This document shows, in pieces, positions 1-64,000 of a DNA stretch of 64,000 nucleotides. Origin of the DNA: Raillietiella orientalis (taxonomy: Eukaryota); the NCBI GenBank assembly GCA_036172245.1, contig JAYWIR010000133.1, positions 1 through 64,000 of the forward strand. The letters are read 5' to 3'. Position 1 is the stretch's first letter; every line of letters begins with the position of its first letter. Position numbers and translations under genes: made by a program. Below the pieces are notes generated by a model. The model worked only from the letters and a program-made list of their open reading frames with translations, made no database searches and was not told the origin of the DNA.

Positions 1-535
1 AGTCATGTGGACCACCACGGAGCGGTCCATAGATACTGGCAGGATCTTGCGGCCGTCTACGTTCAGCGGCGCATGGATAAGGCGGTGAGCCAAGGTGACA
101 TCTTTGCAGACCACCTCGACCCGCTGGCTGCCGCTGAGGACGGAGAGGCCGTCCAGATCCTTCTCTGTGACATTCGCGTCCTTCAACGCTTTGCTGAAGG
201 CGCGTGCTGTCCGGCCGTCGAACAAGCATCCTACCTGGTTGACAAGCGATGGCTGGTACCCGGAGGCCTTGTATGCGGCCATCTCCGCCATGGCTTCTGC
301 GCTGGGCGCGGCCACCATGGCGCTCCATGTCCTCGGCGTGGCCGGGGATGATTCCGGGGCGGCTGCCCCTGCTCCAGTAGGCTGTGGGGGCGAACTAGCC
401 TCCCCCACTCCCACCTCCATCGCGGTGTCCTCTGGCGTCGTGACCATTGGACACCGACGATGTACACAAAACACCACACAGAAGAAAAAGCGCTTTCCTA
501 CTACTCTTTGTGGAGTGAAGGAAAAACACGTCCTC
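1..535 (-). mobile_element. Non-LTR retrotransposon family M, 5' end and ORF1 N-terminus (copy M1, runs off the window)
   Basis: GGACGTGTT motif at 533-525 and ATG at 447 (MVTTPEDTAMEVG...). Roughly 90% similar by eye to 14123-14660. Confidence 0.85.
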
Positions 536-1976
536 CTACTGGCCGCGGAGGGGGCTGGCTGCAACGATGCAGCCAGCTCCTCCGCCGCACGCTCGAAGGC
601 GGCGTCGTCGATCACGGACTTGATGACGGACGCTTCCGCCGGTTCGCTCCCCACGCTGTTGACATTTTCAACAATGAGTTGCTCGTCGGCAGCAGCGATT
701 TCTACCTTGCGGCGTTCGGCGAAGACGCGTTCCACGACGACGCTCCATTCTTTTAAATTCTCGCTTACCTGCTGTTTCTTATTTTGGTAGGCGAGCTTTT
801 TTTCGATTCGTCGTTCTTTCTTAGTCTTTTTTTTCTTTTTCGCTGTGACTTCTTGCCATTCCAACACCTGACCGCTTTTGTCAATCTTTTCGGCATTCGT
901 TGCCGGGGTGTCGGCTGAGGCCTGGACCACGAGAGTCAGTGGCACAGCTTGAGCGGCAGCCTTCGCCGCCAGTTTTTTCTGAAGCAGCCGCGCGCGTTTT
1001 TTTAGTTCCTCGCGGAAAGCACGCGCACAGCGGATTGTGGACACACTTCCTTCGTGTGGCCCATTGTCTCCCATACAAGGCACTGTACGTTGGGGCACCT
1101 ACTTTTGAGGTGTCCCGACGTGTTGCAGAAGCCACAGTATTTGCGCTTCTCCACGTACCAGAGGTCGACGCTTTCTCCGCCGACCACCAGTTTGTGGGGA
1201 AGGGTAGAGCCCTCTTGAACGGTTACACGTGCAGCCGTGAAACCACACGGAACTGTGGTATAGTTTTCAAAAGGACTAGGCTTGGTCTATACTGCATGGA
1301 CCGTGCCTTCTTTTTTCAACGCAACGCGTAACTGTTCTTTCCGCATCCGCGCGTCAACTCCTGAAAGGTGTACCACCATACTGTGGTCGGCCGTAACGGG
1401 AAGGAGCCTGCGTGTCCCCATTACCTCGGGGGTTTTAAGAAGAATTCGGCCAGATCTGCATGTTCGCAGATCACCTCTACGTACTGCCCCCCGCTACGAA
1501 TGGTCATAGTGCAGAGCTCCTCTTCTTTAACATCGAGAGCGCGCATCCACCTTCGAAAAGGCGCGCGCACTCTCAGCAGAATACAAATTTCCTACCTTGT
1601 AGAATAGTGATGGTTTATACCCCTCTTCCACATAGGTAGATAATTCCGCCCCGGCTGCAGGCGATGGCGCCGACATGACGGCGCTCCACGCCCGCGCTGC
1701 AGCGGGGACCGGTTTTGTGGGGGCGGACGCCCCCACCTCCTTCGCCACTGTAGACGACGTTGCCGCCGGCCCCTGGCACTCCACCTTCTCTAGAGGCGAC
1801 GTTGCCGCCGCCACCTGGCACTCCATTTCTTCAGGAAGCGACGTTGCCACCTGCCCTTGACACGTACTGGTGGTCGCGTCAGGCATTGCTGCCTGATCGA
1901 CCACCACCACACACGAAGCCTACACCTAGGGACGGTTCCCGGCACGAGGAGCACCGAGGAAACACGTCCGCTCTAG
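536..1976 (-). mobile_element. Family P 5' end and frameshifted ORF1 (copy P1), gag-like with paired zinc knuckles
   Basis: ctagagcGGACGTGTT 5' end at 1976-1961, ATG at 1886 (MPDATT), CGFCNTSGHLKSRC knuckle near 1140-1095. Homologous to 5322-6038. Confidence 0.85.
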
Positions 1977-4088
1977 CCGACGTAAAGCTTTCGACTGCGA
2001 CGCCCAGAATCTCTTGCTGGAGCTTTTCGAACGCTTGTGCTTCTCTGCCTCATTATTGGCCTATCTGCGCTCTAGCTGGCGCGATTCGCAAATCAATGTA
2101 ACTTTCAGCGGGCATACTGTTCACGGCGTGCCGGTGCGACGTGGGATCCTTCAAGGAGACAGCCTGAGCCCCTTGCTCTTCAGTAAATACTTTGAGTTGG
2201 TACTGAGAGCGTACAGGGAAACTCTGGCGCACCTGCCGCATGAATGCACCGGAACGCCTGCGGTATCAGCATATACGGACGACTTCCTGCTGCTGCTCCC
2301 TATGTCCACCCTGGCTTCGGCGGTCGAGAAGTTCTTCGACCTGCTGAATCGAGGAACCGGGCTTACGGTGAACAGGGCGAAGTCGTCCGCGATACCAGTT
2401 GGAGCGGCGTGGGCAGGGCAGCAGGACTGGGTCCGTTTGGGGATCCCCAGGGTGAGGTACTTCAAGTACCTTCTTGTGCCGTTGGGGGACTACTCCTCGG
2501 CGGAAGCGTGGTCCTGCTGCCTTCAACAAGTAGAGACGGCGATAGACCCGTTCCGTGGCGGCAGGTTTTTCCTGCCAGAGCGGGCCGCGGCTTGGAACAC
2601 GTTCGCGGCTCCTCTCCTTCGCCTCCTGCTTTTTGTTTGCCCCCCAACAGAAAGGATTAAAAAGCGGACAAAGGACCTCCTCCGTATTGTCCTTTGGGGC
2701 AAAGGGAGGGCCCGAGTCCGCTTAAAGGACTTGTGCGCTCCTCGTCCGGACGGTGGTCCGGGCCTCCTGACGCTGGAGCGGCTGGTGCTTCAGCTCCAGT
2801 TCCGAATGTCGGCACTTGTTCGAGAGTTGTGGTGCACCTGTTGGTGCGTCCCTGCACGTCTCCTTCTCCAGCAAGCCACCGGCAAGATGGGACTGACGTC
2901 GTTTCTTGCACTCCGTCGCCGCGTTAACGGATGCGGACTTCATCTACGGAGGGTGGCTGCGCTGTCACGGAAAAACCCAGGATTGGTCACCTGTCGCCCT
3001 TTGAACGGTAGTGCCTGGTTGCAGGAAACCGTTCGAACGTGGGGACAGATGGGCATGCAACGCTCCCAACAGAAACGAAGGTTCCTGATTGGGGGTTACA
3101 GGAGTTGCACGCTCCGCGAGATCCTGGAGGATCCAAAGAAGAGAGCGTGGGCAGGAAGAATCCCCCTCGCTGCTGCGCTGCCCTCTCTGATGGAAGATCT
3201 GGATAGCGATGTTGCGGCGAAGTGGGAAGTTATAGTAACAATCTCCGGAAAGGAGAAGAAGATAAAAGAGTGGAAGGCGGGCCAGTTAAAAGGTGCTGCG
3301 ACCCCGAGTACGCCTCCCAATGGACTTCTACGCTGGAGCGCGCTGCTCGACTTTCCCATTGAACGTCTGAAGTGGCCCCCGGTACTAAGGAACACCTTCA
3401 CCCTCCCCTTAAAATGGCAGGAGTCGGCATTCCTGTTGCAGCACTGGGGGCTCCCCTGCAACGCCCGCCGACACCACTGGACCTGGGGAGCGGTGGACCC
3501 CAATTGGGTCAGGTGTGGGGAACGGGATTGCCTCCCGCACCTGCTAGTGGATTGTGTTACCCTTCGGCCCCTTTGGTTTCGCTTTGCCGCAACCATCGGA
3601 ATCCCCTGCGGCAACCCCTGGGACGTACTGAAAGCCCTCTTCGTTGCCGACGCCCTTTAGCAAGCGGCCTCGTTAGCAGCCCTGTGCTGCGTTCGCGGGT
3701 TCGTCGCCGCCTAGAGCAAGGCTACGGGAAGACCACACGACCAGGGTGCCATCCAGCCATCCTCCCAGGTCCTGAAGAGGGCGTCTTGATGACCCCACAT
3801 GGATAAAGGAATACAGAAGGAGCTTGTTGGCATCCTGAAAAGGATGCAAGGATCCCACCAGCAACTGTGATCCCTTCCCGTACCCTCCCAGTTTTTTCTT
3901 TTCTTTTGGTTTGCTTTTTTGTTTTTACCCCTTTCCCCTGCTGCCGTAGTGTACCGTATCGGTGTGCGAACCGGTGACCCTGCAGGGTCTGTGTTTCTTC
4001 GTGCGTGGCTGGAGCAATGGTCCAGCCACTGCACGTCTCTGTAAATGTTTATTTTAGAATAAACGCCCCGGCGAAATCCGGGTGAAAA
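1977..4088 (+). mobile_element. L1/Tx1-like element A: RT from the KAFD motif to the C-terminus, 3' UTR and 3' terminus
   Basis: RKAFD at 1981-1995, ILQGDSLSPLLF, YTDD, FKYL, and C-terminal CGERDCLPHLLVDC (ORF 2014-3660). T-rich UTR, then AATAAA (4058), a cccgg/ccggg hairpin and gaaaa. Confidence 0.9.
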
Positions 4089-5321
4089 TCGAATGCTTTG
4101 CGCAAGTCGACAGCTACCGCAGGGGATCCCTCTCCCCCCCGACCATCCCAACTCCCAGCGACGGACGCAAAGCAATTCCGGCTGCTCAATAAGCTCTTTT
4201 GCAACCGCCCCCTTGAAAAAGGGGACGGTTGTGAAGAAAATATCCTGGTGCTTTGCCCAGCCATACAACGGTTCCTGCCGCCAGGCTTCAAAGTTCGTTG
4301 GGCGGCAGGAGATCCATTTCTGGGCTGCCTGAAGCCGGTAAAGCGGTTTCAAAGGGAAACAAAAACTTGTCGTGGGGCGCACCTTAAGCGGACGCAGCGA
4401 CAGAAGTCCGTCGCTATCAGTGCAGCGCCGCAGGAGCAGGCGCGCAGGAGCGCACCACGGAGTGGACCAAAGGTTGGCGCACAGGGCCAACATCCGAAGC
4501 TGCACCTGCAGCTCGTTTCTCATCAGCGTCAGGATGCCTAAGTTAGCATCCCCACGCGGATCCGCCAAGCATTTCAGGCTGATCCTGGACCTCGCAGGAC
4601 CTAACACAGCGTTCCTAAACAGGCTGTGCGCCTGTAGCTTTGCCGAGTAGAAGGGCGAGCATTCAAAAGGCAGGAAGCTCGAGAGGGGGCAACGAAGGTG
4701 TACCATATCGCGGACCGCTCCGACAGGAGGAAGCTGCCATGCTAGAACGGGCTCAGCGCATTCGTAGCCTTCCGAAGGCAGTACGATCACACTTTCACTG
4801 GGCTGATGTTCCCCAGCGGAACGCCCAGATATCCGGTTGACAAAGCGGTCGGGATCCCTAGGCGGATCCAGTCGAACTGCCCCTCCCACGCCGCACAAAT
4901 AGGTACAACCAAGCTCTTGTTCCAGTTTACGCTCATGCCCGCTCCCCGGTAGATCAGCTCGCAGAAATCCTGGAGACTGGACGCCGGGGTGGTCATGGGT
5001 AAAACGAGAAGCAGGTCGTCAGCATAGGCCGCCACGGACGGCGTTCCTGGACAAAGGCTCGGCAGGTTGGCCAGCGTAAGCCTGTACGCCCTCAGCCCAA
5101 ACTCAAAGAAGATGCTGAAGAGCGACGGGATTAAACTGTCGCCTTGCCTGATGCCCCGCCGCACCGGCACGCCGTAGACGTGTCAGCCACTGAAAGAGAT
5201 GGAAATGAGCGTGTGGCGCCAACAAGCGCGCAAATAGGCTACGAGGTGCACCAGGAGACCGACGCGTTACAGAAGCTCCAAGAGGAGATCCTGATTTACG
5301 CAGACAAACGCCTAGTGCGCT
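4089..5321 (-). mobile_element. Decayed RT fragment B (KAFD-equivalent onward) plus a short upstream RT remnant ending in AVAVDLRKAFD (4089-4145)
   Basis: H*AFVCVNQDLLLELL from 5317, IRQGDSLIPSLF, AAYADDLLL, GYLGVPLG. ORF 4049-4291 shows PAVAVDLRKAFD. Confidence 0.85.
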
Positions 5322-6038
5322 CTAGGGCGGACGTGTTTTCTTGGTGGTCCTTGTGCCAGAAAGTCTGCCCAGTGCAAAAGCGTCGTGTGGTTCGGTGGTC
5401 GATCAGGCAGCGATGCCTGACGCGACCACCAGGGATGGCCAGGGGGCAGCGGCAACGCCTCCCCCAGAGGCAATGGAGAGCCAGGGGGCGGAGGTAACTT
5501 CGCCCTCAGAGGCGATGGAGGTGGGGGCATCCGCCCCCACAGAATCGGTCCCCGCTGCAGCGCGGGCGGGCTGCACTCTTCCCCACAAACTGGTGGTCGA
5601 AGGCGAAACCGTCGACCTCTGGTATGTGGGGAAGCCGAAATGCTGTGGCTTCTGCAATACGTCGGGCCACATCAATAAGAGGTGTCCCAATGTTCACTGC
5701 CAAGTATGCGGCACAATTACGCACACGAGGGAGATGTGCTCTAAAGCAGCAGTGCGGGTGCTTTTTAAGAGAAACCTCAAAAAACGCGCCCAGCTTCTAC
5801 AGAAAAGGCTGGCGGCGAAAGCTGCCGCGAAGGCTGTGCCAACCGCTCACAAGGCTCAGGCTGCATTCGATACCCCGGCGAACAACGCCGAAGAAGTCCA
5901 GGGAACTAGCCAGGAGCCTGTGTGACAGGTAACAACAGCCAAAACAACAAAAAAGGAAAGAAGATTAGAGAAAATGCTCGCGTACCGCCGGAAAAAACAA
6001 CAGGCAAACGAGCAAGTAAAAGAATGCAGCGTTGTCGT
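5322..6038 (+). mobile_element. Family P 5' end and ORF1 (copy P2, internally deleted near 5570)
   Basis: ctagggcGGACGTGTT at 5322-5337, ATG at 5413 (MPDATT), CGFCNTSGHINKRC and CQVCGTITHTREMC knuckles. Confidence 0.85.
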
Positions 6039-7345
6039 TTATTACCCGGTTGCGCCGGGACGTTTATTTTTAATATCCATTGGGAACTGTGTTCCCAGGC
6101 AAGGGGAACAGAAAATAGGGAGTAGTTTTCCCGGAACGCAGCCCGGGTACACTGAGAGTTCGGAACGGGAAAGGGTGGGACAATTAATAAATAAATTGGG
6201 TAGGAGGGCGGGGATAGGGGTATACAGTCTAACCGTTCCTGTTCTGAGAACCGGCGGTGAATGACGCCGATCTCCGTCCTTCTGCTCGCAGATGTGGCCA
6301 CCCGGCAGCCATTTGCAGGTTGCAGGCTGCGGTGTCGACGACCGATGTTTGGACTGTTCGCATCTACAATAAGTGGCAAGACCTGACAATGGCGCGGACG
6401 TAGCAAATGATGACGACGACTGCTCCAAGAGAAAGTCCGCCACGCGTGTAGAAGCGGCGCATACAATCGAGTGCGGTGTGTCCGAGGTGCAGGAGAGCTG
6501 AAGACAGCCGCTGCCACAGATCCTAGAGGGCATCGCACTCAAACAGCAAATCCGGGAGTGATTCCAACGCTACGCATTGGGCACAGTTCGGGGAAGCAGC
6601 TCCTTCGAAAATCAGGTGCTCTTGCTGGTTGCAGTACAAACTTCAATGTACCAGCAGAAAAGCGTCCTGTTTCCACCGAAGGGGGAAGGGACTCGCTTCC
6701 AAACACGCAGAAGGGACCACAAGTTCATCGGTGGGCACTTCGAGCAGCGCACTCCACCGGAGAAGTCCCTTGGCACGAAGGCGAGGTGTGGCAGCGTCTG
6801 CCACTTCGCAAGTCGGCCAGCCGCCCAGCAGTCGGGTTTCGCCTGCGATTTCGCAAGTGATCTCCCACCTCGCCTGCAGGTCACTGTCATCTCGCACCAT
6901 CAGTGCATACAGTGCCTCGGCGTTTGGCGTAGCGGCTAGGCGTTTCCACAGGTCCTGGTTTCCCAGCACCTCCCCTACTGGACAGTATGGGGAAAGTTTC
7001 ACGCAACGGAGTTCCATACGGGACACATCCTGTTGCGCTGCCCAGGACGATAAGGCTTCCTGTCTTCAGGCGCTGAAGTTCGTCGTCCGGCAGGAGATCC
7101 ACTCATGGTTTCCCAGAAGCGTGGCGAGCTGCTTCAAAGGGAAGCCGAATCCTATCTAGGCGCGCTCCGTGCGCAGATGCAACGAACGTAGTCCGTCGCC
7201 ACCCGTACAGCGCCGGAGCAGCAGCCGCGCTGGAGCACATCAGGGAGTAGTTCAGAGCTGCACACAAAGTGCCAGCATGCGGAACTGCACCAGCAGTCCG
7301 ATCCGCTCCAACGTCAGGATGCCCAATCCTGCATCCCCCCGAGGA
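6039..7345 (-). mobile_element. 3' part of an L1/Tx1-like element (ORF2 C-terminus, UTR, 3' terminus), probably the 3' end of element Z
   Basis: KGLLRWSALL...FPLRWKQDAFLLVH is homologous to 10950-11080. The minus strand ends AATAAAcgtcccggcgcaaccgggtaataa at 6068-6039. Confidence 0.8.
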
Positions 7346-7349
7346 GCCT

Positions 7350-10300
7350 CCAAGTCGACGCGAAGGAAGACGGCTGGATGCAGGTGAGAAAGTTCATTAG
7401 AAAGAAACCATCAAGGTCTTCGCAGCTCTATGTGAAGGTGAGTGGGCGAAAGAAACCCGCGAAACCTTCCCAGAAAAAGATTGCGATTCTTTCCTCCTGC
7501 GCAGTCGTCCTCTCGCGGTTGGAGCGGGAAGCTGCTGCTGCGGCTAAAAGGACGAAAGTCCCAGCCGCAGTTGCAGAAAGCGCTAGGAAACAGGCAGCGA
7601 ACGATTTCCTTAATTCCGGGAAACAGCAGCAGCGCCTGGCAAGCCCTTGACTGTCGGATTCTGATCCAGAGTCCGACAGAAAGAGCACACAGCGCGACAA
7701 CCGCCCGAAACCGCGCAATCGCCTCCCAAAGACCCGCAAGCGCGTGGTTGCCGGGGAGGAACTGCTGCTGGGCAGCAAAGAGGAGGAAAAGGACCTCACC
7801 TCTGAGCTACCGGCAACAAGCAGCGCGGCTTCGAATGAAGATGTCCAGTCTCCGAGATCGACCGCTCTGTTTCGTGACCACTCGCCGGACAAGGCGAGAA
7901 ATCTGTGCTCACCTTATCAGCCTTAATGCAGGAAGTCGCCTCTTTTCGTCGATTCAGCGTAGCCTGTTGGAACGTCAATGGGCTGCGCAGGGACGGAAAG
8001 AGGCGCGACGTGTCAGACACCCTGCGACATTTCGATTTGGCGATCCTTCAGGAGATGCATTACATCTCCGATGGGGAGGTTGCAGAAATCTAACAGCGCG
8101 CGGGTGGCATTCTGTACTGGCGAGAAGGTTCTGCACAATCGCGCGGAGTCGGTTTTCTCGCCAATAGTAGGATGGCGGGAGCGATGCCAGCGTTTGATTC
8201 GACCAGGAAGGGCGAATGGGCCAACTTGTACTCAGGTGGTCCGATTCAATCGACCTCGTCGTAACGAACGACTACGCGCCGAACGGCTTTCATTGCGTGT
8301 CGAAAGAATCGAGTTCTTCGACGTGCTGGAGAGCCAATGGCTCAGAAACTCCGAAGTCAGAGTGGCGCATCTCGTCGCAGGAGACTTCAACGTCCACCTT
8401 CTTTCCAACGAGACGCGGTCCCTGGCGGAACGGTCGCGGGTGGAAGAGGCATGCGCGTCGGTGCACGCGCCTAACTTGGAAGCCGGCGAGCCTGGACTGG
8501 AAAGGTGCGTGGATCACCTCTACCTCGATGAACACCTACTCTGGCGAGTGGGAAGGAGGGGCAGGGTGCCGTCCACGTTATGGGACCATGAGAGGCTGCA
8601 GTTCGAGCTACTCTTGATGGGCAAGGGACCTTCAAACAATGTTTGGAGGATGCCGGCGGATTGGCTGAGCCACCCGGAAGCGGCGGAGCATCTTCGCCAG
8701 TTCCTTCGCGGCTTTGCCATCCGGGAACTCGCAGACTGGGACCATCTTAAAAGATCGGTTCGCGAGTTTTGCAAACGGTTCCCCCTGCACCTGCTACCAC
8801 GCGGCTTCGGGGAAGGCGTGGCCAATAGCAGAGCATTTCTGCAGGCGCGCACCTTCTCGAGACGTGCGGAAGTCCGGCAACTCGCAGAGTACAAGGCGAG
8901 GGCCGAGCGCCAGGTCTGGCAGTCTGGAGCGGCTATTCTGCTCGACGACCAACGCCAGGAATGCACGGCTCCTGCCGAAGTGCGGCGAGCACTAAAGCGT
9001 CACTTCTCCATGCTCTACACTAATTCTTCGACGGAAAGAGTCCTCTCCGAACTACCTTTGCCGCGGGCTGCACATGGCATCGGCGAGGAGGAACGCGCTC
9101 GTCTCGACGAGCCCTTCACGTTGGAGGAAGTTTCTTGCGCCATCGCAGGACTCAAGAGACGGAAGACGCAAGTTGAGGACATACTGCCCGCGGAGTTCTA
9201 TCAGAGCTTCGCGGCGGAACTCGCCCCACTGGTTCTTAGAATCTCGACGCTGATGAGGGTGACGGGCGATGTCCCTTCTTCCTTCCGCTCAGCGACGGTG
9301 CGTCTTCTACCGAAAGGAGGGGATCTGCGCCAACTCAAGAACTGGCGTCCGATCACATTAGTGAATACGGACGTCAAGTTGTTTTCGAAGCTGTGGGTCA
9401 CGCGCTTAGGGAAAGTGGAGGAGTCCGTGGTAAGCCCGGAACAGTCTTACGCTGTACCGGGTAGATCCATGGATGCAAACCTTCTTTTCGCCCGCACCTG
9501 GTGGCAGCTTCAAGAGCGCGTTGCGGCGGTTACCCGAACAGCGGCAAGTCCTTCTGCCGACTGCATGCGCCAGTGCGGACGGACGGCAGAAAGGCCGGGA
9601 GCCTTGGCACTAGCAGTAGATTTGCACAAAGCATTCGACTGCGTAAACCAGGAACTCCTCTTGGAGCTCCTGGAGCGTCTTGGGCTTCCGAATCATCTTC
9701 TTCTGTACTTGCGCTCCTGCTGGCGCCACGCGATTATCAACTTGTATTTCAGTGGCTCCCGTGTGTACGGAGTGGCCGTGCGCAGAGGCATCAGACAGGG
9801 CGACAGCTTAAGCCCGTTGCTCTTCAGCATCTACTTTGAGTTGGTGCTAAAAGCGTACAGGCTGACGGTGGCCGTCCTGCCCAGCGCCTCTCCGTGCACT
9901 CCGTCCGCGGCAGCATACGCCGACGACCTTCTGCTTCTGTTGCCCATGTCTACTCCGCCGGACTCGGTCCAAGACTTCTTCGAGCTGATCCGTCGTGGAG
10001 CGGGCATGAGTGTTAACAGGGCGAAGTGCTCCGTCGTGCCGGTGGGTGCGTCGTGGGAGGGACGGGCCGACTGGATCCGCCTGGGGATCCCCACGGTCAG
10101 GTACTTCAAGTACCTTGGCGTACCGTTGGGTGATTTCTGCTCGTCTGAATCGTGGTCGGCCTGTCTTCAAAGGGCAGAGATGGCTCTAGGCCCGTTCCTG
10201 GAAGGCAAGTTCGTCTTGCCGGAAAGGGCGTGCATATGGAACACTTTCCCTACCCCCCTCTCCGCTTCTTATTTTTTGTTTGCCCGCCTCCCTATGTGGT

Positions 10301-11740
10301 TAAACTCCGGGCGCAGCGTCTCCTACGTAAAGTCTTGTGGGGCGCTGCGCGATCCAGGGTTCGCCTCAAAGATTTGGTGGCGCCATGCCAGGACGCAGGC
10401 CTGGGCATCCTGACCATCCAGAAGATTGGACTGCAAGTGCAGTTCCGGCTTCTATCCCTATGTGGGAAATTGTGGTATAGTCAATGGTGTGCTCGGGCTC
10501 GCCATATTCTCCAGCGATGTGTCGGCAGTGCAGGATTGCTTTCGTTGCTGCCGCGCAACCTTCGCCGGAGAACTGGATTTGGCTACCCACTGAGGCACTT
10601 GTCCTCGTTGCTGTTAGCCCATTCCTGGATTTCCTGCCGCCCCTCCAATTGGAATGCTTGGCAGCAGGAAGCTCTGGAGCACTGGACGTCCACTTTGGAT
10701 GTGCGCCCAGAGCCGCTGCGACCCTTACAGGGCCCTTTACGCAAACGGCTAGGAATGATGCTACAGGACTGGTCGCTTTGGTCCCGGATAGTCGTCTCAC
10801 CCATCGCCGCAGCGCTGTCTGCTCTCAGGGCAAACAACGACAGTAGCCAACCGGCAAGATGGGAGGTCTTCTGCAGCATTGCAGGAGTGAGAAGACTGCT
10901 AAACGGCTGCAGAACGAGCGTGTTGGTAGACGCTGCCACTCCTCGTTATCTGGCAAAGGGACTTCTTCGTTGGAGTGAGGTTCTTGGATTACTCCCCGAA
11001 GATCTCGTGGTCCCTTCCTTGTGTGTGGACAGCTCCGTGTTCCCGCTCCGATGGAAACAGGATGTTCTTTTTCTGCACTGAGGATTCCAGTGCAATAAGC
11101 GCAGTAACTTGGTTACAGGGGGAGTCGTCTACCCGAGGTTCCTCAGGTGCGAGGCGATAGAATCGCTTACGCACCTGCTCCTTGAGTGTAGTGACTTGCG
11201 GGAGTTATGGCGGAGACTTCCTTCGGCACTTCGTAGTCCTCAGGACACTGCCACAGACCTGCTTCGACGCTTCTTCAGCAAAGACGGACTGGATAAAGGC
11301 GCTGTTATCGCAACAATCTCTTGCATCCGCGCCATCGTGATTGCACGCCGTAAACTAGAAGGAAGCTCGCAGCGAACGGACGCCGCCAAAATAGCTGCGA
11401 ACTTTATGGAAGCAGCTGTCAGGTGGCCTCATCTGCCCAGAAAAGTCTCCAGGGAAGTCGCCATTGTCAAACACCGCTTCTAGAAAGATTAGGAACGTTT
11501 ACTACCAAGGATCCCTGAACCCAACCTCCACTGTTTTTTTTTTTTGTTTCTTTCCTTGTTTTGTTTATTCTGCATCCCTCTTCCTCCGTTCCTATCTTTT
11601 GGAAGGCACTCTGCGTGCCGGTGATCTCTCTGAACTGAGCTTACTGTATGGGCGTTTCTTGTGTCTCGAAAGGATAAATTTGCCTTCAAGATTGTGGTTC
11701 GCTTTAACAAAGAAACGTCCCGGCGCTACCGGTTTCAAAA
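7350..11740 (+). mobile_element. Element W: ORF1 tail, near full-length but disrupted ORF2 (APE endonuclease, RT, C-terminal Zn motif) and 3' end
   Basis: ORF2 ATG at 7926, ACWNVNGL, LQEMH, VAGDFN, DHERL, NWRPITLVNTDVKL, DLHKAFD (9619-9639), IRQGDSLSPLLF, YADD (9916), FKYLG, LRCEAIESLTHLLLEC. Stop at 8091 and several frameshifts. 3' hairpin at 11720-11732. Confidence 0.92.
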
Positions 11741-13910
11741 CTTTCGGAGATGCTATGTATCTCCTGCAGCAGCAACAGATCGAACGCGCGCAAAGCGTTG
11801 GCTACCGTCCGCCTTTTGTCAGCATCACGTGGCCCGTTGACATTCCAACAGGCCACGCTGACACGACGAGCGGACGCGAGTCCACGCATCACTGCTGCGG
11901 ACATGACGGCGTGCTCCTCGCCCCGTCCGGCGAGAAGTCAGCTGGTAGAAGAGCGGATTGGGAAGCGGAATCGCTCCCGTTCGCCGCCACATCGCGCCCA
12001 GCTGAGTCCTGGGAGCCGAGGATCATCGCCTCGGTCTCCGTGCAGGAGCCGGAACCGCCTCCGGCAACAGGCTCGTGCTTTCGCACTTTAGCCCGGCGCG
12101 CTGACGGCTTACCCCGGGAAGCGCGCTCCATTTGTTTGCACTCGGACTCCACCTCGGAGTCCGAGTGCCTGGCGCGAGACTGGCGTTTTGACAGTCCCTT
12201 TTTGTTTCGGCAGGTGGAGGCTTGCCCTGCCCGCGCGGGTGTCGTCGCAGTCGCCAACGCTGCTTCCAGAGCTTTGGCTTTAGTAGCCGCCCTCTCGCGC
12301 GAAGCGACGGAGACAGAGCACGCCGCCGTAGTGCGTACCTGGGTACGAACCTTCTTTGGAGTGCCTCTCTTCTGTCGCCCACCCACCTTTAGGATGGGGA
12401 ATATTGAAGGGTCAACCTTCTTCTTCCCCTTTGTGGGCGTCCCTGAGACGCGAGTCCAACCCGCGTCGGGGACGCAATCCTGGGAGGCCGACGCCTCCCT
12501 CAATTGTTTGGCCGGAGATGCCGGCTCACGTTTCGCGCTCGCGGCGGGAGACGGCTCCGTCCCCGTTACGCACTGCACCTGCTCCTTAGCCGATGCGGGC
12601 GAAACGGCGGTCATTGCCGTCGTCTTGCGAGGCGCTACTGCAGCCTTCGCTGCTCGTACCTTCGGCGTGGAAGACGCGATCTCCACCGCCGTAGGAGGAG
12701 ACTGCCGTTCAGAGGCAGCTCCGAGGGTACCCGCGCACGGTTTCCCGTGTGCTCCGCTGGACGCGCAAGCGGGCGCGGACGGTTCAGCAGCTTTGATTGA
12801 GTGCGTGCCCGCACTCTTTGGTTGCTTCGAAGGAAGCCATTTGCACCCAGGGCGACGTGGCATCTTTCCCGTCTACGCGGTTGTCTGGGATGGTGGCTTT
12901 CCTGAAGCAACCGCGCCCTTTTTCGCGGGACCGCCACTCGAAGATGCCCCGCTCTTCGCGCCCGATTTCTCCCGTGGCACAACGGGGGATCTTTTCGGCG
13001 CGGACGGGGTTGATTGTTGGCGGGTTTTCGCCTGCCGCTTTCTCTTCAGCTCGGCGCACTCTTTGATGGAGTGGCCGAGCTGTTTACAATAGCGGCAGTT
13101 GCGTGAAGAGCACGTCCACGGACGGTGGCCCTCGGCACCGCAAATGCCGCAAGCCGGTCGCTGACCGGCAAATTTAAGGTGAACGATCGCATCGCCCACC
13201 TGCAAGTGCGAAGGCATTTGCCTCCTATCCGCCATGGTGACACGCGCCATTGCAAGTCCGCTGTGGAGAGATGCAATCCTTTTGATCGGATTTTCTGCTC
13301 TCCACAGCGCGTGCACCGTGGCGAATGCACTAAGTGCAGCGACGAGCACGCGATGGGGTGTGTCCACCTGGACGGCGGATAATCGGACCACGAACGACTG
13401 GTCCATGGCCGACGGGACGACCTCCTTCCCGCGGATATTTAGCGGGGTGCGGAGAAGGCGCTGGACTAGGGATGCATCTTTGCAGTGCACCTCCCAGTGT
13501 CCGAGCGCGTTAACCGGCATGACGGCCAGGAGGTCATCCTGTCGGACCCCGACGAGCAAAAGCTCGTCCCACAAATTTTCTCCGACCCCGTCGGAGATCG
13601 CAGCACTCACCGGATAGCAGAGCGCAGGCTTGTAGCCATGGGCTGCATATGCCTGCAGCTCCGCTTCGTCGGGCGGTGCTCCGTTGGCTGCCGCCGCCTT
13701 GACGACGGCGGAGAAGCTTCTCGCTGGTGGCGAGACACAAGAATCAGAGGCGGACCGGACATCTGGAGTAGAGTCTCCACTGCCAGTAGCAGCCTCCACA
13801 TTCATCTTTTGCTGCAGGGCTCCGTGGACATCCCAGTAAACGCACTTGGGCACACCATACACAAGAAGACGGAGAGGAATCACGCTCGAGGAGCAACACA
13901 GAACACGTCC
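11741..13910 (-). mobile_element. Family Z 5' half: 5' UTR, ORF1 (13805-11889, one frameshift near 12870) and start of the ORF2 APE domain
   Basis: GGACGTGTT at 13910-13902, knuckles CGICGAEGHRPWTC and CRYCKQLGHSIKEC, ORF2 MRGLASARRVSVACWNVNG...LLQEIH. Confidence 0.9.
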
Positions 13911-14122
13911 GTGCACCCTTGTCGTCGAGCCTATTCCCGAACGCTGCGAAAAAGAACTCGCCGCTACCGACGACCTCCCCTTTGTTGACTCTGTCAACTG
14001 CAAGGGGAGAAAACCGGCGGCGGCGTCCGTCATCGACACCACCATCGATGACGTAGCCTTCGCGCGACCCGCGGAGGAGCTGGCTGCATCGTTGCAGCCA
14101 GAACACTCCACGGCCAGTTCGA
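13911..14122 (+). mobile_element. Remnant of family P ORF1 (downstream part), lying between the 5' ends of Z and M2
   Basis: CTLVVE...IDDVAFARPAEELAASLQP aligns with WSVVVE...IDDAAFERAAEELAASLQP at 747-540 (minus). Confidence 0.8.
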
Positions 14123-16142
14123 GGACGTGTTTTTCCTTCACTCTCCAAAGATTAGTAGGAAAGCGCTTTCTTGTGTGTGTTGTTTTGTGTAACTCGTCGG
14201 TGTCCAATGGCCACGACGCCAGAGGACACCGCGATGGAGGTGGGAGTGGGGGAGGCTAGTTCGCCCCCACAGCCTACTGGAGCAGGGGCAGCCGCCCCGG
14301 AATCATCCCCGGCCACGCCGAGGACATGGAGCCCCATGGTGGCCGCGCCCAGCGCGGAAGCCAAGGCGGAGATGGCCGCATACAAGGCCTCCGGGTACAA
14401 GCCATCGCTTGTCTACCAGGTAGCCAACTTGTTCGACGGCCGGACAGCGCGCGCCTTCAGCAAAGCGTTGAAGGACGCGAATGTTAATGAGAAGGAGCTG
14501 GACGGCCTCCATGTCCTCAGCGGCGGGCACCGGGTCGAGGTGGTCTGCAAAGATGTCACCTTGGCTCACCGCCTAATCCATGCGCCGCCGAACGTAGACG
14601 GCCGCAAGATCCTGCCAGTATCAATAAACCGCTCCGTGGTGGTCCACATGACTGGCATCACCAGCCGCATGACGCGGTCAGCGGTTGGTGAGGAATTACG
14701 GAAGTACGGTGAGGTGCACGCACTGTGGCTGAAACCCTCCATTTTCGACGGCTTCGATAGCCTTTTTGGTGGGCAGGCTGCAGCGCGGGTCACCGTAAGG
14801 GAGAATTGTGGGCTTCCCCACAAACTACAGGTGGCGCAAGAAAACGTCGACCTTTGGTATGTAGGAAAGCCCTAATATTGCGGGCATTGTGATAACGTGG
14901 GACACCTACGTAAAAGGTGTCCCAACATACAATGCCATTTGTGCGGGGAGCGGGGCCACGTTCGGCGCGTGTGCCCCAAACGCCCCACCCCGGTTCCCCC
15001 TGCCGCGACAAAAGCGCAAGGGAAACGCGCTTCAAAGGTCTCTAGACCTAAAGTAGAAAAGGGCCAGCACAAGCTGCCAACACCTCAACCTCCGGCGCGT
15101 AAGCCGGAGGAAAAACCTTCCGAAACGGTGGAAGGCGAAGAGGGATGGCAGCTTGTAGAGGCCAGAAAGCCAAGGAAACTCCCACCTGCGGAGAGCAAAG
15201 AGCGCAAGACGGCCGGTAAGCCGAAGAAACCCGGTCCGCGCTCGAAAACTCTGCGCGAGTGCACGGTGGCACTAAAACGCATCGTCGTTCCCGAGGTTGC
15301 CACCCGGAGCGACGATCGTTCCCTTGCCGTTTCCGCCGCGCCCGAGGCTCGCGACGGCGAACGCTCTGTTTACTAAGAGGGTGAGCCGCGCGACACGCCG
15401 CTCGAAGCCGCGGACGCCGCGTTCACACAGGCGGCGGAGGAGCTCACGGTCACGCTGGCCGAGCGTGAGAACCCTTCGCGCAAGGCCGTGCAAAGGCCGG
15501 CTGCTGCAAAGAAGGCCCCCACAGGTGAGTTATACCTGGGGGCCGAAAGTACATCCTCTTCCTCGGAGGCACCCACCAGGAAGTCGCGACGCAAGTCCCA
15601 GAAGCCCAGAAGGCGCCTCCCCTCCACCAGCGAGGAGGAGAAGGAAGCCGTCGGAAGCGTGGGAAGTTCGGAGGGGGAATTCCCACGCTCGGAAGCCGTC
15701 GATCCAGCCAACCCCATGGAGGAGGGTGAAAAGGGGGGTGGAGTCCCCCCTGCAAGCGCCGACCCTGAACAGCCCGCCCACATGGAGGAGGGCGAACAGG
15801 TAGGCGCGACAGCACCTGTGGGTGACCCGCTCGACACGCCGTTACCTATGGAGGAGGGGGACCAGGTGCCTTCAGCACCTGACCCTCCTACTCCACCTAG
15901 CGTCTCGCCCCAGCAGGTGGCGGACGCCGCATTGCCATCTTCCCAGGAGTAACACCTGGGCTCGCCAGTCGCCGTCGGATTCGCGCGGCCTGTTGGAATG
16001 TCAACGGGCTGCGCGACGATGGTAACAGGCGAGATACAGCCGACACCCTGCGGGAGTTCGACCTGGCGCTGTTGCAGGAGATCCACGTGATCATTGCGGC
16101 AGACGTTCAGGAGATCGAAACGATCGCTGGGGGTCAGCTGTT
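14123..16142 (+). mobile_element. Family M copy M2: 5' UTR, ORF1 (14207-15952, one stop and one frameshift) and start of the ORF2 APE domain
   Basis: GGACGTGTT at 14123, MATTPEDT, knuckles CGHCDNVGHLRKRC and CHLCGERGHVRRVC, then RIRAACWNVNGL...LLQEIH. Confidence 0.9.
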
Positions 16143-16500
16143 TGTCACCCGGGTGCGCCGGGGCGTTTATTACAAACTATCCGGTAACAGAGTTCCCGGA
16201 CAAAGGGGAAAACAAGATACGAAGAGGGTGGGATCCCCGACACGCAGGTCGGTATGCTGAAAGTCCGGAACGGGAGGGAGGGGACCACAAATACACTACT
16301 ATAAAAAATAAAAATAAAAATATGGAGGGCAGGAGACAGGGGTCGTTGGTGAGTGCGTTCCTTCCTTTCGAAATCGGCGATGGATGCCGGCGATCTCTCT
16401 CCTTACGTCCTGTGGAAGATGGGCCCACTCGGCAGCCGACGACATGCTTGCGCTGGCTAATCCGGTGGGCTGACGAACGATGGCCAGCTTCTCCCCCGAT
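16143..16500 (-). mobile_element. Element V: 3' UTR and terminus fragment
   Basis: Minus strand reads AATAAAcgccccggcgcacccgggtgacaa. The UTR is visibly homologous to 6061-6320. Confidence 0.75.
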
Positions 16501-18169
16501 GAGACGACGTGCCAAGACGATGAAGTTTCGCTCTGCCGTCAAAGAGAATTGAGATCACAAGGCGAGCGATGAAACTGCCTCTCAGTGCTCTGGAATGGAC
16601 TTTGATGTGAGCTAAAAGGCCAAACTGCAATGCTATTGTCAGCAACTATTTGGCAATCTACTATCTTGAGGACGCTGAAAGCAGCCTCAAGTGCTCTCGG
16701 TTGAATCCCACCATTCTTGTGGAGATTTCTTGTGTACGTGGGGGCACGTGAGCATTACAGCTTGGTCTAGTGATGAACACCACTTCAACCCGCTCGTTTG
16801 CAAATTTCCAACAAGTGACCGGAGGTACTGATGAAACATCACTTCAGACCGCATCGCTTTGCGGTTTCTGGAAGTGCATCCAGAGCACACGTGCAACGCT
16901 TTGTGGTGGGTTACTTCGGAAGATACGTGGTGCGCGACAGCATCTGTCAGCTACCAGTGGTATCACGTGCAGCAGCACGTGATACCACTGGGCGTGGAAG
17001 CAGAACCGATTCTTTTCTCGGTGCAACCATCCCGTGCTCAAGTTTATTAAAAACAAGATCGTAAGAAAGGGGGACCCGGGATAGAACGCGACTGTGGTCA
17101 TGAGATACGTGAAATGACACCAAGAACTTCATCTGCTCCCTGCTAGTCACCTTGACCATGCTGGTTATCACCTCATGTATTTGGAAAATCAATGCATAGG
17201 AGTGTCGCGTTAAGCTGTTGCTTGTGCTGAAGAGCAAGCTTGCGGCAAAGAAGACGCGAGACCAGTCAAGACCTTCTAGACATCTTCTCGCCGCACTGTT
17301 CACTTCGAGTTCCTCCCAGGCATTGGGCATGCGGTAAACGCAATCGAGCGCTCGAACTGCACAGCAGCTGCTTTTTTGAGGGTTTCTCCTATAAGGACTT
17401 GATTTTGATCAGTATGAATTGGAAACTGTGGATGGTGAACTTCGGCTGCCTTTGTTTGAGCGAGCGGTACGATAGGAGACTTCCATGCGACCACCTGCTG
17501 TCGTTCGGTGACTCCATAAAGTTGGTCAACAGAGCGTCGCCAGAAAGGATGCATTGGAGAAAATGCATCCATGCAGACAGCAAGTTCCTCTCGGACCTTT
17601 GTGAGAGATGCAGCAAGATGTGGGAGGAATGACAAAGTCCGAAAGCAGACTGTTTCGCCGAAAATTTCTTGACGACTTTATCGGAAATCAATAGAATGTG
17701 CTTGTTTCGTACCACCTTCTCATCGGATACATGCGGGCAAAGTGAAGATACCACCTTCTTTGTGTTTCTCCGGAATGCTTGAAGAGCACTTCGATGGACA
17801 GAAGCGTTCATTTCTGTTGGCACTTACGTTTTCGAATTCCATCGCTAGACGCGGAAATCACCCCCTTTCGGTTGGGCGGTTGCATGCCAAGCGCTCCATG
17901 CTACCCTCATTCAGCAGCGTAAAGAAAGCTTGGCGTGGACGACCTCCATCTGCTTCTCTAATTCAGAGGTCCGCAATCGAATCCAAATCTCCAACACGTT
18001 GCGCGCGTCCTTTTTGCGCATAGATGCGTCTTCCACAATCCAAATCATTTAAACTCGTGCAAGGGAAGAACACCAAGCTGGGAAGCTCCAGTTTGGAAGC
18101 ATCGAGTTCAGTCCATCCGGTCGTAAGGATGGTTCGTTTTCTTCTCGGCGCTCTGCGTGAGAAGATCCT

Positions 18170-21060
18170 TCAGCAAAGCATCTCCGCGCGCTTCTGCGAG
18201 AATTCCAATTACGGAAGCTCTCTGACTGGGACGCAATGAAGAGCTCAGTCCGAGAGTTCCCGACCTCTTCTTCCTGAACCATCGTCCTCCGTGTTTTTGC
18301 GAGGGACTGAGAAGTTTGTGGGCTTACTTACAGATCCATCTCTACTCCGGGAATGCCGACCTCCTTCGACTGGCGGCAGTAATTGCCAGGGCCGAAAGGC
18401 AGACTGAGCATTCCGGGTCGACCAGCTTATCGCACGCCCATGGCTGAGAATTCTCTGCCCCAGCTCTGGTAAATCGCATCTTGCGTGTTTTTTTACTCTT
18501 CACTTTACACGAGAGCAAGACCCGAGTGAGCCTTTGCTCGGCGATTGCTACCAGATGGCGCCTCAGCGTTGAAGGATAAGATTAGGAACCATCTCCAGAA
18601 GCCTTTCTCGATGGCGAAGATCATCTCCGCCATCGGAAAGCTGAAAAAACGAAAAACACCAAGGGAAGACAGGCTGTCCGCGGAGTTTTACCAGTGCATC
18701 GCGGCAATGCTGGTCACCCTGTTCTCAAACTAGGCATGCTGATCCGCGAACGAGGGGACGTTCCCGACTCGTGAATCTAGGCTAGAGTACGTCTCCTCCC
18801 GAAAAGGCGAGACTTACGCAACGTAGGCAACTGGCGGCCCATCACTCTTCCGAATGAGAACGCAAAGTTGCTTGCCAATTTGTGGAATGAGCGACTTGGA
18901 CGGGTGGCGGAATCCGTGGTCAGTCCGAAACACAATTACGCGGTTCGCACGAACTATGGTGCCAGTTGCGATCGCGCGAAGGTCACACAGGTCAAGAGGA
19001 TCCCGAATTTCTGTTTACCAAGGAGGGGAAGGCCAAGGAGGAGGAGCCCTTGCAGTTGCGGCCGATTTGCGTAAAGTATTTCTCTGCGTCGACCAGGAAC
19101 TTATTCTGGAACTCCTGGTACGCATGGGATTTCCGGCCGTCTTTCAGGCCTATGTGAGCTTTTGCTGACGCCACGCGCTCATAAGTATTTGTTTCAGCAG
19201 CCAACACGTGTGCTGCGCGCCGGATCGGCATACTATAAGGCAGGGTTGCAGGCTGAGCCGCCCGCACTCCAGCAACTCCACTGAGTTGGTGCAGAGAGCA
19301 TCCAGGGAGACTCTGGTAACTCTGGCGAGCTCGCGCCCCGAAATGCCTGCCGTTAAGCCCGTTCCGAAGAGCTTAAGCAGCTGCTCCCCGGGTGGACTCC
19401 GGCGTGGGCGCTCCAATGCTCTCTGTAGCTGCCACGGAGGTGGACGGCCCTCGAGGTGAACAGGGAGAAGTCTTCCATCGTAGCAGTCGGTGCGGCGTTG
19501 GCCGGAAAGACGGACTGGATACGCTCGAAGATCTTCACGGGCATGTTTCTGATGTAACTTGGCGCTCCGCTGGGGGAAATCTGCGGAACAGAAGACTCGT
19601 CCGACTGTCTTCGAAAGGTGGAGTTGGCGATTGATCCGTTCTGGATGGCACGTTTCACTTGCAGCAACGGGCCGCGAGGTGAACTACGATTGCAAACTCA
19701 TTCCATTGCCCATCATTTTTTGTTTCTCCACCCCCACTGTAATAAACATGCAAATCGAGAATCTCTTGAGGAAAGCCCTGTGGCGCACAGCGAGGAACGG
19801 TATCCGTTCCTCGCTGTGCGTTTTACCCAGGGACGGGGGATAAGGCCTCCTCACTGTGTATCACATGGAACGACAGAAATACATTTAAAAACTCGCACTT
19901 GCGGTGGAGTTGCGGACTTCGCCACGGTGCGAACCCGCAAGACCACTCGCGAGCGAAAGGCAGCGAAGGATTGCCTTCGATCGCCGGTGCATACGAAAGC
20001 AGCCTGGGCTATTGCGGCCATCAGCTGCACCACACGGCTGCTCTCATGAAAAACAACACGTCAATCTACTGCCCCCACGCGAACTGTACTGTCTGGCTTT
20101 AGGAGCAAGGATGCTCATGGGAAAAAATCGAAGGCTCGAGCGAGGTGGAATCCGCCTGCACCCGACAAGGAACCTCACACTGGATAGCCCCTGCAGTGGA
20201 TGGTAAACAACTCACGCAAATTGCCTTGGCCCTCCTTCATCCCCCAAGTTCCTCCAAAACGCTGCAGACAGAAACGAACGAGCATCGTGAAAAGTGTCCT
20301 GTCTCATTGGAGACAGAAAAAAACGAATGAAGGCGTGGAAAACTCGGCAGGTAATGGGCGCTACGACCACAAGTGTTGCGCCTAAAGAGCTCATCACCAG
20401 GGTCGACCTGCTCGCAACACAACCAGAGGAGGTGGAGTGACCCCGGCATATTGGAACAGCGGGACACTTACAATGCAGTGGCAACAGACGGCGTTTCTAT
20501 TCTTCCTGCATCGCGGAATGCTATGCAGAGCGCTCCTCCCCACAGGACTGTGGGGAGTTTGCTTGCAAGTTGTGCAGAGAGCGGTGAAAGGGAAACCTTC
20601 CCGCATTTCGTATTGCACTGCGTCGCCATCCGTAATCTTTCCTATCGACTCTTGTCGATTCTGAAACTTCCGGCAGGCGACCCTAAAACCAATAGACGGC
20701 ACCTCTGCTGATGTGATCCACTGACCCTGCCGCGTCTCTGGCAGTTTTATGCAGTGTTCGCGCTAAAGTGACACGGTAGAACGCCAAAAGAAGAAAGAAA
20801 AACAGCAGGGATGCCATGCACTGGACAACGATCTTTTTCGATAAGGTATCAAAATGACCCAACCGGAGAAATTCCAACGCAACACTTGTAGGCATCCTGA
20901 AGAGGATGGAGGGGTGCGAACAGGACGAACCGAGGTTCATTCTGATCCAGCTCTATCCCTATAAACAGCGCCTTCTCCCCGATTCCGATTTTCTTAAGTT
21001 AATCTTTGTTTTGTTTAACCCTACATTATGGGTGCTCGAGAGAACCCCACCGGTTTCAGA
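18170..21060 (+). mobile_element. Heavily decayed ORF2 of the same L1/Tx1-like lineage
   Basis: KRKTPREDRLSAEFYQ, GNWRPITL, ALAVAADLRKVFLCVDQELILELL, WQQTAFLFLH, CAESGERETFPHFVLHC, with many frameshifts. Confidence 0.8.
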
Positions 21061-22054
21061 AACGATTAACGGCAATTTATCCCCAAAGTGATAGCACTAA
21101 GAGTGCAACCACGAAAACCATATGACGACATTCTTGAGAAATCTTTCCGCCTTTTCAAATTCAGCAACAAAAGCTCCGCCAAATCCCAATGATCAACGTC
21201 GCCGTTGCCAGAGCAACCATTCTCCTACAGAAACCCAATTCCAATGTAAGAAACCAAAAATCAAACGAACAATCACGCGCAATTGAAAAGCAAAACAAAA
21301 AGAAAAACCATAGAAACCAAATATCGCACAATCAGATTATTTCTCATTAACGACAGACAAAATTCACAGCGTGGAATGGAAGTGTGCTGCAAAAAGAAGA
21401 CAAAAGTGCAGCGAACAAAAAGAGCTAAAGTCCGCACATAAAAGAAAACTGCCTTCGAGTTCAGGAAAACAAAATTTTTGCAAACACCACACGCAACTGC
21501 TGAACCCTATGCCCATCCCACGAGACATGCAGACGACAGCAGCCGCACGACAAGGTAAGCCATTGCGATGTGTTGGAACCGTCGTGTCACGGCTCGGACC
21601 AACCTGCAAGTCCACCTATCGAACAGCCCCGGCCACCGGCTACCGCACCCGCGGTTCTCCATGGGAGCAATCCATTCCCTACTAGGCGTTCGGTCATGGA
21701 CATCTCCCATGTTCACCCCATCTCCCCGCGTCCGCTTTGACGTTTGGGAATTTTGAGGTCGATTTCCCCAAACAACAGCATGCTTGCCCCTCGAATTCGT
21801 CGACGCAGCGTTGCCATCCCAGAGAAATCATTTTACACAATTTATGTCACTTTTCTTGTCCCGCGAATTCCAAAGTCCGATAAGTTGCTTCATTACCCTT
21901 TTCAACCGTAAATCTCGGATTCGAATATCCTTGAAAAGTAGGTCCCTGGGAATATGAGTCTGCCCACACCATGAATCTGAAACCAACAAATTTCCTCATT
22001 TTGTACGCAATTCAACGTGGTTGTGGAGGGAGGAACAGCAATGTTCATGTTCTT

Positions 22055-23560
22055 CATGCAACATCGTTACTCATAAAATTTCCAGGTGACGGAGAAAACC
22101 AAGCAAACAAAAAGAGGAAAAAAAAAAGGACACGAAAAAAAAAACGTCCATCCTCCAATGGAAGCAACACAGAAGGAGTGCATCCCTCCCTGCTGAGAGG
22201 AATAGGACAGCTTCAAGGTCGACCAGAAAGGCGGTGGCCTTCATTTGGAACGCTCGTGTCTGTCCTGCAACCAACCCTGTAACCACCCCGAAGACCAGTT
22301 TCCGCACACGCCGCTCTCAAGAAGCAATCTATCCCACACAAAACGTTCGGTAGAGAACATCCCTCATGTACTCTCCATGTCCCCGAATCCACGTTCAAGA
22401 AAGCAATGTTTCAAAGGTCGCTATCCTCAAAAAGTTGTACCCTTGCGCTAAGGGCTGCAACGGATATGATTTCCATGCAACTTCGTTACTCATAAAATTT
22501 CCAGGTCGCGGAAAAAGCCAAGCAAGAAGGAAGAGGAGAGAAAAAAAAAGGACACGAAAAAAAAAAACGTCCATCCTCCAATGGAAGCAGCACAGACAGA
22601 GTGCATCCCTCCCTGCTGAGAGGAAAAGGAAGGCATCCCGGTCGACCAGGTAGGCGGTTGCCCTCATTTGGAACGCTCGTGTCTGTCCTGCAACCATCCC
22701 TCTAACCATCCCGACCACCGGTTTCCGCACACGCCGCTCTCAAGGAGCAATCCAACCACCCACGAAACGTTCCGTAAAGAACATCCCTCATGCACTCTCC
22801 ATGTCTCCGTATCCACGTTGAAGAAAGCAATGATTCAACGGTCGCAATCCTCAAAAAGTTGTTCCCTTGCGCTAAGGGCTGCAACGGATATGCTTTCCAT
22901 GCAACTTTGTTACTCATGAAATTTCCAGGTAGCGGAGAAAGCCAAGCAAGAAGGAAGAGGAGACAAAAAAGAAGGGACACAAAAAAAAAAAACGTCCATC
23001 CTCCAATAGAAGTAGCACAGACAGAGTGCATCCCTCCTTGCTGACAGGCAAAATAAGGCTTCCCGGTGGACCAGGTAGGCGGTTGCCCTCATTTGGAACG
23101 CTCGTGTCTGTCCTGCAACCATCCCTGTAAGCACCCCGACCACCGGTTTCCGCAGACGCCGCTCTCAAGGAGCAATCCATCCACCCACGAAACGTTCGGT
23201 AGAGAACATCCCTTATGTGCTCTCCATGTCCCCGAATGCACGTTGAAGAAAGCAATGTTTCAACGGTCGCTATCCTGAAAGAGTTGTATTCTTGCGCTAA
23301 GAGCTGCAACGGGCATGTTTTCCATGCAGCTTCGGTGCTCATAAAATTTCCAGGTAGCGGATTAAGCCAAGCAAGAAGTCAGAGGAGACAAAAAAGAAGG
23401 GACACAAAGAAAAAAAACGTCCATCCTCCAATGGAGGCAGCAGATGCAGAGTGTATCCATCCCTGCTGAGAGCAAAAGGTCAGCTTCCCGTTCTCCGAGG
23501 TAGGCTTCTGCCTTGAGTTGGAATTTACGTGTCAATGCCCGGTCCATCCAGTTAATCCAT
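22055..23560. repeat. Tandem array, ~423 bp unit, ~3.5 copies
   Basis: catgcaac..gttactcataaaatttccagg recurs at 22055, 22474, 22898 and 23323 (periods 419, 424, 425). Confidence 0.92.
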
Positions 23561-24529
23561 ACTTCGAGCCACCCTTCCAACGGCTTACTATTCCTTCACT
23601 CTCTCCAGGAGCAATCCTTCTCCTGCAAATTGTTCCAAAATGAATATCCCCATGTTTCTCCCATCTCCCCGTGTCCTCATTGAAGTTGGGAATTTCTTTC
23701 CGGTCGATATCCAAGGAAATATGTGTTTGTGTGGATTTGTGTGTGGTCACCGAGGCATGGCCGTCCCTGTTGGTCGCAAATCCCCATTTTTGTCTGTTTT
23801 TTTTTATAGGGGATCGAAAGTCCCGAAGGTTATTCCAACCTGTGGACAGCAACGCGATTTTTGGGTTTTCTATAGGTTGTGAATGTTGGTTTGGAAGAAT
23901 TGCATTTTGTTCAAGAGTTAAGTCTGCAACTCTGTTCTGAAGCTCGTGTCGTCCCCGAGTGACCGTCGTTGTAGGCCAAAAAGGTGGTAATGGCAATTTT
24001 TATGCACAAAAATAATTTAAATGCAATCCCTCAATGTAAAAAAATGGAAAAGAAAAAAAAGAGAAAACAAAAAAAAGAAACGCAAAAAAAAAAGAAAGCA
24101 AAAGAAAAAAAGGGAAAGATAAAACGTAAAATAGATTCGAAAATAAAAAGTAGGAAATATAGATCCTCATATTTTATTGAATACTTTGTTTCCTGGGGAA
24201 TGAACCCCGAATTTTGGACCACCATTTGCTTCCATTGGATGGCGCAGTGCTTTCGCTTCCACGGCACTCGCAATTGGAGTGCGGAGAGACGAAACCGACC
24301 ACCGGACATCGCAGATCTTCCCGCTTCCCTCTAGTAGAGAATGGCTCCTCTCTTTCTGCTGGCCCGAACCCTTTTTTGAAAACTATTCGCTCTTCTTCTT
24401 GGCATCCCACAACGATCCATCCTCCCCGTTCACTGGCAACGATTTTCGGATGGAAATCCATAGGGTTCCTGTAGCTTGAATTTTCCCATGAAGAGTCGCC
24501 TCAGTTCACCAACTGACTTTCACATGTAC

Positions 24530-27230
24530 ATCGCGACGATTCTCTTCCTCTATGCAGCAAGTCAGCCCGGGAGCCACCCTAACCCCCGACGATTCTCCTG
24601 GGCGTTGCACCGCCACACTCATTTCTCCCCTCACCCTCCCAGCGAGTTGCACTTGGCGGTGTCCCAAGTGATCTGGTTACTAACGTTCGTAAGATCGAAT
24701 GCCCAGCAGTGAAGTCGACAGTTTGTGAATGCGATGCGCGATCCCTGGTGTTCCATCGCCACATTTCAGATCCAGAATTTCTCCCCCCTTCAAGTTGGGG
24801 CTGTGAAAGCAGCACAGCCCTCTTCCTGTGTCTCGTAGAGCTCACAGCTCGTTACCGCCGAGAGGGCCTGTTGCTCTATGGAGAAATTTTGTTCCCTACT
24901 TCTTGCTCCCGAAAACGTGGAGACTTCTTCACCTTGCATGGACCCACCTTCCGTTTCCCCCATTCCACTGTTCGTTCTCCAAAGCGTGGATGTGCAAGCG
25001 ATCTGGAGCGTGTGGATGTAGTTCCTGTCGGTCGAGTTACCACGGCGATTCCGCCCGTCGTCAGTGGGCTGGCTTGACCTGCGGTCTCTCCGCGTGCGAT
25101 GCTTCTCTTTATGTTGTCACACGTTTCCCTTGAGGACTTCGTTCTGCAGGCGAACGAAATTTGATTGCAATATTGTCACGATGATCTTCTCCAACGCACC
25201 ACCATCAGCCCGGGAGCCACCCTACCCCCCGAGGAAGCTCCTGGGCGTTGCACCGTCACACTCATTTCTCCCCTCTCCCTCTTACCGAGTTGCACTTGGC
25301 GGTGTCCCAAGTGATCTGGTTACTAACGTTAGTACGATCGAATGCCCAGCAGTGAAATCGACAGTTCGTGAATGCGATGCGCGATCCCTGGTGTTCCATT
25401 GCCACATTTCAGATCCAGAATGTGTCTAGCCTTCGAGTTTGGGCTGTGAAAGCAGCACAGCCCTCTTCCTGTGTCTCGTAGAGCTCACAGCTCGTTACCG
25501 CCGAGCGGGCCTGTTGCTCTATGGAGAAATTTTGTTCCCTACTTCTTCCTCCCGAAAACGTGGAGACTTCTTCACCTTGCATGGATCCAATTTCCGTTTC
25601 CCCCATTCCACTGTTCGTTCTCCAAAGCGTGGATGTGCAAGCGATCTGGAGCGTGTGGATGTAGTTCCTGTCGGTCGAGTTACCACGGCGATTCCGCCCG
25701 TCGTCAGTGGGCTGGCTTGACCTGCGGTCTCTCCGCGTGCGATGCTTCGCTTTGTGTTTCCCTTGAGGACTTCGTTCTGCAGGCCAACGAAATTTGATTG
25801 GAACACCGTGACGATTCTCTTCTCCAACGCACCACCATCAGCCCGTGAGCCACCCTACCCTCCGAGGAAGCTCCTGGGCGTTGCACCGTCACACTCATTT
25901 CTCCCCTCTCCCTCTTACCGAGTTGCACTTGGCGGTGTCCCAAGTGATCTGGTAACTAACGTTAGTACGATCGAATGCCCAGCAGTGAAATCGACAGTTC
26001 GTGAATGCGATGCGCGATCCCTGGTGTTCCATCGCCACATTTCAGATCCAGAAGGTCTCTCCCCTTCGAGTTGGGGATGTTAAAGCATCAGAGCCCTCTT
26101 CCTGTGTCTCGTAGAGCTCACAGCTCGTTACCGCCGAGCGGGCCTGTTGCTCTATGGAGAAATTTTGTTCCCTTCTTCTTGCTCCCGAAAACGTGGAGAC
26201 TTCTTCACCTTGCATGGACCCACTTTCCGTTTCCCCCATTCCACTGTTCGTTTCCTGAAGCGTGGATGTGCAAGCGATCTGGAGCGTGTGGATGTAGTTC
26301 CTGTCGGTCGAGTTTCCCCGGCGATTCCGCCCGTCGTCAGTGGGCTGGCTTGGCCTGCGGTCTCTCCGCGTGCGATGGTTCGCTTTGTGGTGTCACACGT
26401 TTCCCTTGAAGATTTGCTTCTGGAGTCCAACGAAATTTGATTGCAGTATCGTCACGATTCTCTTCTCCAACGCACCACTATCAGCCCGGGAGCCACCCTA
26501 CCCCCCGAGGAAGCTCCTGGGAGTTGCACCGTCACACTCATTTCTCCCCTCTCCCTCCCACCGAGTTGCAGTTGCCGGCGTGCCAAGTGATCTGGTTACT
26601 AACTTTAGTACGATCGAATACCCAGCAGTGAACTCGACAGTTTGTGAATGCGATGCGCGATCCCTGGTGTTCCATCGCCACATTTCAGATCCAGAATGTC
26701 TCTCCGCTTCGAGTTGGGGCTGTGAAAGCAGCACAGTCCTCTTCCTGTGTCTCGTAGAGCTCAGAGCTCGTTACCGCCGAGCGGGCCTGTTGCTCTATGG
26801 AGAAATTTTGTTCCCTACTTCTTGCTCCCGAAAACGTGGAGACTTCTTCACCTTGCATGGGCCCACCTTCCGTTTCCCCCATTCCACTGTTCGTTCTCTA
26901 AAGCGTGGATGTGCAAGCGATCTGGAGCGTGTGGATGTAGTTCCTGTCGGTCGAGTTACCCTGGCGATTCCGCCCGTCATTAGTGGGCTGGCTTGGCCTG
27001 CGGTCTCTCCGCGTGCGATGCTTCGCTTTGTGGTGTCACACGTTTCCCTTGAGGATTTGCTTCTGCAGGCCAACGAAATTTGATTGCAATTCTGTCACGA
27101 TTCTATTCTGCAACGCACCACTATCAGTCCGGGAGCCACTTAACCCCCCGAGGATGCTCCTGGGCATGGGAACGTGACGCTGATTCCTCCTCTTTTCCAT
27201 CTCACGAGTTGCACTTGGGTTTGTGCCAAG
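24530..27230. repeat. Tandem array, ~643 bp unit, ~4.1 copies
   Basis: cccgggagccac recurs at 24566, 25209, 25842, 26485 and 27128 (periods 643, 633, 643, 643). Confidence 0.95.
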
Positions 27231-27469
27231 TGGTTTGGTTTCTCGCGTCAGTACACTCTACTCCCTGGAACTGAAATCCGTTCCTTCTGGATGCCTGACA
27301 TTGAAATGGTTGTACCGCTACGGGCAATTGTTCCCTTTGGTGGAGGTGCTCTAAGGATATTTCCCATGGTGTGCTCAGGTCGACGGGTGTCCGCTCTCCA
27401 GAGGCCATCAGTCTGGTCGACCACCTTCTCTTTTAAGGAATGGCGATCGTTGTGGGTGCCTGTCTTCCT

Positions 27470-28130
27470 TTTTTGATGCTTTTTAATGCTTTGCGGCTTT
27501 TGTTTTCTTCTCTTTTGAATTGAACTTTTTGTTTTGACTTGTGGTTTTTTTGTTCTGCAGTGATGTCTGCTGTGTGCCTTTGTTCTAGGGGTTTACCTGG
27601 GTTTGTCCTGGCTGATTGGGTTTTCGATGTTCTTTTGTGTGTCAATGCACAGCTTGTATGGTGTTTTATTTTTTTTTTTGTTTTGACCACCTGAGTGGAT
27701 TGCGGGTTCGATGATATGCCCATGGTGGGTGTGGATTTGGATTTGCTCTCTTTTGGTTCTCCTGTGTGGTGATTTTTACTTGCACTGTTTGCCAAATTAT
27801 TTGTGATTTTTTGGTTTTCTCCCCTCAGCAGCCTGGTTGTTTTGCTGGCTGGCTGCGAGATTTTTGCAAGGAGTGTTTGTGATGTGATGGCCAAGGCGCT
27901 TTTTGTTTTTTTCTTTGGTGCACGGTTGGCAGAGTGCCAACCGATGTGACCTTTTGTTTGTGGTATTGTCGGTGTATCTTGTTGACACCTTGGTTGTTGG
28001 TTCTGCTCATTGTTTTTTGTTGTTGGTCATTCCTGGTCCCTCCCGGGATTTTCCTTTGGCCTTCACCCCCCTCCCCGTCCCACTTATTTTTTTTTTGATC
28101 TACCAACATTGGAAGTATTTTTTTCCTGTG
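27470..28130. repeat. T/G-rich, strand-biased low-complexity tract
   Basis: Dense tttg/tggtt runs with very few A on the plus strand. Confidence 0.6.
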
Positions 28131-28259
28131 GATCACTCCTGGAGAAGAGCTTTCGGACACATGGAGCATCGGATTGGAAGGACTTGAAGCAGAACTTTCC
28201 TGGAAGTTGGAGTGGTGAGTTGTTTCTCATGTTTGTCGCATTGGTGGGTTGTTGATGAG

Positions 28260-31200
28260 GGATAAGATTGTCACCAATTGCAATGATACAAATTTTGTAA
28301 TCAAGTTTCGCTTGGTTATGAGGTACTTCTAGACGAATAGCCCCTGTAGATGTTTATTTTCTTGAGATGTTAGGTGAGTTGATTTTCTTGTGAGTACCTG
28401 TAAATATGGTTTTGTGATGGAAAACAAAAATGTATGTTTTAGTGTAAATTGGCAGTATTTTGAAAGAATCGTAATCATCTGAAATGTACTTACGTCATTT
28501 TGTTGCATAACTTAGTTTTGTTGATAATTTTCTTTGTACGAACCGTGGGCAAAGAATTGGTCAAAGTTACTTTTAGTTTCTGTTGCTCTCAATAAAGCAG
28601 GAGTAGAGGTATTGAATTGATTTCTAGAAGAAGTGTGAATAGAGATGATGCTGAGTTTGTATTGGGAATTGACTTTGTTTGCATTTTCTTGAAAGGCAAA
28701 CAGGAATCAACATTGAATGTACACTCACATAAGCACTGTTGGCATAGCAAGCAACTGCTCCATCTGATGGGTTGACTTTATGATGCAGATCAAACATTTC
28801 TTTGCAATGTCAATTACCAATGAAATCTTGATTATCTTATTTAGCTGTATCTCATTTTCATTAGTGTTCCAATGGGTGTTCGCAATTGTTCACAATTCCT
28901 AATGTTTAAACCAATTGCTGTTTGAAGAAGAACTTTGGAAGCAGAGTTAGTAGGAGTTACTTTCTTGTATTTTAACTGGATAGATGCATAATGATCTTTC
29001 ATGAGATTCATTTGGTAATGAAGTGTATTCTCAGAACTTTCAGTTATTAAACTGAAGCTGAGAAACTGTTACACAGTTTCATGGTGTTTTCTTTGAAATT
29101 TGCTTTCAATTTGTGTTCCACTGTAGGTGTTGCTGTGCATGTATGTTGGAAATCTGTTGTTATTTTCTGTTTGGTGTATGGTTATTTGTTATCTTCTTGT
29201 GTTGGAGTTGCAGAGAGAATGCGAAATTAACATGAAACTCCTAGCAAAGAAAGAGTGAAGAAATAAATGATAGTCGAAAATGGAATGCAGTTTCTAAAAT
29301 TTGTTGGTACTCTCAAGCTAATTTCGGTTGTTGAAGCCATGTGTTTTTTGCATTGGTTTCAGTGGGTCAGGTCTGATAGCACATTCAAAAAGATCAGTTA
29401 ATGTAGCTTTCCCTTTGAATTTCCGTCCGTGAAACGACTATTGTATTTATCATTGAATATTCATTACTCTTATTTATGTGTGGATAATTTTGGTTTCAGA
29501 ATCAAGGAGATATATTATATGGGAAGAATAACGAATTGGGTGGAAGTCCATGCTCACAAGCATTGATTTGTCTCTGTTTCCTTTTTTCACAGTTCCAATA
29601 GCACAGAAAACCAAACGCTCTCCTGAAAGGGCAACTAACTGCCAGTCAGAGCTGACCCAGATTGCAGAGGTCACAGGAAATCATACTAGACACAGTGCTC
29701 AGTTACATTGAACAAGTCACTTAAGCAGATGCTACTGCAGATGGCTAAATGAATCCTGAAGAATTTGAGGAGATTTCCAACACCAATGTCAAGGTGAGGA
29801 AACTAACTATCAATGGTTTTCATCTTATTTTGATCAGGATTTGCTGATGGTAATTTATGCAGCTCGGGTGTGTAGCACTCCAGTGTTGGTCAATGAAAAG
29901 CTGTGTTCACTGAATGCTGGAACATGAATAAATTCTTTCGAACAATCTTGGTGTACGAAGTTTTTTATTCATGAGTAAGATACAACTCAAATGGGTAGCA
30001 TTTTCATTTTTAATGTGGATCAAACGCTACGTATGCATGATGAAACATACAAAGAAAAAGTGTTTTGGCAAGAATTGAAGTGTGCCAGCTTCTTAGGAAA
30101 CTTTAGAAAACAGCATGGTGTCTTGTCACTGGGACTGGAAACATCAGCATGCTTGGTGCTGACAATCTCCTCGTCGAAAGGCTCCCTAATAGTTGACTAC
30201 ATGGTGTTGCAGGAGTACTGCTGTTGAGATGAGAAACTGACTTGCTGCAGTCCTATATTGATGACAACCTTCATTTTTTCGTGTTTCCTTGGTCATCCAC
30301 GTGTCTTGTGAAAGCACAAAACAGTTCAGGCGTGTGTATCCAATTTGTGCTGTGCACGAGTGGAATGTGTCCTTTTTTGCGTGTTGCCAAAAGGAAGAAT
30401 GAACTGGATGGTGTGGATGACAGGGGCATGTTGAAACAGTTCTACCTCAAAGTCAGAAGGTGCAACAGAACATTGCTTCATGAACAAGGCGCATCCTCAC
30501 CGGCATCTTGTTTAGAAAGACGGAATGGAAAATTGGTTTCTAGATTCTCATGGACAAGGAAGTGAAGAATTCGGCAGCATGGTTTTGGTGGAACGCATAA
30601 ATGCTTAGCGCTTTAGCGTGGGAAATGCCTTTGTTCGGTGGCATTGGTTCCAATAGGTGTTCAGTGGAATAAGGGATGACGCAGCGGTGGGTTGTGATTT
30701 TCTCGTAGTTGGGGTCCTTGTTGAGGAAGATGATGAAGCGAGGTGGACCGTATAATTTAAGGTGACGTTGACATTTTCATGGAGCCCAGCGTTCCGATTT
30801 TCCGGCTTTGCATAATTCCGTAGTTGCTGTGGTCATGTGAGGTCCAGCACAATGATTTTGTCTCCCTTCCCCATGTGGTTGGCGCCGCTCTATTTGCGAT
30901 TGGTTACGTGCGGTGCGTAGCATATGATATGTTTAGCTTCTGTGGTGTTTCCCCAGTTACCTTGGTAGTCGGTGTACCAATGTGTATCTCGGTGGTCGGG
31001 TTTTCTTCGCATGAGGTCTGTAGCGTTCTTCGCCGTCGTTGTTAGCTTTTGAGGCTCATTGGATTGCTTTGGAGTAGGATTGTCCGAGTCTGTTGCTTTC
31101 AGAGTTGAAGCCATTCTGTTTATCGAACGGTGGTGGTTCGTTTTCGCAAAACCCTTTTTCTGTTTTTTCCCTCTTTTCTGTATGCGAAGATCTGAAATGA

Positions 31201-31621
31201 ATTGTGTACCTTTGTGTTTGTAATCGATGTACTTGATCTTGTATAGTGGGAGGATTTTCGTACGTCGGTGGGCTCCTTTCTCATGGTTGTTGGACTTTTT
31301 GCGTTGAGCACTGCGTCTGGAGGTTTGCACGGGAGCTAGTGACAAATGTTGGATTGGTTTTAGGAGACGTATCGTGGAGGGTATTGCTGTTTGGAAGCAT
31401 CCCTGGAGGTGAGCGGTTGGTGTTCAGCTTGCTTCTTTACCGAGGATTGCTTGTTTTGCTTTTGGAAGTGACCTCTCCAGTGTTTCCTCCGCGGTTGTCC
31501 ATCTGTTTGAGAGGAAGCACCGCTGCGTGCTTTTTGCTTACGTAATGTTGCAACCCTTTGGTGTGTGTGTGTGTGTGTTTTGGTTTCCTACGCTTTTGAA
31601 AGTGTCGAGGTCAGGATCACC
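28260..31621 (+). repeat. Dispersed ~3.4 kb direct repeat, copy 1
   Basis: Collinear with 49695-53120. The ORF track shows near-identical translations (30242 vs 51737, 30824 vs 52322). Both copies end just after a (GT)n tract. Confidence 0.92.
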
Positions 31622-32449
31622 TTGCGTACTTTTGAAGTGGTTTTTGAATAGTCGGTGTAAAATTGGCGGAATGTGAGGGTTAGGTGTTTCGTATTGTATT
31701 TGGTCTCTTCATTTTGGGATGCATCAGGATACAAGAGGTTGCGGTGTGGGGATTCCTGTTGCAACACGTACACGTAAGACACCAAGAAGAAGAATGCAGA
31801 AGTATCCCTCTCACTCCACGCTTGCAGAGGGATGTCGCCGCGACAGCGGATGCCGGAGGAAGCACCGCAGCGAATGCGGAGATTCACTCGTTCGTTAGCC
31901 CACGGCCAAAAGTCTGCAATCCAGAACAAGGCTTTTCTGTGCGTCCCTGAGGCTGCCGCGGTGGGGTCTTGCTGTCGTTTGGTTACGTCCCTTTTCTCCA
32001 GGTCCAGTGATGTGGGCGGGCGATGCATGGTAGATCTCAGCGGAGCAGTAGATGCGGCTATTCCTTCCATTTGAAAGGGAGGGTGCGGTCGTTTAGGTGC
32101 GCTGGAGGCCACTGGAGATGTTTACGGAGAATCTGCCAGCAGCTCAGTACACACAAAAGTTGTTTCGAACGGACACTCCTGTTGGTAGCGTCTGCAAGGT
32201 AGTCCGCGTTCCAACCATGGCTAAATGTTTGGTGGTCTAAATGTTTCCTCCTGGAATGATCTCTCAGAAGACTGAGAGATCCCATTTTGATGCCAGTGTG
32301 CTCCTTCGAGGAGGACAGCACCGCGGCGGGGAAACTTCTTTCTACCCGCACGCTCATTCCGGCTTCCCGAATTCTGAATTCGGCTCCTGTGCATGCTACA
32401 TGGGAATGGGATTTGAGATGGAGAGGATCTGTAAGGTGAATGCGCGCTT

Positions 32450-32893
32450 CACGCTTGCAAATGTGATAGTAGTCAGAAATAATGAGCTTTAGGGTGGCTA
32501 TTATAAGGTTTTCATTCCAAGTTCATCTTCATTTTTAAAGTATTACATGAATGGAATAGAATGAATAATAATTTATGTGAAGTAATGTTTTAATTAGTAA
32601 AATCTCAGGTGAAATTACATTCTAAAGTAAGATTATTATAAGGAATTCCGCAAAAATTTGTTGAAATTGTTTCTTAAAGACATTTTGTTATGAATAATCT
32701 AAGGTATGATGTGCTCGGTGTATCATAAACAGCTGCGGTATATGGACTGTGCGAAGGTAGCTTAATAATTAGCTTTCCAATTGGTAGCCTGAATGAAGGA
32801 TTGTATTAAGCAAGGCTGTCTTGTTTCGTGTATTTGAATTCAATGTTATAGTGAGAAATCTCTAATGAATTTAAGGGAGGAGAAGTCCCTTTG
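32450..32893 (+). pseudogene. rrnL: Mitochondrial large-subunit rRNA fragment (NUMT)
   Basis: taaggaattccgcaaa, gctgcggtat..actgtgcgaaggtagc.taat and gagaagtccct match conserved mitochondrial 16S motifs. Confidence 0.8.
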
Positions 32894-32944
32894 GTACTAG
32901 TGTCCTTAGTGGAATTGAAAGAGTGGTTGTGAAATAAGATTTGA

Positions 32945-34275
32945 GCTTTCCCCTATTCCCACAAGGGGAGGGGTGAATTTATTTATCCCTTTTCCAATCA
33001 CGCTACGTCGGCTCATTCACTTACTACTCACACCACAAGTGTCACTGTTCCGTTCGTTTCTGCATTTAAGGAACATTGGTTGATGTCGTTGCCCGGGCGT
33101 CATCCTCATTCCTCTTCAGGATATGGCGGTACGTCCAGGCCGGTGCTGGTCCACACTCCTTGATACCAACGTCCTTTTGGATTAGCCTTATCAGGATTTC
33201 CATCGGAGGAGCGGCTATCCTGGCGTTTTTCATCTTCCACCACCTCACGAGTCTGGCGGTGATAAAAAGGGCAATGGTCGTCCTTACAATGGGTTTGTAA
33301 CAGGGAGCATTTCCATTTCCCTGGAACATCCCGGCAAGTATTTGCATCACTGAACTGGTCGTAAGTCCTATGATCCTTTTCAAGATCAGCCGATCGCGAA
33401 GTAAGGTGGGACAGGTTAAGACATGTAGTCTCGTGTCGATGTCTCCACATGGCTTGCAGTTTTCGTTTTCGCGTCTTCCCGTAATGTACTTCATTCTGTA
33501 CCCAGTCGGGATTCCTCCGTAGTAGAACATTAGGAGGTTTTCCTGGGTGTCCGGCGGTAGGTCACTCCTCCAGAGTGTGGTGCCGATCGCCAGCAAGTTC
33601 ATTCTATTGCTCCCGTAACCATCGGCGGCTTCTTGGATAGCACCGGTGTCCTGGTCTTCTTCTTTAACTTAGACTTCTGAGGTTCTGCTTGCTATTCCCG
33701 GACCAAGCAAAGTCATTGCGGTTTTTCCACACTCCACGTGTCCTTTGGGTGAATCTATCCACCATCATCTTTATATATCGCAGTATACGGGTGTGGTGTG
33801 GGAACCCTCCTCTGTTCCATTCCTGGATTCGTTGTATGGGAACTCTGGGACGCTGGTATATCCAGCTCCTCGTGTGCGAGGGCACCTGCAGCATCCAAGG
33901 GATTAGATTCCAATGAGGTTTTAATAGAATGTGATCTGGGACAGATAGTGAAGAAGTGATCTTCATGGTTTCGTAGTTTCGTGTGAAATAAGAATCATCT
34001 CGAAATGAAGGAAACTTTGCCTAAGGGACAGCAGCGTAATTTTCACGGAGTGTTCCACTTGGTATGAAATTTTGCGACCTCGATGTGGAATTGGGTATCT
34101 TCAAGATGAATAAGGTTTGCAGTAACAGTCTGTTCGACTGCAAATCCTACGTGATTTGGGTTTCGATCGGTGTCAGGCAGATTGGTTGCTTTCTTCCAAT
34201 TCTCACGTAGCTTCTGAGTACGAAAGGATTGGAAATTCGGAGTACTTTTTGAATAAGGAAGAATTATGATATCCA
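32945..34275 (-). mobile_element. 5'-truncated non-LTR element of a different L1/Tx1-like family, inserted in the NUMT
   Basis: ORF 33066-33602 carries CKPCGDIDTRLHVLTC. The minus strand ends in AATAAA followed by a cccct/agggg hairpin. Confidence 0.7.
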
Positions 34276-34469
34276 TGAGTGAGTTTTGTAATGTTTTACA
34301 TAGTACGATGATTGTTTTCTATGTGATTTGTTTGAGAGTTTGTATTTATGGAATGGATTTATTGAAAGTGGAGTTGAATACTATTTTATTCGAATAGTAA
34401 AGTTTCTTAGAAGGGAGTGATTAGAAATTGGAAGTTCTTTATTTAAGAAGTTAAGTGTGTTGATAGCTA

Positions 34470-35260
34470 TTCGGGGAAGATGAAGAGTGCGGATGGTGTT
34501 GTTAGTCAGTGTATCATTTGTGACTTTAATGGAGGGTCTTATTTCAGGGGGGGTACAGTGAGGCGAAAGGCCCGGTGAGGTGTTGATAGATGGAAAGAAA
34601 ATTGGTTATAAGGTGGGTGTTTTGATTATGGTGGCAGAAATGGTGCAGATCGGAAGAGTTGATGCCAGAGGTTGAGGGTTGATGGGAGGGGTAATGTTGT
34701 GCGTTATTTAACTGGGAGAATATACGGGGTATGAATAGGTGGTTGAGCTAGTAATAGTAAATATAGATATGTCGAGTGGTAGGTCGAGTAGCTCAAATGA
34801 TTTCTTGTGAAGTATGTATAATTGTTGTATTAACGAGTGCGGTGGTACATATGAAAGGATACGAATGATACTTGGAAGTGAGAAGAAGGCTAACGTTTTG
34901 TAGGTTACGCGGATTCGTTGTATGAGTAATTGTTTTTTTTTCGTGGAGGTTAATCGTTTGCCATATGACTTTCTGGAAAGTGAGTCTGAATTAGTATCTG
35001 GCTATAATGTACAGTATGGTGGGAGGCTATTTGTTTTCTTGTTTTTGTCAGAATATGGATTTCTTATTTATTGAAGATTGGTTCCGCGATGAATGTATAT
35101 AGGGGGTTATATAGTGGGACTTTAGAGTTTGCTTGTAATGTATGTGATTCTATGATTACGAGGGGTGATGCCTCGTTCTCGTTATGATAAGTTAACATAT
35201 ATATGTGTTGAAGTATTTTGCTGTATTGTGTGTTTGATTTTCCATTATGAGGAGGGAGCG
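34470..35260 (+). pseudogene. nad1: NADH dehydrogenase subunit 1 (NUMT)
   Basis: FVEVNRLPYDFLESESELVSGYNVQY near 34940 and LRGVMPRSRYDKL near 35156. Confidence 0.9.
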
Positions 35261-35429
35261 TAGTGATGATGAGAATTCGTAGTTAGTATGACGGGATAGC
35301 AAGAATGAGTTTATGAGAATATGAATTGTGGGTATTGAAGGATTCTTTCTTGATGGTATATTTGAGGTTGCCTTTAATTTCCTTTCGATTTACAAAACCA
35401 GTGTTTGAATGAAAGTAAGAAGGCTGGAT

Positions 35430-36500
35430 TTAAAGAGGGAACGTAATGAAGAATGAAAAATAAAGGAGTGATGTAATTTGTGGGAGAGGTGGTACTGATG
35501 AGGTGATGGTTTGAGTTCCTAATCACGTAAGAATTAAGAATGATGATAGTAGAAGTGAGAGGAGAATTTTTTTTCTGGGGTTGTAAAGGGAAGATGGTGG
35601 CGTTGGAAGTTTGTATATTGGTAGAGTGGTAAGAATGAGGATTCTGGAGATTAGGGCAATTACTCCTCCTAATTTGTTATGGATGGATCGTAGGATGGTA
35701 TAAGCGAATCGGAAGTCTCATTCGGGTTGAATGTGCGAGGGAGTTGTCAGGCGGTTGGAAAGTATCGAATTTTCTTCAGATATGAATATGTATGGGAAAA
35801 AAGTGGATGTAAGTAGGAGGAATGTGGTGAGTGGTAGAAGGCTTGTTAAATCTTTAATGATGGAGAATGGACGGAAGGGTAGCAGATCTAGGTTTCCTCT
35901 GCTTCCTAGAAGGTTTGAGGAGAAGTTTCTGTGGGGGAAAAATAGGTGTGATAGAGAGACGATCACTCTAATGAAAGGCAGGATGGAGTGTAGGGAAAAG
36001 AAGCGATTGAGAGTAGGGTTGGATACGAAGAAATTTCCTCGTAAAACTAAAATTATGCGTTGTCTAATGAGGGGGATGGCGGAAAATAGGTTAGTGACAA
36101 CTGTAGCGGTTCAAAGAGATCTTTGTCCTTAAGGGAGAACATAACCTGGCAATGATGTTATTGTTAGTAAAATCAGAAGTAATCCTGATAATCAGGTTAT
36201 AGTGTTTCTGTAGGAAAAGAAGTATAATGCGGGGAAAGTGTGCAGGTAGATTGCTATGAAAAAAAAGGAGGCGGCGTTGGCGTGGATGTGTGGTATGAAT
36301 CATCCGTTCTTGGTGTTGTGCATTCTGTTGACGATTGAGGAAAAGGCTTCTGAGGCATGGGGGGTGCATTGCATGGAGATGATAATGCCTGTAAGTAGTT
36401 GGCTGATTGGAAAGATTCCTATCATGTTTCAAGAGTAAGAAATGTTTGATGGTACGGGTATGTTAATTGCGTGACTAATGTTTTTGTTTAGGTTTGTCAT
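35430..36500 (-). pseudogene. cob: Cytochrome b (NUMT)
   Basis: HIQPEW..FAYTILRSIHNKLGGVIAL at ~35735-35655 and PSNISYSWNM near 36450. Confidence 0.9.
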
Positions 36501-36990
36501 TAAAGAAGAAAGCGAAGCGGTGTTTTGTTTTGTAAAATTCTGTATGGGATAATGATTGATGTTAGTATTAGGAAGGATATGAGGAATCAGGTTATTGGAA
36601 TGTTGGGCAAAGATAGTATGATTTCTGATGAGTAGGATGAAGAGTGGAAGGTGGGTTGAGGTGAATTAGGCAAGAGCAGTAATAGGGGGTTAAGATAAAT
36701 GGGGTTCATTGAATGAGAATAATTCGTTATATGTTAAAGTTTTTATGTAAGAGATGATGATTAGGCTTCCTGCGACGTAAACGAGGAATCTGATGATGGC
36801 ATATCATGACGTTATGGAGAGGAGGTTGATGGTGATGGCAATAGCTAGTGAAGTTATGGCTAGGAAGAGGGCTATGATTATTGGGTTAGTATATGAGCAG
36901 TAAAGGAGAGATGCAGCTGTAATTATGTGTATGCAAGGGGTGTGGTGCACGATTGAATCTGGAGATTCGTTTGGAGATGTGTCCAGGACT
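36500..36990 (-). pseudogene. nad6: NADH dehydrogenase subunit 6 (NUMT)
   Basis: Hydrophobic reading frame immediately upstream of cob. Assigned mainly by position and size. Confidence 0.55.
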
Positions 36991-37005
36991 AAGGTACTAG
37001 TAGAG

Positions 37006-37285
37006 ATGGGTATAGTTATTGTATTTTGATTAGGTTTATAGAGATTTTTTATGAATAAGCGGCATATTTGAAGGGGGTTGTTAAAGCTGGAAATGATAAT
37101 GTTGTGTCGTTGAGGTAATTTTTTTTCTTTTTTTTTTTTTATGGTGGAAATGGGTGTAAGTTGTAGTGGGTATAAAATGAGATTCATGATGGTATCGAGT
37201 ATTTGTGAGAGAGCTATGGGATGATGTTGAAATGTTTACGATGAAAGATTCTTATGTTGCTGTAATGTGTGTGGTTGTGTGTAGG
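37006..37285 (+). pseudogene. nad4L: NADH dehydrogenase subunit 4L (NUMT)
   Basis: NKRHIWSGLLKLEMMML and SICESAMG (mitochondrial code) resemble the conserved nad4L motifs. Confidence 0.7.
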
Positions 37286-37316
37286 GTAGTTAGGATAATG
37301 ATGCTTTTGAATTGAT

Positions 37317-38807
37317 GCCAAGATAGTTTAATGAGAATAACGCTTTGTGGTATGGTTTTCACCCGGGTAAGCCGGGGCTTTTATTATTAAAAATTTTCGA
37401 ATTATGTATTTTATAATAAAGTCCTGTCGTGTATTGTCTTCCGCACTTCTGCTTTCCGACCGGTATGTCGGTAAGATCCTCTCCACTGCCAAAGGGGTCG
37501 GGAAAAAGTGAGAATAAAAAAAAAAAAAGAAAAACACTTGGGGGACAATGTTTATGGGTAGGGAAAGGCAGAGAAGGGTTCACGGTACGCCGCAGGGAGG
37601 CCTCAGCATCTAGTCCTGGATGCGAACTAGTGCTGGCAGAATTTTACTTAGCCGGCGCCAACGGGAAGCCTTCTCCATGGAGATGACTGCCAAGTGGATG
37701 GCATTCCGACTGCTGCGACCTCTTCTTGACGCGTTCCACTTGTCCAGTATTCCGCGTATGCAGCAGAGAACTGCTGCACACGCGACACCTGGCAGGGAGT
37801 TCCGCATCAGGAGGTGACGAAAAATGTTTTTAGGGTCGCCCACCGGAACGTTCAGTGCCGACGAGGATCGATCGCACGTTCGGCGGAGCGCAACACATTC
37901 GATGAGTAAGTGGGAGAAGGACTCCCTTTCCCCACACTCTGTACAATGGGCATCCAGTCTCCCCAATGTCCAGTGAGACAGGCGTGCTCTGCTCAAAAGT
38001 CCCCAATGGAGCACAAGCAGCGCCGTTTACTGCCAATCAAAAGGGAGAGTGCCATTGTCCCAATACGCCGGGGGCCACTTCACCTCCTCCGGACGGATGC
38101 CGAGCAGCTTGCCCGAACGCACAATTCCATTTGGCGGGACACTCGGGGTTGTAGCGTCGGCTTGTTCCTGGGACGTCCACGCCATCATCAGTTTTTTCAT
38201 GCCTCCGATGAGGCAGGACACTTCCCACGATGCCTCCTCTTGGCTGTCCCTGGCTTATCTGAGGGAGGGCAGCACGGGGGCAAGGGAGGTGAATGAAGCC
38301 CACAAAAGCTTTTCTGGGTTGGAAACGATCTCCCGCAGAAGCTGGCCAGCGTTTCTGCCTCGACGGAAGCAGGAGAACTCCAGATCTCTGGAGCCGTTGA
38401 TTTTTGCCCACGCGGAAACGGACTCCTGGAGCCAAGTAGTCCAGTTTGCAGTACTGCAGGAGATCCAAGGGTTGTTCCTCACCGGGGACACCAAGTCTCG
38501 TAGCTGAAACCCACAATGATTAAGTCTACTGTCGTTGGCTACTAGGATTGAGGTCAATCTGTTGCCCTGTGGGTGAGGAGTCGTGTGGGTGCACACCATG
38601 GTGCTGTCCAATATTTTGCCACAAGGACAAGTTTCCTAATTTGGAGCTGACGCTCCATGCTCTCCAACGTCCGCAGAACAAGTCCACCGTCGCTGCGTGG
38701 AGCGCACAAGTCCTTCAGTCGGACGTGGGACCTCCGGTTACTCCATAGGGCTTTCCTGATAAGGCCCCTTGTCCGGGCCCTTTTTGGTGTGGTAGGTCGT
38801 TATTGGC
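37317..38807 (+). tRNA. trnH: Mitochondrial tRNA-His relic split by a retroelement (halves 37317-37355 and 38788-38807)
   Basis: Rejoined sequence gccaa-gatagtttaatgaga-ataacgct-ttGTGgt-aggtcgttat-tggc has gccaa/ttggc and ataacg/cgttat pairings and sits directly upstream of nad5. Confidence 0.55.
37356..38786 (-). mobile_element. 5'-truncated L1/Tx1-like element (ORF2 C-terminus and 3' end)
   Basis: LHWGLL...CTECGERESFSHLLIEC. Near-identical (inverted) to 55730-57190. Terminus AATAAAagccccggcttacccgggtgaaaa. Confidence 0.9.
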
Positions 38808-40400
38808 GTTGAATTATATAGTGGTGTTGGTGAGGATAATGGTCGTAAATGTTGGTTTGTGACTTGTCTGTTGAAGTAGGATGGTATTAATTGAATGATC
38901 ATTGGTAAGGTTGAGAGGAGAAGAATGAGGTTTGTTTATTTTGGAGGCTAAGTGTTTATTGTTTCTAAGGTATGTGATGGTTATTTCTTTTTTAGTTATG
39001 ATATACAGTTTGGAATATATGAAGTGGAAGAAGAAGTGATTTTTTACATTCGTATTTTGGTTTGTAGTGAGAAAGGCATTGTTAATTATGAATAATAGTT
39101 AAGTGACTATTATTTTGGATTGGGATGGATTGGGTATTATTTCTTATTGTCTGGTTATTTTTTCTATGAATTGTAGTTCTAATTATGGAGGTATGATTAC
39201 TTTTTCGACTAATGGTATTGGAGATGGTATTTTATTGAGGGAGGGTAGTTGAGTTTTTGAGAGATTAGATATTAACGGTTGATGTTTTTTGGTAGCGGTG
39301 TTAATTAGAATGACTAAGAGTGCACAGTTGCCGTTTAGTGCGCGGTCACCGTAGGGTATGGGTGCACTTACTCCGGTTTCAGCTTTAGTACATTCGTCAA
39401 CGTTAGTAACTGCGGGAGTGTATTCAATGATTCGGCTTAATGAAATTGGGATGGTCAGTAGTATGGTGGTTTATGGTGGTCTGTTGACGATGGTGTATTC
39501 GGTGATGATGGGTAGGATAGAGGTTGATGTCAAGAAGATTATTGCATACTGGATGTTAAGGCAATTGGGTATGATGTTCGTGGGGCTAGGGTTGGGTATG
39601 GTAGGATGTTGGTATATTATCATTTATTGATTCGTGCTGTATTTAAATCGTGGCTGTTTTTATGTGCGGGATTCGTTATTCATACGTATGATGGGGGGAA
39701 GGATTTGCGAGTTATGGGGGGTAGAGGGACAGGGAATGTAGTTTTGGGTGTTATTTATAACGTTAGGATTGTGGGGTTTCCTTTCATGAGAGGTCATTGT
39801 AGAAAAGATTATTTAGTGGAGTGAATAGGATATTCAATGTGGGGAGGTGCAGTAGAAATTTTGATTTTTCATGGGTTAGTATTGACTGTGATTTATGGTT
39901 ATCGGATGTTGGGTGGATTGATAGGGGGTGTTAATGGTGTAGATAGGGGTGTTGGGATTGATATTCTTTTGTGGTAATGGGGTTAAATTTTGTCGCAGCG
40001 GTAGGGGGTAGAATGATTCTGGAAGGGATTGAGGGATTTACGTTTTCTTCAATGGAAAAATGTGCAACGATTGGAAGGGTATTTATTGGTTTCTTGTTTG
40101 TAGGTGTTGCGAGTTTTGTATTTGGCGGTCGGGCATATGTAATCCTGGTTATAAGTTTGCAAATTGATGGGAAGGCTAATATTAAGGAATTGGTTAATCC
40201 GTGTTAGTATAGTTGTGGAGATAATTGATAAGGGGTGAATGGAGTGAGGGTGTGTGGTAGGTGGCGGTGATTGTACGATGTTGTGGATAGGAAGAGTATT
40301 CTGTAAAATGTTATGGAAAGTGAATATTTTATTGCTTATTTTGTTATGTGTTATTTAGGATGAATGATTTTTGTAGATGACTTTGTGCGAAGTGAAGTTT
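38808..40400 (+). pseudogene. nad5: NADH dehydrogenase subunit 5 (NUMT)
   Basis: WDGLGIISYCLVIF, TKSAQLPFSA, MGALTPVSALVHSSTLVTAGVY, DVKKIIAY, AVFKSWLFLCAG. Confidence 0.93.
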
Positions 40401-40763
40401 GCGAATTTTCGTATTTTTGTGAGAAAATTTTCAATTTATATTTGTGGGTCGAGGAGGTGGATGTTCTAATGATTCTTAATGGAATAGTTTATATACCAAT
40501 TGTGGGGTAATTGATGAGGGGTGGATGTGGCTATCAGTAAGGGGAGTATTAGTTATCGTTGAGGTGATATTTATGATTGTTACGTGTTATTTAAGATGAG
40601 TGATTTTATAGATGACTTTGTGTACATTTAGGTTTGGGCATCTCAGAATCCCAGTGGAATGAAATTTTTAAATTGATCTCTGGGAATGTTGTGGTTTAGT
40701 AGAGAAAGACGAATTTAAGATTAGGGCGAAACGAACTGTGTCATCACTTTTGTCTACGAATAT

Positions 40764-41114
40764 TCATGAGATGGAGCCGTTATGAGGTTCATATTTTAAT
40801 CCTGAGATTAAAAAAAGAATGAATGATAATAATGCAATAGCTGTGGAAAGTGTAAGGGACAGTGGGAAGAGGGGTAGGGGGAGGATAATGGCTAATTCCA
40901 TATCGAAAATTAGGAAGATGATTGTAACTGGGTAGAATTGGATGGAGAATGGGAAACGTGAATTGTTTTTTGGATCAAATCCGCATTCGAAGGGAGTTGA
41001 AGTATTGTAATTCAATTGGCATGTTGTTTTAATGATTATTGCGAGAGAGAGAGAATGAGAGCGATAATAATAATAAGAGATGGTAGAAATAATATTCCTT
41101 AATAAAAGAGACAC
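40764..41114 (-). pseudogene. nad3: NADH dehydrogenase subunit 3 (NUMT)
   Basis: TPFECGFDP...FPFSIQFY...IFLIFDMELAIILP. Confidence 0.93.
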
Positions 41115-41529
41115 AATGGTATGCCACTGTTAAGGGATTCCAAGTCCCTGATGTTGTCTCATTGTATGAGGTGTGGTTATAGGATATTGGTTGCAATTAT
41201 CAATAAAATTGGGAATTTCTGTTTGCAAAACACACGTTATCATTTGAACTATGATTTGAATTGCCTTTTTAGCTTATGCAGAGCGAGGCGTTGAAAATGC
41301 TTAAAAAATAATGGACGATTGATGGAGAGTTTGAGTTGAGGGAATTTTTCTCATTAACAGTGATATGGTTAAGCTCAACTGAAATTCTTATCTTGAAGGG
41401 ATAATGTGCACAAAAAGAATTACTCTTTATTTCATAATAATTGGAAGTTATTTGTACTGTATATACTAAAAGAGTATGTTCACAAGTATGAGAATGAAAA
41501 TAGGAACAATCATAAAACATTTACGAAAT

Positions 41530-42070
41530 GTCAATATCAGAGGGGGAGTTGGAATGATAGATGGTGAAGGTGAGTGATGGAGAGTGTAGAAATTTTGGTT
41601 CCGGATAAAGTAAGGCAGATAAGACCGGCAAACACGTGTAAACCGTACAATCCTGTTGCAATGAAGAATGCTGAACCGAGAATTGAATCTGTAATAGAGA
41701 ATTCGAGTATGAGGTATTCTATGGCTCGAGTTGTAAGGAATCTGAATCCAATTGTGGTGGTAATCAGTAGGGATAAAAATGAGGTGGAATACTTTTTTTT
41801 TGAAGAGAGAGTGATGCGTTCGTGTTACTGAGATACCTGACCTTACTAGGAGAATGGCATTGAATAGAGGCCGTCCTATGGAGGAGGATAGGTCAAGATT
41901 GGGGGAGGTTAAGAAAATCTAAATTGTGGATTGTCTCTTAGTCTCGAGTGAAAGAATAATCAAAAGAAGGAAACGAATGAAAAAATTTCTGAGATAATAA
42001 ATATGATTATTGCAAATTGAAATGCTTTTATTACTCTGATTGGGAGGATACCGATAAATGTGGCCTCTCT
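41530..42070 (-). pseudogene. cox3: Cytochrome c oxidase subunit 3 fragment (NUMT)
   Basis: REATFIG, IFIISEIFSFVSFFW, SAFFIATGLYGLHV. Confidence 0.85.
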
Positions 42071-42801
42071 CTTTCTCTCCAAGTTGAAAATATCGTTTGT
42101 GTCAACCGGGAACGTTGTGGAAGGATGGAAAAGGGGTGAGGGCTCAGCTCGGTTCTTGGAATGCCCGGAAAGAATCCTTCGCAAGAACTCGGAAACCAAC
42201 ATTCGCACCGATTCTTGGATCACCCGACAGAACTTCCGATAGGCGTGTATGCCTCAATTCCACATATTCGTAGACAACATTCCTGGAACTCCAGGAATCG
42301 GAGAAGGAAGAAGACAAAGAATTTCCGGTGTTTACGAGATGCAGGGTTCGTCCCTTTATCTGCCATATCAATCGACAGAGTTTAGTTATCTGTAATCCGT
42401 GTATCCGAGCAGAATGGGATGCGTGCAAGGACTCTGGGAAGAGAACGCGTATATCGAGAGAACTGCTCCCCAGTTCTAAACGTGAGCTCAGCACATCTCT
42501 TGAAGATGGCTTTCCGCCATACACAAGTACCACTCTATGCTCCCAAGTCAGAGCTGTTTCATTCCTACCCTCAGTGATCGCACCGTCGCAGTCCATGCAC
42601 AAAAAGAGGGCAGGTTAGGTGAACACGTGGTGAATGAAGGCAGAGTAATGTAGCGTCGTATTATATTACCGTGCTACTGTTGGTAGCACCTCCTGGTTGG
42701 AGCAATGGCACCCTCCCCTTGGATTGGCAGGAGATGGCGCTGCTTGTGTTCCATTGGGGGCTTCTCTGCAGAGTACGCCTCTGTCAGTGCACCCGTGGGA
42801 G

Positions 42802-43570
42802 TTTCTCACCCGGTCACTCAGGAGCGTTTATTAATAAACACAGTACATCTGCGGTACTAGGCCCCGCTATGGCCAATGGTTCATGGGACCTGCCAGGAAG
42901 CCGGTTCTCAGACCGGCTTGACTCTCCTTGAAAGCGGAGTGAAATAGGGGGTAAAACAGAAAGGAAAATAAATGAAACCAACAAAAAAAAAGAAACTATT
43001 TGGGGGACCGCGAAGGGATCAAAGTCCGCTGGAGGAAGAGACCATGCTTTCTAGGATGCCCTCGAGGACCCTCGTCACAGCTCCAGGATGGGACCAGCCG
43101 ATCGCGATCCTCAGGTAGCGACCCGCGTGTACGATGGGGTCCCTATCGCTGCTTCCTCTGTTGGCTGCGCTCCACGCAGCCACAATCCCTCGGAGGCAGC
43201 AGAGCGCTGCCAGGGTTGAGGCTGGTTGCAGGGCGTCTCGCACGAAGAGGAGTCCAGCGGTTGCCTCCCTGTTATCTGCAAGCCTCCATGATGGCACCGA
43301 CAGGAAACGGAAGCGATTTTCCCTCGTCGGGCGCGCGCACGTCCGACGAGCAGACGATTCCAGCAAGCGGACTGGCATCCGGCTGCCTGTTCCGTACGTG
43401 TGGAATGTGCTTCCCCCATCTGCCTTTTCTCTTCGCATGCGCGGCTCACTCCGGAGGTCTACGGAATGCTGGAACGATGACTTCCGAGAATTGGGGAGTG
43501 AACGACAGTTGTCGTCTTGTCATCACACTCGAGGAAGAGGCGTGCTCCACGTGGAATTCGTAGGTCGAAG
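42802..43570 (-). mobile_element. 3' fragment of an L1/Tx1-like element, joined tail-first to a plus-strand ORF2 C-terminal remnant (42688-42801)
   Basis: LAALCCLRGIVAAWS is homologous to 3673-3720. Terminus AATAAAcgctcctgagtgaccgggtgagaaa. The host reads GTLPLDWQEMALLVFHWGLLCRVRL. Confidence 0.75.
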
Positions 43571-46500
43571 AGACATTAGGAATTTGTACCGCGAGAATTC
43601 CTGAAAACGTCTTCAATGACGGCTTCTGCGTGGAAAGATGGAATTACCAGAGAAACGCTGTGCGACCTTTTTTGACATCTGAGAGACGAAAAAGTGGCAT
43701 TCCGTCTGCAGCAGAAAAACTTCATTTTTCTGATGTCGATTCGTTGAAATTCATCAGTTTCATGGGATTTGGTTGCGGTCGTCGTCGCTTCGTCGCAGTT
43801 GATGCACGATGATTACCAGGAAACGGAAGATACGGATCGGCCCGTCATCAAATTTGGCACAACGAGCAATCGGCAGCTGGCTGGGCAGAGAAGACTGGAG
43901 AACTGCGGACCACAAAAACCATCAAGCTACTCTACGAGGAAGGCGATTCTCGATGTGATCGCCTGGAAAAGGGACGGAATTCCCATTCTGTCCAACAAGC
44001 GCCCTTTCCATTGACTCCTGCTTTGTCATCGCGCGCTGAAAAGGATGGATAACCAGGACTCCAGTGTAGAAGACACGGCATTCCGTGGAGACAGCCTGAA
44101 ATCAGCAGCGTGCCTCGTTGACTGGGACTTTGGCCAGAAAGCGGCCGTCTTCAAGAAGGCAGGGTCGCTGCTGAGAGTGGTTCAAGTTCTCCGGGTTCTA
44201 CCTGGAACAGACTGCGTCCCTACTGGTAGAGAAAGACACGATCTTCCACCGCCTTTTGAAGCGTGACATGTTGTGGAAAGAATCCGTTGCTGCGAACATC
44301 TCGTGAGCGCCAGCTCGTGAGCATAGAGTCTGGTCCATCGACTCGTGAGAATTGTTTTCCTGAAGGTGGTGGAACAGCCGCGGATGACGTCCCCTGAATG
44401 CTCCACGCGTTCCGTTCTTTGCCATGGAAAGAAGAATAGAAGCTGCCCATCGGGAAGTCGCAAGTTCAGAATCCATGGGGAACGAGAAACGCGCTTCCAG
44501 AAGCACACCAACATTCCAACCCGTGGATTGGGACTTGATCATACCGAGATTACAACAAGCTGTTCTCCAAATAGTAAAACACCCGGAAACGGAGTGGATG
44601 CGCTCTTCTGCATGGAATCTCTCTCGTCTTCCATCAACACATCTCTGGAGAGGAGCATATCGTTGTTGATCGCTTTCCAAGAGCTGAGAACTGGTTGTCC
44701 GTGACTGACCATAGTAGGGAAGAAACAGATATCTGATACCTTCCCTATCATCAGCAAACAGTGGTCGTGTTCGGCGCACTCAAAATTAGTTGGCTTTTAT
44801 AGTTCCACATAACCGACATCTTTATTTGCCGCCAAGTCGGAAGCTGCCCGCTCTGGCAGCCGCCTTCCAATGGTGTCCGCTCGCTTAGACGAATGTCAGT
44901 GGTAAAGCCGAACGAAGGAACGACGTGTACCCTTGCGGTCTGCATCCCACGCCGATTTTCGCTTTCGCAGAAACAAGTGCACACCACGGTCTCCTAAAGT
45001 CGTGGACAGGCACGCGCCTGCACCCATGGTCTTCACGTGTACGAACGCGGCATCCAAACTAGCCCGTTCCGTCTAGTGGGTGCCAGCTTGATGCTTGCAT
45101 ACGGACTGGTGGCGGCGTGAGAAAGACGCAAACCTGGAAGGACCGCGACCAGTCCTCGCATCCATGACGAAACGCACGAGTCTTCGTAGCGAGTGCGAGA
45201 GAGAACGGGGATCAATTCGTGGTCAACGATGCCGCCCTCTACACGCTTCTCAAGACAAAGAATGGGTGCAAACAATGTCCTGGGATACGATCGTCGAGTC
45301 GCAGGATACGGATCTCGCAGGATGATGGGAATTTGGGCGGTTCTTTTCCGTCTTCTCAGTTTTCCTTTCAGCTTTTCTTTTGGCTCGCCGAGTACCTTAA
45401 GAAACGTTGCGCGCCTGACGGTCCACGCAGCTCTTTAACCAGTGCTCAGCACGCCACCCGAGGATGCGTGTGATACTTCAAGATAAACGGTACCCCGGGA
45501 GGACACCCCCTGTGAATTCTACATGGGCTCCCGCGAAGGGAGTCCGTTGCTCTCGCGCCTGGGAAGGGATTCCCGAAGAAAATCTCCATCCTGGTTGCCT
45601 CCGAAGGGAACCCGGAAAGCATTCGTTCCCGTAATTTCTTTTCCGGAGGGAACATGCGTGGGAATCGCTCCAGTTTACCCCTCCGAAGGGAATTCCAAGG
45701 GAACGCTACCAGAAAGAGGGCTACCAATTTTCTCGGAAGGACGCTCCCTGAAAGGAGCGGCACGCTTTCTTGCACTCTGGAAGGAAGTGCAAGGGAGCGT
45801 GTCGGATTGCTTGCACCGATTTCAAAGAACGGAACGGAGGGTCCCCCCTCACGGCGAAGGGAGGGTTCGCTGATGTGCACAACAGGAAGGATACTACCAC
45901 TCCTGGATTCGGTTTCCTGGAAGGCTCCTATGACAGGTCGACTCCCGATTCCTGCCACTCCTCGGGCTATCCGTTTTTAACAGTTACCCGTGCCGCACTC
46001 GAACATTTTTGTAGGCCAACCAAGCCTTCATCTTACAGGGGAAACTCGCGGCGCACCCCCCTATCTCTCTGACGTCGATTCTTTCCGAGAATTCGAATGC
46101 TTGGTACGACGCGCGGAGACCGTAACCGCGTGGTTTCTGACGCAGGCCACTCGTTCGTCCAGATCCGTCAGCAAGCGCTACCTCAGCTTGGCTTCCTTCC
46201 GCGTGCTCAACCAGCAGACGGAGATGTACCTATATACCTGTACATTGCTCCCACTTGACTTGGAGCAACTTCTCGCTTCGTCCTCATGAAAGCACCTCGA
46301 CTCATCTCTCTGAGGCCGCTGTCCGGACAGCACGACTGAGTGCCTTCCGACTCATCATGCGGGCCATGGCCGGACACCGCCCGCCAGCATCGCGGTCCTC
46401 TGCACGTGGCTCGGAGAGGCTCTCCGCGATGCCGTCAGATGAGGGCTCACTGTGTGCGCCGTCAGCGTGGTGCGCGCAACTCTGTTACGGAAGAATCCAG

Positions 46501-46574
46501 TAGGGGTGCTATTAAATCGTGGGATGAATCTTGCTTGAAATCCGCGCACCCAAGTCTCGCAAAAAAATTCCTCG

Positions 46575-47020
46575 TTTCCAATCCCACTCTCAATCGACTT
46601 TTCTCTCTTCACTTCATCTTACCCTTTTCCATAGTAATCATCTCAACATCGCACGAAAATATTTCCACAAACTCTTTAAGAACCAGAAGAACATCAAACA
46701 TACTTCCTTTCCAACCAGTCTTTATCATTCAATATTTTACAAGTCTTCCACCATTTCACCATTCATTTCCCTTCTTTTCTTCACATCAACCTATTCCCCC
46801 TATATATATTCACATTCGAAAAAAATTTCTTACTCTCGAATTCTCTTGTAGACCACACAAATATGCAACCAATCTTTTCGCAAACACCAGTCTACGATCA
46901 GTGGCAAATAAGTTAAAAGGAGTCCTTGCACTTCGTACTAGTATTTTCATCTTAGCTGCTGTACCACTGCACAAACTACCTCCGCATCCATCTTATCACT
47001 ATTACCGCACAAAAAAATCT
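46575..47020 (+). pseudogene. cob: Second, more decayed cytochrome b NUMT fragment
   Basis: SNPTLNRLFSLHFILPF and LRSVANKLKGVLAL within ORF 46340-47305. Confidence 0.8.
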
Positions 47021-47203
47021 TTCTCTCTTGATCCAAGGAGGGAATCCGAAGGTAGCCACCTCAGTGGATCCTGGAAGGAATCGGAGGGTCCATTCCCGAT
47101 TGCATCCTGCCAAAGGGGATACTCGGTTTTCAACACGCACAAGAGTGTCGCACCCGAAGTCGATCACAGACCTGACAGACCACTCAAAACCCACGATGCA
47201 CCC

Positions 47204-47880
47204 ATTTTTGGCGTCAGTCCTTCAATTCCACTGACGGGTGCGTTTATTGCACGAAACATTTACAAGAAAAAAGGTGTCACACGAAACATACAAAGGTCTT
47301 CGTAATCGTTCCAAATCACCACCGAGTAGGAAAATGCCTCGGAAGCGCCGCTGCGCGTTGGCACCTTCTCCGATGAGATGCGCACAGGAAAAGTGGGGAA
47401 AAGGGGAAGCAAAAAAAAAAAACACACACACACAGAAAAGTACAGTCTCAAAACGTGGGCTGGCTGGAGGAGAGGGGAAGGGATCACAGGCTTCTTTCTG
47501 GATGCGGGCAGCTCCCTCCTTTTGTCCAGAGAAATGCCGCCGTCCGGTCGCTTTCCTCACCGAGGAGCAGACGATTGGGATGACCCCCGGCGACTGGCCG
47601 CTTTCGGCGTGACTTCTCTCAGCCTAGATCCCACGAAAGGCAGCAAAGGGCTGCAAGCGGAGTTGCTGGCGTCATGGACTCGCGAGCGAAGAGGCACCTA
47701 GAAACCACCGTTCCGCTGTCCATCGGCAGTGAGGAAGACGCAGCGAAGCGTTCCTGGACGCCCACGAGGGCAACGCAACGCAAGAACCGCAGCAGCAAGA
47801 TTTCCCGTTGTCCGCACCTGCCACAGTCTGCCTCCGTCCTCTCGTTCACCCGGTTGCATGGAATCGCCCAATGCGACAAC
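47204..47880 (-). mobile_element. 3' fragment of a related non-LTR element
   Basis: SHWAIPCNR...CGRCGQRE...LAALCCL. Terminus AATAAAcgcacc-cgtcagt-loop-actgacg-ccaaaaa. Confidence 0.7.
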
Positions 47881-47884
47881 TGGA

Positions 47885-48700
47885 ACCCATCAACCACTTC
47901 TTTTTCACCAATGCATACCCATGATCCATCCTTCCTTCTCAATAAGCACCTTGAACAACCGTTTGCCAAACCTGGTTTGTGCACAATAAACACAGACAAC
48001 TCTTAATCCTTAGGGTACCCATACCCACAACTGGAAATAGATTCTTGCAGGAGATGCATGTCCAACTGTCCAAAAGCAATCACTGCACCCGGATTGCCAA
48101 TCTTCGATTCATTACCACGGATAAAGTTTCACTCGCTTTCTTCTTCTGACACTTTTCTTGCACGCGCCATTGTGGGTTCGCTCACAACTCAATTGCTCTA
48201 CACCCTTCCTCGACCATACCATAGCATCCACCGAAGCAGCACCCATCCTGAACACCATTCTTCCCTGAAGATCGGATCTTCCCCTGAAATGCAAGCCCGA
48301 AGAAACAATCACTTGGGAAGTCACAAACAGCTTTTGTCTTACAATAAGAGAAGAAACAATCAAATGAAAGTATCGAAGAAGATGACGTAGACGGAATAAA
48401 CAAGGGCGATTGGAAATTGGTCTACTGCTGTGCATTCCTTGATGCACATCTCCCAAACCGCCTCTGGTTATCAATACACTTCTCAGTTCCTTGAATGCCA
48501 CGCGACGTGGAAAAGTCCCAATCGCCGATCCCCCCAACCCAAATTCGAGTTGATGCAATAACTCATGTTTCTAGGAAAACGAAAAGCTTTTATCCTCAAT
48601 AATAGATTCCGCCACGGCCCCGTCTATTTTGTGAAAAGCATTCCAAAGCTTCCTTGTTGAAAAGAGTGGCCTGAACATTGCATATTTGGTGCGAAAAACT
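47885..48700 (-). mobile_element. Very decayed RT-like fragment of a second non-LTR lineage
   Basis: SRPISNRPCLFRL resembles the RT RPIS motif. 47890-47950 is homologous to 54775-54835. Clade not determinable. Confidence 0.4.
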
Positions 48701-49694
48701 TGTGGCAGAAGCCTGCTGGAAGTTGGTGTGGTGAGTCGTTCCTCGTGCTTGTCGCCTGGACGGGTCGCCATTCAAGGTGGAATGCCACTGATGCAGGGAT
48801 GCAGAGGATTGAAGGCTGCTGGAATTTTCAAGGAGCGTGGCTTCTTGGATGCCAAAACGGCTACAGGTGTTCCGCTTGGATGGCCTCCGCCTGGCGTCTG
48901 GCGATGCGGACTGTCCGTCAGGAGGATGCTTGGTGCCTGGAAACGAGCAGCTGCATTGCGTGGACCTGGGCGAAGGCGGTGGCGCGATGGCGCTCCCCAG
49001 GATTGCGACGTCTGGCTGGCTGCGACGTGAAAGTCCTCGACCAGGGGTGCCAGGTTGTGCGGGCTGCATAGGCAGATGGCATGAAAAAGGAAAACCTCCA
49101 ACCAAGGTTGATGGCTGAGATGTGCACCTTGCGGGTTTGTTGGCTTTCTGAAGGCTCCCATGAGGGTGACTCGTTGCAGATGCGGCTCCCTGCGAATGCG
49201 GACGGAGTGTCCGAGTGGTGACGTGTTCGTCAGGGCACGGAAGGAGTTTGGTAACGTGCATCCCTTTCGGACGAGAGCTTTCGCACTCTGGAAGCATTCG
49301 GTTGGGAGGCATTTTGCTGAGAGCATGCCTGGCAGCTGTAGAGGTGAGTGGTGTTTCGGATTTGAATTTCTCGCTTCCCCCTCCCATTTGCAGTATTTGA
49401 CTTCGAAATAAGGAAAAAGTTCGATTCTGTTTTTAGTATGTTGCAGTGAAAACTGATTGGCATACAGAAGTGGGAGTGTTCAGCATGACCTCTTGTGGTT
49501 TTCATTGGAATGGAATCGAAAGCCGTGACCTAAACTTGTTGCGTGTTATTTACTTGTGGTGCGAAATTTTCTATGTATCTTAACAAACAACGGTGAATGT
49601 GAGCGGAATCCAAAGTTCTATGAAGATCTGTGAATGGAGATGATAAGGTATTTCTGCATTTTTTTGGGTTGTATGACTGTTGCAGCAACCGCGT

Positions 49695-52600
49695 ATGAGA
49701 CTATCAGCAATTGTAATCAAACAAAGTTTCAAATCAAGTTTCATTTGGTTATCAGGTACTTATACGCGGATTGTTTCGATAGAGGGTTGTGTTTTGGGAT
49801 GTTTAGGTTCGTTCGTTTTCATGTAGATACCTGTAAGTATGGTTTTGTGATAGAAAACCGAAATGTCTGTTATAGTGTATACTGGGAGTATTTTCAAGGA
49901 ATCGTATTCATCAATCTTAAATGTACTTACTTCATTTTGTTGCAGAACTTAGTTTTGTTGAAAATTTTCTTTCTAGGAACTGTGGGCAAAGGATGGGCCC
50001 AAGTTACCGATTGTATCTGTGTTCCTCACAATGGAGCAGGAGAAGAGGTATTGAATTGATTTATGGAGGAAGTGTGAATAGAGGTGATGCTGAGGTTGTC
50101 ATGGGAATTGACTTTACAAAAGGAATGTTTGATGTGTATCATAAAGTCAACCCATCAGAAGGAATTGTTGGTTGATATGCCACAAATGCTTATGTGAGTG
50201 AACATTCAATGTTGATGGCTGATTACTTTTCAAGAGAATGTAATCAGTCTATCCATTGAACTGTGGACACCTTTTTGCAGAATAAGCGAGTGAGCATATA
50301 GGCATAGATTGGGTAAGGTGATTGGAGATCTCGAGAATCTTAATTAGCTGTATCTCAATTTCATTAGTGTTCCAGTGGGTGCTCGCAATCGTTCACAAGT
50401 CCTAATGTTTTAACTAATTGCTGTTTGAAGAAGAACTTTGGAAGCAGAGTTAGTAGGAGTTACTTTCTTGTATTTTAACTGGATAGATGCAAAATGATGA
50501 TTCATCAGATTGATTGGTAATGAAGTGAATACTCAGAATTCGCAGTTATTAAACTGAAGCTGTGAAACTGTTACACAGTTTCATGGTGTTTTCTTTGAAA
50601 TGTGCTTTCAATTTGTCTTCCACTGTAGGTGTTGCTGTACATTATGTTGAAACTCTGTTGTTATTTTCTGTTGTGTGTATGGTTATTTGTTATCTTCTTG
50701 TGTTGGAGTTGCAGAGAGAATGCAAAATTGACATGAAACTCCTAGCAAAGAAAGAGTGAAGAAATAAATGATAGTTGAAAATTGAATGCAGTTTCTAAAT
50801 TTTGTTGGTACTCTCAATATAATTTCGGTTGTTGAAGCGATATGCTTTTTGCATTGGTTTCAGTGGGTCAAGTCTGATAGCACATTCAAAAAGATCAGTT
50901 AATGTAGCTTTCCCTTTGAATTTCCGTCCGTGAAACGACTATTGTATTTATCATTGAATATTCATTACTCTTATTTATGTGTGGATAATTTTGGTTTCAG
51001 AATCAAGGAGTTATATTATATGGGAAGAATAACGAATTGGGTTGAAGTCCATGCTCACAAGCATTGATTTGTCTCTGTTTCCCTTTTTCACAGTTCCAAT
51101 AGCACAGAAAACCAAACGCTCTTCTGAAAGGGAACTAACTCCCAGTCAGAGCTGACCCAGATTGCACATGTCACAGGAAATCATGCTAGACACAGTGCTC
51201 AGTTACGTGGAACAAGTCACTTCAGGAGATGCTACTGCAGATGGCTAAATGAATCCTGAAGAATTTGAGGAGATGTTCCAATACCAATGTCAAGGTGAGG
51301 AAACTAACTATCAATGGGCTTCATCTTATTTTGATCAGGATTTGCTGATGGTAATTTATGCAGCTCGGGCGTGTAGCACTTCAGTGTTGGTCAATGAAAA
51401 GCTGTGTTCACTGAATGCTGGAACATGAATAAATTCTCTCGAACAATGTTGGCGTACGAAGTTTTTTATTCATGAGTAAGATACAACTCAAATGGGTAGC
51501 ATTTTCATTTTTAATGTGGATCAAACGCTACGTATGCATGATGAAACATACAAAGAAAAAGTGTTTTGGCAAGAATTGAAGTGTGCCAGCTTCTTAGGAA
51601 ACTTTAGAAAACAGCATGGTGTCTAGCCAATGGAAACATCAGCATGCTTGGTGCTGACAATCTCCTCGTCGAAAGGCTCCCTAATAGTTGACTACATGGT
51701 GTTGCAGGAGTACTGCTGTTGAGATGAGAAACTGACTTGCTGCAGTCCTATATTGATGACAACCTTCATTTTTTCGTGTTTCCTTGGTCATCCACGTGTC
51801 TTGTGAAAGCACAAAACAGTTCAGGCGTGTGTATCCAATTTGTGCTGTGCACGAGTGGAATGTGTCCTTTTTTGCGTGTTGCCAAAAGGAAGAATGAACT
51901 GGATGGTGTGGATGACAGGGGCATGTTGAAACAGTTGTTCTACCTCAAAGTCAGAAGGTGCAACAGAACATTGCTTCATGAACAAGGCGCATCCTCACCG
52001 GCATCTTGTTTAGAAAGACGGAATGGAAAATTGGTTTCTAGATTCTCATGGACAAGGAAGTGAAGAATTCGGCAGCATGGTTTTGGTGGAACGCATAAAT
52101 GCTTAGCGCTTTAGCGTGGGAAATGCCTTTGTTCGGTGGCATTGGTTCCAATAGGTGTTCAGTGGAATAAGGGATGATGCAGCGGTGGGTTGTGATTTTC
52201 TCGTAGTTGGGGTCCTTGTTGAGGAAGATGATGAAGCGAGGTGGACCGTATAATTTAAGGTGACGTTGACATTTTCATGGAGCCCAGCGTTCCGATTTTC
52301 CGGCTTTGCATAATTCCGTAGTTGCTGTGGTCATGTGAGGTCCAGCACAATGATTTTGTCTCCCTTCCCCATGTGGTTGGCGCCGCTCTATTTGCGATTG
52401 GTTACGTGCGGTGCGTAGCATATGATATGTTTAGCTTCTGTGGTGTTTCCCCAGTTACCTTGGTAGTCGGTGTACCAATGTGTATCTCGGTGGTCGGGTT
52501 TTCTTCGCATGAGGTCTGTAGCGTTCTTCGCCGTCGTTGTCATCTTTTGAGGCTCATTGGATTGCTTTGGAGTAGGATTGTCCGAGTCTGTTGCTGTCGA

Positions 52601-53120
52601 TGTTGAAGCCATTCTGTTTATCGAACGGTGGTGGTTCGTTTTCGCAAAACCCTTTTTCTGTTTTTTCCCTCTTTTCTGTATGCGAAGATCTGAAATGAAT
52701 TGTGTACCTTTGTGTTTGTAATCGATGTACTTGATCTTGTATAGTGGGAGGATTTTCGTACGTCGGTAGGCTCCTTTCTCATGGTTGTTGGACTTTTTGC
52801 GTTGAGCATTTCGTTTGGAGGTTTGCACGGGAGCTCTTGACAAACATGGAATTGGTTTTAGAAGACGTATCGTGGAGGGTATTGCTGTTTGGAAGCATCC
52901 CTGGAGGTGAGCGGCTGGTGTTCAGCTTGCTTCTTTACCGAGGATTGCGTGTTTTGCTTTTCGAAGTGACCTTTCCAGTATTTCCTCCGCGGTTGTCCAT
53001 CTGTTTGAGAGGAAGCACCGCTGCGTGCTTTTTGCTTACGTAATGTTGCAACCCTTTGGTGTGTGTGTGTGTGTGTTTTGGTTTTCTACGCTTTTGAAAG
53101 TGCCGAGGTCAGGGTTACCC
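49695..53120 (+). repeat. Dispersed ~3.4 kb direct repeat, copy 2
   Basis: Collinear with 28260-31621. Confidence 0.92.
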
Positions 53121-53899
53121 TGCCCACTATCCAAGTGCTTTTGCTGTTATCAGAAATGTTTCTTTACGTGAACTTCGCCGTAGACGTCGTGTATTGCACT
53201 GTTTCCGATGGCACGTGAACTTATGGGGTTCAATCGGTTTTTGCATTCCAGCGAACAGTGTGTCCGTTTCCGAGATCGACTGGGACTCGTTGCGGAATTG
53301 CAGGAATCATGACGCACTCTTTCTTCCACGATCTCGTGTTCCCAAAAGCTGCAAAGGGGAAGACAGCTTCCACGCTGTCCTTGATGAACGCGCAGGCGAT
53401 TTTCTTCTTGCGCTTGATACGCTGAATAGTTCGTTGGATGGAAATTCCGACTTTTCCCTTGCAGCGTTATTAATCATCTGGAAATCAGAAAGCAGTTCAA
53501 CTTGAGCGCCCAGAGACTGCCCACAGAAGCATGAAAGCTATGTTCGAACGTTCCATTTTGTTGTTCCCGGTTAACCCCAGAACTGCACCCCCTATTCCAA
53601 AAGACGGACACTGATTATTCAATCCACTTACAACACGAAATGGAGAACGTGGTTCACCGCAATTCCTATTCTTCTCGTACCACTTCCCAGCACGAATAGC
53701 ATGGTCAATGCGTCAAAACACGCAATGCACTAACGAGCTAGCCCCTCGCTGGGAACCCAGATGGATGCTCTCTCCGTGGACTTCTTAACCAACAGTCCAC
53801 CACTTGCTCTAAACGATAAATTCTATTTCAAAAACGCTCTGCGGCTTGCGGCACAGATTCCTACCCACTCAACTCGACCCTACGGAAACCCTGGACTTC

Positions 53900-55200
53900 A
53901 ACAGCCTAAATGAGTACCATAAACAGATGACCGCAAAGAAACAAACCTTGTCGAGTGGGAACACTGTAATTTTGACAATGAAGTGACTCATTCTATTCCA
54001 CACTTAGTATTCGCATGTGGTCCTTAGGTCCTTCGCTTTTCCATGCGGCCATCTACCATCCAATCATGGTCTTCACATCCCGCTTTGTACATACTTCACT
54101 GCCTGCATTTCGCTCCCCGAAACAGAAAACCCATGGTAAACACCATCTCCTCTTCTCTGTCCATGCTCCATTCCTCCACCCTCCACCAGATATCCCGTCT
54201 TACTGCATCCATTATCAACCGTCCATGCAAACTTTAGCTCGCAAAACTTTTACTATCCCAGCACAAAGGTCCTCCGTGCAGACTCGTAACTAGAATGGAA
54301 TGACTGTCGAAAACCATCGTCATTAACTCGGTTGACTCCCCCAATGATCTATCGATGAACATCTTCATTGCCTTAGTATTCATCATTATCGAAAATCAAT
54401 CCAGATTTGCCCAATACTCATTCCCATCATCTGCTCCCTTTTTTGCATCCTTCCATTGCAAACTTGCTGAAGCATTCAGCATTCATCTCACATACCATTC
54501 CACGTACCTAGGAAACAAAAACACCGACACTATGTCTCCCCTTCCACTTTTCGAAACCTGGACATCCACCATTCAACGGGTATCCCTCTGTGGTTCAGTC
54601 GCATGTGATCACAGTACCTGGCATATGTGTCCAAATTCGTTCACTCTCCAATACCTAAAGCTCATCTCTCTCCATTTCATGCAGATCTTTGTAAATTAGC
54701 CATGGTCCTCATGCAAACTTACAACTTCACTTCCAGAACCTGTACGTACATGAAAATATCGATGCAATACCAATCCACCAACCATTCCTCCTTCACCAAT
54801 GCACATCCATGATTCATCCTTCATTCTCCATAACCGCCATCCATACCCCTCTCCCTGATCTGTTACGCACGCAAGAAACACACCCGTCTTGCACTCTTCA
54901 GGGTATCTGCGTTGGTGAGCTGCTTGCAAAAGAAAGAATTGTAAAGAGAGTATCGATTTCGAAGAACCCTTTTCACAAGAATACTAAAAATTTTCCATTC
55001 GCTGCATTTTCCTTCCCGGAAGGTTTTTAACTGGCATTCATCTTCTGTTCATATCTTCCCGTTCCGGGCTCACCCAAAATTCGGCTTGAACTCAAACTCT
55101 GTTGAGAAAACCGCAGTACACGCCATAGCAGTACCCCGCTTGAACGCAATTGGTTTCTTAGGAGGGAATGCTGAAAAGAAATCACACTAGTCGGTGTTTC
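53900..55200 (-). mobile_element. Very decayed RT-like fragment (second lineage)
   Basis: GDIVSVFLF..YVE near 54540-54495 resembles QGDxLSxxLF. Shares sequence with 47890-47950. Confidence 0.35.
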
Positions 55201-55264
55201 CCTTCATTCACTAGAAATGCTTCTTTTCGCTGACTTCCCTAATCATTTGCATACCCCCTCCCAT

Positions 55265-57191
55265 TCATTGAGAGCATACAGGGAGACATTGGCAACCCTG
55301 ACGAGCTCGTGTCGCGGCACGCCTGCCGTGTTGGCCTATGCCAACGACCTTCTGCTCCTGCTCCCCGGGTCCACCTCGGCATCGACGCTCGAGGATTTCT
55401 TCGAGCTGCTGAGACGCGGGACAGGCCTCGAGGTGAACAGGACTGAGTAGTCGATCATCTTCTCGGACACGTCGCAGGCAGGGCGGTCGGACTGGATCCT
55501 CTTGGGGATCCCTCCGGGCGGGTACATCAAGAACCTTGGAGTTCCGTTGGGGACTTGTGCATTGCAGAAGCCTGGTGCGACCGTCTTCAAAAAGTGAAGT
55601 CAGCCCGTTCCGGGACGGCAACTTTCACGGGATTCTACACCGCAAGGAAGGGCTGCGGTGTGGAATGCCTTTGCGGCTCCTCTCCTCCACCCTCTACTTC
55701 TTGTGTGCACCGACCCTCCCAAAATTAGGACACGGACAAGGGGCCTTATCAGGAAAGCCCTTTGGAGTAACCGGAGGTCCCACGTCCGACTGACGGACTT
55801 GTGCGCTCCACGCAGCGACGGTGGACTTGTTCTGCGGACGTTGGAGAGCATGGAGCGTCAGCTCCAAATTAGGAAACTTGCCCTTGTGGCAAAATATTGG
55901 ACAGCACCATGGTGTGCGCCCACACGACTCCTCACCCACAGGGCAACCGGCTGCAACAAATTGACGTCAATCCTAGTAGCCAACGACGCTGGACTGAACC
56001 ATTGTGGGTTTCAGCTACGAGACTTGGTGTCCCTGGTTAGGAACAACCCTTGGATCTCCTGCAGTACTCCAAACTGGACTACTTGGCTCCAGGAGTCCGT
56101 TTCCGCGTGGGCAAAAATCAACGTCTCCAGCGATCTGGAGTTCTCCTGGTTCCGTCGTGGCACGAACGCTGGCCAGCCCCTGCGGGAGATGGTTTTCAAC
56201 CCTCAAAAGCTCTTGTGGGCTTCATTCACCTCCCTTGCCGCCGTGCTGCCCTCCCTCAGATAAGCCAGGGACAGCCAAGAGGAGGCATTGTGGGAAGTGT
56301 CCTACCTCATCGGAGGCAGGAGAAAACTGATGAAGGCGTGGACGTCCCGGAAACTAGCGGACGTTACAACCCCGAGTGTCCCGCCAAAAGGAATTGTGAG
56401 ATGGGGCGAGGTGCTCGGCATGCGTCCGGAGGAGGTGAAGTGGCCCCCGGCGTATTGGGACAGTGGCACCCTCCCTTTGGATTGGCAGCAGACGGCGCTG
56501 CTTGTGCTCCATTGGGGACTTTTGAGCAGAGCACGCCTGTCTCACTGGACATTGGGGAGACTGGATGCCCATTGTACAGAGTGTGGGGAAAGGGAGTCCT
56601 TCTCCCACTTACTCATCGAATGTGTTGCGCTCCGCCGAACGTGCGATCGATCCTCGTCGGCACTGAACGTTCCGGTGGGCGACCCTAAAAACATTTTTCG
56701 TCACCTCCTGATGCGGAACTCCCTGCCAGGTGTCGCGTGTGCAGCAGTTCTCTGCTGCATACGCGGAATACTGGACAAGTGGAACGCATCGATAAGAGGT
56801 CGCAGCAGTCGGAATGCCATCCACTTGGCAGTCATCTCCATGGAGAAGGCTTCCCGTTGGCGCCTGCTAAGTAAAATTCTGCCAGCACTTGTTTGCATCC
56901 AGAACTAGATGCAGAGGCCTCCCTAAGGCGTACCGTGAACCCTTCTCTTCCCTCCTCTTTCCATAAACATTGTCCCCCAAGCGTTTTTCTTTTTTTGTTT
57001 TGTTTTGTTTTTCCTCTCTTTTCCGTCCCCTTAGCAAGTGGAGAGGACCTTATCGGCATAAGGGACGGAAAGGACAAGTGCATAAGACAATAAGAACCAT
57101 GTGTTCTTACTGAAACACAAATACAGACGACAGGAAATAATAATTGTACAATTCTTTTAATAATTAATGCACCGGTTTACCCGGGTGAAAA
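55265..57191 (+). mobile_element. 5'-truncated L1/Tx1-like element (RT from just before YxDD to the 3' end)
   Basis: LRAYRETLA...AYANDLLLLLP, WNAFAAPLL, CTECGERESFSHLLIEC. Terminus gcaccggtttacccgggtgaaaaa. Confidence 0.9.
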
Positions 57192-59439
57192 ATCAGCAGC
57201 AGTCCTTTCGGAGAAACTCCACACAACCCATGAAAACAGTGCCAAAAGGATGAATGCAATTCCTTCGGAGTGGAACCATTCATTCATTCTGTTCCACCAT
57301 CCTCAAGTCCGAGGCACGCTGCCTACTGCTATGCTCGGTCACTGCCAATGATGTTCTGCACCAAAACCCCGAAAATGAACTCGTTCGCATTCCTACTAAA
57401 TTAGGGTTCCATCAGTGACGCATGTATTTGGCAAACCAAATTTTATTCATCGTCGCAGAATTAGTAGGCAATGCCCAGCTTCATTGGACGAAAGAAACTC
57501 GCAAACTCTGCTGCTTGAGATAATGACTCGATCACTCAATTTCTTCCACAAAGGATTGCCATCTACTCACTTCTATTGCGTCCCGGACTCCCGGTATTCA
57601 ACCCATCCAGTCTTTTCTCTCGACCTGATCCTTGTGTTCACACTCACTCTGCATACCTCTTTCAGCACTGACAAATACTGCTGACTAAAGAACGAATGGA
57701 ACCACAAAAAAGAATCGTGGGTATGCGCAAAATGATCAAATGGCCTCCCTATCTCTTGAACGTACTTGAATTCCTTCCTTCCCAATCACTTTGCCAAAAT
57801 CCATCCCAAATGCATCACCTTCCTTCCTTAATTGCCACCTGACAATCGCAGGCACTCCGAGAGTCACCATCCACCGTCTCGTTCAACTCAAAGCGCACAA
57901 CATTCTTCGTAGATTCGCGGCCAAGCGATCAAACCCCAGATCAAACGAGACAAACAGTAAGAGAATCTTTCTTCCCCAGCACATTGGCAACATCCAGGAA
58001 AGCATTTTACCTCATTTTCTCATCCACATGTATCTCACCTATCCGCCAGAGTCCTCATCCTCACACCAAATCCCATCACCACTTTTTTTTTCGCGCATCC
58101 GCGGACAACTGAAAAACCGGCAAAACCATGACTGCACCTCAACCCTTCTTACCAACACCATCACCCGAGTCGGCATTCAGCCAAGAATCCTATTTGCAAC
58201 CAGCATTGCACATCTTCCACAACCATGCCGAGTCCGCAATCACGAAAAAGTCCAAAATCAGCAACAAAGTACGATATCCAACCAACATCCCCACCGTTCC
58301 TACCCAAAGACTGTTCGGACAGCACCACACCAACATTCGGCACACACCACAGATACCATCGCGACGCGCCAATGGAGAAACCCCAGCATCCTCACAAAGG
58401 GAAGCATCATCAAAAACCGATATCCTCCCTTACGTAATTCCTCACATCCAAATATCAGCAATCGCCAGCGCGACATCCATGCCGATCATTTCATCTCAGC
58501 GGCATTCAACAAAGTAGCACGCAACCCATCCACATCAATCCTGAGGATAATTCCCCCAATTGCATACCCCACTGCGGAACACGGAACGTGCAATTCCTCC
58601 TCACGTCGAATTCAGCCCTTCCTGCGGAGCCGCGAGTATACCGTCGTAACGACCCTGACTGGACAAGTCGTTGAACGGCTGCATCCCACACACTCCCTGC
58701 TTTAGCACGGTTCTCCGGACAACCGCGACCCACAGTGGCACATGTGCCGGCATTCCTTTCAGCTACGAGGAACTCATGCAACCACATTCTCGAGCTGCTC
58801 GTCAACGGCAACGGTGGAACTGCCCAGCAACATCAACAACATGGAATCCAGGAACCCTTCACAACCGACCACGCAGCAGCCGTCAGCGCGAATGAAACAC
58901 CAACACGACTGTCCCACGGTACACAGCCCTCACTCTCAACGCAAGCAATCGCGAAACAAGAAGGAAGGATTCCGTCCGAAATGAACGCTCACCAGCCAGC
59001 ACCACGGCCACCAGCGCGAGCGTTGCCACCGCAAACAAACATGCCGAAAGCAGAGAACGCTTCTTCGTTCACCTCGTGCGCCCCCGAACGAGCAAGAAAA
59101 GCATAATTCTGAACTCGAAACAGGGACGGATGGAAAAGAAACAGCGTGCGTCTCTCCGGCCTTCTTCACCTCGCAATCGTTCGTTCCTCGCAGCACATCG
59201 TTGCAATTCCCCGTTTCCATGTTACCCGACCATTCCAGGCTGAGGATTCTTCTGCTGTAGCCACGTTTGCAAGAAGCCAAGAAATCGTTTGGGTAATCTG
59301 CGGGCACGGCACACGCCCGATCACTCCCACAGCTACTTTCCCAGTGCTGAGGAAGAGAGATGGGAGCTTAACATGGTCCCGACGCAAGAGTTCTCTTTCC
59401 GATGAGGCCTTTTCCTCCCATCCGTGGCCACCGATGCAC

Positions 59440-59980
59440 AGCGCCCTCTCGTCCTCCGGATTCTGTAGGAACGTCTCGAAACAACCCTAGGGATACCGGC
59501 TCGCGGCAACCCCAGAGACGTTTACAGTCTTCTGTTCGTGCGGAACTCCCTGAGGCTAGCCGCAGCCCCAGAAGCACTTTGCTGCATCCGTGGTATTGTG
59601 GTGGCCTGAAGTGCAGCCGAAGATGAAGATTCCGACGTAACGGACGTCATTCCGTCCGCTGTTCGCTTCCTGCAGATAGCTTCAGGATGGCCCCAGCTGG
59701 GTGGATTAAAGAAGGACCTCGAGGGCATCCTGCAAAGGATGGACCCTCCGCTTAGTGGAATGTGAACCCTTCCCGGCCTTCCAAACTCTTTTTGTTGTTT
59801 CTTATTTTATTTTTGCTTTCTCCCCCATCCACCTACACTGCTGAGGAGAGTCACACCGGGCTGCGTCCCGGCGTCCCGGCGCCCCGTCAGGCCCGTTGTT
59901 GTCTGGCCGTTAGTGGGGCCTTGTACCACGTATGTTGTTTACCACAGGAGAGTTTTAAAAAACGTCCCGGCATGTCCGGG
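59440..59980 (+). mobile_element. 3' fragment of an L1/Tx1-like element
   Basis: LCCIRGIVVA...LEGILQRMD homology to element A, T-rich UTR, terminus aaaaaacgtcccggcatgtccgggtg. Confidence 0.7.
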
Positions 59981-60395
59981 TGGCATCGCCTGGTGGCAGG
60001 TGCGTGCGATATACGTGCGCGGCTTGTCAACGAGGTGTGCGCAGCCATGCACACGCGCAACCGAGGTGCACAGGCGTCGAACATCATACGTCCCATGTTC
60101 CTCGACGACAACCTGTGCGCAAGGGTGGGAAATCGCAGAGCCCTGTTATCAAAGCTGTCCTACCACCCGCGCCTTCTGCTCGACATACACCCGCGAAGAA
60201 GTCCACCCTCTGAAACGTGGCGCCTGCCAGGGGAGTGGTTGCTCCTCTCAGCAGCAGCGGAGCATCTCCACGCGCTTCAGCGAGAATTCCAACATTGGAC
60301 GTGCTCGGACTGGGATGAAATGAAGAGCTCAGTCCGAGAGTTCCCGACCACTTTTTCCTGAACCGTCTTCCTCCAGGTTTTTGCGATAGCCAGAC
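59981..60395 (+). mobile_element. Decayed APE-domain fragment of the same lineage
   Basis: RLVAGA (cf. HLVAGDFN). ETWRLPGEWL...AAEHL...DWDEMKSSVREF matches 8640-8770 and 18225-18300. Confidence 0.7.
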
Positions 60396-63300
60396 TTAGC
60401 AATCCGGGTCGGACAGGTTGCAGGACGCCTAAGGCAGAGAAACAATTGTCGAAAAGTACCGAAAGTATTTTCCTATTTAGTTTTCATCAATTTTGAAAGG
60501 GAGAAAGGCCTCCTTCGAACGTGGTATCGTTTCCTTGCCTATTCTTCCATTTTCCCGTTTCTGAGAGCAGTCAGAGTTCAAAGTGACCTCTGTAGACTTT
60601 CATGATGAAGGACGTGTCGCTCGAGCCACAATTGTGGTGTGAAACAGATTCAGCTTGTATGAGAGGCTCACGTTGACGTCATCACGGAGCATAAGTTGGG
60701 AATGACTCCTTGCTGCTTGTTGCTTTCGGTTTTTGGAAAACAGGCGGCGATGCGTGCCGTTCAGGTGGGTGATGGACGTTCTCAAAGTATGGTGATGTTG
60801 ATAATGTATTGATGCTGTCACAGCACGTTTTTAACTGTCTTGCGTGGTCTCGAAGTTTGCTGAAGCATCTCGAATCGAGCGGTTCTCCGCAAGCTATGGT
60901 GGTACCCATCCATGCTTGTGAATGGAAAAGCTGACCGGCAGTGAGCACTGTGATTGTCATGGTTTTTTGATCAGGGGTCGATTTAAAATAGGCAGCCGAC
61001 AAGAAAAGGTGTTTCGTTCAGATCTCGGATTGCGGATACGGCATTCCTCATTTCGTAGCAGTGTTACCACTTGTGTTCTCCATGCTCGACACATACACTG
61101 CTGGAACCACGACATCCCTTGAACTTGTTTGCACAGCAGTGCTATAGTCAAGAGGGAAGCAAACAGTCATCGGAAACCGCTGTGAAGAATTTGGTTAATC
61201 AGAGAGCAGACAACTCGAGTATATAACTACCTTTATGAACTTAAAATTAGCATCTGCGGTCGTTTGTGTAAACCAGAAAAGAGCTTTCTTTCCGTCGTGA
61301 ATTCAGCCCAGCTATACAAAGATTGCCTTTGGGTATTCTCAAATTTGGTGACCTTGCCTCAACGCAAAGTGAAGAAACTGAGAATCGTATCAGGGATTCT
61401 GGAGAGGCATTCGTTTGCCCTGCGACCATTTAACAAGTGGGAAGCTCCTCAAATAAACTATGACAACTGAAGTGCACGCAAATAATTGTAGATGTCTGCT
61501 GAGCAAATTCGGGAGTTTGATAATTCATTGCATAAGCAGATGCTGTGTTATCCGAAGCCAGGACCAGGAAATGGTAAGAGTGAGCGTATACTGCTGATGC
61601 AAGCGCAAACCTCATTTGGGAAGGAAACACTTCGAGTGCAGAAATTTTGTTGGTTTGGATGCAGACTTTGAGTTTGCTTGTCGCCAAATGACAACCTACA
61701 GTGGAAGTGTCTTGCAAAATAATGTATTGTAATGGAGGCGTTCCTTGTGCAATTTGTGAGTCAGCTGCAAACAATAAGCATATTCATGTGTACGTATCCC
61801 GTTGTACAGGTGCTCTTCTTGCACGTGGAAATTGCGTAAAGGTTACACACCCTGAGGGAAACGAGTGCAGATGTTCGATTTGGGTTGAACACATAAAATT
61901 GAGAATTCTTTCGTTCAACTCTTGCAATATTTTGTTGGTTTCGTAATGTATAGGTGGATGCTTGCTAAATGTATGCATTTATCTAAAAGGCATGATGCTT
62001 TTCTAATTGGTTACTTCCTGTGATCGGATCGCTTTGATCTTACTTTCATGAACCATTGAATTGTGCTCTTCATAGGCCATAAACTTATGTGCATCGCCGC
62101 AGCAAAAAGGTGCGCTTGGAAAAAGGTGTCCAGATTAGAATTTCCACGGGTAAACATGCATATCTTTTTTTTTTTGCAAACACACCTAATCCTAATGTAC
62201 AGGAATAAAAATGACTCTTTATGTGATCTGCAGCCAAAAAGATGGGAGGAATTCAAAGTAGGTATATGGGAAGCCAGAAAAGTGCGAAAGGATGCTTCCA
62301 ATTGCGTCTGACAAGCATCAGCTGAAATGCAGCTGCGAAGTATAGTGGAATGGCATGACAAGTTTGCTCTACTTTTTCCAGATTTGTGTTTAGGATAGAG
62401 AGCTTTTCCTACAATTCGCTCGATGAATGAGGCATGACTAACTGGTAACCTTCTGAAAGGCATTGTGAATGCTCGGAAATTGCTTAGCATTCCCTTCGAT
62501 TACCAATGCTTACTGAACTGGCACTTTCGTTCATGAATTCTGCAGTGAAATCCACGATTGCAGCTAAATAGTGAGCAATCGGTGCAGAAACTGGAAAGGA
62601 TCCTTCATGAGGACGAAATTCTAACGTGTTTTCTGACTGGCTGACTCGGTCGGTGCTTTGCGAGTGAGCAAAAAAGGACACTGCATCAGTGCATTGCTGC
62701 AGACCCAAGGTGAGAGGAGGACTGGATAGGAGAACCTACATGCACTTGTCAAAGTGTGAATGAAGAAATCACGGAAACCAAGCAACCGTCCCTCATTGCA
62801 CATCCGCCTTGGCGGAATCTCAGGGACATTCTCAGAAGGCGGATGTTCATTGCATTCGGTGGGGCGCGTTGACGCTGCAGCCTCCCCGGTTGAGCGCACT
62901 GCTTTGGGCGTGCGGTGCGAATGGACTGCAGCGGAAGTGGACGGATCTTCATTCGGAATGTGCCATGTGGACGCTGCGCTGTCCGCAAGCGGAGCCCTAC
63001 GTTCTGTTCGTTCTGCTCGACGGTTGGCACTGCACGCTTTCCAGGGCATCGTCTGCCAGTTGCAACGTGCGTGATCTTCCATCCACGTGAGCCCCGTGTT
63101 CCGCGTTTGCATTCCATTGGAGCGAATTGCAGTGAGGTTCCTTACTGTCCGTTTTATTTTACTCGATTCCATCGTTTGGATTAGGTTTGCTCTCTGACAG
63201 CAGAGGATGTCTACCCATCCGCGCAAGTCTCGGGCTATCTGAATACAAGGTACTCGAGCAGGGGACACGCTGGGAACTCTGTTTCCTGCTATAGATTTTG

Positions 63301-63527
63301 ATTGTTTTCTCTTCCCAGTCAAATTCTGTGGGATACAGAGTCTGGAAGAGGCCTCCTAGGAATATCTTTCCATTCTCTGCGGTCGCCATCGTGATCAAAG
63401 ACTGGCATACAAACAGCCCATCTATGTCTTTCATGAGCTGGAACCCTCAACTGTTTTCAAAGATCCACCCGATTTACCTCATTGATGTAATCTTCCGGAT
63501 GAAACTCGAACACCTCCCTTGTATGGT

Positions 63528-63972
63528 CACCGTGAGTTTGAGTTGGTGCTGAGGGCGTACTGGCTGACGCTGGCTGTTGTCCAGGAACGCCGTCCGTGGC
63601 GGCCTATGCCGACGACCTGCTTCTCCTTTTACCCATGACCACCCCGGCGTCCAGTCTCGAGGATTTCTTCGAGCTGATTCGCCGGGGAGCGGGCATGAGC
63701 GTAAAGCGGAGTAAGAGCGTGGTCGTTCCTATTGGTGCGGCGTGGGAGGGGCAGTCCGACCGGATCCGCCTGGGGATGCCGACCGCTTCGTCCATCCAAT
63801 ATGTGGGCGTTCCGCTGGGGAACGTCAGCCGAGTGGAGGTGTGGTCGGACTGCCTTCGGAAGGCTACGAGTGCTCTGAGCCCGTTCCTCCACGGCAGCTT
63901 CCTCCTGTCGGAGCGGGCCGCTATATGGAACACCTTCGTTGCCCCCCTCTTGCGCCCCCTCCTTTTGGTTAT
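63528..63972 (+). mobile_element. RT core fragment closely related to fragment B
   Basis: AAYADDLLLLLPMTTPASSLEDFFELIRRGAGMSV...QYVGVPLG...WNTFVAPLLR. Confidence 0.88.
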
Positions 63973-64000
63973 ATAATGGGAATTAAGAGTTTCTTTGCAA

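Follow-up and report, generated by a model that had tools for sequence, protein, structure and literature searches.

Here, we describe a cluster of non-LTR retrotransposons in a 64-kb window (by which we mean the whole stretch of DNA analysed, 64,000 nt) that was probably assembled by repeated insertion of L1-superfamily LINEs into their own kin, with one lineage specific for the codons of the reverse transcriptase (RT) motif KAFD and another for T4, a site in the ORF1 tail of relatives. New copies sit in existing copies of kin at all nine intact termini, to a nesting depth of four to five levels, and several of them landed at one identical position in a relative's RT, which points to kin as their intended target.

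Twelve L1-superfamily non-LTR retrotransposon pieces, representing at least four ORF2 families, make up positions 1-~16450 of the window; they were assigned by self-BLASTN, TBLASTX and TBLASTN with database LINE proteins and by reading the junctions directly. An earlier note on this DNA had claimed that the first 16.5 kb holds this lineage only, and the 12 pieces indeed tile 1-~16440 with a sole gap of ~20-30 nt at 4191-4242, where the boundary between B and X is ambiguous. Binned at 2 kb, the G+C fraction ranges from 0.554 to 0.621 across the eight bins of 1-16000 and from 0.36 to 0.55 across the later bins of the window. The pieces are as follows:

1..535, minus strand: M1, M-type 5' UTR and start of ORF1, continuing past the left window edge; 5' motif at 520-535, 5' end between 535 and 590; 94% identity to M2 over 487 nt, with a translation (MEVGVG...) homologous to M2 ORF1.
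536..1983, minus strand: P1, with intact 5' end (motif 1961-1969), 42-nt repeats and an ORF1 made up of a frame-broken RRM-like part, a CCHC knuckle and a basic tail (weak zinc-knuckle Pfam matches); site T2 (733-741) uninterrupted; interrupted by M1 at T4.
1984..4088, plus strand: A, an ORF2 portion that starts at the KAFD codons (1984-1995) and continues as far as the 3' hairpin with its A-run (4066-4088); open frame 1930-3660 of 576 codons, with 65% identity to residues 230-615 of database protein P0003.
4088..4219, minus strand: X, a short RT fragment (~P0003 residues 191-234) whose terminus is exactly AAAGCATTCGAT (4099-4088), followed by the 3' end of A.
4191..5313, minus strand: B, a decayed RT spanning the KAFD position (5313, +/-4 nt) through ~residue 588-600, host of P2; its alignment to Z covers 251 codons and contains 7 stops, and it has 86% identity to a further copy at 63537-63967.
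5314..6037, plus strand: first part of P2, with intact 5' end (motif 5329-5337) and an ORF1 from which the RRM-like part is missing in frame; interrupted at T2 (…GCGTTGTCG).
6038..7360, minus strand: W, the 3' part of VW, with the RT C-terminal from ~P0003 residue 472, the ORF2 end and the 3' hairpin; its 3' end meets P2 at T2.
7360..11740, plus strand: Z, 5'-truncated within the ORF1 tail, whose ORF2 is whole (endonuclease, RT and C-terminal domain; 816-codon open frame 7963-10413); 3' hairpin end at 11740.
11741..13918, minus strand: V, the 5' part of VW, with intact 5' end (motif 13902-13910), ORF1 and the endonuclease start as far as ...LLLQEIHSISE, then the 3' end of Z (site T3).
13919..14120, plus strand: second part of P2, the ORF1 tail from T2 onward; interrupted by M2 at T4.
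14121..16144, plus strand: M2, with 5' motif 14121-14136, a ~570-codon ORF1 that contains 2 stops, and the start of the endonuclease as far as ...AGGQLF, then the 3' end of Y (site T5, 16140-16144).
16141..16440, minus strand: Y, the 3' UTR and hairpin of a further, 5'-truncated element, forming the right-hand limit of the cluster; 66% identity to the W 3' region over 16140-16437 and 77% to the A 3' end over 16142-16192.

By their RT, 3' ends and target-site duplication, the cluster elements are L1-superfamily LINEs, with a putative AP-type endonuclease. Z and A are the two of 14 scanned open reading frames with an RVT_1 match (E=4.5e-23 and 1.2e-07, both passing the curated cut-off), and among solved structures human LINE-1 ORF2p is the closest (E=1.4e-31 for Z), R2 reaching only 2.8e-15. 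Named database matches are all 'hypothetical protein' at 28-34% identity, and PF03372, PF00078 and PF13966 are present on database relatives. Matches to Exo_endo_phos stay below the 24.5-bit cut-off in M2 (E=0.0013, profile positions 3-41) and Z (E=0.011, profile positions 119-205); the two cover complementary parts of the profile, frame breaks interrupt the domain, and a TBLASTN match to a protein that bears PF03372 has E=4e-08 over its residues 8-90. Strings of the form CX2CX4HX4C occur in P1, P2, M2 and V (Pfam zf-CCHC E=0.0019, under the cut-off). The elements are LTR-less, with four 3' ends formed by a hairpin and A-run, 5' truncation in Z, X and Y, and a 6-nt duplication at VW.

The nine intact termini comprise five 5' ends and four 3' ends. 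GGACGTGTT has five copies in the 64-kb window, all five at the 5' ends (0.41 expected; none of 100 shuffles reached five), and the four 3' ends share the consensus AAACGyCCCGGCG..CCGG(G)T..AAA, the 3' hairpin being found in six of six aligned copies. Each of the nine adjoins kin ORF1, endonuclease or RT, in agreement with the claim that every intact terminus lies inside another member's coding sequence. Mapped independently, the nesting order is B<-P2<-VW<-Z, P2<-M2<-Y and X<-A<-P1<-M1, which matches the insertion order proposed earlier provided that the elements labelled Z, W and V there, without coordinates, are VW, Z and Y here. The orientations also follow the earlier description of mostly antisense insertions with M in sense: six of nine events are antisense (A in X, P1 in A, P2 in B, VW in P2, Z in VW and Y in M2), and M1, M2 and a weaker ninth event, X in B, are sense. 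VW is flanked by TTGTCG at 6032-6037 and 13919-13924, a 6-nt target-site duplication, and its site, T2, is interrupted by VW in P2 and uninterrupted in P1. Given precise termini and this duplication, the nesting is real and arose through retrotransposition. To be one element, VW must have lost ~2.3 kb where the 5' end of Z joins it; the alternative is that V and W are separate elements.

One recurrent address is a 12-nt site, AAAGCWTTCGAY, coding for the RT motif KAFD, which received three insertions, all antisense. X ends in ...AAAGCATTCGAT and is followed by the 3' end of A, A starts with AAAGCTTTCGAC right after the 5' end of P1, and B starts at the same KAFD codons right after the 5' end of P2. 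The exact 12-mer has three copies in the window, confined to A, X and Z, and three of the three A/P-type termini seen at this one locus lie at it. A is both an insert at the KAFD of X and the host of P1 at KAFD, so that the array is able to extend itself. The KAFD site of Z (9628-9639) is intact and carries no insertion, and a diverged copy in E19, an element to the right of the cluster (18166-~21090), is likewise uninterrupted. Since no single KAFD event has both flanks, the length of the putative duplication, 12 nt, is assembled from three half-junctions. We rejected both twin priming and microhomology at the near-palindromic site as the origin of the junctions, because the joined partners come from different families and have intact 5' ends.

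We propose that the cluster was built by repeated target-primed reverse transcription of LINEs into older related LINE copies. The inserting elements combine an ORF1 bearing apparent CCHC knuckles with an ORF2 for RT and a putative AP-type endonuclease, and they share a conserved 3' hairpin. One lineage at least, that of the A and P elements, would integrate antisense at the near-palindromic 12-mer encoding KAFD, RT motif A of its relatives. The first nick would fall in the host sense strand after ...TTCGA(Y), with priming on the A-run behind the insert's 3' hairpin, and the second ~12 nt upstream of it, so that KAFD codons would be left on both sides. The younger M family would integrate in sense at one place in the P-type ORF1 tail. 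X<-A<-P1 would then be a chain at one address, and, because full-length inserts supply fresh copies of the sites, the cluster would grow inward. We infer that the elements' endonuclease, not chromatin or homology, picks the site, and kin insertion may represent a 'safe haven' strategy in which selection on the catalytic motif keeps the target constant.

A bolder extension, which we consider rather unlikely, is a guild of diverged LINE families in this probably animal genome, each aimed in fixed orientation at its own conserved block of codons in kin (RT motif A, ORF1 tail, endonuclease). Parasitism would then be mutual and hierarchical, the targets would be held by selection on the very motifs disrupted, the clusters would extend themselves, and the P lineage, with its ORF1 degenerate or deleted, may be a non-autonomous hyperparasite. 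The different fixed addresses inferred in the earlier note are supported for KAFD (three insertions, antisense) and for T4 in the ORF1 tail of P-type elements (two insertions, both sense, with two of two M-type 5' ends there at this one locus), and are not supported for the other four of the six addresses (ORF1 tail, two endonuclease places and RT C-terminus), each a single event. A fixed-address network is supported at these two sites, a limit set by the single locus and by public collections in which no close relatives were found.

Four singleton addresses are also what would be expected if insertion had been near-random and non-specific, piling elements up in a repeat graveyard of the heterochromatin or piRNA-cluster kind where coincidences reflect chance or mild nicking hot spots. 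The two endonuclease insertions lie ~40 nt apart, nick sites compared across the junctions have no obvious short consensus in common, and the antisense excess of 6/9 has no significance by itself, all of which would fit such a pile-up. So would the wider-lineage copies at ~37.4, 47.8, 55-57 and 63.5 kb, which lie in DNA without LINE similarity; those at 37358, 47838 and 57189 have unrelated, non-LINE flanks, and the whole lineage is therefore not restricted to kin targets. LINE remnants beside these dispersed copies and in 16450-18170 amounted to none, bar weak matches of 22 and 44 residues. However, all nine termini in the cluster fall in kin coding sequence, with none in UTR or non-LINE DNA, and the positions themselves are too concentrated: when nine insertions were placed on a 5.9-kb element 200000 times, a comparison with a random model of the kind that the earlier note had suggested as a check, three of nine fell within 6 nt in 65 runs (~3e-4), and the triple plus a further pair arose in none. 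A same-nucleotide, same-orientation triple is thus rare within this locus, an added exact pair rarer still, and we judge the pile-up unlikely. Chimeric joins between repeats in a hard-to-assemble region are a concern of another kind, given that the region consists of related repeats only and comes without read support from the source assembly. Mis-joins would be expected inside shared homology, whereas all joins here lie exactly at defined termini (a 5' motif, or a 3' hairpin and A-run) and one has a 6-nt duplication, making an assembly artefact highly improbable.

The events might also be fewer than they appear. The earlier observation that the motif RT(KAFD)<-P<-M occurs twice with different sequences was confirmed at 1-1995 and 5303-14136, and two inverted three-part arrangements within 14 kb could stem from segmental duplication of one composite, or from P and M (maybe with an antisense RT piece) being one chimeric mobile family. 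The A-B and P1-P2 divergences are similar in size, the frame of copy 1 is open from the P1 ORF1 tail via the M1 5' UTR into M1 ORF1, and a 55-nt block just 5' of the M motif is 84% identical, between the P and M values, each a point in favour of common origin. Against it, identity between the two sets is ~62-67% in RT and 72% in P versus 94-95% in M, with a step at the T4 junction, where 72% in the P tail gives way to 95% in M. With the M1-M2 pair as a neutral, young control (dN/dS 0.70, dS 0.086), the ratios of 0.29-0.31 for A-B and 0.32 for P1-P2 indicate that these pairs diverged under selection as separate lineages, which argues against a single duplicated composite, for which neutral drift would be expected in duplicate or passenger. 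The P copies are decayed or deleted and M2 ORF1 has just two stops, and the third KAFD event, A in X, has a different insert end. We therefore regard non-independence as quite improbable and kin insertion by separate lineages as the preferred reading. Hosts are generally more decayed than inserts, as with the seven stops in 251 codons of B against two in ~240 codons of P2. The exception is host A, which, with 576 open codons, appears less decayed than its insert P1, in which at least three frame changes and an in-frame stop were judged by eye; the proposed order would require P1 to have arrived defective, which is plausible given that P2 is without the same region, in frame.

Target-specific LINEs occupy rDNA, small RNA genes, microsatellites, telomeres and other transposons. 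In the Tx1 clade, many LINEs insert at specific sites in other transposons, as the text of Kojima (2015; PMC4494074) describes for Tx1 in Tx1D, Tx1-Mar in Mariner-N4_AMi and Tx1-9_AMi in Harbinger, and for Tx1-8_Crp and Tx1-4_AMi, whose targets are LTR retrotransposons. The same text describes sequential insertions at a duplicated target and takes one kind of flank in >20% of copies as the criterion for target specificity (PMC4494074). Like the Tx1 clade as portrayed there, the cluster probably consists of animal L1-like LINEs that may have an AP-type endonuclease and a fixed position and orientation of insertion in another transposon; unlike it, the elements land within genes of related LINEs (at RT motif A codons and in the ORF1 tail), so that target and inserting families form one self-nesting guild. 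Zepp and Zepp-like L1 elements of green algae insert into their own copies and form GC-rich nested clusters, with 61% GC in Zepp versus 53% in the genome, and their arrays consist mostly of 3' ends owing to frequent 5' truncation, according to the passages on them in PMC8226300 and PMC3446292. The cluster shares L1-type self-nesting and high GC (55-62% versus 36-55% in the rest of the window) with Zepp as described in those passages, and differs in its five intact 5' ends, mostly antisense insertions, several diverged families and an address in catalytic-motif codons. Cnl1 of Cryptococcus, nearest to R2/MoTeR, has a single ORF and forms subtelomeric arrays beside telomere repeats, as set out in part of PMC12810828. 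In contrast to that account, the cluster elements have two ORFs and L1 ORF2p as nearest solved relative; TTAGGGx3 has no match in the window at <=2 mismatches.

We suggest that the cluster may be read as a variant on known LINEs with target specificity or self-nesting, namely those of the Tx1 clade, Zepp and Cnl1. LINE-only islands are candidates for centromeres or heterochromatin in some organisms. If the proposed address is real, a catalytic-motif target in kin would be renewed by the guild and hard to mutate away, and would provide a simple sequence-level rule for the growth of such islands; a natural 12-nt, fixed-orientation address would also offer a compact system for the specificity of AP-type LINE endonucleases. 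Should the recurrence fail genome-wide, the locus would be just an unusually legible nested repeat pile. Outside paywalled papers, Repbase Reports and the figures and supplementary files of PMC4494074, a LINE using another LINE's RT-motif codons as an address was unreported in the full-text literature searched.

Relatives in other collections are remote. A metagenome scan by RT alignment yielded 27 loci, all distant (22-42% identity, with one 28-residue match at 61%), in a search biased to uninterrupted sites because its patterns span KAFD, and the ESM Atlas returned generic RVT_1 clusters only. The DNA run X1 contains 0.08 of the window's words; 549 of its contigs align at >=80% likeness (349 of them <90%), and their joints are mostly mosaic alignments among related copies. 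One contig spans 642-1094 in P1, with no further readable junction among the contigs of that run. Within the window, we considered E19 as the missing ORF2 of M2 or P2, neither of which it overlaps, and its 3' flank is unlike every insertion site in the cluster. The flank of the window also holds an animal-like cytochrome b fragment.

Direct reading of each junction, combined with self-BLASTN, TBLASTX and TBLASTN with database LINE proteins, resolved the cluster into twelve pieces of LINEs, of which V and W are read as the two halves of one element, VW:

1-~535, minus strand, M1
~536-1983, minus strand, P1
1984-4088, plus strand, A
4088-~4219, minus strand, X
~4191-5313, minus strand, B
5314-6037, plus strand, P2, first part
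6038-~7360, minus strand, W
~7360-11740, plus strand, Z
11741-13918, minus strand, V
13919-~14120, plus strand, P2, second part
~14121-16144, plus strand, M2
16141-~16440, minus strand, Y

The five 5' ends (P1, P2, V, M1 and M2) all carry GGACGTGTT, a motif confined to these ends across the entire window (five occurrences against 0.41 expected, a count reached in none of 100 shuffles). The four 3' ends (A, W, Z and Y) share a hairpin, AAACGyCCCGGCG..CCGG(G)T..AAA, found also in two dispersed copies; its six aligned copies are invariant, and hence display no covariation. All nine termini adjoin ORF1, endonuclease or reverse transcriptase (RT) coding sequence of another member, confirming the nested LINE cluster described in the earlier note.

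Only two of the 14 long open frames scanned in the window exceeded the Pfam cut-off for reverse transcriptase, at 7963-10413 (816 residues, E=4.5e-23) and 1930-3660 (E=1.2e-07). Among 8000 candidates scored, the 816-residue frame had 13 database relatives at E<=1e-3, several with Exo_endo_phos, RVT_1 and zf-RVT; one of them, P0003, was 61% identical and all others at most 34%. Its best solved relative was human LINE-1 ORF2p (E=1.4e-31), with R2 far behind (2.8e-15). For the endonuclease, Pfam gave two fragments that were correctly ordered and below threshold, and TBLASTN also gave a match; in ORF1, CCHC knuckles were discernible by eye and the Pfam signal was weak. On these protein similarities, the cluster elements are L1-superfamily LINEs; a metagenome scan recovered distant relatives alone.

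Two insertion addresses recur with fixed orientation within this single locus, a conclusion we regard as well supported. At the first, the KAFD codons of the RT (T1), X terminates in ...AAAGCATTCGAT followed by the 3' A-run of A, the 5' end of P1 joins A directly at AAAGCTTTCGAC, A's first bases, and the 5' end of P2 joins B directly at the same codons, decayed in B, where the boundary is uncertain by ~4 nt. All three inserts are antisense, with the 3' end toward the upstream half of the host and the 5' end toward the downstream half. Because both kinds of half-junction retain the KAFD codons, a target duplication of ~12 nt is implied, pieced together from half-junctions of different events. 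Within the window, only A, X and Z carry the exact 12-mer, once each, and a fourth copy, with one mismatch, lies at 45616; the KAFD site of Z is unoccupied, and the motif-A site of E19, a LINE copy to the right of the cluster, is unbroken though diverged (KVFL). At the second, in the ORF1 tail of P (T4), M1 in P1 and M2 in P2 start at the same position, both in sense. Identity between the copies is 72% (106/148) in the P tail, 84% (46/55) over the 55 nt that precede the M motif and 95% (146/154) from the motif onward, so the intermediate stretch places the boundary only to ~55 nt. In a simulation of nine random insertions into a 5.9-kb element, 65 of 200000 trials brought three within 6 nt of one another, and none combined such a triple with another pair.

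This recurrence would reduce to a single event had a composite of RT, P and M arisen once and later been duplicated. The earlier note had seen this motif twice with different sequences, as borne out by P tails 72% and M parts 95% identical, and the substitution pattern argues against duplication. Ratios of dN/dS were 0.32 for P1-P2 and 0.29-0.31 for A-B, the latter rough since dS is near saturation (pS 0.6), though pN 0.30 versus pS 0.62 is nonetheless clear; ratios near 0.3 indicate that hosts and P inserts were separate active lineages, with purifying selection dominating their divergence. The M copies (0.70 at dS 0.086) are recent and drifting near-neutrally, and the insertion of A into X, also at T1, involves a different insert end. 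We therefore favor independent insertions at recurrent addresses.

In the ORF1 tail, VW splits P2 (T2), and TTGTCG stands on both sides of the insertion, at 6032-6037 and 13919-13924; P1 has the corresponding site (733-741) uninterrupted, and one contig from a separate sequencing run spans 642-1094. Contigs of that run otherwise showed no site that could be read as empty or occupied. In the endonuclease, V joins the 3' end of Z after ...LQEIHSISE (T3), and M2 joins the 3' end of Y after ...AGGQLF (T5), ~40 nt beyond T3. Four of six addresses are represented by single events, no short motif is common to the nick sites, and dispersed relatives at about 37.4, 47.8, 55-57 and 63.5 kb have unrelated flanks and surroundings without LINE similarity, so not all of the lineage targets kin. 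The network of fixed addresses proposed earlier is supported at T1 and T4 within this locus; a full network, and consequences for chromatin or small RNAs, would be hypothetical.

Our map reproduced the proposed insertion order, with the earlier Z, W and V corresponding to our VW, Z and Y: B<-P2<-VW<-Z, P2<-M2<-Y and X<-A<-P1<-M1 (host to the left, insert to the right). An additional step, B<-X, is weakly indicated, X being 5'-truncated and in sense. VW can be treated as one host only if ~2.3 kb of it was deleted when the 5'-truncated Z inserted; failing that, V and W would be distinct elements. Decay is heavy in B (7 stops in 251 codons) and lighter in P2 (2 stops), as expected if P2 is the later insert. 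A is open over 576 codons, though host of P1, whose RRM-like part, read from translation, is broken by an in-frame stop and three or more frame changes. P2 lacks exactly this part, lost in frame, suggesting that the P lineage may already have been ORF1-defective before inserting. Both P copies carry 42-nt tandem repeats (2-3 units; 1737-1862 and 5438-5520) coding for a repeated 14-residue unit upstream of the conserved part of ORF1.

L1-type elements are likewise nested in the Zepp clusters of green algae, where GC is locally elevated (PMC8226300, PMC3446292); here it is 0.554-0.621 in 2-kb bins over the first 16 kb versus 0.36-0.55 in bins to the right. Cnl1 is reported to insert into its own copies (PMC12810828), and Tx1-clade LINEs of animals are described as using fixed sites in other transposons, including piggyBac, Mariner, Harbinger and LTR elements, with sequential insertions at a duplicated target (PMC4494074). 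Unlike the cases as described there, the address here consists of the codons of a catalytic motif in related LINEs, placed at L1-superfamily level, and the cluster comprises several diverged families, mostly antisense, with intact 5' ends common. A search of published full text, its scope excluding subscription papers, Repbase Reports and the figures and supplements of PMC4494074, found no LINE case of such an address.

To the right, E19 (18166-~21090, plus strand) is a more divergent, 5'-truncated copy with 37-46% identity to P0003, a 3' end similar to that of Z and a start 85% identical to 60255-60386. An inverted pair (37432-38787, minus; 55719-57092, plus; 92% identical) represents another LINE family; both copies are 5'-truncated and carry the same 3' hairpin, and their downstream flanks are dissimilar, non-LINE sequence. 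Short ORF2-end fragments lie near 32.0, 42.7-43.3, 47.6-47.8 and 59.5-59.9 kb. Two tandem arrays follow the cluster, at 22055-23505 (425-nt unit x 3.4, 88% matches) and 24528-27278 (~640-nt unit x ~4, copies 89-92% alike), the second detected by self-BLAST alone since its unit exceeds the period limit of the repeat finder. A 2.8-kb direct repeat (28822-31644 and 50325-53142, 96% identical), whose open frames matched no Pfam family, is preceded on its left by pieces 80-83% identical (28262-28819 and 49695-50246). The AT-rich stretch 34000-42000 (GC 0.36-0.45), in which no tandem repeat was called, has a very strong plus-strand G-over-C skew (+0.32 to +0.54). An open frame at 46340-47305 (plus strand) retains decayed cytochrome b similarity, with Pfam matches below cut-off and chicken cytochrome b as best PDB match (E=5.6e-11), human second; it probably derives from a mitochondrial segment transferred to the nucleus, and its closest resemblance to animal cytochrome b makes an animal host likely.

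Follow-up and report, generated by a model that had tools for sequence, protein, structure and literature searches.

The first 16.4 kb of the window, a stretch of 64,000 nucleotides from Raillietiella orientalis (assembly GCA_036172245.1, contig JAYWIR010000133.1, positions 1 to 64,000), hold a nest of related LINEs in which three element junctions fall on the same codons of the reverse transcriptase (RT) gene. There is close to an even chance, in our judgement, that this is a self-nesting LINE cluster with the DL(R/H)KAFD codons of RT motif A as a preferred, not sole, landing site. Such a preference would be new; it is plausible, and the evidence base is three junctions, all at one locus. It is not exclusive: three of the six insertion events mapped in the window lie at KAFD.

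In blastn and tblastn maps of the window, positions 1 to ~16,440 are made up of ten or more fragments of GC-rich LINEs that are related to one another and alternate in orientation. The leftmost, H3 (1-1976, minus strand; P1 of the first-pass annotation together with a part here called Q1), was found by tblastn and is the full-length 5' part of a LINE with a tandem pair of ORF1-like regions. It continues past the left edge of the window and carries the 5' motif CGGACGTGTT at 1961-1970. Next comes A (1981-4088, plus strand; tblastn), which is both host and insert; it runs from the RKAFD codons of its RT to the end of ORF2, the 3' UTR and a natural 3' terminus, with an open frame of 576 codons (1930-3660) and a 3' motif at 4061-4073. 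C (4089-4145, minus strand) is a fragment of about 55 nt from a third RT and ends in AVAVDLRKAF(D); its right boundary with B is approximate. Host B (4150-5317, minus strand) extends from decayed H*AFV codons to the middle of ORF2, contains stops, is 3'-truncated, and is 86% identical to fragment K (63537-63967). H2 is in two parts, both on the plus strand. The first (5322-6038; formerly P2) stops at the sequence TTGTCGT; the second (13919-16140; formerly P3) begins with another TTGTCGT, contains ORF1, a linker and the endonuclease N-terminus, and is cut at 16140 by E. Between them lie the two parts of H1 (minus strand) and the element F. The 3' part of H1 (D; 6039-7356) has the ORF2 C-terminus, the 3' UTR and a 3' terminus adjoining H2; the 5' part (R; 11741-13916) has the 5' terminus, an ORF1 with two CCHC knuckles, a linker and the start of the endonuclease. 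F (7357-11740, plus strand; 5' boundary approximate) is 5'-truncated, and its RT frame is open over 816 codons. E (16141-16440, minus strand; right boundary approximate) is a short 5'-truncated 3' piece. From ~16550 the sequence is lower in GC, and no match to the nest elements was detected there by tblastn.

The elements have the hallmarks of LINEs: a common natural 3' terminus, variable 5' truncation, a short target duplication and no LTRs. The 3' motif AAACGYCCCGGCG with a terminal A run is common to four copies (A, D, F and E), and the point of 5' truncation differs among F, E, I, J and K. ORF2 matches RVT_1 (PF00078) in F (E 4.5e-23), A (E 1.2e-07) and B (E 1.6e-07). Matches to Exo_endo_phos lie below the Pfam cut-off, both at the N-terminus of H2 (E 0.0027, profile positions 3-43) and in F, where the copy is frameshifted (E 0.0074, profile positions 118-205). 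No match to zf-RVT was found in A or F at E 0.01. The closest named proteins are hypothetical proteins of skink and catfish, at 28-34% identity; an Atlas cluster named TX1 (score 0.88) is a lead towards the Tx1 clade. The window also contains a weak cytochrome b-like fragment; by its motifs and sub-threshold Pfam matches we take it to be animal-like, which speaks against a green alga.

At the first junction, given as plus strand, the 5' terminus of H3 (minus strand; CTAG, 1973-1976) is followed by CCGA (1977-1980) and then by CGT AAA GCT TTC GAC (RKAFD, 1981-1995) of host A. At the second, the 5' terminus of H2 is on the plus strand (CTAG, 5322-5325), preceded by four nucleotides (5318-5321) and, further out, by host B, where 5303-5317 are the reverse complement of CAC TAG GCG TTT GTC. 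The two junctions have equal spacing and reading frame and agree to the nucleotide; in both 5' events the terminus CTAG(R)GCGGACGTG lies 4 nt from the R/H codon. The third junction is the 3' terminus of A (motif CCGGGTGAAAA), whose last base, 4088, abuts C at the VDLRKAF(D) codons, which are present as their reverse complement (4089-4111). All three inserts are antisense to their hosts. The first-pass annotation had described three antisense junctions of this kind, and each was found where it placed them. It had also pointed to unoccupied copies of the site, of which two are intact in the window: VDLHKAFD in F (9616-9639) and ADLRKVFL in G (19061-19084, plus strand), a more distant LINE with ~40% amino-acid identity. 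Intact KAFD sites are present in both public relatives, the proteins P0001 and P0014, and the C peptide is identical to that of P0001 at the motif. Public collections gave no further family members beyond these two proteins and no further copies with junctions.

The R/H codon is the site of the 5' junctions, and the 3' junction follows TTCGA; the two positions are 14 nt apart and come from different events. This is the span that a target duplication would be expected to give, as the first-pass annotation had argued. The overlap between events stands; a duplication is visible at none of the KAFD events in the window, because no single event shows both ends and the upstream half of the host. Indeed, the window shows the upstream half of none of the KAFD hosts. 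That of A would fall beyond its left edge. That of B is due after H2, but E cuts H2 and is followed by the unmatched lower-GC sequence, so an extra deletion is needed; for C another is needed, because only ~55 nt remain and these are fused to the truncated B.

The absent halves would also suit an improbable alternative, in which A and B were never whole at their places. The cDNA of an RT-bearing RNA would have stopped or run off at the KAFD codons, through a cut or structure in the RNA, and its 3' end would have been joined to that of a complete P-type cDNA primed from the other strand of the break, by a two-RNA event resembling twin priming or by a template jump; the two would then stand head to head, separated by a few untemplated bases. 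In L1 twin priming a single RNA gives rise to both pieces, and breakpoints vary. The geometry here is that of L1 inversions, with the full 5' terminus of an inverted piece set head-to-head against the interior of a sense 3' piece, but the pieces are from different lineages and the breakpoint recurs. The four unrelated bases at both junctions look like untemplated additions, H2 and B are 3'-truncated inside the nest, and a small hairpin is possible at the site in F and C (z -1.9 and -2.1). However, the hairpin is a weak one that G lacks (z +0.49), and an identical stop would be required in two lineages. The natural 3' terminus of A on the KAFD codons of C, a normal target-primed start, is left unaccounted for. 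By an indirect test, the contrast between a dS of 1.25 for A and B and 0.07 for the attached ORF1 makes the classic single-RNA form unlikely.

The same distances bear on whether the two 5' junctions are independent. The first-pass annotation took A and B for different proteins, and they are: identity over 131 codons is 58% in amino acids and 64% in nucleotides, with dS 1.25, dN 0.34 and dN/dS 0.27. For the CCHC region of P1 and P2 (62 codons), dS is 0.61 and dN/dS 0.29. In the downstream ORF1 of the P1-bearing and P2-bearing inserts, dS is only 0.07 (ratio 0.90); decay after insertion is therefore small against the A-B and P1-P2 distances. The low dN/dS of hosts and inserts argues that both partners of both junctions came from separately evolving, active lineages.

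These values weigh against one ancient composite, made of an RT 3' half and a P 5' end, that was duplicated as DNA and decayed in both copies. The first-pass annotation had itself raised this reading, which we regard as largely refuted and very improbable. It can appeal to the equal spacing of CTAG, four nucleotides and codon, and to a single blastn alignment (1689-2447 against 5568-4851; 66.6%) that spans both junctions. It predicts neutral divergence, equal on the two sides; hosts and inserts have instead diverged under purifying selection, by unequal amounts and with saturated or high dS, and so a single composite fails, as it does against the near-identity of the downstream insert parts. 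A is at least as near to F (66-68%), in which the site is intact, as to B (64-67%), and B is 86% identical to K. The four-nucleotide stretches (1977-1980 and 5318-5321) match at none of four positions, within flanks that align at 66.6%. On this evidence the two 5' junctions are independent of each other and do not descend from a single old composite.

H1 in H2 is a complete nested antisense insertion, with its natural 3' terminus at 6039 and its natural 5' terminus at 13916. It is flanked by a 7-bp target duplication, TTGTCGT (6032-6038 and 13919-13925), and the homologous stretch of H3 (~738-745) is uninterrupted. This case shows that elements of the nest insert antisense into one another. 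All six mapped nested events are antisense. The three away from KAFD are H1 in the 5' region of H2, F in the endonuclease N-terminus of H1 (which its 3' terminus, 11740, adjoins) and E in the endonuclease N-terminus of H2; the landing sites of F and E are ~13 codons apart. The four 3' junctions share no clear motif in their bases. The only measured duplication is 7 bp long, against 14-18 nt for the KAFD events if these were complete insertions, as they may have been.

False joins in the assembly are a highly unlikely source of the pattern. The region is repetitive, and run X1 (8% of sampled words; short contigs; 7 of 549 at >=99%) neither confirms nor refutes the junctions. Against this, the joins link unrelated sequences at natural element termini, not common repeats, they are not self-complementary fold-backs, and H1 in H2 has a clean target duplication.

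In 2,000,000 simulations of six events placed uniformly on a 6.5-kb element, at least three fell within 20 nt in 0.06% of runs (p ~6e-4), a post hoc figure because the locus was flagged for that very coincidence. The first-pass annotation had proposed recognition of the motif by one family. The junctions it described are real and antisense, and the 5' pair share one position, but elements with 3' termini of the same type also landed at three other places in relatives. A fairly unlikely explanation is a short-motif hot spot combined with chance: a weak endonuclease preference, for instance for a nick, on one strand, between TCGA or TCGT and a following C, would act on sites enriched on the sense strand, and three KAFD hits in this nest would be no great coincidence, one brought to light by the post hoc choice of the window. 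On the host sense strand, two of the four 3' junctions have the form TCGA^C and TCGT^C; half of the events lie away from KAFD, and the window was picked for the coincidence. The sense strand is rich in TCGAC (10 sense and 2 antisense in F; 3 and 1 in A), so part of the effect could come from a short nick preference, which would also account for the antisense bias. Even so, with 5 to 10 sites per element a triple match on one site is still expected at only ~1-4% (an estimate from the TCGAC counts), the two remaining 3' junctions, which follow AAAG and GCTG, are outside the motif, and both 5' junctions are identical to the nucleotide and frame.

The nest elements carry an ORF1 with CCHC knuckles and an ORF2 that encodes an RT and, probably, an AP-type endonuclease. 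With KAFD as a preferred landing site, new copies would enter residents by target-primed reverse transcription. A nick in the sense strand of the resident would start reverse transcription, and every insert would therefore be antisense. Reverse transcription of A would have begun at a nick after TTCGA in host C; the 5' ends of H3 and H2, full-length elements possibly of another lineage, would have been joined to hosts A and B at the R/H codon. The site may be chosen by the endonuclease or by the RNP, and each KAFD insertion would split the host RT at its active site. A bolder version is possible, though clearly on the doubtful side: that one lineage of LINEs seeks out, in antisense orientation, the RT codons of motif A (with the catalytic Asp) in its relatives, possibly in its own family, as a hyperparasite that disables competitors and builds self-nesting clusters.

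Members of the Tx1 clade are the nearest parallel. Tx1 itself targets the piggyBac-type Tx1D; in crocodilians Tx1-Mar targets Mariner-N4_AMi and Tx1-9_AMi targets Harbinger, and Tx1-8_Crp and Tx1-4_AMi target groups of LTR retrotransposons (PMC4494074). They are endonuclease-bearing LINEs that, like the nest elements, occupy a set position within another mobile element, which offers many copies as targets and does no harm when hit. Their targets, in contrast, are DNA transposons or LTR elements, with no LINE RT coding motif named in the part of that account used here (PMC4494074), and the nest preference concerns three of six events in one window. Zepp and ZeppL, L1-type LINEs of green algae, form nested clusters and GC-rich islands by insertion into copies of their own family (PMC8226300, PMC3446292). 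The likeness, a GC-rich nest built by insertion into resident copies, is one of description and not of sequence; Zepp, as the sections used describe it, forms tandem arrays of mostly 3' ends, whereas the present nest has alternating orientation and a recurring coding motif. R1, R2 and TRAS/SART, in the descriptions drawn on, also insert precisely and in fixed orientation into conserved multicopy sequence. Theirs are host genes or telomeric repeats, at near-absolute specificity; in the nest, related retrotransposons would supply the target with their coding sequence, and specificity is partial.

That LINEs land in other mobile elements is already known from the Tx1 families and Zepp. No report of LINE insertion at the RT active-site codons of other LINEs was found in the literature searched, nor any of repeated breaks or stops at the active-site codons of LINE RNA, which is what the locus would record if cDNA run-off and end joining had produced it instead. 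If the preference is true, a target in the most constrained coding motif of a rival polymerase would be a new strategy. The KAFD target would be multicopy, renewed by the activity of its victims and harmless to the host, with no escape by mutation; victims could not alter the sequence without loss of function. Such an element would also supply a naturally occurring endonuclease or RNP whose DNA target is defined and conserved, and a mechanism for the growth of retrotransposon-only islands.

The window is eukaryotic and rich in repeats; Rfam gave no match within it. Bases 1 to ~16,440 have a G+C content of 55-62% and consist almost entirely of related non-LTR retrotransposon pieces. Pfam RVT_1 is found in three of these pieces (E 4.5e-23, 1.2e-07 and 1.6e-07). 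At the ORF2 N-terminus there are sub-threshold Pfam matches only to Exo_endo_phos (E 0.0027 and E 0.0074); the Pfam zinc-knuckle match in ORF1 is weak, and CCHC spacings are seen in the translations. The order of the nest was determined by tblastn with the window's own ORFs, self-blastn and direct reading of junctions. It begins with H3 (1-1976, minus strand; P1 plus the downstream Q1), followed by A (1981-4088, plus), C, a ~55-nt fragment of a third RT (4089 to ~4145, minus), B (~4150-5317, minus), part a of H2, also called P2 (5322-6038, plus), D (6039-7356, minus), F (~7357-11740, plus), R (11741-13916, minus), part b of H2, also called P3 (13919-16140, plus), and E (16141 to ~16440, minus). 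From ~16550 onward the sequence is lower in GC, with no match to nest elements by the queries used.

Three junctions lie at the KAFD site, the DL(R/H)KAFD codons of RT motif A, which include the catalytic Asp. The first-pass annotation had described these junctions, and every item was borne out by direct reading of the coordinates. At the P1 end, read on the plus strand, CTAG (1973-1976) is followed by 4 nt and then by the RKAFD codons of A (1981-1995). At the P2 end, CTAG (5322-5325) is preceded by 4 nt and, before these, by the reverse complement of B's CAC TAG GCG TTT GTC (5303-5317). Spacing and frame are identical at the two 5' junctions. The third is formed by the 3' terminus of A, which finishes at 4088; from 4089 to 4111 the VDLRKAF(D) codons of C follow in reverse complement. 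The unoccupied sites reported earlier are also present, intact, at 9616-9639 in F and 19061-19084 in G, a more distant LINE. The P-type 5' terminus is CTAGRGCGGACGTG..., and the 3' terminus common to four copies comprises the motif AAACGYCCCGGCG, CCGGGT further on, a short stem and an A run.

On comparison of the copies, CTAG is most likely part of the inserts' 5' end, because Q contains an internal paralogue of the 5' region that retains TAGGAGGACGTG, and C and G have no CTAG upstream of the motif; on the same grounds an origin in the host was judged less likely. In F, a CTAG does occur 11 nt before the H codon. The frame of A is open for 576 codons (1930-3660, plus strand), crossing the junction into the antisense of the P1 5' end. 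The antisense stretch of the insert 5' end at host B is read in the same frame as at A, with PRKHVR in both.

H3 (1-1976) and H2 (5322-6038 and 13919-15376) each have two tandem ORF1-like regions, and each region has a copy of the 5'-end motif GGACGTGTT in front. Between H3 and H2, the upstream unit is 66-77% identical (dS 0.61) and the downstream unit 92-100% identical (dS 0.07). This mosaic suggests recombination between lineages or gene conversion. Identity rises gradually, from ~70% to above 92%; there is no step at the H1 insertion point, and an origin of P and Q as two elements fused at 738 was rejected on these grounds. Approximately 477 nt of P1 are missing from P2. Each P-type element has a 42-nt tandem repeat (2-2.6 copies) in its 5' region (1755-1863 and 5438-5520).

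The first-pass annotation had also named a result that would overturn its reading: one ancient composite, later duplicated, which would make the two 5' junctions a single event. A single blastn alignment does span both, at 66.6%. However, dead copies are expected to diverge neutrally and equally on both sides, and Nei-Gojobori estimates (own script) instead indicate selection and unequal divergence. Hosts A and B differ with dS 1.25 and dN 0.34 (ratio 0.27, 131 codons), whereas the CCHC region of inserts P1 and P2 has dS 0.61 (ratio 0.29, 62 codons) and the downstream ORF1 of the P1- and P2-bearing inserts has dS 0.07 (ratio 0.90, 162 codons). The ratio is 0.17 for A and F (212 codons) and 0.23 for F and B. 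A resembles B no more than it resembles F, an element with an intact site, and B shares 86% identity with fragment K (63537-63967). Across the two junctions, the 4-nt stretches separating insert from host agree at 0/4 positions. A duplicated composite is thus very improbable, and the two 5' junctions are separate events. Decay after insertion is bounded at about 7%.

D has its natural 3' terminus at 6039 and R its natural 5' terminus at 13916. They are flanked by two H2 stretches which are contiguous in H3 (~738-745), and the 7-mer TTGTCGT is present on both sides (6032-6038 and 13919-13925). D and R are therefore one element, H1, whose antisense insertion into H2 produced a 7-bp target duplication. 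It follows that the nest grew via ordinary target-primed insertion of elements into each other. The 3' terminus of F adjoins the endonuclease N-terminus of H1, antisense, and F's entry was accompanied by a loss of ~2.3 kb of H1. The 3' terminus of E adjoins the endonuclease N-terminus of H2, also antisense, ~13 codons beyond F's site; given this distance, insertion of F and E at an identical endonuclease nucleotide was rejected. Of the six nested events that could be mapped, three are at KAFD; the endonuclease N-terminus received two and the 5' region the remaining one. Orientation is antisense in 6/6 (p 0.016, post hoc).

The locus is most simply explained as a self-nesting LINE cluster whose motif-A codons serve as a preferred landing site of fixed orientation; this account is held tentatively, with a little less than half of our belief. 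When six events were placed uniformly on 6.5 kb, at least three fell within 20 nt in 0.06% of 2,000,000 simulations (post hoc); treating the two 5' junctions as a single event gives two of five within 20 nt in 6% (post hoc). Several observations weigh against homing. Half of the nested events (3/6) lie outside KAFD. On the host sense strand, the four 3' junctions read TCGA^C, TCGT^C, AAAG^ and GCTG^, with no clear common motif. A hot spot at a short motif, combined with chance, is an unlikely explanation of the recurrence. In its favour, TCGAC is common and sense-biased (10 sense vs 2 antisense in F, 3 vs 1 in A), and a weak nick preference could account for the bias to antisense insertion and, in part, for the recurrence.

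Homing is also weakened in that no single KAFD event has its two ends within the window. The 3' junction is supplied by A and the 5' junctions by H2 and H3, possibly of another lineage, and E interrupts H2. The arrangement requires several deletions, since C is a ~55-nt stub fused to a 3'-truncated B, the upstream half of B was not found in the window, and ~2.3 kb of H1 is gone. The only duplication that could be measured has a length of 7 bp, against the 14-18 implied by the offsets of the KAFD junctions. A small hairpin is possible at the KAFD site in F (z -1.9) and C (z -2.1), whereas G lacks it (z +0.49); a scenario with cDNA or RNA ends originating at the motif thus stays viable. A twin-priming or template-jump event involving two RNAs, with run-off at the motif, is quite improbable as the source of the junctions. 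Classic twin priming from one RNA is disfavoured: the RT pieces have diverged widely (dS 1.25), the ORF1 pieces attached to them hardly at all (dS 0.07). A small share of the weight is left to accounts other than these, the duplicated composite and an error of assembly.

Public data contain almost nothing of this family. A first protein search (E <= 0.001) returned 13 proteins, one of which, P0001, is a relative (61% identity). In an exhaustive search of representative proteins, P0001 and P0014 were the relatives among the matches listed (150 of 722), and a search among shorter proteins gave one match, P0014. Both have AVDLRKAFD intact. A metagenome scan with an RT alignment found 58 distant RT loci (best segment <=42% identity, most <36%), and a genome_contigs scan with the P 5'-end pattern found seven bacterial or archaeal MAG matches with no further likeness, which are taken as chance. 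DNA-level likeness to the family was found in none of the 58 loci or seven matches. One sequencing run, X1, contained 8% of the sampled words. Its contigs aligned at 80% likeness number 549, and 349/549 are under 90% alike, compatible with the presence of related elements in the sample. Among the contigs listed, none bridges a KAFD junction. A joint from 1966 to 2161 is not relied on, as its shorter side is only 27 letters; joints on opposite strands are cross-mapping between paralogous pieces. That the arrangement is an assembly artefact is hardly credible.

Other features lie beyond the GC-rich nest. After a 3' terminus of nest type (AAACGTCCCGGCA ... CCGGGTGGCA) at 59940-60000 (plus strand), and in the same orientation, comes the C-terminal part of the endonuclease of a G-like element; the two make one sense-oriented neighbour pair. 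A possible cytochrome b-derived fragment at 46340-47305 (plus strand), perhaps a nuclear copy of mitochondrial DNA, matches Cytochrome_B (E 7.6e-05) and Cytochrom_B_C (E 0.0022) in Pfam, both below the cut-off; the invertebrate mitochondrial code alters 24 of its codons, and a protein search gave no match. A tandem repeat of 425 bp (3.4 copies) and a second array of long direct repeats, 88-92% alike, occupy 22055-23505 and 24528-27278, respectively. A 2.8-kb stretch is duplicated in direct orientation (28822-31644 and 50325-53142, 96% identity), and two copies from another LINE family form an inverted pair (37432-38787 and 55719-57092, 92% identity). Bases 34000-42000 are AT-rich, with a strong skew of G over C (0.32-0.54).

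LINEs which target other mobile elements are established. PMC4494074 describes Tx1, which inserts into the piggyBac-type Tx1D, and crocodilian Tx1 families, which insert into Mariner and Harbinger transposons and groups of LTR retrotransposons. The green-algal LINEs Zepp and ZeppL form nested clusters through insertion into existing copies, with a GC content above that of the genome, according to PMC8226300 and PMC3446292. An Atlas cluster named TX1 (score 0.88) is no more than a lead on whether the clade might be Tx1, L1 or Zepp-like. A full-text literature search found no description of a LINE with another LINE's RT coding motif as its target. The strict form of the preferred reading, a family that homes to its relatives' RT active-site codons, is possible but doubtful; if true, it would be a new form of target-specific retrotransposition.
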